A stretch of 63,696 nucleotides of DNA, counting the filler, from Phoronis australis (taxonomy: Eukaryota > Animalia > Phoronida), in assembly GCA_002633005.1 (NCBI GenBank). It is 6 parts of 6 records of this genome, joined end to end, with 100 filler letters (N's around TTAATTAATTAA, not from the genome) between each part and the next. Parts side by side here need not be neighbours in the genome. Positions count along the whole stretch, not along the records: positions 33,332 to 57,934 come from NMRA01000627.1; 5 more parts are not named here. One strand, given 5' to 3'. Position 1 is the stretch's first letter, and each line of letters begins with the position of its first letter. Shown piece after piece: positions 1-63,696 of the stretch. Under the pieces are notes generated by a model. It saw only the letters and a list, made by a program, of their open reading frames with translations, had not been told where the DNA came from and made no database searches. A program made the translations under genes and the position numbers.

Positions 1-237
1 TTTTTTTTCCAGGTTGGTTTACTTGGGGTTTACACACGCTGGCGGTGCCGGCGTTTTTGTTTTGCTGGAGACGTTTTTGTTTTGTTTTTTGTTTTTTTAA
101 TTTTTGGGTCCTGGCCCGAGGGGGGTTTAAACCCCCTGAACCCCCCCCCGTAGATCCGCCTCTGGGGTTACTTTGAAAGGGTAGCTAGTACATTCACAAG
201 ACTGATGACATCAACGATAAAGTTATTGATCACCATT

Positions 238-750
238 TGTCACGTTTTCCCCGTGGACGGGTGGGCTCAGGCTGGCCGATTGGTGATAATAGCTTTCGGT
301 GCGATGATAGACTGCTCGAGTTAATCACTTACAGTAATTAATCTCGACCGTACGTTCGCAAGTCTATTCACAAACAAAATGTGTGACCTAATGTCTGTTC
401 TATCCACTGGTTGGCAACCAGTGCAGCGGAGCCTTGAATTGTGATGAACTTCTGAGACACTTCCAGCAACTTAGTGTTTCACCTGCCGCCTCTTACAGCT
501 GTCTCTCTATTGACTAATGCTGTAACTGCTGATTCTGTAACTGTCGACTCAACCTCAACTGACTTTTAACTGACGTTCAACTCCCACTGAACTCAATTAA
601 TCCGTGCCTGGGTACTTATTGTCGATCTCTTACTACGACTTGAAACTTTTCACTTATCCAAGCAAATTCTAGAACTTTCTCGATCTACTCAATCAAACAT
701 ATACTAGGCTGTAGAATGTTCCAGACTATGAGAATCTTCTGGAATGTTCC
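238..750 (-). mobile_element. LTR-retrotransposon LTR relic, related to the LTR at 34031-34690
   Basis: Colinear similarity with 34031-34580 (tgtcacgttttcccc, tagctttcggtgcga, ccgtacgttc, cttctgagacac, gctgtaactgctgattct). On the minus strand it ends ...CGTGACA, followed by TGGTGATC. Confidence 0.6.
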
Positions 751-1303
751 CCATAAGCGCACGTGCCCCCCAAAATTTTACAGGCGTCAGGTGTACGTTA
801 AGCCGTGGCAACGGACATAAGCGTGGGGCTGGGGACCGTCGAGAAAAGAAAGACTGCGACTACGCATAAGAGATGAAATTCAAGAGAACGTGTGACGACT
901 CATGTATAAGTGCATGGTTTATCCCGGAGGGCCCTCGCCAGGATATTGTTGCTGGGGTCTCCGTTTTTGCAGCGCAGATCGTCTAAAGGCACTTGAAAAC
1001 GTGCACTTAATCATTCATACATGTCTTTCAAAAATCGAGAAAATTGTAACTTCAATAAGACAATTTTGCGAATGCGAAACTATATTTTACCAGAGGCCCC
1101 TCTCTGGAAAGGATAACGGAGAAAGCTGTACCTCTATTTTTCTCTCTCAGCCAATCTTTTAAGAAATTACTATGCTTCACTGAACTTAGTTACACGCTGG
1201 CATTCGATCTATCATCAAATAGCAAAGTATACTAAACGCCGGATTTTTGTCTATCTAAAATAAGTCTCAAGGATACGATATTGATCAATGCCGGACAGCT
1301 CTA

Positions 1304-1712
1304 CAAAGTGTCCCAAAATATTCTCAAATTTCAAACGACAATAAATTGTTTATTGACTTTGGAACTAGATTAGTGATTTAAATTCACAAATCGTAGATCG
1401 AAAAGAAGTTTAAGTTCTTAAATAAACAAAATTATACTCATTGCTCATTAACTTGAAAAGGTTGTCTTTACACTTCCTTGATGTTTTTAATTTCCAGTAG
1501 TATTGCGCAATGAATTTTTGCTCTTTAAAACCTTTTAATCGTTTGCTTGCATTTCCCGTTCATACTACACTGCCGGAGCGAATCATGACCGACGTACCCA
1601 CGTTAAAAATTCGACGCAACCTTGCAGTAGGCTCACGCAGAATCTTAGTGATCCCGGGAACTGGATTTGAACTCAAGGCGTTGAAGTGTGTTTACTTTTG
1701 GGACACACTCTG
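1304..1712. mobile_element. Tc1/mariner-like MITE
   Basis: Imperfect terminal inverted repeats TA|CAAAGTGTCCCAAAA ... TTTTGGGACACACTCTG|TA, flanked by TA on both sides. Confidence 0.55.
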
Positions 1713-2559
1713 TATCATTTTCCCCAGCCATCAGAATTAAACTGGACTATCTGCCGTATTTCACCAAGGGATTTTGCAACAGCCCCAAAGACACTACACC
1801 AGGGACCTCACCTTTTCAAAAAATTCCTTCAAAGATTGACCAAATGAACTTTTTCTGAAACTGGATAATAATAAAACGAATCTTGACCTTAGAGCCAATG
1901 CAGACGGATAGGTACGAGGTACGAACTAAGCTGGCCGTCTCAAGTGAATCATATCTGAGCTTACCAGCGACTTTCACAAGGTTAGATCTCAGCTACACAT
2001 GACTTACGGCAGCAGCTCCCAGCTACCCGTCAGTGCGCTGGCCATAGACCCATTCTTTAACTCTCTGTGAAACTTTGTTGGTTCACGGTTACTCAATTCC
2101 TCGGGATTGCCCGCCCCCCCCCCCCTTCCACATACGGGGAAAGTGGGGTGGGATGTTATTGGTTCAAATATGGCGGCATTTGGGTTGAGGGACCGGAGAT
2201 GGGGGCGATAGGAAAGGGGGTAGTTCGGCGAAGTCGAATTGGTTTGTGACGCCCCTACCCCGTAATTTTTGCCTTCCTACTGGCCTGCGGATTTTTTTAT
2301 AGTAATTACTAGTCTACGCTTACTTTGAGTTAGAGGTATCAGTTTCAGCGAAATCATTTTTCTGGATTGGTATTAGCTCAGTCAAAAACATTCCCAAGAT
2401 CAAAACATTTATTGCAAGAAAACGCACCAGTTGGACAGTCAAGTGAAAGGTTTGATTTAAAAACGCTACCATCTTGTAGCTAGAGTTCGATAGAGTTGTT
2501 TCAAGTTTTCAAAGATCTCTACACTTGTGAGAAATCACTGAAACTCGAGCTCTTTATCT

Positions 2560-3560
2560 TTAGCTTCCTGTTCTTTTTTTACTCCAGACGTCGTTTATGG
2601 CTTCAGCGCTTATGGTATCTGTCAAATTCTTTTCAATTCCAAGAATTATCAGTTCGTCCAGTCTCTCGTCATCTATATTGTCGAACGGAGGCAATTTTGG
2701 ATAATTTTCGTGTTGCTCGTCTTTTGTCACACTATCAGAGGCGCTGAAAAGTAGCTTAGCAGCTTTGCAGATGCTCGGGAAAATCGCTTTATTCTTGAAA
2801 GCGAATTTACTCACGCCGCTTTTTAAACATGGGCGGCGCACCATAGGGGTTGGGGGGCTATAGCCCACACTTTTTCAGTGCTGCGCAGCACATGGTCTTT
2901 GGGCGGCGCACCACAGGCGGGGCTGGGGGGGGGCTATAGCCCCACTTTTTCAGTGCTGCGCCGCCCATGCGCTAACCGTGTCAAGTAGTGGCTTTCAGGA
3001 CGTTTATCGATTGATAAAGATAATAGTCAGCTTCCATGTATGCTTTGTTGATCGATGGCAGGAAGAACTCGATCGCAAATTGCCTAGTTCCTCTTCTGAA
3101 GAGATTGCAAGAGTTGGTTGAAATAATTTAGCAAGAGGTTCAATATGGGAACTACAAAAGGATCCGTCTTATGTTGCCTCTGTACTCACTGGCCACCCTA
3201 TCAAGAACCTCAATCATCCATCTTCCGTATTTTCGCGGAAACCGAGAACTGTTAAAGCTGAAGAGCACTGGTCAAGCCATTTTGTAAACGCTTCGTTCTC
3301 ACCTTTTGTCCGCAAACTCTTTCTCGGGGTTTGTGTTTAAAGATCTGACAAATCGGATGATTGCATCGATCTGAGCATTCATTTCCTCAATGGAATTCAT
3401 GATTTTCTGGATCGATGAAACAGTTACATCAATTAGTCTCAATGCATCCAGGATATTAAGCTCTTCCTTCTGTAGCGCTGTAGTCAGAAGTTTTGTCTTC
3501 TTCTTCATCACGCGTGATTATTAAAGTAAAGCAAAGATGAAATATTATTTCAGCCTGACC
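2560..3560 (-). pseudogene. hAT-superfamily transposase remnant (ZMYM1-like, C-terminal dimerisation domain)
   Basis: Fragments KTKLLTTALQKEELNILDALRLIDVTV and FPSICKAAKLLFSA...DERLDELIILGIEKNLTDTISAEAINDVWSK resemble the hAT C-terminus. The region has frameshifts and a MITE insertion. Confidence 0.75.
2828..2969. mobile_element. Short MITE of two tandem ~70-bp units inside the hAT remnant
   Basis: Perfect 13-bp TIR CATGGGCGGCGCA ... TGCGCCGCCCATG. The internal unit (gggcggcgcacca...ggctatagccc...ttttcagtgctgcg) occurs twice. No clear target-site duplication. Confidence 0.65.
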
Positions 3561-3970
3561 GCTTCAAAAATGAAAATGAAATCTTGTTTTTCTGTCAGTT
3601 GGCGAATAAAAAGGAACAGCAAAACCCACCGACAGATACACATGTACTTGACCGGTAACCGGGAAAACCGTGTGGGACCATTTCGATCGTACGGCCAGGG
3701 CTTTCCGCGGAGTTGAGGGTTAATTTTAGCCTCTTTTAAACAAATTTTTCAAAATTTCAGAATTGGTACCCCATCACGTTACTCGACTGCTCCTTTTAGC
3801 TCCCCGGCCGCTACATCTCGGGGGGGGGGCTTCGCTACCGGCCGAACAGTACCGGAAGGAGCAAGTAACTCGTTTTTTAATTTTAGGTTCATCATCTTTA
3901 CTATGATGCTGGAAAAAGTTTAAAATGGCTGTATGGTGAGCTGAGATGGATGAATCATTCAAACTGTACC

Positions 3971-4226
3971 CATGGGCGCACCCAGGGGGGGGGGGGGTCG
4001 GGGGGAAGGAGCCCCCCCATTTGGCGAATTGGGCAAAAAGATCCGCCTCAGTGAAAAAGTTAAAAAGTCCGGGTAAACGAGACAAAAGTCCACAAAATCT
4101 AGGGCAAGTCGGCGCGGATGCACAATTTGTGGACTCCATTTTTTTAGTCCTCGTTAATTTCTTTCTGTAAAAGGTCCGCATGTCGAAAATTCGAGCCCCC
4201 TATATTTTAGGCTGGGTGCCCGCACG
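3971..4226. mobile_element. MITE family member (related ends at 19523, 33040 and about 35071-35086)
   Basis: CATGGGCGCACCCAGGGG...cccccat(t/c)tggcgaattgggcaaaa...tccgcctc is shared with 33040-33130. A degenerate inverted end gctgggtgcccgcacg is present. Confidence 0.55.
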
Positions 4227-7200
4227 CTACCAACCTCCTTGAGCTCAAAAGGGAAATTTGTTACGGTTGCCGTTGTAGTTATATGTGTCACGAGTTATCA
4301 GAAACCGACGACTGAAGAATCACTACTCACTAAACTGCGAAAATCTTTCTGACCGCTACATGTAGGGTAAACGTATAGGCGGTAGAAGAAACCGCAGTCA
4401 CTTACGCATACCAATGAGAGTCATTACCGCATCAAAACTGAATTTTGTTATTTTAGTTGATTTTAAAAATGAAGAGTTGTCATTTATCGCCCCGTCTCTG
4501 CACTCGATGCTTCGATTTTGCACGGTCCGAGAGGCGGCCCTATTGCCAAAAGATTAAAAATTACGTGAAATCTCCCTAATCTGGCCAAAAATTCAACTCA
4601 AGGCTTAGAATCACTTCTTGCAAAGCGTTGCTCACGAGAGGGTGACGACCACAGAATTGTTGGTGACCAGGGGGAGTTCAACATGAATCAAATAATATGG
4701 TCTCTCGGTACCCAAATAATACGGTACCCATCTCAGAAGGCACAGGCAGCTTTCACATCAGATGCGCGAGGATCCTCACAACACACTTGGTCGACTTCAA
4801 AACCCAAGACATACGCTAAATCAGAAGTTGCCCAATTACAACACGGCTTCACAAAGGACTTTGCCAGGACGCACAACAGACCAGGCACCCAAAGTTGTTG
4901 TGAGTACCTACATGAAAATAGATTTTAAAAAAGCTTAACAATTTAGTTTCTAATCTATTTGACCGAATGCTGCGTATATCTCAAAAACTAAATGCAATAA
5001 CACAGAGCTGTAAATGGGTTCATGCTTGTAATTCTTTATTGATTACTCGAACAAGACCAAATATTTTTATAACAATTTTTGGAAAAGGCATTCAAAATTA
5101 AACTTTTTCAAAAATTAAAGCTGCATTTCGCCCCTTAGGTGGCAAAAAATCAAAATCGAATTATTTTTACTCTCATAAAATTGATTTCATATTCTTTACC
5201 GTGACAGGCTTCTATTTCCATTACCAACAAGAACATTGAAACCACCTACAACTCACAAAAATACTTTAGAGTTTATTGGGGTTGACCAAGCCTTAGACTG
5301 TGAATTCGAAAATCACGCATGTGGGCGCTGACGTGGACTCGATTTGGTAATGGAAACGGAATCCTATAAGGGTAAGGACTGCTACGAAACGCATTTTACG
5401 TGAGTAAATGGTGCCAATTCAATTTTCACCATCCAAAGAAGGCGAAACGGCGCTTTAAAACTTCTTTTAATAACAGAAAAAAACTCAGCAACATTTTTCT
5501 TTGCTTTTGAGCCCTGTCCAACCTGATGTATTTTGATTCTTTAACGAGCTAGGACACGAAAAACAGTCTACTCTTTTACCTTCAGAGGTAATTGCTGAAA
5601 TTTGCATGAACAACCTCTATTGTGATACAGTTGGTGAGCAACAGTGCCGAAAGATTTGAGAAGAAAAGCATGATAGGACAGAATATACATTTTATTGCAT
5701 ATCAAAGATAAACAAACAAACAAAAGGAAGTAATAAAGCACTTCAGTTGATATTGCATCACAGTATAACAAAGACACCACCAGACTAGCCACATACAGCG
5801 CCACCTTCAGAAATTATCTAATGCTGAGTGTAGGCATTAGGCAAATCTTAGGCTAACAGGATTTGCACGCAAGTGGATGAGACAGTAAACACTGTTTACC
5901 TCAGAGTATCCAGCGAAGTTCTCGACACATCAAAGGGTTGATGGTGCCATCACGGATAGAAATTAGTGAGCTTGTTGCTGTTCATGGGCTTGACTGAACA
6001 TGTTGGATGAGATAATTGCGGTGGTGAACTATCACATCTGTTTAGCATACAAGTTTGAAAGTAAAAAAAATGAACAATGAGTAAGGCTGTTTTTAAAATT
6101 GAAAAGTAAACAGTAGCTGTCTTGGAATTTTTAAAATCAATGCATTATAACAGAAACTAAAGAATAGGTTTTCTATGGCATTGCAGCTAAGCCACGACCA
6201 TTAATTTGTGAACCAATTAGGACAGGTTAGTCCCATTTTGGCTTAGGCTCGCTTAGATATTAATTGGGGTAACAAACCCCAAATGTTAGCGAAGGAGTTG
6301 TCTCATGAGTTTCCTAACTCCAAGCATTACACTACGAAGCAAGAGGACTTCATTCACTGGTTTTGTGGCTAGACTAGCAAAACACAAAATTTCTTGATTC
6401 AATAGTTTGAAATAAGTACTTTTTCAACACTTTGCTCAACTTGGATTCAACCAACATACATGGTAAAATCTGTTTACCTACATTCAAACTACAAAGATTC
6501 TAAGCAGAGGCAAATCTTCACCAAAGGGAAATAACATGGAAAAATACTAACATGTCCTTGAACAGAAATACAAAAATATCTTGATTTTGTGCAACAAGAA
6601 ACGAACAACAATTTCTTGTATGAAAACTACAATGCAAACTTCCAATGATGAGCATATAACAACTTGCACGTATGAAAATAAAACAATGAATATAAATTTG
6701 ATTTGCTTTTGTAATCTGGTGAGAAGAATAACAGTGAAAATTGTTTAAAGCCTACCTTGAATGGTAAGGCATGCAAACTTAGTTCCTATGATATGCTAGA
6801 GCCATCACTCTGACCACACCAAAGTCATAAACTGCTAAATGTAATGAACAGTTAGGCTTACTGCCGGACTTTTGTCTATGTCACAGTAAGAATCCTCTGT
6901 TCATTCAAATAACTATGAACAACACCCGCATACCTTGGTGTTCTATTCAGTATGCTCTGATACCAGCAACAGTTACACGATTCTACCCAGGTACTGGTGA
7001 ATGTTCAAAACTACTGCTATCAGCCATTCTTCGTTACCTGGTTTCTCATGGTGACGCAATCTGCCGCTTGACACACTGTTTGACATGCCAGTGTTCGCAC
7101 ACTGTTTGACATGCCAGTGTTCGATGTTTAAATGGTGTTTTCTTAAATTGCTAAAGCAAAGCTAGGACTATCCACTATAGATCCAGAATAATACAAGTCC

Positions 7201-7753
7201 ATTCGAGGAAAGTTTTAAACAGAAAAAGGAATGATAGCATCAGACATTAAAAAGATCGTGGTACAAAAGTCTTGTCTCACTACTCAATCACAGCACACTC
7301 CAATAGATATCAACATTTTTGTACCTTCCTCTAAATTATTTGACCAAGTGTCAAACAAAAAATCTTATTTCCATTATAATTGGGGCAATATTATATGAGA
7401 GAAAAACAAAGGTGTCCAAAATGGTAAGTCTAAGTTTAACATTGACAAAATATTGCAGGCCATTATCCAAGTATGACCACATCTTCTACAAATGTGCAAA
7501 CATAACCTAAATGCTCAGGTGATTTTTCATAGCGTGCAACTCAGATACGGACCCACGCAGGTTTAGGGGGCCCAAACCCACCATGCTTATTCACTTTTGC
7601 ACTGTTGTAATAAGTAAAAGTATAAAACGCGCCCTATGTCTGAAATGAGATAACTTAGTGCAGTGATGCCAACCCTTTCCGTGGCGTGTCTATCAGTTTT
7701 TGGAATGTTAAGTAAAAACACCGTACAAAGACAACCACATGAGTAACCCTCCG

Positions 7754-7957
7754 TCACTCAAAATATACTGCGTACACTGTACCCACAGCAAAGAGTGACT
7801 CGTTTTTGAACTCGTACGATGAGTACGTGTCGAAGCTGTCGTCCCATAGACACCTACTGCCTATCCTCATCCCCTGGCAGTTGAGTTGACCAATGTGGAT
7901 CAGGCAGATAATCTTGAACCGTGGGATCATCAGCTCCTTCACTCTGGCTTTCACCAC
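7754..7957 (-). CDS. Tctex1-domain dynein light chain (TCTEX1D1/DYNLT5-like), last coding exon
   Basis: Acceptor ccttcag|GTG. Translates [67 protein letters not shown], the canonical Tctex-1 C-terminus. Confidence 0.92.
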
Positions 7958-9303
7958 CTGAAGGAGAGCATGCATGCCGCATTAATTATGCTAATTTCCC
8001 TGTTTCTTTGAACAAAAGTAATTAACAACTTATTTTAAATAACTTATTCTTATTAAAATGAAATAGGCAAGAAATCCATTTTCGAGCTTTAAAAGTGGAG
8101 CCCCTTATATTAATATAGGGACTGCCCTTGGTGGTCTTCAGGATAATATAGAGGGCTCCACTGCTGTGTAAGTCAATAAAAATAAAAAGTTGTTAATTGC
8201 CAAAATTATTCTTCAAAACCTGACTACCTCACTTCAAATAATCAGCTGTTGCCAATTATATAGTGAAATTTTCCTACTGTTAATTATTTTGTCAAGACAT
8301 TTTACGCAAGGTGGCCCTTAAAATATTGCTAGTTTCCCTTCACCCAACCCTTTAGCAACTTCTCTGGGATGAGTAGGTTGGTAAGTAAATCGTGTTATTA
8401 TTCCACTTTTCATTGTCAGGGCACACTCAGTTTTCCAGTTTTCATTGTCAGGGCACACTCAGTTTTGCAGCCACAAACACAATGTATGTACATCTGAAAT
8501 ATTTTTTATCAGATATCAAATGAAATAGTTTGTGTCTCACACTTTTTAAAGTTGGTCATAATTACTGAAAAACAATTCTTTTAATTTACAGCTACTAACG
8601 TACAAGTGTCGTTCATACTTGTGTTGTTTTATAGATAGACAGGGTAAGAATTGGAAATACACAGCATCATTTCAAGTCTGTCAGAATCTTCCACATAAGA
8701 ACATCCCTAAGCAACACTTTCCAAGTTGAACAGACACATGGATTTTTTACTTGGAGCACCTTCTTCATGACTACAACATCCTTAACTACGAATATCAACA
8801 CTAGCTGTCTAGTGCATTATCTTACTCATAAAGAGCATGGAGCAAAACCTAATGCATTCAGGTAACCAGAATAAGCAGTCAATGACCTCGTCTCATGAGC
8901 CTAGAGCACGTGTTGTAGCAGGAATTCCAATGAGTGCCTTGATCTTGCTAGAACAGGTCATCACTGTTATAACACACATGTTCGAATGACTTTTGCCTAC
9001 TATCCTCAACTTTGAAAGTTAACAAAAAAGAGTATTTTTCAGATAAATTATCGGTCATTAACAGTATTTTATGAACAGCATTTAACAGTATCGAGTCTTA
9101 AAAGACTCGATACTGTTAATTGTAATTAAAATTACAATTGTGAGCATATTGTAGGAGCTGTGTCTCAGATGCCAATTACCTCACTCAATCACACGGTTGG
9201 CTTAAAATATTTGCTCATAAACGTGATACGTCGCCAGCGTAAGAGCACATGCGAAGTGTTGCTTACTTTAAGGGAATAAATGCTATGGTATACCATCACT
9301 TAC

Positions 9304-9517
9304 CTCAGACAGTGTTTTGGTCATTTGTCGACATAGTTCTGGCTCATACTTTTCCGCTTGTAGGTAGCCTTCTAGCACATCTCTGATTATCGTCCGCACC
9401 TTACCACTAGGGAATTTCTTGTTTGGTTCTGTCTGGAACGTGTTCTCAACTTTAACTGGAATTTTCAGGTGGTCATCGTGTCCAGGCTCATCCATGAAGG
9501 ACACTGTGCTCATTGAC
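9304..9517 (-). CDS. Tctex1-domain dynein light chain, penultimate exon
   Basis: Splice sites gccag|G and GAG|gtaagt. Translates SMSTVSFMDEPG...VENTFQTEPNKKFPSGKVRTIIRDVLEGYLQAEKYEPELCRQMTKTLSE and joins the 7957 exon in phase 0. Upstream exons were not identified; the ATG at 9513 could be the start. Confidence 0.9.
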
Positions 9518-12500
9518 CTGGCAACAGTAAACAAATTTACTTGTTGGGGCTACATTTGTTGTTTCCAGCATACAAGAATCATCATGGCAGAGATCACTCT
9601 CAAAGATCTTTCCCACTGCCTCCAAACCTTCAGACATGGGAACAATTACATAACTTTGATTTGGAATTGAAGTTAACAGTGCAAGTTAACTCCGCTTCAC
9701 TACAATAGGAACACTTTACATCGATGCCTGGTCCCTGGAGTTATCAGCAAGGGTCACTGACTGAGTTTGCCAACAGCGGGCGGTGACTGGTTACTATTTG
9801 CTAATATTTTGTTCTAATAATTATTATTTTGGCGGTATAAGAATTCTGTTTCAATTTATCCATGCCAGATTGTTTACATTAAAAAATCACTGAACGTGAA
9901 GTGTTCATAAAATGAGTTCCCACAACGCCATACCGCCTTTGTTTGGATCAGCTGTTAGACTGCGCAAGAGTCAAATTTTTTAATATGTCATTTTCTAGTA
10001 CATCATCATTGGTTCAACATGGCAACCATTGGGTGCGTTTTGAAGATGACTTCTATAGTTTCCATATGGGGAGAGGGAAAGGTTCTTGCCATTTTCGATG
10101 GCAAGCACTGACAATAACAACAAGGCTGCGATGGAGGTAAGCACCTTCATCAAAAGTTAGTTTTTCAACGGAAGGCGGGTTTATAGCTGCTTTGTGTTGG
10201 GGACAAAGCAACACTAGATGGATGATGGATGAACTCTACTTCATAAAGAACAATTATTAAACTTGACTGATCAATCTCTAAGTTTATCTCATGAGATATA
10301 GTTTTTAAGGTTGTGTTTTCTGTGACCAAGATGATAGCAGTTTTACAATATTTTCAGTATTGACAAATTATATATTAATCATCCGAGTCAAAAAGCAAAA
10401 TGACAGACAGGCTCAGCAAATGTATTGTGCATGCACTGTGTTTTGGTAAAATCTCGCCAACTTTAGACAAAAACAATTGCTAAAATTGTCCTTTTTCATT
10501 TTCAAGGCCTTATATCATCGGCGTCAATGCCCACATTTTTTTCAGATGGCAGCTATGCTGACAGATGAAACATGGTAATGCATTTTTTAAAATTCAGTGC
10601 AAATTTGATGCTATGTATCTTTCATGGATAAAATGAAAATAAAATTTCATTCCTCTGCCATACTGTGTCTTACCAAACCCGTCTGGGTTGAGGGTGGCCA
10701 ATTTCCCAAACAATGAACCTGGGAGCTACACTGATGTTGAACTTCATGAGCAAGAGCCACATAAAACAACAGTGGAATACTTACGTAGATGAATTGTAAC
10801 CTTTTGGAGCTAAAATTCTTGTGATGGACACTATCAATCGAATAAATTTGTAGTGGGCATTCATCTGAGCATGAAAAGTGTTTATCTGCAAATCCTGAGA
10901 GTGTAAAGCCGAATGAGGGCCTTGACCTGGATATGTGTGGTAAATCGGAGAGACTTTACGCGTTGTATGATTATAGATTTGAGTGAGAAAACATATAGTT
11001 CTTTGACATTGTACAAAGCATACAGTAATTACTAGTCAGTCATTAAAGTTGTACTGTCTGCATGAGTCTGTATAGCCTGCAGTTATCAAAAATACATGAA
11101 CCGTAGTCTCGTATAAAAAGCTGAGAAAGGAGGCAGTTACTACTTGATATTGCAATCATGTATAGTTGATGACAACATGTAGGAAATGTGTGGCGGTGTT
11201 GCTAAGTTATAAATGACATGCCTCAGACACTGGGATGGTTACAATTACATCAGTACAGATCAATAGAAGTTGTTCATGCACACACAGTCACACTGAGATG
11301 CCTGAAGGGATCACGCTTTTAAAACAGAACGTGTCATGAGAACTCAGCGTAACTTTCCATAGAACAAGTTCCTTGCCATAAAATTAAAATCTCGCAAGAC
11401 CTCGCAAACTCACAGGAGTGAAAAGCGAGTGTTACGCAAGTATGATGCCCAGGAGCTTTTAACAGCATATCCTAGCAAAATAACATCACTTGTTTGATTG
11501 GTTGGTGAGGTTGGATGCCTGGTAAATTCACAAGCTAATGACTTTGGGTCTATTTAGAACCCCGTAGCCCTGGATCAAATTTCAACAAGCAGATAACAGT
11601 GCACCTGGAAAAACTTTCCATGAGTGAAAGTGCTAAATATTCACCTCAAGATGTTAATACATTGTTACACTTTGATGAAATTGAGCAAAATTAAATATTG
11701 ATTGGTGAAATTACATTGCATGTTGCCAATGAAACACTGGCAAGACTAAAGTTCGATTCCCAGCAGTGCTATTTTATTGCAGTCTGAACACAACAAGGAT
11801 CTAATTCTAATCACCAACTTGACTCAGACACAAAACTTAATCAATCACATTGCATGATTTAAGCAAAAACTTGTAAGTCAGCTCAAAACGTGTCATGCAA
11901 AATTTTGGCTAATTTGCGAGACACGTTTAGAGTAATGAGATTAGGCCTCAGGCCCTGAAAGATCCACATCGTAAAATAATTTTGACAAAAAGTGTGTCAA
12001 AATATAAAAAAGAGGTCTGCTGCAAATAGCTTGTCTTAAATATTTTCAAATCTACTGTATACCACTGTAATCAGTTCCTGTAGTCAACAATGTGAAAGAG
12101 CTTTCCATGGAAGATAGGGACTGTAGAGAAAAAAATAAAAAGAAGTAAAAATATAACGTGCATGTGGTTGACTGAAAACACAGCATCTAACACAGGTCTA
12201 GGTTTAAAAGAATGTGGCACAACTCAATTTTTGTGGTACCTACATGAAAGAACTCACTAAAAACTAAAACAGCTGCAAACCCTCATTCCTAATATGTTTA
12301 GATGTCGAGGCAAGTATGTAATGCAAAAACTCATAAAAATGCTTTAAAACAGATGGTGACGAATCTACTTCTTGGGGAAACGTGAGAGTTATTCACTTTG
12401 AATAATGCAAGAATTTCTAGAAAAAAACAGAAGAAATTTAAGGTCTCATTCCAATACAATTTTCAAACTCTCCACCCCTAAGAATATATATGCGCACAAA

Positions 12501-13671
12501 CGCTCAAAGAAGTTGGACTGGCTGCAGCTTGAAGTCGCCATCGTTTTGTTTACATTATAGGTCAAAGGTCACATTTTCCATAATTATAGGTAAGTATGCT
12601 ACTTCCACCTCTTGTCACACCAGATAAGGAGACAGGCTTTGCTGTGTGGGAGAAAAATCGATGAAGTAACGAACAGTTGACAGATTCTTTTTTGAAATTT
12701 AAAACTAGGAAAAATGTTTTGACATCAACAGAAATTCAAAATCTTCAAGAACAAACCGCAAAAGAAATTGGTAAACAGTTGGACTTGTGTTTCACTGGCA
12801 GAGAACCACTTTGAATAATGCAATAACGGCTGTTTTTCACATTCTTTGCCACTTTAACTCATGTGATTTAAAAAGTCAAATTTCAGTTTATGAAAAACAA
12901 ATGGTGCCTTTGAGCTCATCGTCATTACCAACTGCATGACCAAATCTTGTTTAATATAGTGTTCACTGTACAAACTGGACACAAAAACCTGAGCACAAAA
13001 CACACATTCCTTCAACTACTTATAAATGCAGGTAGCTTCTAACCTAACAACTCAACAAACAAATGGGAGGAAAACAAACACTAACTAGTAGCAGGCATCA
13101 GGATCAAGTTTGAGGAATCCATTTACATGGTGTTGACTTTACCCTATAGTGTTACACCAGAGACTGAAAGAAACACAAACACCACGTCTATTATGACTGC
13201 AGGGATAAGATGTTTGTCTAACAAAAGGAAAACTGATATAATAGGGTTGAAAGAAAGGAATCATAACACACAAGCAATAACTTGTGTGGTATTATTTTCA
13301 GGTAAATGATCTTGATAACTGATGTGTGAAATTCCACATGAAAACACTGTGGAAGTGTTCCTTCAAATTTGAATTTAAATAATTAAAATAGTCACTAATT
13401 TTCCTTTTTTGGAAAGCTTTCTGCACTGCTAAAATATTCAGAACACCACCTTTAGTCAGTTGACGACAACTCTACAAAGTTATTTGAAGATAACAAAAAA
13501 TTTAAAAATTTAAAAATTTTCTTGCCATTTATTTTTGTCTCCTAAAAAAGGGAAAAACAACAACAAAATTTCAAGGTGTGTTCCACTGTGAATAAAATTC
13601 ACTGCACCTCTTGAAGTGGAGAAAAAACAATGTACCTTTTCTTGAAGTTTCAGTCTCTTTGGAATTTAGAG

Positions 13672-13918
13672 CAGGGTTCCGTTCCAAGAAACTGAACTGA
13701 CTTAGCTAAGACAATTAAATCTTAAATTTCAGCCGATTTCGAGATAACGAAACGTAAATTTGTCTCAAATCCAATTCAAGAAAGAGATCTTAGCTTGACT
13801 TAAGTTATTGACCTAACTTTTGTCTAAATTTTGACTAACTTACCGGATGTGAAAGTTTCAACATTTGGAAGTTGAGACAAATCTTAGACTTAAGTCAGTT
13901 TCTTGGAACGGGCCCCTG
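13672..13918. mobile_element. PIF/Harbinger-like MITE (partial copy near 31886)
   Basis: 22-bp TIR CAGGGTTCCGTTCCAAGAAACT ... AGTTTCTTGGAACGGGCCCCTG with 2 mismatches, plus internal gacttaag-type subrepeats. Confidence 0.7.
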
Positions 13919-14125
13919 AATTCTAGTAAACATTTTTCTACTTCTAGATTGACTACATTCAACATACCGTGTAGTATTCACAGCCAACTAACACATGAAA
14001 ATTTAAATAAAATGAATTAATCCAGTTAAATCATGTCGTCTAAAGTCTTTTTCATAACTAACAAAATGAATAAACCTCGGCTCAGTATACCTATTGACAA
14101 CTGCTGAAAGATCAATTGGTGGCAT

Positions 14126-14139
14126 GCTGCCATGGCAAC
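14126..14139. promoter_or_regulatory. Candidate RFX X-box
   Basis: GCTGCCATGGCAAC matches the palindrome GTTGCCATGGCAAC at 13 of 14 positions. It lies upstream of the coding exons of a ciliary-type dynein light chain gene. Confidence 0.35.
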
Positions 14140-17100
14140 ATTGATTAGGAACATCCATTGCCTCTGTGTATAGATTAACCGAGCTGATCTAAAGATAAAT
14201 TTGTGAACAATACAAAAATTCACGACTTTACATAGAATTGAAGCTCACTACAAGCAAGTCTGACAACAAGCCTTGAAGCTACGTTCAAAGAAAAAAGACA
14301 AATAAAGTGTACTTCTTGCTTCGGTTATAGATTTAGTGAACAGTAGTCAAAACTGTCAGTTTTAAAACCACGAGAAATGAATGACAAGGATTGATAAAAC
14401 ATTTTGTACTGAGGATTATTTCAGTTATGAAAGTTTCAAAAACTTTCCACATAGATTAATCCTGAATTAAACCCAAATTAGTTCACCGATACAAATGATG
14501 TATGATGTACCTAAAAGTTTGTATGACAAAATCACTTCAAAGTGACAGTAATCCAATTCACTCTATAACTCCTGGAAAAGCAGGGAAATCATTGCCATAA
14601 GCCTGTTGACTACAGTAAAATCTCACCAATTTCAGACAAAAATTAATGGCGAAAATTAATGTTTTTTATTTTTCATGGTCTTCTATAATGCTGTCGAGAA
14701 TGCCCACTATTTTTCAAACCTTTCTTTGGTGATAGATGTGACAGAAAACTTTAGCATGGAAAGGCATTTAATTTTGGTGCTGCATGTTTCACGGAAAAAT
14801 GACAAAATAAAGTTTCACTTGTTGGCCATATTATGTCCTAAATCGATAAGTTTTTATCGTCATACACAAAAATGTTTATATTCTTGAAAGCTTTAACTTA
14901 TGAGTGATGTTATACTCAGCTGTCAATCAATGAGTCCTTCTTACCCAAGTTAACAATCTTAGTGCTCCTTTGTTGCGTCCTTGTCGGATATAACAATACT
15001 GGTTGCATGGATATTGTACCTTGGGCGCTCTCTATGCAACCAGGTTGCGACGTGGGTTCCCATGGGATGCCTACTAGAGGCAAATGCAAGACTACAAAAG
15101 TCATGCTCACATACCATTTCATCAACAGGTGGTATTTCCCTTTGTGCATATCTGCCCAATTTATTTCATGTTTGCAGCATCAAAAGTGGCACAGAAATAA
15201 TGAAGTCATAACTTGTAATTGCATCAACTCTTGGTCCTCCATCACACGACTGACAAAATCATAAGACCTTCTACTCAGATAAGAGATACGGAAGAAACTC
15301 AATCATTAGAGAGCAACTGGCTTAATTAAACTGCCAGGCAATGTTTTGAGTTTCAACATATTGCCTGATGACTTACATGTACTGGAAATTCAGGCCACAC
15401 AAAACAAATACTAGGCATTAACTTTTTAACTAGAAAGTTGAAAACTAGAGGGCGCATCATTCAGAGCACAGATTTTCAGATAGGAGTCAACAAATCAAAA
15501 CTCAAGACAGCTGGCAGTTGATATTGGACACATGTTATATCTGGCTGCCTCAATGCTAACATGATCTCCAGACGTCATATACCTGCAAATTTAGTATTAA
15601 GTGTAGGACTCAAAATGCCTGTGGTTTTTTGCTCTTCTTGTTTTTAAGCTTTGAAACAAAAAGTGCAAAAATTTTTGGTGCTTTTTGCATTTCAAGCCTG
15701 TGATTTAACTTCACGATTTGCCTCAAGTTTTCTAACGTCAGCAGAAAAAAATACGTTTGTGGTATCAAAATTTATGTTCTGGTGGTGTATCTTAGCCCTT
15801 CAATCTCAGGATCACTTAACACCACAAGTGTATTTGCTAACTGTCGCTGTTGTGTACGTACCCATGGTGATGTTGCTTACGGCTAGCTTGCCTGTACTCT
15901 GAGCTCGCTAATGATGAAGCACTCCCTCTACGCTTTAAAAGTTTGGCGGCTTTATCCCGTGCTACCTGTGATGTCATTTTTATTAAAAATTGAAGTGGAA
16001 TGCCTCAAATGTTATTCCTGTAACGATAAACGAGAATCAACAGGTGAAAATGCATTTGAATGATAGAAAAAGTCTTGAAGGACAACACACTTCATTGCGT
16101 TGGCAAGTCGAACATTATGAAATACTCCTGCACTGCAGTGAATCACCTTCTACTCAGCTCAATAATTTCAGACTTGTTAGGTAATCCTTAAAATTAAGTC
16201 TAAATCTGCTACTCTTTCCCAATATGCTTTTAAATTATAACAAACCGGTTAAACTAAGATTATAATGTAAATCTAGCCTTCATTATAGTAACCTACATCA
16301 CTCATATAGCTTTGCCATAGACTTAATAGAGGTGTCTTCGCACAAATGTAAATCATGGCCGTGGTATTGATGGGTGTAGCCTTGGTGCAAGGCTGTATAA
16401 ATATACAGATTAAAAGTGGGCAAAATGAAACCTTATACAAAGTTAGTGTCAATAAAACTACTCTTCCTTAGTTAATTTAATTTAATTACTGCCATTAGTC
16501 CATTATACATTTGTGGACCAATCACAGGCATCAACCTTGAGCGCCATGGAACAGAGCACACTCTGTAGGTTTTCAATATCTGCTTTCGCCATTTCAACAA
16601 GCAGAAGAGAAGTATTTTAATACCAGCAAACTGAATTTCAGAACAAATTTTGCTGCTGTGAAACTGTCATTATCTCCCGAAAGGTGTCGCAAAATTTTAG
16701 GAAATGGTGCATGCACGTGTCACGAGCATATCGCTTTTCAAAATGACAGATTTTGCTTTACAAATAGCAAGAAAATGACGTTTATTAGATTGCTTTTCTC
16801 TTAAATGGCTGCAATGTGGAAGGTGAGTGTCGGTTGACTCCCAGATTTTGCATGCACCTCCACTGGTTGTTAGCTCTAGATGTTGATATAGCCAGGTTTC
16901 CCGACAAGGGGATAAGCAGAACTACTCAGGCTGTGTGAAGTTTCGGGGTCTAACGGAGCTCAACCACACAATGAATTTTGACGGCAGTTTTCATACACTG
17001 CTAGGAGGCTGGCTAATCTGACTGAAGACTAGCTAGCCAGCTGAATGAACACTATCAAAATACAGCTAGGTACCACTGTGTATTGACCTCTGTTGGACCA

Positions 17101-17943
17101 TGAAATTTCACACAGCACAGGTATTAGTCTGCTCATCACCTCGTTGTGAAAATAATATCACAGACATGTAGAGCTACAACAACCAACGGAGGTGCGTGCA
17201 CAATCTGGGAGCCAACCTTGCCTGTAGCAGCCGTTTAAATGAAAAACAATCTAATAAATGTCATTTTCTTGCATAATTCTCCACCTTATTGTCACAAAGA
17301 AAAGTCTGAAGTCGTTTTGAAAAGAGTGCGTTCGTGACACATGGCATTTCCTAAATTTAAACTTATATCGAAATGAAACCAGTTCCGATAATTTGTTGTG
17401 ATATGAACACGACCTTGTGCAAGAAGAAAAGTTGATTGAAGAACTGACAAAAAACGAAGGGCAATTAAGTTACGCTGCATTTCATGGCGCAAGAAACGAC
17501 GCATAAGATCAACTCAACTTGAGCAGCAGAATAAGAACTCCAAATTTTGTATCACTTGTAAATAATTCATTGATTAACTCGAGGAAGAGTGTATTTTATT
17601 CAAGGAAGAGTTATTTTTAATGGCAATAATTTTGGGTCACATTTTATTTGTTCAGTTTATTACCCATATTGGCGCAAAGCCGTACATTACGCGTATACTG
17701 TACAGCTTTGCACCAATCAATATGACATTGAGAATGCAATTAGCTAAGGTTTAAACTGAAGACATGCTGACAAACTACTATTTGCTTAAGAGCTCTCTAA
17801 GAAGACGTTGGGATGCATCGGCTTCGAAATCATAACCTACCTATTAAATTCTGCAAAAGTTCAAAGAGCAGCAACTCATTGAAAACTTTTGATCACCTTT
17901 CCTACTTGTCACTCAGCAGACCACTCGAAGCTCAATGAAAGCT

Positions 17944-17962
17944 GTTGCTTGGCACCCGGAAG
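17944..17962. promoter_or_regulatory. X-box-like plus ETS-like motif in a putative divergent promoter
   Basis: GTTGCTTGGCACC overlaps CCGGAAG, about 340 bp upstream of the TTC4-like ATG. Confidence 0.3.
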
Positions 17963-18298
17963 CCAAGTAATAGAGAACCCAATGGAGATTGCGGATATTT
18001 AAGGTTCTCATAAACATTAAGTTCAATATATCATACTTTTATGGTGATTATTTTGACTTAAATTCCTAGGAACACGGTGAATTCTTTAGTATAAATATAA
18101 AAAACTTGTTGCTAAACTAGATACATGAGGCAATATCTTTGCTTTCGAGCCCCACTACAGAAACCTCAGTCCGCAAATGATAGAATCGACGCGTTTGATT
18201 GGGTAAAGATTTTCACGGAAATGAACGAATACGCTCGATGTGTGATAGTAGGTCATATAGAAATACACACGTGAAGTTTTGACGAAGTTTTTGGTGAA

Positions 18299-18475
18299 AT
18301 GAGTGAACCAACTAAAAAAGCAGTGTCGGAGGAAGAGCGCAGAAAGTTGGTAGAAAAAATGGACAGGGATTTGAACGAGTTAATCGCAGAAGGAGCCCGA
18401 AAAACGAAAGAAAGGAGGGAGGCCAATCCAGACTCTGACGAATTTAGAACGTACACATCAGACGAGTTGGCTGAG
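18299..18475 (+). CDS. Probable first coding exon of a TTC4/Cns1/Dpit47-like TPR co-chaperone
   Basis: MSEPTKKAVSEEERRKLVEKMDRDLNELIAEG...DELAE resembles the invertebrate TTC4 N-terminus (EEER..L..KLD.DL..FI). It ends at a strong donor GAG|gtgagt. No further exons were recognised. Confidence 0.55.
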
Positions 18476-18589
18476 GTGAGTCATAAGTTATGGAGCTTAT
18501 CTCGATCTTTTAAAACATATCTGTAGTATAAACCATATATAAAGGGAGTACTGCGAACGTCATTGCACAGGAACATAGATGTGACTGGA

Positions 18590-18810
18590 AGTCTTTTGGT
18601 AATTGTTTACAACATGACGACATTGACCTACACGCATGATTTTGGTATCGTTAGATTCCTCTCATCGTTTTCAGTCCAAAAATGTCTCCTACCTTGCCCC
18701 CTTACATTTTTATCGTCAAGTTTTTGTTTGCACTATTTCCTCGTTGACACCGCCATGTTCAATGGAAAGGAGTCACCTGGCGGCCAAAAACTGAACCAAT
18801 GTATCGACAC
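18590..18810. repeat. Dispersed repeat arm shared with 27085-27260 (direct) and 27620-27740 (inverted)
   Basis: Shares aattgtttacaa.atgac.acattgac...tttggtatcgtt with 27087. The stretch cgccatgttcaatggaaaggagtcacctgg is approximately the reverse complement of 27636-27668. Confidence 0.6.
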
Positions 18811-19840
18811 AGTTCTGTCCGCAGAGCGTCGCTCTTCACAGGCTCAAACCATAGTCGATTGCGGAGGATTCTTCCCCCCCGACCCCACACTTATAAGTAC
18901 CGGCACCGAAGTGCGTGATCGCATGGACAATAATTGACCGTTAAAACCACGACTTACTTCTTCAAGTCACAAGTCTGTGTTCGTGTGGACAAAAATTATC
19001 CGCGTTATCTAGCGCGTAAAGTCAAACAACGCAAAAAAATAAGCCGATCCAGTCGGAGATAGTCTTACTGCTATAAAAATTCGCATGTCAGTAGACCTTA
19101 CGCTTACTACGACCATTTAAAGCAGGAGGTCACCCTCTGCTCTGGTCTCTGGATAAAAATTGTCCGCCTGACTTTAGGCCTACGTGTTCTGTACGACTTG
19201 AAACAATCGATGGTGGTCGACGTACGGCCGAGGAAATTTTAACACCCGTGGTTCTCTGAACAAAAACTGCCCCTCGCCCTCTCCAAGCCATTTTAAGGCC
19301 GTGTGCTGACAAAACTTTCGCTTAGTTTGATCACGCGCTCTCTAATTAAGTAGACTGTGACTTGAGAGCAAAGTCGCGTACAGTTGGTACTTATGAAAAT
19401 CAAAAGCCACCACTAGGCTCCCTCACACATTAAGTCCTTGTGGATCACGCGCTCTCAAAGCCATTTAAAGCGGATGGTCGTATGGACGATCAACAACAAA
19501 ACAACGTATTCCTTGACTTAAACATGCACGCACCCAGGAGGGGTCCGCCTCAGAGAAACAAAAAATCCGAAAACAATTAAGCAGAAAAACGATACAACAA
19601 AGGTCCAATAAAAAGAGAAGATTACCAAAATTCGACAAATGGACAAATCATAGCTATGAACTTACACCGTGAATCTTAGTAAAACAGGGCGTGAATCTTA
19701 GTAAAACAGGGCCCTTGATTTTCCGACAGGAAATGTGCCTGTGCCTTCTTAGGGGGGAAGTTTTTGTGGGGTGTCGATCACCATCAGTAGCACTCGCCTT
19801 GTTGCAAAACCTCTAGTCTCTGCCTCAGGTAGCCAAACAN

Positions 19841-20290
19841 GTAGCAACTGATGGATCCTTCGATGGTGAAACTAATCGTGCGGGATGGGGTTATCAAATA
19901 CGCTGTGCTAACAACGTCATTGCGGAAGGTAGTGGCTGCCACCAGGTATACACAAGCAGTACGCGGATGGAGTTTGAGGCTATACAACGTGCCCTAATCA
20001 AGCTGTCACTCTTAGACCTGGAGAATCACACCATTATCTTTGCCACCGATTCCATGGCAGTGTTGATGAAAGTTCAATCTGGAAACCTCCCAGCCAACTG
20101 GGGTGTCTTCCGATCACGCCACCCTCATCATGTGGTGATCTGGTCTTTTGTACCTGGCCACGCCGGTGTCCTGATTAATGAGCGTGCAGATTACCTCGCT
20201 GGCTCATGCACCACCAACCAACCCCTCTACTTATATTCGGCTGACGTTAAGCTGCTGGCCCGCAAACACAACCTCGAGCCATTCTTTTGA
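19841..20290 (+). mobile_element. Ribonuclease HI domain fragment of a non-LTR retrotransposon
   Basis: In frame: VATDGSFDGETNRAGWG...STRMEFEAI...IIFATDSMAVL...WSFVPGHAGVLINERADYLA. The D-E-D-(H)-D catalytic residues of RNase HI are present. Confidence 0.85.
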
Positions 20291-21090
20291 ACTTTCGCTT
20301 CACGTTCCGCCAGAGCCCCTCGATGTTATTGGTGTGGCAGGTGGAGTCCGCCTGGTCTACGAAGTTCAAGTTGTGGTTCACCGAGCCATGCAAGTACCCA
20401 AGTTGGTTTAATCCGCGCTAAGCTTGCCATTCATTGGTGATGATACGAGTGCCCAGTCTGATGTGGGCTCGGATGATTGGAAGAAGCGTTGCTGCGTTTC
20501 GACGATTTACAGGTACCAGGAACATCTCAGTCTTGGCTGTCCTATTCACGCCGCCAACCACACATCTTCCGTCAACGTGCCATCCTCTGTTGTACTTTCT
20601 CCTTCCAAATTTCGATTCGTCGATCTGAAAGATAATGTAAATGTAGTAAATCTTTCATTTCCAAATTTAAGTAATATTTGAAATGAAGAAAAGGCAGTCA
20701 ACCGTGGATTTTTTATTCTAAACATTTTAAATATTTTTTGTAACGGCGACTTTTAGACGCGATTAGCTTTGGGAGGTCTGTGCTTTATTAAAAACTATAG
20801 AATAACCTTAATCAACATTTAATTGAACAGGGTTTACTTTACCACATTGATAGCGATCGAGAATTGTATGTTAGTTTCTCACCTCAACTATGGTCCCGGG
20901 ATCTCCAATGAGGGCGAAATTGTTCACATAATCCACCTGGCATACGTCACGCATGAAGTTATTCCAGTCCACTAGGGTCCTGGTGGAGTTGATGCCCAGC
21001 TCATGCCAGATGGTTGCCATGGGCGACTTATCCATAGACCACAAGTAAATGAACTGCGTCAGTCTATCAAGGGTCACCATGAAAACAATA
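20283..21090 (-). pseudogene. Merlin (IS1595/ISXO2-like) DDE transposase pseudogene with an intron at 20625-20882
   Basis: Exon ...TLVDWNNFMRDVC...IGDPGTIVE|gtgag joins ttcag|IDESKFGRRKYNRG...FLVPVNRRNAATLLPII...IITNEWQA*...SVNHNLNFVD...HTNNIEGLWRNVKRK. There is an in-frame TAG, and the second catalytic D is replaced by N. Confidence 0.85.
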
Positions 21091-21174
21091 CTCTCACACA
21101 GGGACGAACACAGACAGCACCGCATGACCCACACAATGAAAGAATACCACATTCACAACACTCCTCCCGTTCCT
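21090..21174 (-). mobile_element. Putative polypurine tract and start of the 3' LTR of a Gypsy element
   Basis: Minus strand AGGAACGGGAGGAG|TGTTGTGAA, downstream of the integrase-PHD ORF. It interrupts the Merlin ORF. Confidence 0.45.
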
Positions 21175-22554
21175 AAAAAACAGGAGGGGTCCGTAACATT
21201 CACCTGAAGACATGAAAAAACTGAAAACAAATTCCCATTCACTCCCCCCTACCAAGTAAATGTTAGAGGACAAACAGTCGTACCAGTTGTAATGGAAGGA
21301 AGAAACTCATTAAAAAAACAAACACACAAAAAACGAAAAGAGGCATTATACCTGATGTGACGTTAGTAACACTCCACAACTAACACATACCGTCATAGGT
21401 TCTAAAGTCGTGAGTCCCATAAAGTCGTGAACGATCTTATTTCCTCTTCTGCGCGGTCCTGCGACATGTGGCGTTGAAGTTTCCAGTGCTCGTCTGCTTA
21501 CAAACGTCAAACGAATACCCGGACGTGTTCGTATTCACAATATGATAACAAACAGTGAGTGAGTGGCTTCTTTTATCAAATGTATCTTAAAAACAGCATA
21601 TTTCACTAAGTCACTTTTTTGTGCATTTTTGGGATATATTTTCGAAAATATTTATCGTTCAGATTTACTCAAACATGCGCTCCAGGGGTAGCTTGAACAA
21701 TAAATCAAAATGTCCCAGGGTCGATCAAGTTTTGTAAGGCCAAAACAATAAAATACGGAGCGATAATTGATGCTGGGTTCTTAGCGTTTTACGTGAGCAA
21801 CCTCAGTGAAAACGTCTGTGCACATCAAAGTTGGGTGCAAAACATATAACAGTTTATTTCAATTGAAACTGAATCAATAAACAATACAATGTATTTTTAT
21901 GTCATCTAGAGTAACTATAAGCTCTGTAGTTGACTTGTGTGGTCATACTTCGTGCATTTCCGTCTAAACGAAACGTTCACGACTTTATGGCCTCATTCAA
22001 AGTGCCCGGCAATATCAGCGACTGTTTTAAAACTCTGCTTACGGATACAAACAAGGATTAAGATTGTCAAAACACGTATATTTGTGAAGGTTGATATATG
22101 TCCATGACATCACATGAGCAGTTGCAAATGGACATTGGGTAGTATGACAATCAACTGCTTATTATGCTTATATTCACGACTTTAGGTAACCGGTGTATAA
22201 ACCTAAAAGAAACTCCTAAACACAATGGCCTGAAAAAAAACTAAAAACAAAACGTACTGACTCTAAAAAAACAGGGCACTCAAAGAAAAACATAAAAAAC
22301 CCTCCCAACTACCCTAAAGTAGGAATCTAACACAAATAACAACTCAAAACAAAGAAATACAAAACAAACAACAAAGTCGTACAGGAAGTCCGAACAGGTG
22401 TGCGATGAAAATGCCCCTAAATGCAAGACAAAGAGGCATAAAAAACAAAACAAAACAAAACAAAAAAAAAAACCAGAAAACCAGCGCTATACCTACACCC
22501 GCTCACGAGTAGCTTGCCTGGAAATGACGCGCTCTAGCAGTAAACCCGAAAAGC

Positions 22555-22921
22555 TCATGGCTTGCACCGAGGACACAGATAAATGTCAATCTCACTAGCG
22601 TCATTAGCTGTAATATTAACACACTCCCCGTGAAGCCAATCGTCACACGAATCGCTCTGAATCATGAGACCTCCGTGAACAGGTTTACGACAGATGCAAA
22701 AAACTTCTGGGTCCCCGTCCCCGGTATTGGTGTTAATGCCATTCCCAGCAGAAATAACCCTCTTTAGCCAATCAGGTAACTCAGTATGCTGCGTCGTGCA
22801 CAATTTTATTTTGTCATGATGAATTACCGAAACCGAATTCTTAGCTCTTACCCGATACAATGCTGGAGTCAAGACTTCTATAATAATACCCGGTCCCTTC
22901 CAACTTTTTACATTTTCCTTT
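22555..22921 (-). mobile_element. Gypsy integrase C-terminus (GPY/F motif) fused to a PHD finger; cut by an assembly gap
   Basis: WKGPGIIIEVLTPALYRVRAKNSVSVIHHDKIKLC...LPDWLKR is followed in frame by FCICRKP...MIQSDSCDDWLHGECVNI...YLCPRC* (C4HC3 pattern with one Cys changed to Ser). Confidence 0.75.
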
Positions 22922-23021
22922 NNNNNNNNNNNNNNNNNNNNNNNNNNNNNNNNNNNNNNNNNNNNTTAATTAATTAANNNNNNNNNNNNNNNNNNNNNNN
23001 NNNNNNNNNNNNNNNNNNNNN
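22922..23021. other. Assembly gap with artificial TTAATTAATTAA spacer (also 29671-29770, 33232-33331, 57935-58034, 62259-62358)
   Basis: The same N-run/TTAATTAATTAA/N-run block of about 100 bp occurs five times. Confidence 0.97.
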
Positions 23022-24581
23022 ATGAAGAACCTTAAGCTGACTTCTTTCCAGCCCAAAGCACTCCAAGGATTGACTACATTAAGAGTTTTATTGCTCAGCA
23101 AGTGCAACATTCTGCACTTGCCCATCTTTGCTAATGAGAAAGGAAATTCATTTCTTCCAAAAATACAATCCATCGACTTAACTTTCAACCACATAACAGC
23201 ACTTGACAAGGTACACCAACGGTCTCCTTTTTCCGGACTAGAGCAACTTAAATCTCTCAACCTATCCCATAATTCACTACAAGAACTAAGTGACGATCTA
23301 CTACAACCACTTCTACAAATCAAGTTTCTTCATTTTGACAATAATGGCATAAAAAACATCGGAAAACGAACATTCTCAGGCCTCAAAAACATCAAGTCCT
23401 TGACGCTGAGTGAAAACCCTTGGAAAGCCAAACAAGTCTGCTACTTTGCGAACTTGAGAACTCTTGAACATCTAATCCTACACGGTGTGTACCTGCGTAT
23501 TCTTAATTATTTTATCCACGACGGTCACTTCAAACCGGAATGCATGTTTGAAGGTCTTGTCAAATTGAAAGTGCTGGATTTGAGTTATACAAACTTAAAG
23601 GGGTTGCCTGAACGACTGTTTAAAGATCTCACAGGTCTGGAACGTCTTATTTTACGACAAAATCAACTATCAGGATGGAACGACGTTGTCTTACGGAACC
23701 TTAAGAACCTTCGCTCACTGGATGTATCGATGAATCAAATCCGCACTATTAATCAAAGCTCTCTTCGACCAGTGTTATCGACACTGAATCATTTTCAGGC
23801 ATTTTCTAATCCCTATATTTGTGACTGCAACTTGGCTTGGTATGTCGACTGGGTTCGCCAGATGCATGGCAATAAATCTTTCACACTCAAGATCTCGTAT
23901 AAGATTCCGTACAACTGTTCAAATTTGAAACACAAAAGTCTGCTGCAGTACAGACCAACATTTTTTGAATGTCACCGTCTGCTGGTTATACTTTGTGGGT
24001 CTGGCTTTGGCCTGTTCGTTGTCATCTTGGCTGTTATTGGCCTACTTTATAAACATCGATGGTACATTCGCTATTGGATATTTCTATTGCGATCAAGACG
24101 GTCCAATCATTTGGAAGAAACCGACCGTCTGTTGTACACCTATGACTGTTTCATCACATACAGCGGAGACGACAGTGATCTGGTCACACAACAGCTTTTG
24201 CCCAAACTTGAGAACGAATTTGGATACAAGATGTGTATCCATGAGCGAGACTTCAAACTGGGCCGTGAAATCTCGGAGAACATAGCAGAGAGCATAGTCG
24301 TGCTCACGCAGAACTTTGTGAAGAGCGAGTGGTGTAAATTTGAAGTTAATCTCGCCCATGCTAATACACTGCATAATGCTCAACAAGCGAGACAATCACT
24401 GATTATAATACTTGTTGAGGATGTCAGCTTTGAACACATGACTCCGATTCTTAGGTTCCTGATGAGGAAAAAGACATTCTTGGAATGGAGCAATGACACG
24501 CAAGGACAAAGAGTATTCTGGGAAAGGCTTAAAGATGCCATTCAACAGCGTGGTCAGGCCCCAAGTTTAGACGAAGATTAA
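23022..24581 (+). CDS. Toll-like receptor (LRR-LRRCT-TM-TIR), intronless, N-terminus lost in a gap
   Basis: Multiple LxxLxLxxN repeats, LRRCT (NPYICDCNLAWY...C), a hydrophobic TM segment (LLVILCGSGFGLFVVILAVIGLLY), and TIR boxes YDCFITYS, CIHERDFKLG, WCKFEV and FWERLK. Confidence 0.95.
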   Translation: MKNLKLTSFQPKALQGLTTLRVLLLSKCNILHLPIFANEKGNSFLPKIQSIDLTFNHITALDKVHQRSPFSGLEQLKSLNLSHNSLQELSDDLLQPLLQIKFLHFDNNGIKNIGKRTFSGLKNIKSLTLSENPWKAKQVCYFANLRTLEHLILHGVYLRILNYFIHDGHFKPECMFEGLVKLKVLDLSYTNLKGLPERLFKDLTGLERLILRQNQLSGWNDVVLRNLKNLRSLDVSMNQIRTINQSSLRPVLSTLNHFQAFSNPYICDCNLAWYVDWVRQMHGNKSFTLKISYKIPYNCSNLKHKSLLQYRPTFFECHRLLVILCGSGFGLFVVILAVIGLLYKHRWYIRYWIFLLRSRRSNHLEETDRLLYTYDCFITYSGDDSDLVTQQLLPKLENEFGYKMCIHERDFKLGREISENIAESIVVLTQNFVKSEWCKFEVNLAHANTLHNAQQARQSLIIILVEDVSFEHMTPILRFLMRKKTFLEWSNDTQGQRVFWERLKDAIQQRGQAPSLDED

Positions 24582-25559
24582 CATGAGCAAAATGTATGTC
24601 ACCTGACTATTACGGCAATTTTTAAGGAATGTATCCGCACATTCAAGCGTTGCTACCATATACGATGTAGACAAAATGAAGAAGTAAAATGTCAGTTTTA
24701 ATAAGTGCCAGTTATTTATCAAACTTTGCTAGGAATATGTAATATAAAGTACACAATTTTTATTGAAAATATCACAAAAATACCAATGGCAAATGGACAT
24801 TAGTTTTTCGAAAATGGCAAAGAAGCGCATCTACACATGTATCGAGTAGCAAAATCAACATCAAAGACACTGACACCGGATGCAATCTCAACTGGTATGT
24901 GCATATTTTACTGTCACAGTGCCACCTATATTGAGAAGTGGTCTTTGAAGTTGAGAATGAAATGCAGAGTTTCGTGTGTGGGCATCACTGCACATGCCTT
25001 GGTTGGGTATGAGTACAGAATGACCCGGAATGCCATAAAGAATCATTTTGTTTTGTTTGACGCATAGTATTCAATATACTTTGGCATTTCATAGGCCAAT
25101 CAGAGCGTTTGAATCTTATTTTTGAACCAATACCTGGATAAAAAGTAGTTCTGTTAACCAAAAAAGCCACTACGTTACATACCCGTTGGAGCACTGGGAA
25201 AGAGTTGCGCGTCTAATTGAAACGAGTCGGTTTTGTTCAAGCTTTCCATGGTTGTTAACTTTCATCCGATGCCTGACACATACTGAATAACATGAGCTGT
25301 CGCAGGAAGACCACCAAATAGTGTGATCTCATATTTCGAAGTGCTTAAAACCACCATTTACCTTGTTTTGACAAGTGACTACATTGTCAGCATCATTAAA
25401 CATTGCTTTATAGCACTGCATGTCAAAATCATGAATTTAATATCCCAAAAATGACAAAATAGAAGAAAAGCGACTCGATTGAAAGTTTCTTAGCTCCACC
25501 GACATCACAGTGATACATGAAGCTACCTAACTCCAGTGTCTCATATCTACCAACACAGG

Positions 25560-25910
25560 AGTTTCTTGTACAAACTTGTGCCACATCAGCACTTCTGTGA
25601 TGCCCTGCAGGAAAGTGAAAAGGGTCATAGCCTGGTCAAATACTAAGTTGTCACAAACACCATAAATGCAACGCCTCACCATTCCTCATTATATCATTAA
25701 CTATACTGGCTAAAGAGCAAAACTGGTTTTCTAGAAAAATTAAAGAATCCATATACATCAAAACCAATAAGCCCACCACGAACCGTGATCAAGATTTGCA
25801 ACTTCCGCTCATCTATGACGCCATACTACTTCCGGAGAACACATTGACTGGAAACCAGNCCCCCCCCCACCATTTGTTGACAAAGAACTGTAGAGTACGT
25901 TCGAACTTTT
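25560..25910 (+). mobile_element. Penelope-like element 3' remnant (GIY-YIG endonuclease C-terminus)
   Basis: About 25700-25830 reads TILAKEQNWFSRKIKESIYIKTNKPTTNRDQDLQLPLIYDAIL, matching the R.IKE.I.I...P.LNRD.G..LP..Y pattern. Confidence 0.7.
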
Positions 25911-27084
25911 AAACCTCCAGTCTCTGAGTAAGTTGATTTTACTTATAAACATCATTAACCACATGAAAACGAGCAGCAATATCTGATGATTTCTCACGAG
26001 GAATGATATCTATAGCAACTGTGATTGGTTGTCCCAATTTGACGTTGTATGTTTTGACCAATAAATGCTCGAAACTAGAGATCAGCTTATTAACAAATCG
26101 TCAGGGTGTTCTAATTTGACAGCTGATCACCTGGTGATTTTTTTTGGTGTTTTTGATATCAAATTCAGTGGTGATTTTAAGCACTTAATAGCAATAAACT
26201 TCAAAATACAGGAAATAAAATCAAATGAAACATTATGCACATGGAGTTATAATTAACACACACCTTAAGTCTGGAGATGATTCAGTCAAGATAATTTGAA
26301 CAAATCGATGAAAATCTGTCGCTGTTTGCTCGAGTTTCTCTTACTGGGTGCCATTTTGAAGAAGTTACGTGAAATCATTCATGTTGACAAATAAAAAGTT
26401 CAAGGGACACAACTCTTACAAATTTTACCTGATGCCTTCTCATGCCATTTTGAAAGTGTCACGCGCTTCACTCAGTCTCGCGCTAGCCTTTGCCAAACTC
26501 GCGTGACTCAGTTGAAATACTTTGTGGTGAAAAAGTCAACAGTGGCCAAAAAAGTGGAGTTGGAATTCTTCACCAAAGTCACCTTAATTTTCGTAACTAA
26601 GCTTCATCAAAGATATGCGTAAAAGTAGAAAGAACCACTGAAGAAAGTAAGCGCTTTTTTAAGTGATACTTTTAAGTGTGGAATGTATTTTTGATGAGGT
26701 GACAACTCCTGATCGGTGGCCGGATTTGGCCTACCGCCCGTTTAAAATACACGGGACGAAATTCGTACAGAAAGCGATGGGAAGTATTGTAGCTCCCAAC
26801 CGGCCAAACGAGGGGCTATGTGTTGTCTACTAGCCAGCTAGCCAAGGGGCTATGTGTGGCCTAAACTGGGAGGTGATGGCAGTAGCTGAGTATGTGTCTC
26901 AGCTCACATCTAATTGTTCAATGATCCTAAGATAAAGGTTTTGAATTTTGACAAGTGACATGCTCACTATACAACCACATGGCAGGTATTCAGATTTCCC
27001 CGATAGATTGCCACTTGGACTTGGGACATAATCGTGAATTTCATTTTCTGGGCTATGAGGTTAAACCATGTATGCAGCCCAATG

Positions 27085-27780
27085 TAATTGTTTACAATAT
27101 GACAACATTGACATAAACACATGACTTTGGTATCGTTCAATTCCTCACAACCTTAATTATCTTTCCAAAAATATATGAATGTATCCCCTACTGAGTTTCC
27201 TGCGTATTTTATCATTGAATTTCTGTTCGCACTATTTCCCGGCTGACGCCGCCATGTTAGCTCAACTCTAGATTAAAACGACACCTGTTGTTAATGAATG
27301 AAACAGCATCATCGATTCTGAATGGTGTTTGTTGACGCGAGATCCCGCTAAAGTTTTCTTGACATAATACGAAGGATCAAATTTTTTTAGAATTGCGACC
27401 ATTTGACCATTTTCCACGAAATTATCTGAAGTGATACCCTTTTCACCAATTTGGAACTCAAAAACAACCTCCGGTTTTTTCGCAGATTTTTGCTAGCAGA
27501 TGCGTACCAGGGTCTCCATACCGTAAGATCGAATTCAAACCATTGGGACCGTAATTCAGGCAGGGGAGAGACAGGTCTCTGTCAATTTGAACTTATGAAA
27601 AGTGACGATCTGCAGAAGTCGGTTCAATTTTTGACTGCCAGCTGACTCCTTCCATTCAACATGGCGGCATTAATCCCGAGTACCGGGAAATAGTGCGAGC
27701 AGAAATTAAATGCTAAGGCCAAGGGAACGGGGTAGGAGAAATTTTTGTGTATTTTTGGAAATATATCGTCCGGTTACCTA
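27085..27780. mobile_element. Non-autonomous element with long inverted arms
   Basis: ttctgttcgcactatttccc...gccgccatgtt (about 27220-27258) is inverted relative to aacatggcggc...gggaaatagtgcgagcagaa (about 27658-27705). Confidence 0.5.
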
Positions 27781-29784
27781 TTTTCGTCAGGCTCCAAAGT
27801 TCGTCCGCCATCTTGTTTCGCGTGCAGCGCAACCACGCGGGACTTAGCGTTCCAATTTGGAGTGCTCGTCTTCACGTTAGGTACTAACCTCTCGGGAGAA
27901 ACACGTATCAAAGTAATGAGACAAAAATCGGTGAGTTTACCGATTGTTTTTTAAAACCACTTAAAAATCAGTAGATTTTACTAATACACTTTTTTGTGCG
28001 TTTTCAGAAGATGTTTTCGAATTTAAATTTTCTTCCGACGGGACACAAAACATGATCCAGGGTTTGTTTATGCAATGTATCTGTTTGTCCCAGGCACTAG
28101 TAGGATCTAGAAGGCCAAAGGAAAAATCCGCAGACAAATGCGATACGCTGGGTTCTTAACATTTTTGCCTCACGCATTCACCATTAAACTGCATTGAAAT
28201 GTTGTCCAATTGGCTTTTATTGGAAACCACAGTGCAGAGCTCAACATCAAAGCTTCAAATCGAGTTTATGTCAATAAAAACAGGCTGTTGCAATTTTCAT
28301 TACTTCGTTGGCCTTTTTCTGCATGTTTCTCAGTTTTTACAAAAGGGGGCAGCATATGACGAACTTAGGTGTCACAATAAAATGGCTGCCGAAGGCAGTG
28401 CACATTTGAAATAACTCGGCACAAATTAAAGAAAACTTCCGAATCGATGAATGCGGTATATCTGTGAGAGTTAAATCGAATCCTATTCAGATCATAACTT
28501 TGAAGTGGAATAATTCGGTGAGTACAACAGCAAGTCGGTTTTATGCTTAGGCGGACGAACATTGGGTTCCCCAGTATAACGTTGCAAGGAATCGAATGAT
28601 ACTCAAAATCATACATGTAAGTCTATGTCGTCATATTGTAAACAATTACCACAGCCCAGGTTAACCCAAGCTGGAGAACCACTTGGGCTTCAATACCAAC
28701 ATTTCCTAACACCATGCAGGTACTACATGGTCATTAATACAGTTCAACAATTGAAAAAACTACACCATCCATCCTACTTGATTCAATTCCTCAACTTACA
28801 CAGTGGCATATTTTAATTATTCCAGCTTTAAAATCTTTGTACAATTCATCTTCGTCTTCACCGCATTCTGTACAAATGTATTTGCCCATGTTTTCGAACG
28901 CTATTACCAGGAAATCCAGTGCATTAACTGCAACTGGTAAGGAATAGCACTTATAACTCGAATCACTTTCTCGATTCTTATTTACGTGTGGTGAGATAAT
29001 AGACGTCTAATTTAATGAAAATGTTTTAAAATATGTACTGTGATTTAAAAAGCACCAGCGTTATTCAAAAATGGAAACAAAATCATGAAAGCAAAACACC
29101 ACCTTTTAATTTGAAATTTGTTCCGTTGCAGCCGTTAAAAGCAAATCGTTTTGGGAATAGGTTCCAATTTACCATTACCATGGCACAGTCCCAGATGTTC
29201 ACATGTGGAAGTTGTTGCATGTGTGTGTCAAACATTGGTCCAGTATTTCGAGTTTACGTGGGACTCCGGGACTCAATCATAATCACATTGAGGACGTGAT
29301 TGAACCTTATTTTGATTACAATGACTGGGAAAAGAAAGAGGGAAATTTCCAATGCAAAATTTGTTATTTGCAGCAATTTGGAGGAAGCGCTCCGAAAAGG
29401 CAAGTGGAATTAGATACTCGTATAGTCGTAGTCTATGGTGGAATTGGATGGAAGTCATGTTGTTCCTACCTAGCCTGTAGACCTAGCTGGAACTGGTCAG
29501 ATATAGTGGACCCTATTTTTGAGAGTCAGTTTCATCCACTGAATAAAGTGCCCGTTACTCAGTGATTCCCTGGTTCTCAAAATCAGGGACCGCTATATCC
29601 GACCAGTGGCAGTGCCAGATACTGAGCTAGGTAAGAACATTATGACTAGTGAAGTCGCCACTCTGAGCAGNNNNNNNNNNNNNNNNNNNNNNNNNNNNNN
29701 NNNNNNNNNNNNNNTTAATTAATTAANNNNNNNNNNNNNNNNNNNNNNNNNNNNNNNNNNNNNNNNNNNNACGTATCTTTTCAG

Positions 29785-31075
29785 GCTCCACAGCAACAAT
29801 GGCGTCAGAAGCTGGCGCGTCGCCAACTTTGCGTAAAACCAGGCAGCGTCGAGTGGGAGTTGTTGCAAGACCTCCTCCCTTGGAGACTCTGACGGAGCAA
29901 AAGAGTTTTCATGACAAAACAATAGAAGGCGCCTCTTGTACAACGTTGCCTGTGGCAAATTTAGCAGACGATAATATTCCAAATAACCCTTGGACGGGCG
30001 ATTGTGCAAAGGCCTATTCTTCAACGACGCTACCAAGGCCAATTGAAAACAACGATTTACCGAAAACACCTATCGGGTTAAAACTTAATCTATTTTCTTC
30101 AAACCCAAGATATCGTCGCATGACATTCCATGACCTCTTGCAAGGTTCTGAAGAAACTAATTCACGTTCCTCAACTCCGCTCAAGATCTCTGAGCGACTT
30201 CCGGTAGGTTTAACTTTGAACTTGAATCCAACAAGACAAGAACGCCGTAGACGAATCACCCTTCACACCCTTGAGCCACAAGTTGACATCACCAACTCGC
30301 CTAGGCAAATTTTAGCAGGTGCTCGTCATCACGTGCCCAAAACACGTGATTCTGTCACCAATTACGTAGCGAAGCAGTACTGGTCCATCGTTTCCCCAGA
30401 TTCACAGTCCTCTGCAAAGAACAATGCACCACAGTTTGTTCCCGGCAAATTGAGAACCAAATCCAATGAAGAACAGTCTGAGAATTCTTTAATGAGGAAT
30501 CCTGTTGTTGCAAACGTAACAAGAAACCAACGGACGACAGATAAAAACGACGACGACGAGACTCTTGCTGAGAGAGTGGCTAGGATTTTGCGGGAACAGA
30601 GTGTAGAACACAGAGAAAGAAGGGTGACGTTTCATTCTCTTCTTCCAAGAGGTTCACCCATCAGTCCGCTTGACAATATTTCACCAGCAAGAAAAAGTTC
30701 TGTAGCGAAGCAAAGACGAATCACCTTAGCCACGCCCTTTCACATATTTTCGCAGGACCTGGAAAAATACCAAAAGATAGCTAATTACTATCAAAATTCA
30801 AACGAAAAGAATTTTGTCCCAAAAGAAGTGAAAAAGGTTCGCCGAGCTACAGTTCACACTATGTCCGGCGTGCACGCAAAAATTGATATCAGGGAGAGGC
30901 ACAACGAGACACGTGATGGTGACAGACGTCTTCGGCGAGCTACCGTGTATTCCATGTGCTATGCAGATAGTTTTCAGGATAGCGAGGAGATAATGGACAA
31001 TTCTTTGAAGACTGGACGTAAGACATCTCGCAGGAGATCCCTTCTGTCACAGGATTCAAAATACGAACTTTACAG
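29785..31075 (+). CDS. Large exon of an uncharacterised basic, probably disordered protein with repeated RRxT motifs
   Basis: 426-codon ORF with ATG at 29799, acceptor cttttcag| before it and donor CAG|gtaggt after it. Motifs are RRMTF, RRITL (twice), RRVTF, RRATV (twice) and RRSL. No domain recognised. Confidence 0.6.
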
Positions 31076-33649
31076 GTAGGTTTACAGGTTTGTTTAACGC
31101 TAAAGGTGTTAAATGCACCAGCTTTATTCACAGATATAATAGCTCTTCTAACGTCACCGTGTTCTTATCGTTTGTTAGAATTAAAATTGGTTTCGAAAAT
31201 CGCCTGGAATTTCCATCACGGCCGTGCTGCCTTGGCGGCTGAAATTAATCCGCAGCAAATTAACGGGCCTCTTTCGAAACACTTCTTTCCTAGCCTAGAC
31301 ATTATTATTAACCTGAGTACAGTAGCAGGGCTTGGAATTTTCCTCTTTTAAGACGATTTCCTCTTTTTGGTGTCGATTTCCTCTTAATTGATTTCAAGTT
31401 TCCTCCATATCGTCTCCGTTTGTATCATTGTTTTGACCTTGTTCACGCAAAAAACCTTTCTTGCAGCTAAATTGTACAACACAGAAAACATCTCTATCAC
31501 ATAAGCCTGTTAATTTGTAAAACGACACGTCACCTGGTCATTCCAAGCCCTGAATTGTAGTCAACATGAGATCAAAAGTTGGTTTTTATAAGAAGCGCCC
31601 ATTTAAAGCTTAGCGAGCACTTCTACCTATTTGCCAAGAAAATTAACTTACGATTTTCGAATCGCGTATTTTTGTAAAACTTATCCCAGCTTGCTCCTCA
31701 TTCTGATTAAAAGTGACTTTTAAAATTGTAAAGATCGGATCAGGATTGTGTTCTGTAGGCCAAGACAAAATCGAAAAAAGTTGGTATGATGTGTTTCGCT
31801 TGTAAATGCATAACGATGTTTCGCAAAGACTTATTACGTGATCTTGCGTTGTCGCGAGTTTCTTGGGTCTATGGAACGCAGGCTAAGGTTCCGTTCCAAG
31901 AAACTAACTTAATTCCATTTCTGGTCTATTAAGACTTGGTTTTAAATCGTTGACTTAAAAGTAAAAACGTGAAAGTGCTTGTCGATCCATTAAAATAGCT
32001 AAACTAAAGCTGAATTATTCGGATTGACAGACCAGTCATCAGTGTCGGATTAAAGCTTAGGGGCCGCGGGCGGTTTTGTCAGATAGACCTTCAGTTCTTT
32101 AAAAAAAATTAAGCGTATATTGTCTACACGTATTTGAAGTTGGGCACTTTACCACACTTCCAGAAGTTCGGGATAATAGATACTAAATTATTTCAGAGAT
32201 TCAAATTCAAAAAAAGAATTTCAAAAAATGGAAGGCTGTTTGTATTTATGCTCAGGTATTGAAATGATGCCGGTTAGACGGGGCTGCTTGGTTTCCGTAC
32301 TTTAAACTGCGTGTCATATTAAGGGGCCACCATGGTAACAACTGTTACTCTTTTATTGTGTTAAGAAATTATAAAATATCCTTTCATCTTAAGGGTGCCT
32401 GTTCTCGGAGTGAGGTCCGAATGATGAGATCAGCTGCTGTTCTTTTCGTGTTTTTGCGAAAAAAACACATCTCGCTATGTTAATATGTTACGGGGGTTCC
32501 TTTTAGAAGGGGCTACGATAATGAAATCGGTGGTCACTTTTATCCCATGTCTTGTTATCATATTTATTAAGAGGCCCCTGTCCAAGGGTGGTATCCAATG
32601 ATGGAATCAACTCCTGCTGTTTCCCTGTTTTTATGAACTAAGACATACCGTCATGTTAAGGGGGACCACGATGATGGAAGGGATTGTCAACCCTTTCTTG
32701 CATTTTTTGTAATTATAGAATATCCTTTCATGTAAGGAGGCCGCTTTCAACTGCTGCAACAATTTAAATTTCATAAGGGACCCGCTCTCGCAAGGGGGCC
32801 CCAATGATGACGTCATCTGCTGTTGTTTTCCTGTGTATATCTTTATGTTAAGGGGTCCTCCGCTTTGAAGAGTCCACACTGTTTAAACCAGTTGTCTCCT
32901 TTTCTATTTTCTTCCAATTATATGTTGTTACGTATTGAGGAGGGGGCCGAGAGTATTGCCTCCTTTGCCCCCCCCCCTGTAAAACCAGGACTAAAAGTAA
33001 TAAAAATAGGCTGGTTCACGGACTGAACGCTGTATAGAGCATGCGCGCACCCAGGGGAGCGGGGGGGTTCCAACGAGCCCCCCATCTGGCGAATTGGGCA
33101 AAAACGTCCGCCTCTGAGAGACAAAAAGTCCGAGAAAATGAGGCAAAAGTCTGCTTAACATGCGTAAACTCGCAATTCACAGTTGTGCACCCGTTTTTTT
33201 AGTCCGCCCGCTTTTTTTGTTACCAGGAATTNNNNNNNNNNNNNNNNNNNNNNNNNNNNNNNNNNNNNNNNNNNNTTAATTAATTAANNNNNNNNNNNNN
33301 NNNNNNNNNNNNNNNNNNNNNNNNNNNNNNNTGTGACGGGACGTTCGTAACTTTACGCTTATTGTTATTCTTATTTAGTTGCAAATGTTCAGTTATTCTT
33401 ATGCTAATGTCTTTGTTGCGTCTCTGTTCGCCTTTGTTACGGGGGCATGTGGGCGCGACTGTATGTGTCGGGCACTTCGCTAGCGACAGGCTTAGGAGAA
33501 GGGTGTTTCCTTCTTTTGCTTTCATGGAAAGTTGATGTTATCATGTGCAAATTGAACTGAAACGAATGCCTGGTGAGAGAAAATACATATTTTGAGGTTC
33601 AGTGGAGACTTGCTCTGTTACAAATCTCAACCGTACGTTCACAAGCCTA

Positions 33650-34690
33650 TGTAGCTTAGGTTTCACTCCACCAGTTGATCTAACATGGCTACCCTCCGAT
33701 GCAACCCGTTCAGCTTTCAGTGCTGCTAGCGCCCTCTCGTGTTCCATTCTTTCTCTCTCCATCTGCTTTTCGGCTTCCCGGGCTTGCCTCCTCTCCTCAG
33801 CCTCTCGCGCTCTGTCTTCAGCCTCACGAGCTTGCCTTCTTTCCTCAGCCTCAGCTTGTTTTTTTTTTCAACAAACTGTCAGAAGTCGTCACCCTGCAGA
33901 CCAGCATTTCTTGTCCGAGGGGCATTAACTCTCTTAGTTGAGATCTTGTCTCCATAGTGAGTTGCTAATTCCAACAGTCCACTTTATCACACCTTGTTAC
34001 CGTTAGTAAGCTTCTGGCGTGCTCGCCAATTGTCACGTTTTCCCCCGTGTGTGGGTGGGCGCAGGTTGTTACAAACCGGTACTAATAGCTTTCGGTGCGA
34101 CAATTGACTGAAGACCCAGGTTCGAGTTAATCCTTTATTAATCTCAACCGTACGTTCACAAACCTACTCAAACAACACGCCCGAAGTAATATCTGTTCTA
34201 TGCTCCAGCCAGTGCTGCGAAGCCTTGACTTGTGATGCACTTCTGAGACACGTTCAGCAACTGTTACACTGGCTGATTCAATAACCTGCTGTCTCTATAG
34301 CTGGCTCTCTATTGACTATCGCTGTAACTGCTGATTCTCTTCACTGCAACTCAACTGTAATTCTCCTGATTAACTTTCTTGAACTCACTTGATCTTACTA
34401 ATACCAATCCGTGCTTGTGTATTTATAGCCTAATGCTTTGTTCTATAACTTTTCATCAATTCAAGCACATGCCAGAAATTTCTGGAATCAACCCTATCAT
34501 TCTAAAAATATGTACTAGTTTCTAGAATATTCCAGGCTGCATTAATCACTGTCATGCTAGAGTCTTCTAGAAAGTTCCACACTATATTGTAGTAAACAAA
34601 TGACATCATCATTGTAACGACCTCAGTCCTCTAGAAAGTTCCATACTATTCTGCAGTAAACAAATTACATCATCACTGTACTTAACTCAG
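33650..34690 (-). mobile_element. Truncated Gypsy element: 5' LTR (34031 to about 34690), PBS, degenerate gag 5' end
   Basis: The LTR ends ...CGTGACA, followed by PBS TGGCGAGCACGCCAGAAG. From 33955 the minus strand reads METRSQLRELMPLGQEM/GLQGDDF*QFVEKKQAEAEERRQAREAE...MEHERALAALK, an E/R-rich gag-like N-terminus. Confidence 0.7.
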
Positions 34691-35684
34691 GGGTCATGCC
34701 AATCAAACAGAACTACAAAACAAAACCATTCAACTAAAAACAGTGTCAGTCTATATTCTGACATACTTTTATATCACGTGACCGCCACTTGATTCAGTTG
34801 TGTAGTTTTCTACTTGAACATTAATTTCTAAAAGAATCGAAATTGTGATCGATTTCTGTATATAGGCCTATTTGTGTCGGTGCGTTGAAAATTTTGGGTC
34901 TCAAATTATTTGTCTTCAGCGAAATTTTCTTTTCAAAATACTTATTTAAGGTTTTGGCAACAGATAACCCGCTCGCATGTAAAACAAAAGTATTAACCAT
35001 GAAATAAATGTGCATAATTTTTGCTGCGAATTAACATTCGCACTAAAGAGAAATCTAGACAACCGATCCCCCTGGGTGCGCACATGTATTAGCTAATTGA
35101 ATTCCTTTTTAAATGACCATCGAGGTTTGTACAGTGAATATTACCTTTGCTCGGATGTAAAGGAAAGACATGAGAAACTTGCACGGGCATGAACCATGAA
35201 ACAAGTGTGCATAATCTACGATGTAAATTCATGTCTGACTCTGCTATATGTAAATGTGTCGAAAGTGGAGAGACATGAAATGATTGCTAAAGAGAAAAGT
35301 TTGACATCATACATTTGAAGTCGACTGAAGCCAACCCAATCATCTTGCATATTTTTGTTCATCAATGGCTTTAAAAACTGTCGTGAGTAGCAATGAAAAT
35401 TATAGTCGTAAATTCAAACGATATTTTTGGGAAAACTTTCAAGAAGCTTGAAAATTCCCTGGATGTTTGGGGACGCAGTTGGAGATTTTGCGGGAATAAA
35501 ATATTCACCTCCTAAAATTACCAGTGGAATATATAACACAAGTATTATATTCAAGCACGGAAGTTTATTTCAACATAGAAATTTAAATGGTCTTTAATAG
35601 TACATGAATTTCATCAAATGAATGCTTTTCAATACTTAATTGCGTACTTTTTAAGCCATGACGTAGGCGCCGTAGTATTTTGAA

Positions 35685-35776
35685 TTAAAGTTCACAGATG
35701 TAACGTGCTTTGTCGCTGCACCCCTTCCTTTCCATGTTCTGGTTACTGGGATTGAAGACCGCGCAAGGGTTTTCAT
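35685..35776 (-). CDS. Lectin-TLDc gene copy 1, exon C: C-terminal half of a C-type lectin domain
   Basis: Acceptor ctcttttacag|AT (phase 1). Translates (D)ENPCAVFNPSNQNMERKGCSDKARYICEL*, the C..C..YICE ending of a C-type lectin domain. Too short for the ORF track. Confidence 0.8.
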
Positions 35777-36320
35777 CTGTAAAAGAGCCAAAGGTCATGT
35801 GGTATGAGGACCAAAAACAAACGCGACCGACATGTCATTTGTATGCATTACGTAGATATAAACCTTCAGAAATTGACAATCGATCACCACCGCCCATTCC
35901 CCCAATCCCATCATTCATACAACATTGAACTGAAAAACCTCAAATTTAATAGAGAATCAATAATTAATTTATTCGGCCCTAAATAATAAGCAAGCTGAAG
36001 CGCATGATTGTTGTGAATATTCAAGTACACTGGACGTGATTCATAAACGAGAATTTTTTAATTATTTCAATTTACAACGCAGTGGCAATGTAAAGTGACC
36101 TATTTATCAATTTGTGAATTTATTGTGGAACGATTACACTAAAGAGGATACAACTAAAAGTACACACTCAATTCTGTTTATTTAAAAACGCAGCTTCATT
36201 TAAAAAGAACGATACTTCTACAGTTTGTTCGTTACACAGTGTTCGAATTAAATATTCAGCTACAAGGCCGACAATCTATAGGAGTCAAATTTTGAAACGA
36301 GGAAAATAGTAAATTCTTAC

Positions 36321-36857
36321 CAACGACATTCCACACCTCAACGTCGGTCCATTCAGCACTCCTTCCACAGCTGAGTGTGCCTGTGTAGGATTGACGACGG
36401 CAGTAGCCGTCAGAGGGGAAGTAGGCCTACTTGGTGGTGCTGTCATATGAGTGGCTACCAGAGAAGAACGACAGGTCGTGACCCCCGCCAAATGATGGAG
36501 AACAGCTGTACATATCGTACATAGCGTATTGTTTATACCCGCTGTACCGGCTCTACCTGGCTGATGTGCATCCTTGTCTGCACAGCTGAAACACGAATGT
36601 GTTGCTGTCGGGCTTGTAGCTGTTAAAACTTGTCCAGGAGACAGAGGCATAACCACCGAACGTGGTTCCGCTCGTTGAATCTTTCCCAATAGAGATGGTT
36701 GGGCCCTTATTGTTGCATCTGCTGTGAAATACTGAAGGCCTCATACCGTCACGTGTTGCCCGGTACAGGAGCTTGAATGTCTTTCCCGGGAACCATTCTC
36801 TCAGTAAAGCTACGTGGTCTGTAGTCAATAAGTTTGAACTAAGAATGGCTCCCATGC
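36321..36857 (-). pseudogene. Lectin-TLDc gene copy 1, exon B: TLDc domain with two in-frame TAG stops
   Basis: Splice sites ttttag|GC ATG and GTT G|gtaaga; length 537 nt, a multiple of 3. Reads FKLLYRATRDG...FHSRCNNKGPT...FGGYASVSW...FVFQL...FGGGHDL...DVEVW. Stops at 36553-36555 and about 36426-36428. Confidence 0.85.
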
Positions 36858-37246
36858 CTAAAAGTCAAGAGTATCATACAAACAGGGAGTTTCATCCATG
36901 TTTTCAAGGTGACAGCGCAGTTTTGGCTAATGGAATTGTAACATTAAAAATGGCAGAAACCAAAATGTTAGTTTACGATTTTGTCACATGAACAGCAAAA
37001 AATGAGTCACAGTTAATGAAACGTGAAACCTGGGTAGTTTATTCATGAATGAATCCAACATAACAGAATACTGGTAAAAACTACAGACTGTTAACACTTA
37101 CTTGTCTGAAGCTTAAAGTAAGATAGTGCTATCATGTAAGATGATGGGATTTTGAAATAAGCACAACTAAGGATCATGCAACTTATAGAGTGGAATAAAC
37201 TAAATCGCTTCTGAAAATTGACATTTAACCCCACTGACATTAGTAC

Positions 37247-38036
37247 CTTTTCCCGTATCTTTCCCACCAGCCCATATGATGTCGTCTGTTTTCAACGATT
37301 CTTGACCAAGGAGGGATCTTAAGCCATGAGAATCCATTGAAACTAGGTGAGAATTGTCTTCAAGGCATTTTATTTTCGCGGTTTCCCAATCCACTGATGT
37401 GTTGCTCAGTTTAAAACACCAATGTCCAAAGTAACGATATTGACTTGAGCAGTACAATTTGCTTAGAATGCGTTCAAAGGAGATCGATGACATTTCTCGT
37501 TGGCGTATCACTTCCTGTTGTAACTCGGTAGCATTAAATGAAAAGAACTTTCGTAGTTTCGTGTGAGAGCGTTTCACGGTTCTCAAAATCGTTGAATGAA
37601 ATTCCCGATTCTTACGTCCTTCTTCACTGCTTTTGTTTTGCATTCCTTCAAGCTTCGTTTGAAAATGAGTTATGCTTTTTAGAGCAGCCGCCTGAAAAAT
37701 TTGGTCCTTAAGTCTTTCTGCGTTACTACTGTTTCGCATTTCTTCAATCTCTGTTTGAAAGCAACCCAATGCTTTTAGAATGGTCGATTGAAAATCCCGG
37801 TTCTTAAGTTGCTCTTCGTTGCTACTGCTTCGCATTTCTTCATGCTTAGGTTGAAAGTGAGTTATGTTCTTTCGAACAGTCGATTGAAAATCCCGGTTGC
37901 TTTTTTCTTCGTATTCCAGTGAAGAGATGACAGAATCTTCGGCAACAGATCTCTTCGTGGCAGCCGAAGCCGCCTGGAGAGATGCAACTCCATGGCACAG
38001 CACAACGATGACTACCAGGAGATTAGCGTAGAACAT
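37247..38036 (-). CDS. Lectin-TLDc gene copy 1, exon A: signal peptide, 32-aa repeats, N-half of a C-type lectin domain
   Basis: Signal-like MFYANLLVVIVVLCHGVASLQA, then repeats of NRDFQST.LK.ITHFQ, then CSSQYRYFGHWCFKLSNTSVDWETAKIKCLEDNSHLVSM...IIWAGG. Predicted donor AAG|gtacta (phase 1). If unspliced, the ORF stops at 37200. Confidence 0.85.
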
Positions 38037-41000
38037 TTCTGATCATAGATTTATCGACATAGACATGCACAGTTAGACCGTTTTCCAACAACAAATAGCA
38101 ACAAATGTCCTTGTAGAGCGTTTCTCAAGGTTGTGAAATTGACGCAGACATAACGTTTCTTGATAAGGTGAAAGTTTATAATAAAGTGAAATGTTTTTCT
38201 TGTGTTAGAAACACTGAGATTAGATAAGTCCATGAATGTGGTTAATAGTTTATGTGCAAGATACAGCGAAACGCATACTCTTACGTACATGTACGTTGAC
38301 ACGCATACCAACAAACCGCTGAGAGTAATCCCTGATGTTTTGCATAAAAGTCCTCATGTTTTTAAATAAGCGATCTCAGTGTACTGAGAGGGAAAATGTT
38401 TAAAGCGTTCCTACAGTGAATTTTTGCACTTTTTGAGGTTCTAGACCGTGTATGAAATTAACTTTATAGTTTATGGGTATTGAACCTAGTGTTAATTTCA
38501 ACTGTTACGTAATTGATGGAAATTATGAAATTAACCTTACTGTATTATTCACCCAGAACGATATTAGAATTCACGAGGGACTTTTGTTAACTTACAGTGA
38601 CTGGTCGTATTGCATTAGGAGCACCAGCTGCCACCTGGTGGTGTTAAGATGTACTTCCAGTTCAAAGTGGTAAACAGAAGGACCTGTAAACAGATTATTC
38701 GATTGTTTAGTATGACGTTATTTTTGACGCTTTTAACCCAGTCAAATAAAATTAAGATGCTAAAATTTAAAAACTAGAATAATAATGAAGACAGACTTAT
38801 GTATCGTTGTATATTTCTGAGGTCTTGGAAAATTATTATCCCATTAATTATGGACTTGCTCCTTCTCAACTCTTCGGGAGCATACAGTAAGTGCAAGAGT
38901 TGTTGTATCAATCCAAAAACACAATTGTGTTAGCAATTCATGTGTTTCCAAGACCTGCAAAAACTTTGAAAACCTGATGTGACTGAGTAGTTCTATTACT
39001 ATTTGTGGGTCCACGGCTCCTTGATAGCAGCTTATACGTCATCACTAAACACCCGAATAACATGTTGTTGCATGATGAGCATTCTTATTTTATGTCACAT
39101 CATAACGGGGAAACAGAATGCAGTAAAGGTCGCGTATTCCGGTTCAACCAGAACGAGATACGTCATGTCAGATCATCTACCAATGTATTGTATGATGTAC
39201 CACTGAGCGTCTCTGCTGACTAGTGAAATATGCAACTTGCGCCTACAATGTAGTTTTTGTTTGTTTTACTCCAATTAACGACTCACATGCTCTGTTGTGC
39301 CCTGCTTTCTCGAGCCAATCGCCCTCATTGTCGGGTTAGACCGGGTTAGACCCTATAACATTTGTACTCTAGCTCATTGTTCATGTCGAACTCGTTTTCA
39401 AGATCTTGCCTGAACTTTTCAAACGCAACGATTGGTGACAAGTAAAAGACACCAAGTCTAAAGACTTGCGTATATCATAAGCATACTTCTCTATCGTGCC
39501 ATCTATTTTAAGAGCATCCGTCAAAACAGTGCGCCAGAATGTACAAGAGCCACGCCATCTATGGAATCGCTTGATGATCATTTAATTGCAATAAAGCAAA
39601 TCAGTCAGAGTTGTCAATATGTATCTCTACACTAGACTAATGCCAAGTTTATGCTGCTGTGAAGCCTGTGTTCTGTCCATGAAACAAGCTAATAATTCGT
39701 AACTGTAACTGCTAACTCTCAGTTCTAGGAAAGCCCTGAAATCACGTCCAGTTTAACAAAAGAAATTCTTAGACCTAGTTCTAAAACTGTAAGTTCACAA
39801 AGTAAAAAATTGTAACTTAAGGCGAGTGGTTTGAATTTTTGAAAACCGGTTATCGTCTGTTTTACAGTTGCCGGTTGGCGCTGGGTTTGGGTAACTCGAG
39901 GGCTGTGGGGAAAACATCCGTTCAACCGCGAATTGTAAAATCCAGTTAGTTACGCAATGAGGCTAATCAAACACTTAACTTCTGGTGGTGTCACTAAAAC
40001 AAACAATTTAATTCAGTAAAAGTGAATACTTTCAGACCTCTGTAGAACTTTATTTTGACATTAAACCAACCTGCCAGTAATTAGATCACATGACATCGTT
40101 TTAGGAAAAGATAGAACAAATAGAAGGCACATCCACAGCACACGGTCTGATCTCCATTCTTTGGTTATCAGAGTTGAAGGTGAGACAGGAATCTGAAAGT
40201 TAGTTTATGTAAAACAGTAACCTCTAATGGTATAATATTATTTTACAGTTATTGCAATTACTCAAATCATTCACCAACTTAACACATGTATTTTGGCTTT
40301 TTACATCGCATTTCTTCAGCTAAAATGACCTTAACGTAAATTTTTACGAGACAATCAATTTCAAAACCCATATCATTCGCAAAATCACTAGTTGTAGTCG
40401 ACAATATATCAATACGTTTTTGCCAGTGCCTCATTGCCATGAAGCCATCGCTAATGCGGTAATTACTCTACTCTACTCACTGGAACTTACATCTGCTTCC
40501 TTATCAAACCTCTTGGGAACAGATCGAACGACCAAGTACAAGGTGCCGTGAAAAGGGCCTCCTGACAATCAGTGTGAGGATTGTGCATATCTACTGGTGA
40601 AGTTCAACATGCCTTGAAACTGGTGGAGTTTTTAATGAAAGGAAGAGTGCCGGTACTAATAAGAACAATGATGACAATGAGAATTATGATAATAGTGTGG
40701 TATAACACAAGAATGCACACAAAATGTCATCGTCATCTTTAATTGAGAAACAAACGGTTCTTTGTTGGTAAAACACGATCACGTAAAACACGTGCTGAGA
40801 TGATGGAAATTTCCAACACGTCCATAATTCACTAGAGGCAGTAAAAGTGTCTAAATTTGGCTAACACCCTACCTCAAAAATGGTGGATTTGATTGAGATG
40901 AAATTTTCGGATATAGTACTTGATGTAGTGATTTCCAAAGGTGTGTTCAATGTTATCTTAAATGGTTTCATTTTTCACATGAACTGCCAAAAATGGAGTC

Positions 41001-41195
41001 ACTTAAAACCTAAGTAGTTTATTCATCAACAGAGCGAACATAACCGAAAATACCTCAGGTAAAAACAACATACAGCTAACACTTACTTAATATAGTGTAT
41101 ACAGTTAATATTTGTTCTAAGATGATGGGATTCTGAAATACGCACAAGCGTTAACTTGGTGATCATAAATCGTATAGAGTGAAAGATTTCTTTAC

Positions 41196-41408
41196 CTAAG
41201 ATGCTCCTGAAAAACACTTGCATTTCTTCAAGATCATGGTTTTTAAAACAGTCGATTGGAAAATCCGGTTGCTTTTTTTATTCTCTTTCAGTAAAGAGAT
41301 GACAGATTCTTCAAAAACAGATGTCTTCGCCGCAGCCGACGTAGCTTGGAGAGATGCGACTTCATGACACAGCCAAACGATGACTACTAGGAGATTAGAG
41401 TTGAACAT
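41196..41408 (-). pseudogene. Lectin-TLDc family copy 2, internally deleted exon A relic
   Basis: MFNSNLLVVIVWLCHEVASLQATSAAAKTSVFEESVISLLKENKKSNRIFQSTVLKT matches copies 1 and 3, then homology jumps to intron-like sequence. The flank at 41000-41190 resembles 37030-37200. Confidence 0.75.
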
Positions 41409-41536
41409 TTTTGCTGATGAGTTTATCGACACGAACTCGTACAACTTGACCGTTTCACAACACTAACTGGGAACAAATGTCCTCAACCTCAAATGTAAAA
41501 CATCACTAGAGCTTGTCAAAATGACAGGAACCTATT

Positions 41537-41570
41537 ATCAATCAATCAATCAATCAATATCATTTATTGT
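41537..41570 (-). repeat. (ATTG)n tail preceded by AATAAA, possible retroelement 3' end
   Basis: Minus strand aataaatgatattgattgattgattgattgat. Confidence 0.4.
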
Positions 41571-42086
41571 ACATCGTGGGCATTGCCTACACACATACAT
41601 CAATACACAAATGAATATTCATAGTGTTTCCAAGGACAGTAGTTCTTCTCTTTAAGCAATGGGGACTCAAGAATACCATATCCACCAGCTTGTCGTCAAG
41701 AACAAGTCACTATCTTGAGGTTGAGAACCGGCCACTGCCAGCTGCTCTCCCACTTGCATCGCCAGAAAATATCTCACACAAGACAAGGAGATGTTTCACG
41801 GCCTCATACTTGCTATTTACAGCGTGCATTTCATTCTTCACTACCATGAACCACTTCCTAAGCATTTCGGACTCTCGAGTAAGTAAAAAAACGATATACC
41901 CCCTTTACTCGCTGCTGCTTAGTTCGGACAAGCGGGAACGATGCACCGCAACATAGCGGCATTCACTCTGCATATGAACCACTGACGTCGCTAGCTTCGT
42001 TTCTCACCTTCCTCACAGGCTAACGCGACACCTCTTGGCAAGGTAAGGTCGATGTCAATATAGACCGATTAAGACTGCAAAAAAGA

Positions 42087-43875
42087 CTAATTTAATCGGG
42101 TGGCATTCTCCTTTAAAAGGTCCACAGCAAGAGCTTCAACGTGGCCTCTCCTTGACGTTATGGCCTTGAAATTGAAAGCCGTTATCCGATGCCTTCTTAA
42201 CTGATAACACTCTTGGCATTTATTTTGCGCTCTGGAGTCTTTTTCATACTGTTGTGATTCAATTATAGACGTTTCTTTCGATTGGTAGATTACTTGCTGA
42301 TCAACAGGAAGTGAATGCGGATCAAAATGTAATGTTAACACAGGCAAACTGAAGGCAGGCGGGGTCTCTAGTTCAAACAAAACACAAACTTGATCAGGCT
42401 TTTCCTGATAAGACAGCATAGACCCCTTTGGTGCTTGACCAAATTTTTTGTTATCTACCAAGGTCATGTCTTCCATTAGACTCGACAGGTGCACCCACTG
42501 TGGTGGTGCAGATTGTGCATTAGATGCAGGCAAAAGTTGCTGAACTGTGTGCTGAACATCACTGAGTGGCACTGGCATTGGGTTCCACACGTTTGCTCGA
42601 GCTCCATCTTCATGACGGCCTTTCTTGGGGAGTGGATCTACAGCAGATGGGATAACTGGTTTTATAACCGTCACATCCGTCACAGGGCGGGTAGCAAAAC
42701 CATGTGTTCGTGGGGGACGTGCCAATGTTGAGGGGTAGATGTGGATGAAACAATTTCAGGCACCTTGTTGATCTGGAGTTGTTGAAAGTTGCTCAGTTGG
42801 TACAAGAGTGCCACTTTATGTTGACAGAATCCTTTTCCAGCTTTGCACGTACAAGTGTGTGATGTTATCTCCCACTCGTTGGTGAAACCAATCTGAAAAG
42901 CGAAAATCAAAAATTATGTTACAATAGCTTGTTGGTAAGGGGGATAATGTAAATAATTTGTTACGATGTTACAGGTTAAGTTACTACGGCTAATAGACTT
43001 TTTATAGCCTAGGAGCTCTGAAAATCTTACTAGTAATCTGGCATTTACCACAAATTGTACAAACACTTCATAAATAGAGCATTAGCAAGACCATGAAAAA
43101 CTTTCCTTCAACACTCCAGTAAATTACACATACTAGTTTTAGAATTAAAGCAGCAGTATACTAACAAGGTAAAGGATAACACGTGTAATACTTATTCGAA
43201 GAGAATGAGGTGTTCCAGACTTCTTTTGACTTTGAAAACATTTTGCTCGAACACTGTGATGAGACAGAGCAAGATCACTTGAGTACCTGTTAAACCTAAT
43301 TGTGGCCCATTGATAGGCCTGCCTCAATAACTCCCACACCAAGGTGATAATGTGAACTCTTGGCCTGACCTTGTAACTGAGAACCAGAGGGTCAATCTAG
43401 TGGAAATCTTAAGTCTGACTCATGAATCGTTTGCCTTAGGGAGGCTCAGGCACTGTCACGCTGACGCTGACACTTGCTGAGAGCCCGAGTCTCTCCTAAG
43501 ACCAGTCAATAGAATCGGTAGGCCCAAGCGACGAATCTCACAAGAATGGCGAGTAAACAAATCGATTTTTGTAAATTACGTTATCATTGGGTCAATGAAG
43601 AAAATAACTACGGTTTCAAATAATATACAACTATTTTTCAAACTTTGAAAGACGATGCAAATAACGAAATGGGCTCAACTACTCTTGCTTAATTTAATAG
43701 TCGTCGCACGAACGAGCAACACACACATCGAAATTACGCTTACCTCCGATATCGTGGGCATACGAATCATAATAGAAACGATATCCTCTTTGAAGGGAAC
43801 TTGTGCGTATTGGTATGTTTTTGGAGATCGATTCAACATCAGACAACTTGATTTTTGGTAACGTTGATAAGATGC
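42087..43875 (-). pseudogene. Transposon-associated SWIM zinc finger plus YqaJ/lambda-exonuclease-like gene, degenerate and multi-exon
   Basis: Segments: about 43744-43875 (LSTLPKIKLSDV...LQRGYRFYYDSYAHDI, donor gtaag), about 43196-43286 (VRAKCFQSQKKSGTPHSL), and 42087-42892. The last carries HTCTCKAGKGFCQHKVALLY (SWIM), STSTPQHWH, and SRAQNKCQECYQLRRHRITAFNF (YqaJ N-terminus), with a frameshift. Confidence 0.7.
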
Positions 43876-44424
43876 TGCGTGGTTGGTAAGTAGGTTTGGC
43901 AGGGTGGTACCATTGTAGGTACAGGTGTGAAGACGTCCTTGCGTAAGAACCGGGGTTCATTTGTGTCATTTAGGGGGTTACACTTGTCTTGGTAAGAAGT
44001 AATGGTTTGTAGTTTGGGCCATAAGTCACTAGGAAGAAACATCGACGAGCAGCTGACATAATTTTTTAAATTTGAAACTAAAGGGAAAAGGCTTTGACAT
44101 CAAAAGTTTTTAAACTCATTAAAATTTCTGTTGAAATGGTGAAGAACCACTTTGAATAATGTAGTTCAGCGTTCTTTGGGCGTTCTTTGCCACTTTAATT
44201 TAATATGCTAAAAATGTCGCGTAACAATTTTATATCACGTAACCGCAGCTAGATGGAAGTGTGACGTTTTTATCATGAACATAAATTTCTGATTGATTTA
44301 TTGTTTGAGTTACATATGTTTGTGTCAGTGATTTTGGAAATTTTGTGTCTTCGGCAAATTATCTATCCTCAAACAGCAGACGTATCACCTAATTAAATTC
44401 CTTTTTAAATGACCATCAAGGTTT

Positions 44425-45700
44425 GTACAGTCAATATAACCGTTGCTCTAATGTAAAACAAAGACATGAAAAACTTGCACCCGCGTGGACCATGATATAA
44501 TAAGTGTGCCTAATTTACGATGCGAATCCATTCATGCACAAAAGCAAAATCGATGTCTCAAACTGCTATATGTAAATGTGTCGAAAATGGAGAGGCATGA
44601 CATGATTGTTAAAGCGGAAATTGCAAGGTCCAAACCAATCTGAACAACAATATGGTCTAAATTCTAGTTTATAATTATCATTGCTTTACTCTTAACATTA
44701 ACTGAATTGTACGCCGCTATACAAAGTTATTTACATATTTAGTGCCTTGGTGTTGTAACGCCATCGTTGTAACGGAGAATGGAAACGGCGCCATTTTCGT
44801 TCGTTACACATCTGTGACGTGAGGTTGGGGAACACAAAGGAAGCAATCTGTGTCCAAGTGAGTACAGTAGCGTAGATGAGGAATACTTTGAACGATACAG
44901 GGACGGACAGGTGGACTTTTCAGATGATCCCGACCTTTCGGACGAGGAGGTGGAGGTGACAGATCCCAGAGGAACAATATGTGTCCACAGCTTTTCTGTA
45001 GTGGAGCCGTTCTCCCTCGATCCCTTTCACGGCCCTTTCTCTGGTCGCCGAAGACTCACTCCCNGTACAGTCAATATAACCGTTGCTCTAATGTAAAACA
45101 AAGACATGAAAAACTTGCACCCGCGTGGACCATGATATAAGTGTGCCTAATTTACGATGCGAATCCATTCATGCACAAAAGCAAAATCGATGTCTCAAAC
45201 TGCTATATGTGAATGTGTCGAAAATGGAGAGGCATGAAATGATTGTTAAAGAGGAAATTGCAAGGTCCAAACCAATCTGAACAACAATATGGTCTAAATT
45301 CTAGTTTATAATTAGCATTGCTATACTCTTAACATTAACTGAATTGTACGCCGCTATACAAAGTTATTTACATATTTAGTGCCTTGGTGTTGTAACGCCA
45401 TCGTTGTAACGGAGAATAGAAACGGCGCCATTTTCGTTCGTTACACATCTGTGACGTGTGTTGGGGAACACAAAGGAAGCAATCTGTGTCCAAGTGAGTA
45501 CAGCAGCGTAGATGAGGAATATTTTGAACGATACAGGGACGGACAGGTGGACTTTTCAGATGATCCCGACCTTTCGGACGGGGAGGTGGAGGTGACAGAT
45601 CCCAGAGGAACAATATGTGTTCACAGCTTTTCTGTAGTGGAGCCGTTGTCCCTCGATCCCTTTCACGGCCCTTTCTCTGGTCGCCGAAGACTCACTCCCA
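44425..45700. repeat. About 640-bp tandem duplication joined by a single N
   Basis: 44425-45063 and 45065-45700 are nearly identical. Both contain the host flank and the Kolobok left end (44613 and 45250). Confidence 0.85.
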
Positions 45701-45950
45701 CCGGGTTCGTCCTGTGAACGTCAACAGGCTGAAGGTGCGCAGGAGTTGCGATTATATGTTAGTGATTCGTAAGAATATTATCAATATGTATACTACAACC
45801 GCGAATTATAACTTGGTCTTTTTTAATTCAAAAGTAGTCCCAGGCGCCCATGTCCCCATTGGTGAATCGTGTTTCAGCCGTGGATAAAACTGGGATTTTT
45901 TGGCATTATAGCAAATCACTCAAAAACTGTTAGGTTTCTGATTATTTGTA

Positions 45951-46150
45951 GACTGTGTGGCTCAGTGGTTTGAGCTAGTGAGACTCAGGTTCGAATCCAT
46001 TCTTTCACTGGCATGCAACTGAGCATTGAACAAAATTGGCTCTTACTTCTCCGAGACTGAGCGGGGTGTTACTAGTGAGTGAATAAATGTGTGCAAGGGA
46101 ATGAATGAGAACCACTTTGGAATAATCGACTGTGAATTGTAAAGAAGGGG
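45951..46150 (+). mobile_element. tRNA-derived SINE-like insertion
   Basis: A-box TGGCTCAGTGG (45958-45968) and B-box GGTTCGAATCC (45988-45998), with no complete tRNA cloverleaf. Confidence 0.55.
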
Positions 46151-46971
46151 ATGAAAGAATTGCAATTTTATAATTTAGACTTTCTCACCTTGGTGCTGGG
46201 GGAGGGCATAATTCTATAGGTTATAGAACAAGTCATTTCATTTTCGTAATCAAGTCAGCTCGGACCTATATCAATCTACACATGTGTTCCAAAACAGTTT
46301 TATTTTGTACGGCGATGCTTGAAATGGAAACAACCATTTCATGTCGATGTACATTGACCCAATGTTGCCATTATTTATCAATGAAATATGGTACGAGTCG
46401 ACTTGTGTAGGAACCGCCTGGTAAAGTTTCTATAGAGTAAAGAGAGTATACCATTGGATTGGTGATTGCCCATATAGCATATCAAGAAGTTTTAATGTAT
46501 ACTGTAATATTTAAAATGAGGGTGGCAACACTGCATTTCAAGTTGGTTTGCCCCATTGTTATTGTATAGTTTGATTAATGATATGTGGGTGATGATAGGA
46601 TTCAGATTGGGAGAACAGGTCTCACGACTACATACAAAACAGTCCCCTCCATCAATGAATCAGGGCAACTACCTTTTGTCTTAGGGTCAGCTAAAAAATC
46701 AAACAACTAATGTCCATTACTATATCACCCGGGCATGATCTACCACTGCCTTGGGTGTAGCACTATTCATTTGTATGAAAAGTTAATATCTTTACTATAT
46801 ATGATCAATTTGTACAAAAAAAAAATAGGTAGTAATGTTCCAACCAATTTTTCTGTAAACTGAAGTCGTATGCAGACCCCTCAAATTTGGTAGAGGCACT
46901 CTTGGTAAATTTTTCAATTCGAAATTTTGATGTTAACTGAAATAATGTATTATTGTTGACACACATTGCAG

Positions 46972-47375
46972 GTGCACCTGGGGCAACTGTCAGACAACCT
47001 CAGTTGTTGAAGAAAGAGTATGTTGCCAAGAGGTTGACAAGGTTGTTGCAAAACTGGATGAAGAAATGAAGCGTGGCAACTAACACAGAAGAAAAAATGT
47101 ATTGTGGAGCATGGGGGTTTAAACCTGTATACATCAATCGTAGTGTTTTGGAAACTGCATACTGCATGGTTGCAGTACAAAAGCCAATATCCTGATGGCT
47201 ATGACAGACCCTTGGATGAAAGGATTTGACACGTGGACAGTTCCAAAGATGGGTACACGGTCACTTGGGACGAACAGTCCGTGTTGTCATTCCAGCATGC
47301 GCAGTAGCCTGGATCAGAGCTTTCTACCCTCCGCCAGGAAATGAGGAAGACTTTGAGTTCCAAGGATTTTCTTAA
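46972..47375 (+). pseudogene. P2X7 C-terminal ballast (Zn-binding)-like, KolX-like exon of the Kolobok
   Basis: After cattgcag| it reads CTWGNCQTTSVVEERVCCQEV...CIVEHGGFKPVYINRSVLETAY...QFQRWVHGHLGRTVRVVIPACAVAWIRAFYPPPGNEEDFEFQGFS*, with frameshifts and stops. An acidic upstream segment lies at about 45490-45735. Confidence 0.8.
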
Positions 47376-49445
47376 AAGTTTCACCCATTTATAGATATCA
47401 ACAGTTGTCTTAGCTCTGGAATGCCAACTCCTGCACATGACCTATGTATTCTGTTATAAAAACGTGTGACTCGGGGACTAGTTTTATGTAATTCAAACGA
47501 GTTGCAAAAAGTTGTAGTGACAAATTCCATAGAAAGATCAAACATCGTAATAAACGAATGCAATCGCAGTGCAACCTCAGCGGCATGAAATTGAATTTGA
47601 CATTCCATGAATAGACTTCTGTGGTTTCAGAATGGTAAATAACTGACACAGCGAGCAGCATTTATTGATGCTCATCAATCTGGTTACTTATGATAACATG
47701 GTCATGACAAGTGTAATTTAACTAGGACTACATTATAAACCTCTAAATTCAACATCAGTTTAACTTATGGTTTACCTAGGTAAACAGAGGAATTTGTCTC
47801 ATTGGAGCCCAGTTTGTGTGCTTGAAGCGAACACATTGAACAGTATGGCTGTTACATAAAAAAATAAAAGTTTTGAATCTGGTCCATAGTCTGAAGTCGA
47901 GACTGAATCTTCTGCCCTCTTCATATACAGTAGAACTATCTAAATTGGTAGCACTTCAGTGGGAACTTTAGAAGGGGTAGCATTAATTCCGCAGTAACGC
48001 CTCCAAATAACTCTAACTTTGATGAAATATCTCAATCTCACTGGATACAACTTAGCGAGTTTTACTGTAATTCAATGAGAAATCAAATAACACGACACAG
48101 CAACCACTGAATCTCAACCCAAAAGCTCCAGTATGCAATAGCTTTAGATGTCTATGACATGGTGTGAAAACACAAAAAGTATAAACATGAGTAGGAATTG
48201 GGAAATCTGGAGGGAGTGCTTATACCATTCACTCAAAAATTCCCAAGACAGTGTTCGAATTCTGTGCAAGTGATTATTCTGTGTACAATTTAGATGAGAT
48301 TGTCGCACGAAAACACTGACGACCCAAACAGGTACCTTTTCACCCCCACTTAAGAAAGTCTTCCTTTACCGACCCACTGTATGGGACAGCAACAGTTTAG
48401 TGCAAATCAAATATACTTAAAAAAAGCTGTGCCGCAATATTTATAGTCATTGTATTGAAGGACCATTGAAATGTTTCCAGGTGCGGATCCAGGATTTTGA
48501 GTTAGGGGTCCAGGACACGGTATTAGCCAGGATTTTGCCCGTCAGACATTCGCACCCCCAAACAGTCAAATGGAATCTGGGAGAATTTTAGGGGGGCATG
48601 GCCCCCCTCTAAATCTGCCACTAGTTTCAATATAAGAACATAGTATATCACTGGGTTTATCTATACAAATGGGACAGCCAAGTACCACACGCAAAAGCTT
48701 TTCACAATTTCCACTATTGGTACTATAAACACTCTGGCATTGCTATCTGTACCACTATCAAAATTTTGATCTAAAACATTGGTAGTGACTGTTAAATATG
48801 TGACGGAAAGAAATTCCAGTGCTGTCCATTGACAAAGCACCAAGTCTGAATGTATCTGTGCCACGGCATCCTCCTTGGACACATCTGGAGCATCAGCAGT
48901 CGGCATTGGAGGGGCATCAATTTCCAAGCGAATTTCAAGATCTCCAGCTTCTCTTTTGTTCCGAACTAATTGGAAAGTGTTCTCCTTTCATTCACATACT
49001 CTGAAAAGCACAACAGCGGCAATTCAAAAGTAAAAAAAACATTTTGAATCTAGAGTTGTCCATGATTAAAGTAAAACACGATGATATCTAATTGCAAGTT
49101 TTCGCCTTCTTTTATAACCTTTAAGCAAATGCCAAAACTAGATTTTAAACCTGTTTTTTTTTAACCAGACTACTTTAGTAATCAAAACCTTGGAATTGAG
49201 TTACCGTCCAGTTTTACTTTATTCATAGTCTGCATTCTTTTCAAAATACATGCATCTTTTGAGATCAGCTTTATTTGTTGTGGCTTTTAGTTTTACTGAT
49301 CCATTTATAACTAAATCTTTCACGGAAAAACAACAGATTTTAAACACTTGAGAACTACGGTGATTGTAAAAAAAAGATTGTTATTGTTCAGCCACTGCGA
49401 AAGCGTCATGAATTATTAGACGTCAAAATTCTCAAGAAAACTTAC

Positions 49446-49693
49446 CTTTTTATAAAACCAGCTTCAACCTTCATGATGTGTTTGTCGTCAAAGCAGCCGT
49501 CCTCAAAATGGTCGGAGCATATTTTGGCTCCGACCGATGGCTGACTCGACAGTCATTTTCAAAAGACGAGCAGAGCACACGAAAACCTGCCATAACGCAG
49601 CAAGATGCTTGTCTTTTTAGAATTTAAATGGGCTCATGCCTTCCACCTGGGTGGTGTTAAAATAGTTTGCACACACACACACCGATGCACCAT
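49446..49693 (-). pseudogene. THAP domain, first exon of the Kolobok transposase, degenerate
   Basis: MVHRCVCANYFN...SPFKF*KDKHLAALW...AKICSDHFEDGCF...FIK|gtaag shows the C2CH THAP signature with lesions. Confidence 0.75.
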
Positions 49694-50346
49694 AGCTAAA
49701 ACACGCCAAGGTTGAACGGTCTTTGTGTTTCGTGTACTGTGATATAATAGCAGTGAACTGCATTGTGGGATATGATCTGGTTTGTGTTCCCCAACACCAT
49801 GTCACGGTGTCAAAGGTCAACTTTTCGCGCATTTTCTTATCTTCGCTTTTTTTTTAAATGACTAAAGATACAATAATACGATGATTTGAATAAAATACAT
49901 CCAAATAGCAATACCTTGAAGATATTATTGCAATTTAACATACTTGGACCTTGCAAATTACGCTTTAAAGATACAAGTTTGACATGCAATTGAGATTGAC
50001 TGAAGTCAACCGAAGCATCGTGTATATTTTTGCTCCTCAATGGCTTTGAAAAACTGTCTTGAGTAGCAATGAAAATTATAGTTGTAAATTCAAACAATAT
50101 CTTTTGGAAAAAAATTCAAGAAGCTTGAAAATTCATTGGATGTTTTTGGGACGCAGTTGGAGACTTTGAGGGAATAAAATATTCACCTCCTAAAATTTAC
50201 CAGTGGAATATATAACACAAGTATTATATTCAAGCACGGCCGTTTATTTCAACATTGTCTTTAATAGTACGTAAATTTCATCAATGCTTTTCAATACATA
50301 ATTGAGTACTTTTTAAGCCATGACGTAGACGCCGTACCATTTTGAA

Positions 50347-50438
50347 TTAAAGTTCACATATGTAACGTGCTTTGTCGCTGCACCCCTTGCTTTCCACGTT
50401 CTGGTTACTGGGATTGAAGACCGTGCAAGGGTTTCCGT
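50347..50438 (-). CDS. Lectin-TLDc gene copy 3, exon C: C-terminal half of a C-type lectin domain
   Basis: Acceptor ctcttttacag|AC. Translates (D)GNPCTVFNPSNQNVESKGCSDKARYICEL*; intact. Confidence 0.8.
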
Positions 50439-51256
50439 CTGTAAAAGAGCCAAAGGTCACGTGGTATGAGTAATTCAGTAACATTTAAATGCTTGAGTTG
50501 CCGATTACTTACCTGAAAACTTCTCTTGATGTTTGGTGAAAGAAATATATATATTCATTAGAACAAAATTTTAGTTCGAGAGTAGTTCTTTTGTTTTGCG
50601 TCAACCAATATTTCGAGTATGGTGGAGTATTTGTGGTTATTCGCCTGAGCGACCCTAGCGGAAGTTTTATTCAGACATTCACTAGACTTACATACGACGG
50701 ATTTCGGGAGGCAATGTCCTACCTCTTTGGAAGGACCAAAAACAAACGCGACCGACATGTCATTTGTATGCGTTACGCAAACATAAACCTTCAGAAATTG
50801 TCATTCGCTCACCCCCGCCCCTTCCCCCAACCCCATTATTCATACAACTTTAAACTGCAAAATATCAAGTTTAATACAGAATATGTAATTAATTTTACTG
50901 GTCTTAAAACTAAGCATGCTGAAGCGCATGATCGTTGTGTATGTTGATGTACACTGGACGTGATTCATAAATAGGACTTTTTCATTATATCAATTTACAA
51001 TGCTGTGGAAATGTATAGTTAGCTATTTAGCAATTTGTGATAAATGCAGAGCAAATTTCTTGTCGAACGACTACACTAAAAAGAATACAACTAAAAGTAC
51101 ATACTCAATTCTGTTTATTTAAAAACGCAGCTTTATTTTAAAAGAACGATACTACTACAGTTTGTTTGTTACACAGTGTTCGAATTAAATATTCAGCTAC
51201 AGGGCCGACAATCTATAGCAGTCAAACTTTGAAACGAGGAAAAAGTAAATTCTTAC

Positions 51257-51787
51257 CAACAACATTCCACACCTCAACATCGGTCCATTTAACACTCCTT
51301 CCACAGCTGAGTGTGCCCTTGTAGGAGGCATGATGGCAGTAACCGTTAGACGGGAAGTACTCGTTGGTGCTGTCATACGAGTAGCTATCACTGAAGAACA
51401 TCAGGTCATGACCCCCGCCAAATGCTGGACCCTTGTGGTACAAATCGGACATAGCCATGGTTTGATAATTGCTGTCTATGCTGTATCTGGCTGATGTGCA
51501 TCCTTGTCTGCACAGCCGAAACACGAAAGCGTTGCTGTCCTTCTTGTAGTTGTTGACACTTGTCCAGGAGACAGAGGCATAACCACCGAACGTGGTTCCG
51601 CTCGTTGAATCTTTCCCAATAGAGATGGTTGGGCCCTTATTGTTGCATCTGCTGTGAAACACTGAAGCGCTCATAGCATCACGTGATGCCCTGTACAGGA
51701 GCTTGAATGTCTTTCCTGGGAACCATTTTTCCAGCAAAGCTACGTGGTCTGTAGTCAATAGGTTTGAACTAGCTATGGTTCCCATGT
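51257..51787 (-). CDS. Lectin-TLDc gene copy 3, exon B: intact TLDc domain (IFI44/OXR1-type)
   Basis: Splice sites ttttag|AC ATG and GTT G|gtaaga; length 531 nt. Reads FKLLYRASRDA...FHSRCNNKGPTI...TFGGYASVSW...DSNAFVFRL...GPAFGGGHDL...DVEVWNVV. Confidence 0.9.
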
Positions 51788-52190
51788 CTAAAATTCAAAC
51801 GTATCATAGGTGTATCATCCGTGCTTCCAAGGTGACACAGTAATTTTCGGTATTGCAAATAAAGCGAAACAAGAAAAATGGTAGAACCCGAAATATCAGT
51901 TTATACCATTTTTGTCCCAGGAACATGTTAAAAAGTAGCCGAAATGAAACGCGAAAACTGAGGAGTTTATTCCTCAACGATGCTGGTAAAAATTACAGAC
52001 AGTTAACAGTTCCTTGACTGAATGAAGCGTAAAATAATATAGTGTATACATCTAACCTGTGTTGTAAGATGATAAGATTTTGAAATAAGCACAAGTGTTC
52101 ACTTGGTGGTCATGCATTATGAAGAGCCGAAGATTTCTTTTACTAAAATGCTTCTGAAAATTTGTCATTTACTGCCTTTGGTATTAATAC

Positions 52191-52786
52191 CTTTTTCCGA
52201 ATCTTTTCCAACAGCCCATACGGTGTCCCCTTTTTTCAGCGATTCTTGACCAAGGAAGGATTTCAAACGATGAGAGTCCAAAGGAACTACGTGAGAATTG
52301 TCTTCAAGGCATTTCCTTTTTGCGGTTCCCAATCCACTGAAACGTTGCTCAGTTTGAAACAAGAATGTCCAAAGTAACGATATTGACTTGGGCAGTATAG
52401 TTTACTTAGAATGCGCTCGGATGAGGTTGATGACATTTGTCGTTGACGAATCACCTCCTGTAGTACCCCGGTAGCATTAAGTGAAAAGCTATTGCGTAAC
52501 TTTTGTGAAAGCTATTCATGGTTCTTAGAACCTTTGACTGAAAGTCTCGGTTCTTAAGTCGTTCCTCGCCGCTTTTGTTTAGCATTTCTTCAAGTTCCGA
52601 TTGAAAGTGAGTTATGGTTTTTAGAACAGTCGATTGGAAAATCCGGTTGCTTTTTTCTTCCTCTTTCAATAAAGAGATTACGGATTGTTCGAGAACAGAT
52701 CTCTTCTCGGCAGCCGAAGTCGCATGTAGACACGTGGCTTCGTGACACAGCACTACGATGACTATTACGAGATTAACAGTGAACAT
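52191..52786 (-). pseudogene. Lectin-TLDc gene copy 3, exon A, with two apparent -1 frameshifts
   Basis: MFTVNLVIVIVVLCHEATCLHA..., then a shifted frame LRNSFSLNATGVLQEVIRQRQMS...YCPSQYRYFGHSCFKLSNVSVDWE, then KCLEDNSHVVPL...TVWAVGKDSEK G|gtatta. One A is missing near 52502 and another near 52327. Confidence 0.75.
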
Positions 52787-53309
52787 TTCTACTCATGGGT
52801 TTATCGACAAGCACAGCTAGGCAGTTTCACAACACCAACGGGCAACAAATGTCCTCAACTGGAGATTGTCAAAGTGATAAGAACCTACGTGAACCATCCT
52901 TTTATAATGTGAACGTTTGTGATAAGAAAAATATATCCCTCAAGGTGATATTTTTCTTCAGGCCCATAGCCAGGGGGTTTAGGGATTCGATCGAACTCCC
53001 AACGCTGAAAAGGTCCAGCCCCAGCCCATCTGTTAGAGATAGGATATAGATGGACAACAACAAGAACAGCAACAGCAACAACAAAATTATTGCAGTTACT
53101 GGTACTAATAACTACAGTTATAATTAAGTTTGAAGAATTTGCTTCTGATTGAAAGCGCTTCGCATACTCATCGGGCCCTACATGGCCCCAGGGCCCAATT
53201 TCGCCCGAGTGGTGTTTTGCCTCTTGCAGACATTAGAGGAGGCTTGACATCACTCATTGGCACTGAACGTAAGTGGTTGCTACACAGTTATCGTCGATAT
53301 TATCGGTCG

Positions 53310-54729
53310 CCAAATGGGTGAATGTTACGCCGTCAAATTATGTGTTATTACGTTAATTCTTGTTAGAGACGTTAAGTAATTATTTGCGGGGTAAAGTAAT
53401 TATTTGCAGAGTAAAGTAATTATTTGCGGAGTAAAGTAATTATTTAAGACTTAAAGAATTAATAAATTACGGCGTAAAGTAAGTATTTGCGGCGCTTAAA
53501 GTTTCTTTACGCCGCAAATAATTACTTTGTCCCATACGCGTTGAATCTGTCGAGGGAAATACGGCCATGTAATAATGTTTTCCGTATTCACCTCCCGCAC
53601 TTCCTCAACAGCGACCTCTGACACTGAAGGTTCAAAAAGTAGGTCAATGTCGAAATCGACGTCATTAGCCCGGCGGTTAGATCATTAAATTTTCGGAAAA
53701 TAGCTTAAAGTAATACAATTGTAGCAGTGTAAATACCACTCAGCATGCAATCAGGTCTCAATTGTAACATCTGGAACAGGACTGTTAATTATATGACAGT
53801 CTTGTCTCAGTTTTCAATTTCTATATATTATATCGTCAGCAACTCAGGCACCGATTCCTCGCCAATATCAAACATTGTTGTCACTGGCCATGACAGCACC
53901 CGATACTATCGGCGACAGTATTACACGAGCAGCAACGACGACCGTGCTACAGAATCCGTAGCCAGCCAGATAGCGGTATGAACACACTGTCGTATATTTA
54001 GTATACAGCTTTGTACCAAAGCTACAGAATCCGTAGAAATGCGACAACGTACCTGCAACAACGCTGCAACAGGCATATTCGCCGGAGCTGTCGTCAACGG
54101 TGACACTTTTAAGTTCTTCGTAAAAACAGACGACGTGTAGGCTACGCGCTCCGGTCAATGTCCTAGTTTCATGAATGACTGCAGCCACCCGATGAGGATT
54201 TTACAATGTTATAAATATCCTTGTCATTTATTTATTTTCGAAATGCGCAATAACTGTCGTTTTTACACTCTTATCAGTTTCAAGTAATAAACTGCGACAT
54301 TTAAAACTGTTTTCTTTTACTATAGTAAATTAGCAACACAACGCGCACGTACAAACAAAACAGGTTGTGATTCCCCACGTAAACAGTCAGGGTGAAGTAT
54401 TTATAAAATGCCGAAAGAAAACAAAAAAACAACGAATTCGATGCGTATCCGATAAATACAAAACGCACCTCGAGTGGCGTATATGAAATAATATCCCACT
54501 CGACATTATTCCGCGGAATAATGTCTCGTGCGATATTATTTCATGTACGCCAGTCTCGGCACGTTTTGTGTATTGATGCCGCACATAATTTACGCTGTTG
54601 ATAATTACTTTACGCCTTAAATAATTACTTTAAGTCGTAAATAACTACTTTACGCTGCAATTAATTACGCCTCCAACAAGAATTATAGTACACACGTAAT
54701 TTAACGGCGTAAAGTTCACCCGTTTGGCC
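53310..54729. mobile_element. Non-autonomous TIR element with 21-bp subterminal tandem repeats
   Basis: gccaaatgggtgaa.gttacgccgtcaaatta is inverted relative to taatttaacggcgtaaagttcacccgtttggc. Arrays of GTAAAGTAATTATTTGCGG at 53372-53530 are inverted at 54585-54670. Confidence 0.7.
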
Positions 54730-55089
54730 AATGATACACCATAGGGTATCAAGGAAATTTAGAAGTAAATGAACATAAGCTTTAAAGCAGCGAAAGAGCT
54801 CTCAAAAAGTAATGTGGAGTGAATGTCTTAAATCGACTAAGAAACAAAAACAACGGAAAATATGATTGTTTTCTGCTATTTTGATATACTTGCTAGCATA
54901 GTATGGTATTGTGCAAGCATTTCAACTGTCGAATTGACGATGATCTCAAATATCCCTACTTCGTATTCTTTTAAAGGATACTGAACCCTGTGATAATTTC
55001 CACCAATTCTCGTTCTGTCACCTGCTAATGCATCACTGGCGTCAATCTCCCAAGTTAAAAGAATTCCAAATCCGATTTTGTCCTGTTAA

Positions 55090-55620
55090 CAGATACTAAA
55101 AAACGAGTTTCCCATTCAGTTCTCTGAAACAAATTAATGTTCTGTAACGGCTCGACAACCCTCTAAACTCTTGAGGAAAAATAGAAAATTCCTTGTAAAT
55201 TCAGCTAAAAGGGCAAGCGTGACCTACGCTGTTAGCGAGTTCGCGGCATCTGTGAGAAAAGACCACCCACCAAGGACCATAATGTCGATTTCGTGAGATA
55301 GTAAGTATGAATTCTTAGTTGGTTCCTGCTTTATCTTACAAGATTGATGCCAATGATGCATCAGCAAGTACGAGAACGAGGATTGAATGAAACCATCAAA
55401 ATAGGGTTTAAAGTTCTTTTTAAGGAAGGAATCAATTAAAAATTCATAAACCCCATGTCACAGTTGGGACAATATTGTCCTTGGTGGGTGGATTTTTTCG
55501 ACAGTTGCCGTGTAATTCGCAAAAAGCGTAGGTCACGCTTGCCCGTTCAGCCAACTTTGAAAGGAGTTTTCTCAACAAACTTTTGAGTGTTGTTTTGTTT
55601 CAGAGAACTGGATGGGAAAG
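55090..55620. mobile_element. MITE-like long imperfect inverted repeat
   Basis: Three inverted pairs: cagttctctgaaacaa/ttgtttcagagaactg, gggcaagcgtgacctacgct/agcgtaggtcacgcttgccc, and ccaccaaggac/gtccttggtgg. Confidence 0.7.
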
Positions 55621-57658
55621 TCAAAAGCCAAATCTGGGTTTGATATATTTTTAAAAACGCAAGAACGTAATTTTCCGTATTCGTAAGTCATGCGGGCAAG
55701 TTAGTACGCGCATGAAAACAATAGGTCCCGGAAGTTGTTTTCAGTCTAGGTACAGCGCTCAATGCATCTAATTGCCGAAGTATCGTTTACTTTTACATGC
55801 ATTTCCAGCGGTATAAGTAACACGCAAAAATACAACCAGATAAAAATTTCGTTAAGTCATTCTCAGACTAAAGAATTCCGTCCGAGTACGTATTTAAGCA
55901 CGCTTGATTTGAAAGTAAGGCCAACAGTAACGCGAGAACGTTCTCTTTCTGGACCACATTACTTGTCCGAGTTTGACTCACATTCTTTACGACAACCGTC
56001 ACGGCATCCTTATTTCCGTCTCATCTCAAGAACAAAGAGGTAAGAGTTATCGTTGTGTATACAGATTACCCCCCTAATTAGGCTGGGTCGAGGGCCTTGC
56101 TGAAAACTATGACCTGTCGACCTTTGCAAAATATCAACGGTCCACCGTTCCAGAAATTCGAACCACTCCTTGCGCTATGCTAGCTACGGGCCTGTTCTTT
56201 GTTTCTTTGCGATTAGATAAATTCTTGAAAGTTGCCACGTGTTCACCTGCAAGATAGAGCTGTCGGCATGCACACGTGTATGTGGAGGCGTGTAAAGACA
56301 AGCCTATCAGAGGAGTAGCCACTCTTCTTTGCATAAAAACATGCGCATTTTTAAAAGTAGCGTTTCCATTATGTGACCTTTAGAACATTTAAATAAACAC
56401 CTACACCATGACGACGTCTTTACCTTCTCCAAGTAAATTATTTTGAGATGAGGAGAACCGGTAAAACAAACATACCTCGAAATTTTGGTAGAGAGACTTC
56501 TTTATTTGGTTGTAATCAAACCAGCTGACGGCGTGCAGTTTATTTCATGATTTTACAGTCCCATTAAAACTTTATTTACTTTAAGTGAAATGTGCCGGCC
56601 AAAAGAACGCCTCTAGTAGTTTGTGACAAAATCGTTTGTGAAGTTGTCTAGAAGTGACAACACCTACAACCATATAGCCTTTGATTTCCCCGAAAGGTAG
56701 TTAAAATGTAAGAATATTCAAAATTGTTTTACCCAGATAGTTAATCTGAGTAAAGATGCAAAATTGAGACACCCCTTGATGTTCATGGAATATCATGGAA
56801 TAGGTGGAAAATATTCAGCATAAACTGAATATTTGTATTTTACTGTTAGGCAGGTCCACAGTTTCAGTACCTGAGATGGCTGACTTCTTTTTAAGAGTAT
56901 GTTAAGAGTACCTGTGCTACTTTTCCAATCACAGAATTGCTATTTGAGAAAATGCCCCTTTCCAGAGATTGCCTGCAAAGATGGTTTGATATATGGTGAA
57001 TGTCGATTCCCATACTCCAGCAGGTTTGACGATGGCAATATTTACCAAATGATATCACGGTTGTACGTCACGAGATCTTGATAACCGACTTAGAAACTAG
57101 ATCGATACGTGATATCTTGCATGAATCGCAGGCGGATGTAGGGGAGGTTATTGCATACAGCACCGGTTAGTTCACATGAATTGCGTCAAAACATATACAT
57201 GTATGTAAACGACCAAATCGTCTTTACTGTGCATTTATAGGCTTTCGCCAAGCTTCTCATTTTAAGCATTATGAAAATGGTGCAAAAAATCGCTATGCAT
57301 GGTGCCATCCGCATAACGCAAGATATGGACACCACAAGACTTCTACTAAGGACATGGTCAGGTGGCATGACTGATGGCAGAGTGGTAAAAAAACACAATA
57401 AAATCCTACCAGCTGAATGTTTTAAGATACAATGCAATATTAATAAGCAATTACTTAAAAACACGCACTTTTACTTAGTATATGCATGGCTATGTAGGCA
57501 GACTTATGAAAAAGGCTCTACATGTCCTTTAAAACACCTTTCTTGCTATTGTAATGCCGGCCAATTTTTACTCAGTACTGTTTGATAGTGTATTCACCTC
57601 TTTCACGAACGCGGGGCGCTGCTGTCGTGTTGATCGAAAACGAGGCGCCTTGACAAAC

Positions 57659-57760
57659 ATGGCATCGTCCTGCAAGGTGTTGTGGTCAAATGACTTATCA
57701 ACGTTACCAAAAATCAAGTTGTCTGATGTTGATTCGATCTCCAAAAAACATACTAATACT
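57659..57760 (+). pseudogene. 5' fragment of a second copy of the SWIM-YqaJ gene
   Basis: MASSCKVLWSNDLSTLPKIKLSDVDSISKK is almost the exact reverse complement of 43812-43871. Confidence 0.7.
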
Positions 57761-59457
57761 TACGGCAACCAGACTTTTACCCTCCTCAGCCATTCCTTAG
57801 TAGTTTTCCCTCTTTTGAAAAAGTGTAGAAGTCAGGGATATACACAGGCTTTTAGTCCTGAAAAACCCTGCTCGCCAGCTGGGCGAGTGCCGGAGCCAGA
57901 AAATCTACTCGCCAAGCCCGAAGTTCGGTCACCCNNNNNNNNNNNNNNNNNNNNNNNNNNNNNNNNNNNNNNNNNNNNTTAATTAATTAANNNNNNNNNN
58001 NNNNNNNNNNNNNNNNNNNNNNNNNNNNNNNNNNAAGACAAGTTCACGAAAGTCTGTGAAACGGATCAGGGAATCATCACTGTTGAACCTGTTGGACCGG
58101 ATCCAGGAAATGTAAAAGAAGGTCAGATTTTGAGCAAAGTGTAACTGCAAGCGTGTTTGATTGTGACGTCAGGATAGTTTACATTTGGTCGAGTGTATTC
58201 GAAAATGATAACTTAGAACATATCAAACGTCCCACTAATCATTGAGGCAAATTGTCTGAAGTGCATTTTGCTGCAATCTTCATGCTTATGATTCGTCTAG
58301 AAAAATGCAATTTACTTTTTATTCGTCTACAATTATGGTTAGATACAATCGGCGTTGCGTCCGTCCGTCATACATAAAGCCGAAATTTGTCAAATGCAAA
58401 ACAAGATGGAATCGCCTCGCATTTGCGAACAATAGTGCCAGCGCGGCCCGGGTGGGAATTGGCTTCATGTCCCCAGCTCATTGGTGAATAGTTTTTTCCG
58501 ACCAAATCTAACTGTAATTTCGCATTTCCGTGTTCCTTGAAAAGTGCCCCAGGTTGACAATTACTTGAATTCACCTCCTGAAAAGCGTTGCATATGCACA
58601 CATCGACTGATACATGTACACCTGAATCACACTAAGAAATAATAATGTTTAGGAACTGAATTGCCGGGTAGAGTGATTACGAAGGCACCGGCCGAAGAGA
58701 CAATGGAAAGAACCACGTAATGAGCATAATAAGGCCTGGGGCACATCAACTTAGAAGCAGTTGGCTTGGAGATTGAAATGACTCATGGTTTAAAGACGGC
58801 CTCCTCTTTAAATCGAGATTGTTGGCACTGCAATCGATTTTTCCTTAGAAAATACAGTTTCCGTTATCACTCAAAGCCAATTCAGCATTGCAGTGAATCC
58901 AAACATTCTTAAATTGAGGATATTCTTTTTGATAGCCAAACAGCAAATATCAGATCGTGTAATTTGATGAAGAACTAATATTATATTTTTTCTTTAAATT
59001 TTAGCGTTTAATTTAATATTTCCAATTAAAATGCTTACGATTTATCAAGTAACACCAACGTTGAATTAATGTAATGCAAGTTGTTAAAACGTTTGTTTAT
59101 AATACCGAGAATTAGACCAGTGTCATCACTGTATTTAATGGTGATTTCAGAAAACAACGTGCCTTTAATTCAGACTTACGAACTATTCGTAAATAGTTTA
59201 TTTAAACTAACGGGCGACAAGTTGGTAATAACTTCAATAAGTACAAGTGTATCGAATACTTCCAGACTTAACTGCCAGGCCACTGTTATAAACTCAAAAA
59301 GTGGTCTTAAATTTGCACTTTTTTGCGAAAAGTAAGCTGACAAGATGCATCTCATGAAAGCACAGTGTCACGCCTTATTATCTTCATATTATATTCTATG
59401 TCGGGTTTGCAAACGTAACTGAACGACTTTCATGGAAACGTGTAAACACTTGCAGCC

Positions 59458-60622
59458 GATTTCATAAAGGTGGTTTAACAAAACCAGGTTTAAGACTTAA
59501 ACCGGGTCTTCCTAAACCTGGTCTAATTTTAGACCTAACTTGCATTTCACCAACATGGTTTAAAAATCTGAAAGCCTGATTTTGCTAGACCAGGGAGCTG
59601 GTTCAGTAGATCCAGGTTTATAGTATCAAAGGCACCCCACTGTGTCGAGGTGGGTAAACTCAACAAAGAAACTATTGAAGTGCTTCAATGAAACCTTGAT
59701 CACGTGGTTATAGAATGGCATACACCAGTAGAATCAGGGCAGACATTTACGACAAAGGTCTAAAAGCTTCTCCCAAGAGGAAAAATGTAATTTGTGTGCC
59801 CAACACACACACACTAAAGAACATGTTCACGATTAGATGAAACATGATAAATGCCCAAATTTATTTCCGGGTCATTTTAGTTTTTATTTTTCGTGGCCAA
59901 GGGGGGGGGGGCAAGACCCCTTCCCGGCAACATCGAATCGGAGAACAGTGGAGATGGAACTCAATCAGAAGAATCAGAGGATGCTGTCTTAAGTCAAATC
60001 CGTAGGGCTTGCGACGATGAGACCTGCTCGACCAGTCGTATTCTGAGGAATCCACAGGACACACTCCAGCACGTACTGGTCTACGCATAGGCGGATCTAG
60101 GGGGGTCAAGGGCTCCGGAGCCCCCTTAATCCCTTGATTTTAATGATATCAAATCTATAATTTTCAAATTGTTGACTTGGTCCCCCCTTTCAAAAAGTCC
60201 TTGACCGTCCCCTCTCCTTTAAAAAATCTTGGATCCGCCCCTGCTACTTTTGATCTCGTGTCGTAGTAAACCTGAATAATGAAACTAGTCCATTTTCGCT
60301 CTAAAACTGCGTCGCAATTCCACACCGCGGCATCGTGCAGTTGTACCTATACCATGCAAGTCTGACATATTTAACAGTTAAACCTGGGTCTGACCAAGTC
60401 TAAAGTTAAACATGGTTTAAGATCTTAATACAGGTCTAAAGAATATAGATCTCGTTGGTGAAATGAAAACTGACTTAGACCAGGTCTAAACTGGAGTTAA
60501 TCCAGGTTTTACAAGAACACTGGTCTAAAAGTTAAACTACCTTTAGGAAATGCAGATTATCATTAAACCTGGTCTTAGTCCACTTTAAACCAGGTTTAAC
60601 TTTAAACCACCTTTATGAAATC
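59458..60622. mobile_element. Harbinger-like non-autonomous element with nested GC-rich MITE fragments
   Basis: 21-bp perfect TIR GATTTCATAAAGGTGGTTTAA ... TTAAACCACCTTTATGAAATC with subterminal aaaccaggtt and gaccaggtctaa repeats. An internal RQRSKSFSQEEK resembles the start of a Myb/SANT-like domain. A ggcggatct...ggatccgcc MITE lies at about 60090-60240. Confidence 0.65.
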
Positions 60623-63600
60623 AATAAAATACACCGATTTTGAGATTTCTCCAGGGTAGTCTCGTGATAACCCACCTGCGGCCCACGACTTTAATTGTAT
60701 ACCTTAAATTTAACATCTGAACTCCAGTCCAAACTTTACTTTGATAGTTTAAGTTATACAGTAAAATAGCATATTTAAATGCCTGTATGTACTCCGCTAA
60801 TCTAAACTGCAAACTGGACTTCGAATTCGAGACTTCAAATTAAAGGTCCGCTTATACAAACCTAAACTATATGAATTAAAATGTCGTGAATGAGCAAGCT
60901 ACAGTCTTATAAAAGGTAAAAAATAAACCACGTTGATTTTTGAGTCACGAACATGAATTTCAAACAATAGTCCGGTTCAATTTGCTCTGGGTTTGACATG
61001 CGCAGACGTGAACTTCACGTAAACGGGGACCATTATGCCCACAGACGATGACGTCAATGTTGACGGCTAGTTCCACACAATGTCATGTGACTAAAATGTG
61101 ATTCTGTTTTAGGAAAAGATAACAAAGTAGTTATTACACTGGAGTGCGATTCCAAGGCATTCGACAGCAAAGAACAACTCGCCACCGACGCACTTGTAGA
61201 AACCATGCGTGTACATAGAGACAGGATAAAAGAGTTGAAGTTTCACGGAAGTGGCGCAAGTAAGTCTGTGTCCATTCCATATTATTGCATTGTCGATTTG
61301 CTTGATGCACTTGACTCAAATGCATACAACACCGTTTAAACACCAACATAAAAAGAGATGTTGCTTATTTTTAGTAGCAGACGCTACATGTGTGAACGGA
61401 GGCGGTTTCGAAGTGATGTGTTAACGTCTCCATGGGTGGACGGGTATCGTGGCAGGTTGCACGATATGGCCGAGATCAAGCCGTGCATTCTTTGAAATGA
61501 ATAATTTGACATTGATGTATCTGCAATGGCTTCACCTTTTTTCGTCACGGTCACCAACATATTCTCCATTATAGGCTATTAAAAACCATATCATGTACTT
61601 GGANGAGGGGCGGGGTCTAAACGTTGCAATGAATAGGAAATTCGCATTTTTGTGTTCTGTTTTGCTTTTTGCCATCTCAATGTAGGTGTCTATTATTCCT
61701 TGATCGAGTGTGTCACGATTTTTGGATATGACTTGCTCAGTAGTCCAAATTTGCACTTTGTGACCCCTATGATCGTGCAACAAACTCGACCCAAAAGTCG
61801 AAATATCAGTTGCTGGAAATTTGGGTTCAGTCACGTTGTACGTGGGCCATCAAGTGTAAATTAGAATAACAAAGACACGAAATGCTAAGAATCATTTCGA
61901 GTTCTTTATCGAGTAGAGATCCTGGGCCCAATTGTAATTTAAGGGGATCACGTGCCATATTCGTCGTGAGGGTGCAACTTCCGTATGTACAATGTACACG
62001 GTACCCTAGATGGCGCATACATTGCAGTACAGAGTCACCTGGGGTTCGATAAATTTCCGTACTCCGTGCCAGTACCTCCGCGTTCTTCAAACGATTGTTC
62101 CTGAGTATTGCAAACAAAAACGTTTCCAATAGAAATAAAAAATCGGCTTGGCATATTTTTAGCCACGTGGGAGACGATTGGTTGTTTATTTTTATCTGGG
62201 CCATGGTAATCGCACGTGATTGTAAGATCATTAACGACTGATAGGATGCTTTTTCCTGNNNNNNNNNNNNNNNNNNNNNNNNNNNNNNNNNNNNNNNNNN
62301 NNTTAATTAATTAANNNNNNNNNNNNNNNNNNNNNNNNNNNNNNNNNNNNNNNNNNNNGTCCGTTTTGGAGGACCGGCGGTCATATTGTTTCTCACCCGT
62401 GACTGTGCACGGTCATCAAAATTGGACCTCTCACAATCTGATTGACATATGCAAAATTGAAGGTTAATTCTATCATTGAGCGACCTTCTAAGAAGTGACA
62501 TTCTGTAACAAGAAGCTGTGTGATTTAAAAAAAAAACGGAGTACAGAAGTAATCAATTCCATCAGGGTGACTTATCTCCGTGAGCAGTAATTTTTTTCAA
62601 TAAAAACACAAAATGGGTGACTGCGTGGATGGCCACGACGGATCTCTCAATACGAAAAGGTTCATTACTCCAATAAACAGAAAATGAACAGCTATTGGGG
62701 CTATCTGTTTGGTTATCAACCTTTAAGTAATGACTTAAATTTTTTTTCGACAAAAAAGGAAGAAATACACTGACGTAACGGGGGACTTGAAAATATAGTT
62801 TTGCACCGAATTTAACTGAAAAAACAATGAATTAACGTTATGCGTAAAAGCTGCGCCTTAACACTTTATCGAATTTTTGAAATACTTGCACGAATTACCA
62901 AGTGCAAATGTAAAGTGCTTTTATGCTATCTGTGCTGCAAACAATGGGACACTCTAACAATGATGTCCTTGCTAGTGCTCTTAAAGGGTAAATCAAGCAA
63001 TGGTAGTTGACAAACGTTTCATTCAATTTTCTCTTCCGTTTGTTTCCCTCTCTTGCTTTTCTCCGCTATCCCTGGTAGTTCACGCCTATACAAGTTAACA
63101 CGAACTAATTATGACGCCTGAAAACTTTAGGGAAGCATATGCCCCACCCCTGCTTCTTATGTCCCTTTTTAAATATTTACTCTGACATGGAACATTTGCT
63201 GGTTGACATCAAATTCATCACAACCTTTCCGTCAACGCCAACGCACCTATTCCGTGTTCCAGGCACAGGTCACGTGTTGCTTTCAGGTATCACATGGAGT
63301 TGTTCGTCAATATTGTTAGTGAAACAACTTTGAATGGAGTTGACTGCCACAACACCATACCACTCTAGTCCACTCGTCAGTGAATTGTTGCACGAATGAA
63401 ATCAATTGGCTGATACCAGCAACTCATAAAAATCCTCCACGGGTTGTCATCATGCTTTCTTTGATGGGTACCTCCTTTGAATGTCACAGTCGTCACCGCC
63501 AACAGAGACGTGGTATTGTTATTCGCTGTCGGTGGTTTTCGTCCCGTGATCTAAATCGTGACGTAAGTAGGTTACATTCGAGGCATACAATCGACTGAAC

Positions 63601-63696
63601 GCTCTTTGCGGTTAGACACGCTTTTGCACTCGTCTGTCATCATCAAGGAAAGCTGCTGTCACATGAGATGCGCAGCTTAGATTCATTGTACGAAGT

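Follow-up and report, generated by a model that had tools for sequence, protein, structure and literature searches.

Characterised TLDc proteins, among them OXR1/OXR2 (4ACJ), NCOA7 (7OBP), mEAK-7 (7U8O), TBC1D24/Skywalker (6R82) and yeast Oxr1p and Rtc5p, act inside cells on the V-ATPase. On the lectin side, the locus described here is closest to soluble proteins with a neck and a CTLD and to Ca2+-independent CTLDs (CLEC-2/CLEC1B, CD94 and type II antifreeze proteins, with DC-SIGN as a template), with which it shares a predicted signal peptide, a repeat neck, the Cys of long-form CTLDs and a WIGL-like strand. A layout of signal peptide, coiled coil and CRD is known for secretory lectins (PMC8878817). 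A Ca2+-dependent CRD is defined by an EPN/QPD motif in its long loop and by WND on strand beta4, and the long loop, which bears the Ca2+ sites, is variable and has been suggested to evolve independently (both from PMC7618208). Fish CTLD genes are known to have an intron downstream of WIGL (PMC514892), and class 1-1 is the phase class of shuffled extracellular modules (PMC8001218). In the phoronid Phoronis australis (GCA_002633005.1), the evidence presented below supports a CTLD that is interrupted after its WIGL-equivalent strand by a full TLDc domain on a 1-1 exon.

The window, that is, the whole stretch of DNA analysed, comprises 63,696 nucleotides, filler included, joined from six records; positions 33,332 to 57,934 come from NMRA01000627.1. 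All coordinates count along the whole window and all copies of the gene lie on the minus strand. Three tandem copies are present, two of which (copies 1 and 3) have exons A, B and C. In copy 1, exon A (37247..38036; 790 nt, phase 1) is an open frame for a predicted signal peptide, a neck of four 32-residue repeats (37521..37904; starting at aa 45, 77, 109 and 141, and delimited by a 96-nt self-match and the repeat register) and the N-terminal half of a CTLD, which ends at the WIGL-equivalent strand (37247..37460; Cys196, Cys207 and Cys224). Exon B (36321..36857; 537 nt, 1-1 symmetric) encodes TLDc, and exon C (35685..35776) the C-terminal CTLD strands, with three Cys and then a stop. In copy 3, exon A (52191..52786; 596 nt as assembled) encodes a predicted signal peptide, two repeats and the CTLD N-half, exon B (51257..51787; 531 nt, 1-1 symmetric) an intact TLDc, and exon C (50347..50438) the C-terminal CTLD strands. 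Copy 2 is a fragment: tblastn finds the 5' end of exon A (41235..41408; predicted signal peptide and start of the first repeat) and nothing more, exons B and C being absent; read depth is zero in the bin 41010-41660. The six exon coordinates of copies 1 and 3, their four GT-AG introns and both exon B lengths had been given in a preliminary description and were borne out when the sequence was re-checked.

The same description took exon B for a complete TLDc domain, and both sequence and fold agree. In copy 3, exon B is a match to Pfam TLD (PF07534) over positions 3-169 of 170 (E 1.1e-23, 84.5 bits against a cut-off of 24.5). The TLDc model (pLDDT 87 with alignment-based prediction, 31 with single-sequence prediction) matches the OXR2 structure with a Z of 17.2 over 158 residues, and in a fold search of 48,161 chains the six that exceeded a Z of 5 were all TLDc. 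The whole fold is shared with the characterised proteins named above (Z 12-17, 17-22% identity), whose invariant core residues are also kept here. Unlike the OXR1/NCOA7-type members, the Phoronis TLDc sits behind a predicted signal peptide, is nested in another domain and has four extra Cys. These lie at TLDc positions 92, 96, 150 and 161 in both copies, and none of 56 homologues has a Cys in those columns. The total number of Cys does not separate 32 putatively extracellular TLDc domains (mean 2.8) from 229 others (mean 3.2), and the argument is therefore limited to Cys at specific positions. Fibrinogen-like (FBG) domains account for 15 of the 31 Foldseek rows below the TLDc matches (E 0.6-1.4, TM up to 0.29), and the wide fold search with the TLDc model has no FBG domain among its first 50 entries; a kinship of the two folds is unsupported.

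An mRNA composed of exons A, B and C is made and spliced in vivo. Raw reads of three runs were mapped on the locus, stranded, with 18-19% of each run covered. They join A to B at exactly the predicted sites in copy 1 (30, 46 and 1 reads in the three runs) and in copy 3 (225, 124 and 2), and B to C likewise in copy 3 (205, 127 and 2, plus one contig from the run of a second study), and depth over the genes is on the sense strand only. The outcome that the preliminary description had set against its own model, namely read-through of exon A with separate TLDc transcripts, or a lack of junction reads, did not occur. Exon B had also been called a cassette. An A-C joint that skips it is not among the 15 of 29 joints listed at a share cut-off of 10%, with 18-19% of the reads of each run covered; the symmetric 1-1 exon therefore holds, and the term cassette is unsupported.

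We favour, with a probability of roughly 0.6, a stalked, secreted recognition protein in which TLDc is placed between the CTLD halves where the Ca2+/sugar loop would be, and in which a target is bound via the TLDc head and not a sugar site. The signal peptide would export the product, the 32-aa repeats would serve as an oligomerising neck, and exons A and C would come together again as one CTLD, held by the canonical disulfides and acting as a scaffold. The four family-specific Cys could make extra disulfides in TLDc, whose variable second half may be the ligand face, and the role would be in surface or immune recognition. Such a gene could have originated when, at the intron that follows the WIGL strand, the exon for the long loop gave way to a TLDc exon of phase 1-1. 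The gene may then have been duplicated in tandem, its copies may have exchanged sequence, and some copies or alleles may have been lost.

Between copies 1 and 3, dN/dS is 0.55 over 366 codons, with 0.21-0.58 in segments of exon A, 0.51 in the first half of TLDc, 1.1 in its second half and a value near 1, from 5 differences, in exon C. A run of 34 codons identical between the copies points to gene conversion, which distorts such ratios, and relaxed selection would fit the values near 1 in the second TLDc half and exon C as well as diversifying selection does. A secreted product might also have nothing to do with recognition: TLDc could protect, as a redox module, or lend structure in mucus, a gland secretion or matrix, with the lectin remnant only stabilising it. 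TLDc proteins have been tied to oxidative-stress protection. Expression of copy 3 is sample-specific (184, 132 and 2.4 reads per million; one of the three runs is 55-80-fold lower), which fits the product of a gland or epithelium equally well. Against this, the tandem copies, the variant transcripts, the clustering of copy differences in one part of TLDc (p 0.008) and the broken copies resemble the pattern of a fast-turnover recognition family, and we consider a non-recognition module unlikely.

The broken copies deserve attention in their own right. The exons had been said to splice in frame, which fails for both main copies as assembled, the lesions having been overlooked. Exon B of copy 1 contains in-frame TAG codons at 36555-36553 and 36429-36427 (nothing points to a changed genetic code for them). 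Exon A of copy 3 has lost one base at each of two places, near 52503 and near 52327, which makes its length 2 mod 3, and the assembled copy 3 therefore stops after 111 codons. Both main copies are damaged in the assembly and copy 2 is truncated; these lesions may be assembly error or null alleles. A decaying family, whose fusion may have worked in the past or not at all and whose transcripts come mostly from pseudogenes, would explain why all three assembled copies are disrupted or truncated, why dN/dS nears 1 in parts, and why about one third of copy 3 reads lack the +1 listed at 52327. The RNA, which is of samples other than the assembled one, argues otherwise. The +1 at 52327 is present in 159/241 and 118/175 reads of two runs, and a 41-nt skip at 52471/52513 in 153 and 99 reads. 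With both majority indels, each counted separately in the reads, exon A of copy 3 comes to a net 556 nt in phase 1; roughly two of every three reads of copy 3 carry frame-restoring indels. The putative open frame of the expressed copy 3 rests on these differences between RNA and assembly, of which 40 of 926 rows are listed. Among those listed, fixed RNA differences alter 21 codons of copy 1 and yield no stop. The three variant B-C junction forms listed all keep the frame (junction tables, read by hand), and variant transcripts join copy 1 exon C in frame. Given also the high expression and the overall dN/dS of 0.55, decay appears improbable to us.

Exon C and the last part of exon A had been read as two halves of one CTLD, and the matches to each, weak as they are, are consistent with this. 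For the last 71 aa of copy 1 exon A, 58 of the best 60 of 69 PDB matches are CTLD-bearing chains, which we take to be such from their names; they include CLEC1B, DC-SIGN and LY75, and the best E for a single CTLD is 0.002. Atlas places this half with Lectin_C clusters at 0.93-0.94, and a 45-aa piece of copy 3 has no PDB match. When the halves were scanned separately, the N-half had no Pfam match to Lectin_C, and exon C matched Lectin_C positions 80-106 of 107 (E 0.03-0.04, 15.5 bits against the curated cut-off of 22.6); exon C also matches the C-terminal strands of CD94. Because each lectin half falls under threshold, automated annotation would miss the architecture. IWAGG/VWAVG aligns with the WIGL strand of CTLDs, and the six CTLD Cys, three in exon A and three in exon C, are arranged in the long-form pattern. 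The Ca2+/sugar loop is gone: EPN/QPD and WND motifs are absent from the exon translations, and where other CTLD proteins have their long loop a foreign domain of 177-179 aa is found. By its predicted sequence the protein is not a Ca2+-dependent C-type lectin (CRD). The weak CTLD scores could also mean a secreted TLDc fusion whose lectin halves no longer co-fold, or pair between subunits in domain-swapped oligomers; snake-venom CTLD proteins do form loop-swapped dimers. We regard this as quite improbable, since the halves end and begin at the long-loop borders and all six Cys are kept in both copies, with none among the RNA changes listed.

Returning to the secreted recognition protein, its export is predicted from the N-terminus, which is hydrophobic in all three copies (KD9 3.3-4.0 at aa 6-14, 3.9 in copy 1, by hydropathy), with an in-frame stop just 5' of the copy 1 ATG; the three pieces that were scanned further along have no other hydrophobic segment (19-aa windows ≤0.61). 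The 32-aa repeats, which match no Pfam family above cut-off, likely form a helical oligomerisation stalk. The V1 part of the V-ATPase faces the cytosol. A near-invariant Gly of TLDc (53/56 homologues) is Ala in copy 3 and kept as Gly in copy 1; this is presumably the V-ATPase-binding Gly of Ncoa7, matched by motif and not by alignment. That the N-terminal stretch is an uncleaved anchor, or that the protein is retained in the secretory pathway with its TLDc still on the V-ATPase, is very improbable: of the activities of TLDc, binding to the V-ATPase is documented best (PMC8608904), but the known contacts are, judging from structure titles, on the cytosolic V1 part, the Phoronis TLDc would be luminal, and the Gly-to-Ala mutant of Ncoa7, presumably the change seen in copy 3 only, abolishes binding (same source).

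The view of TLDc as intracellular, taken over from the characterised members, holds for those members but probably not for the domain at large, as other unnamed TLDc proteins have signal peptides or extracellular modules. Modular proteins in our set combine TLDc with EGF, LamG, FN3, MACPF or PKD (P0012, P0025, P0029, P0036, P0061 and P0150) and others are signal-peptide TLDc tandems (P0018, P0037 and P0132); like the Phoronis proteins, they are apparently extracellular. The CTLD halves, in contrast, match none of the 158 TLDc proteins compared, and Lectin_C is found in none of the 37 scanned against Pfam. Searching longer proteins with the TLDc exon gave 9 matches among 332 candidates, none with Lectin_C, and exon A gave 0/933. 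A representative protein library yielded 8,217 TLDc matches, with identity of at most 56% among the best 150. The neighbouring TLR has a best match only 35% identical; the lineage is therefore poorly sampled, and blanks in the homologue searches say little about range. With this sampling, no relative with both TLDc and CTLD was found in the searches run, and no paper on this exact pairing, or on a secreted TLDc, in a literature search mostly outside subscription journals and based on partial texts. The main text of a TLDc review (PMC13570293, 2026) does not contain the words secreted, extracellular or lectin, and neither TLD nor lectin appears in the main text or three supplement files of a domain-insertion survey (PMC13114784). 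The symmetric 1-1 exon and an insert size in the usual range of 50-200 aa are shared with known cases of class 1-1 shuffling and of domain insertion (Patthy; PMC13114784), whereas a CTLD holding TLDc as a 1-1 module did not turn up in our searches.

The biochemistry of TLDc rests on a few intracellular proteins, and debate continues over which ligand or activity belongs to the domain itself. With its TLDc in the ligand loop of a lectin, the Phoronis protein, which is expressed and probably secreted and stabilised by disulfides, is small and testable and bears directly on the question of what TLDc binds. The locus is also a clear example of an exon shuffled into the inside of a domain. More tentatively, and at somewhat less than even odds, we propose that TLDc may also be an extracellular ligand-binding module. 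Here it would have taken over the ligand loop of a lectin, and the CTLD would serve to display a TLDc head that diversifies, in a protein that is secreted and multivalent. If true, this would offer a first approach to a TLDc ligand beyond the V-ATPase, and it would link the numerous signal-peptide TLDc proteins that other eukaryotes have and that are so far unstudied.

The nested architecture of this locus, in which a TLDc domain lies within a C-type lectin domain (CTLD), is real and expressed. Both full copies have three minus-strand exons (copy 1: A 38036-37247, B 36857-36321, C 35776-35685; copy 3: A 52786-52191, B 51787-51257, C 50438-50347), and all six were found where the preliminary description had placed them, with every intron GT-AG as it had said and exon B of 537 nt and 531 nt, respectively. 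Reads making up 18-19% of each of three raw RNA runs, all from a single study, were mapped to window positions 34500-54000, together with one contig set from a second study that we guess to be RNA. In the three runs, the A-B joint of copy 3 was carried by 225, 124 and 2 reads and its B-C joint by 205, 127 and 2, as well as by one contig of the second study, at an expression of about 184, 132 and 2.4 reads per million; the A-B joint of copy 1 had 30, 46 and 1 reads. Exon read depth lay nearly all in one mate orientation, matching the expectation for minus-strand RNA. Among the 15 joints listed (14 more exist), neither the exact B-C joint of copy 1 nor any A-C joint appears, the latter leaving the proposed skipping of exon B as a cassette unsupported. 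Inspected by hand, variant reads (4 reads; 9 and 12 reads) run from the end of a diverged exon B into an exon C that resembles that of copy 1, is one residue shorter and keeps the frame.

The assembled copies are damaged, and the in-frame splicing claimed for them fails in the assembled sequence: exon B of copy 1 holds two in-frame TAG codons (36555-36553 and 36429-36427, minus strand), and exon A of copy 3, compared with that of copy 1, lacks a single base at each of two places (near 52503 and near 52327). Copy 2 (41408-41235) is a 58-codon piece of exon A and nothing more. At position 52327 of copy 3, one base more than in the assembly is seen in 159 of 241 and 118 of 175 reads. A stretch of 41 nt at 52471/52513 is missing from 153 and 99 reads, and its ends are not those of an intron. 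Combined on one molecule, these two separately tallied changes would give an exon A of 556 nt in phase 1. Among the 40 of 926 RNA-versus-assembly differences listed, 22 fall in copy 1 exons and affect 21 codons (7 synonymous, 14 nonsynonymous, 0 stops), and because several match copy 3 residues, we take the expressed copy 1-like gene to be a different allele or paralogue. Inter-copy differences are clustered, 19 of them falling within 15 codons (p 0.008), and a run of 34 codons is identical between copies 1 and 3 (0 of 5000 shuffles), a pattern that makes gene conversion likely and the dN/dS ratios rough (0.55 overall; 0.51 and 1.1 in the first and second halves of TLDc). In both full copies, another ATG also lies out of frame 10 nt ahead of the start (38046-38023 and 52796-52773, minus strand), opening a 7-codon ORF that overlaps the start codon; this ATG is missing from copy 2.

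The N-terminal region contains a hydrophobic core of 9 residues, with an in-frame stop directly upstream of the ATG and no further hydrophobic segment by hydropathy, and is followed by 32-residue repeats, of which copy 1 has four and copy 3 has two. The final 71 residues of exon A led to CTLD proteins in 58 of the 60 rows listed from a PDB sequence search, the match spanning DC-SIGN residues 7-71 with the WIGL strand included, and also retrieved Lectin_C clusters of the Atlas; Pfam did not detect this N-half. Exon C is weakly similar to the final quarter of both Lectin_C and CD94 (E 0.03-0.07). The two halves, each weakly matched, are complementary, and their six Cys follow the long-form pattern, with pairing presumably of that type. 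The part missing between them is the long loop, described in PMC7618208 as the carrier of the Ca2+ and sugar site. Since neither EPN/QPD nor WND is present in the exon translations, the domain is a CTLD and not a Ca2+-dependent lectin.

Exon B is a full-length TLD match in Pfam. Its model (pLDDT 87, from a 58-sequence alignment) reached Z > 5 with only 6 of 48,161 chains, all TLDc proteins, and Foldseek was concordant. Fibrinogen-like domains (ficolins, angiopoietins) made up 15 of 31 sub-threshold, non-significant Foldseek rows; none appeared in the search of 48,161 chains. Copies 1 and 3 have Cys at TLDc positions 92, 96, 150 and 161, seen in 0 of 56 homologues at the same columns and in 1-3 of 56 within one column, which from sequence fits added disulfides.

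This architecture is apparently undescribed. No protein with both TLDc and CTLD was found, a CTLD half matched in 0 of 158 TLDc proteins, Lectin_C was found in 0 of 37 TLDc proteins scanned with Pfam, and exon A drew no homologue, results weakened by poor lineage sampling; three term-searched supplement files of the domain-insertion survey PMC13114784 held no TLD or lectin match. The process behind it is known. In the simplest form, a 1-1 TLDc exon would have taken the place of the exon for the long loop, at the intron that follows WIGL. Fish CTLD genes are known to have an intron at this site (PMC514892), and such a replacement would be in line with class 1-1 exon shuffling (PMC8001218).

The most likely reading (probability about 0.6) is a secreted necked protein whose TLDc is a binding head displayed by a CTLD core, in surface or immune recognition. 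The protein would be exported, its necked chains may form an oligomer, the exon A and exon C parts would assemble into one CTLD core, and the TLDc head would bind a putative ligand. A secreted protein with a protective or structural role is possible, at clearly lower odds. A decaying gene family seems improbable, and CTLD halves that are unfolded or swapped slightly more so. A retained V-ATPase role is very unlikely. At one TLDc position, 53 of 56 homologues carry Gly but copy 3 carries Ala; by motif (unaligned), this is presumably the Ncoa7 glycine required for V-ATPase binding. That one glycine of the Ncoa7 TLDc is required for this binding is described in PMC8608904.

The window DNA is animal. 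It also holds the C-terminal part (LRR, TIR) of a Toll-like receptor (23022-24578, plus strand; interrupted by an N gap; 35% identical to its best database match) and, between copies 2 and 3, a GT-AG joint spliced at low level (49446/49000, minus strand; 2, 6 and 6 reads). The piece upstream of this joint has what we take to be a THAP-like motif and is perhaps a transposon relic; the downstream ORF has no Pfam match. A 639-bp tandem duplication (44425-45699), whose 97.5% identical halves meet at a single N, may have arisen in assembly. A 435-codon open frame adjoining an N gap (29772-31076, plus strand) has no Pfam match, and retroelement relics comprise an RNase H (19841-20287, plus strand) and the C-terminal part of an integrase with a PHD finger after it (22558-22920, minus strand).

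Although our literature search found no paper on extracellular TLDc, in other proteins TLDc also occurs with signal peptides or EGF, LamG, FN3, MACPF or PKD domains, and extracellular TLDc is therefore wider than this locus. Six large proteins (P0036, P0012, P0025, P0061, P0029 and P0150) have tandem TLDc beside MACPF, EGF/LamG, FN3 or PKD, several with hydrophobic N-termini. Such tandem-TLDc modular proteins represent a wider extracellular TLDc class that is worth surveying.
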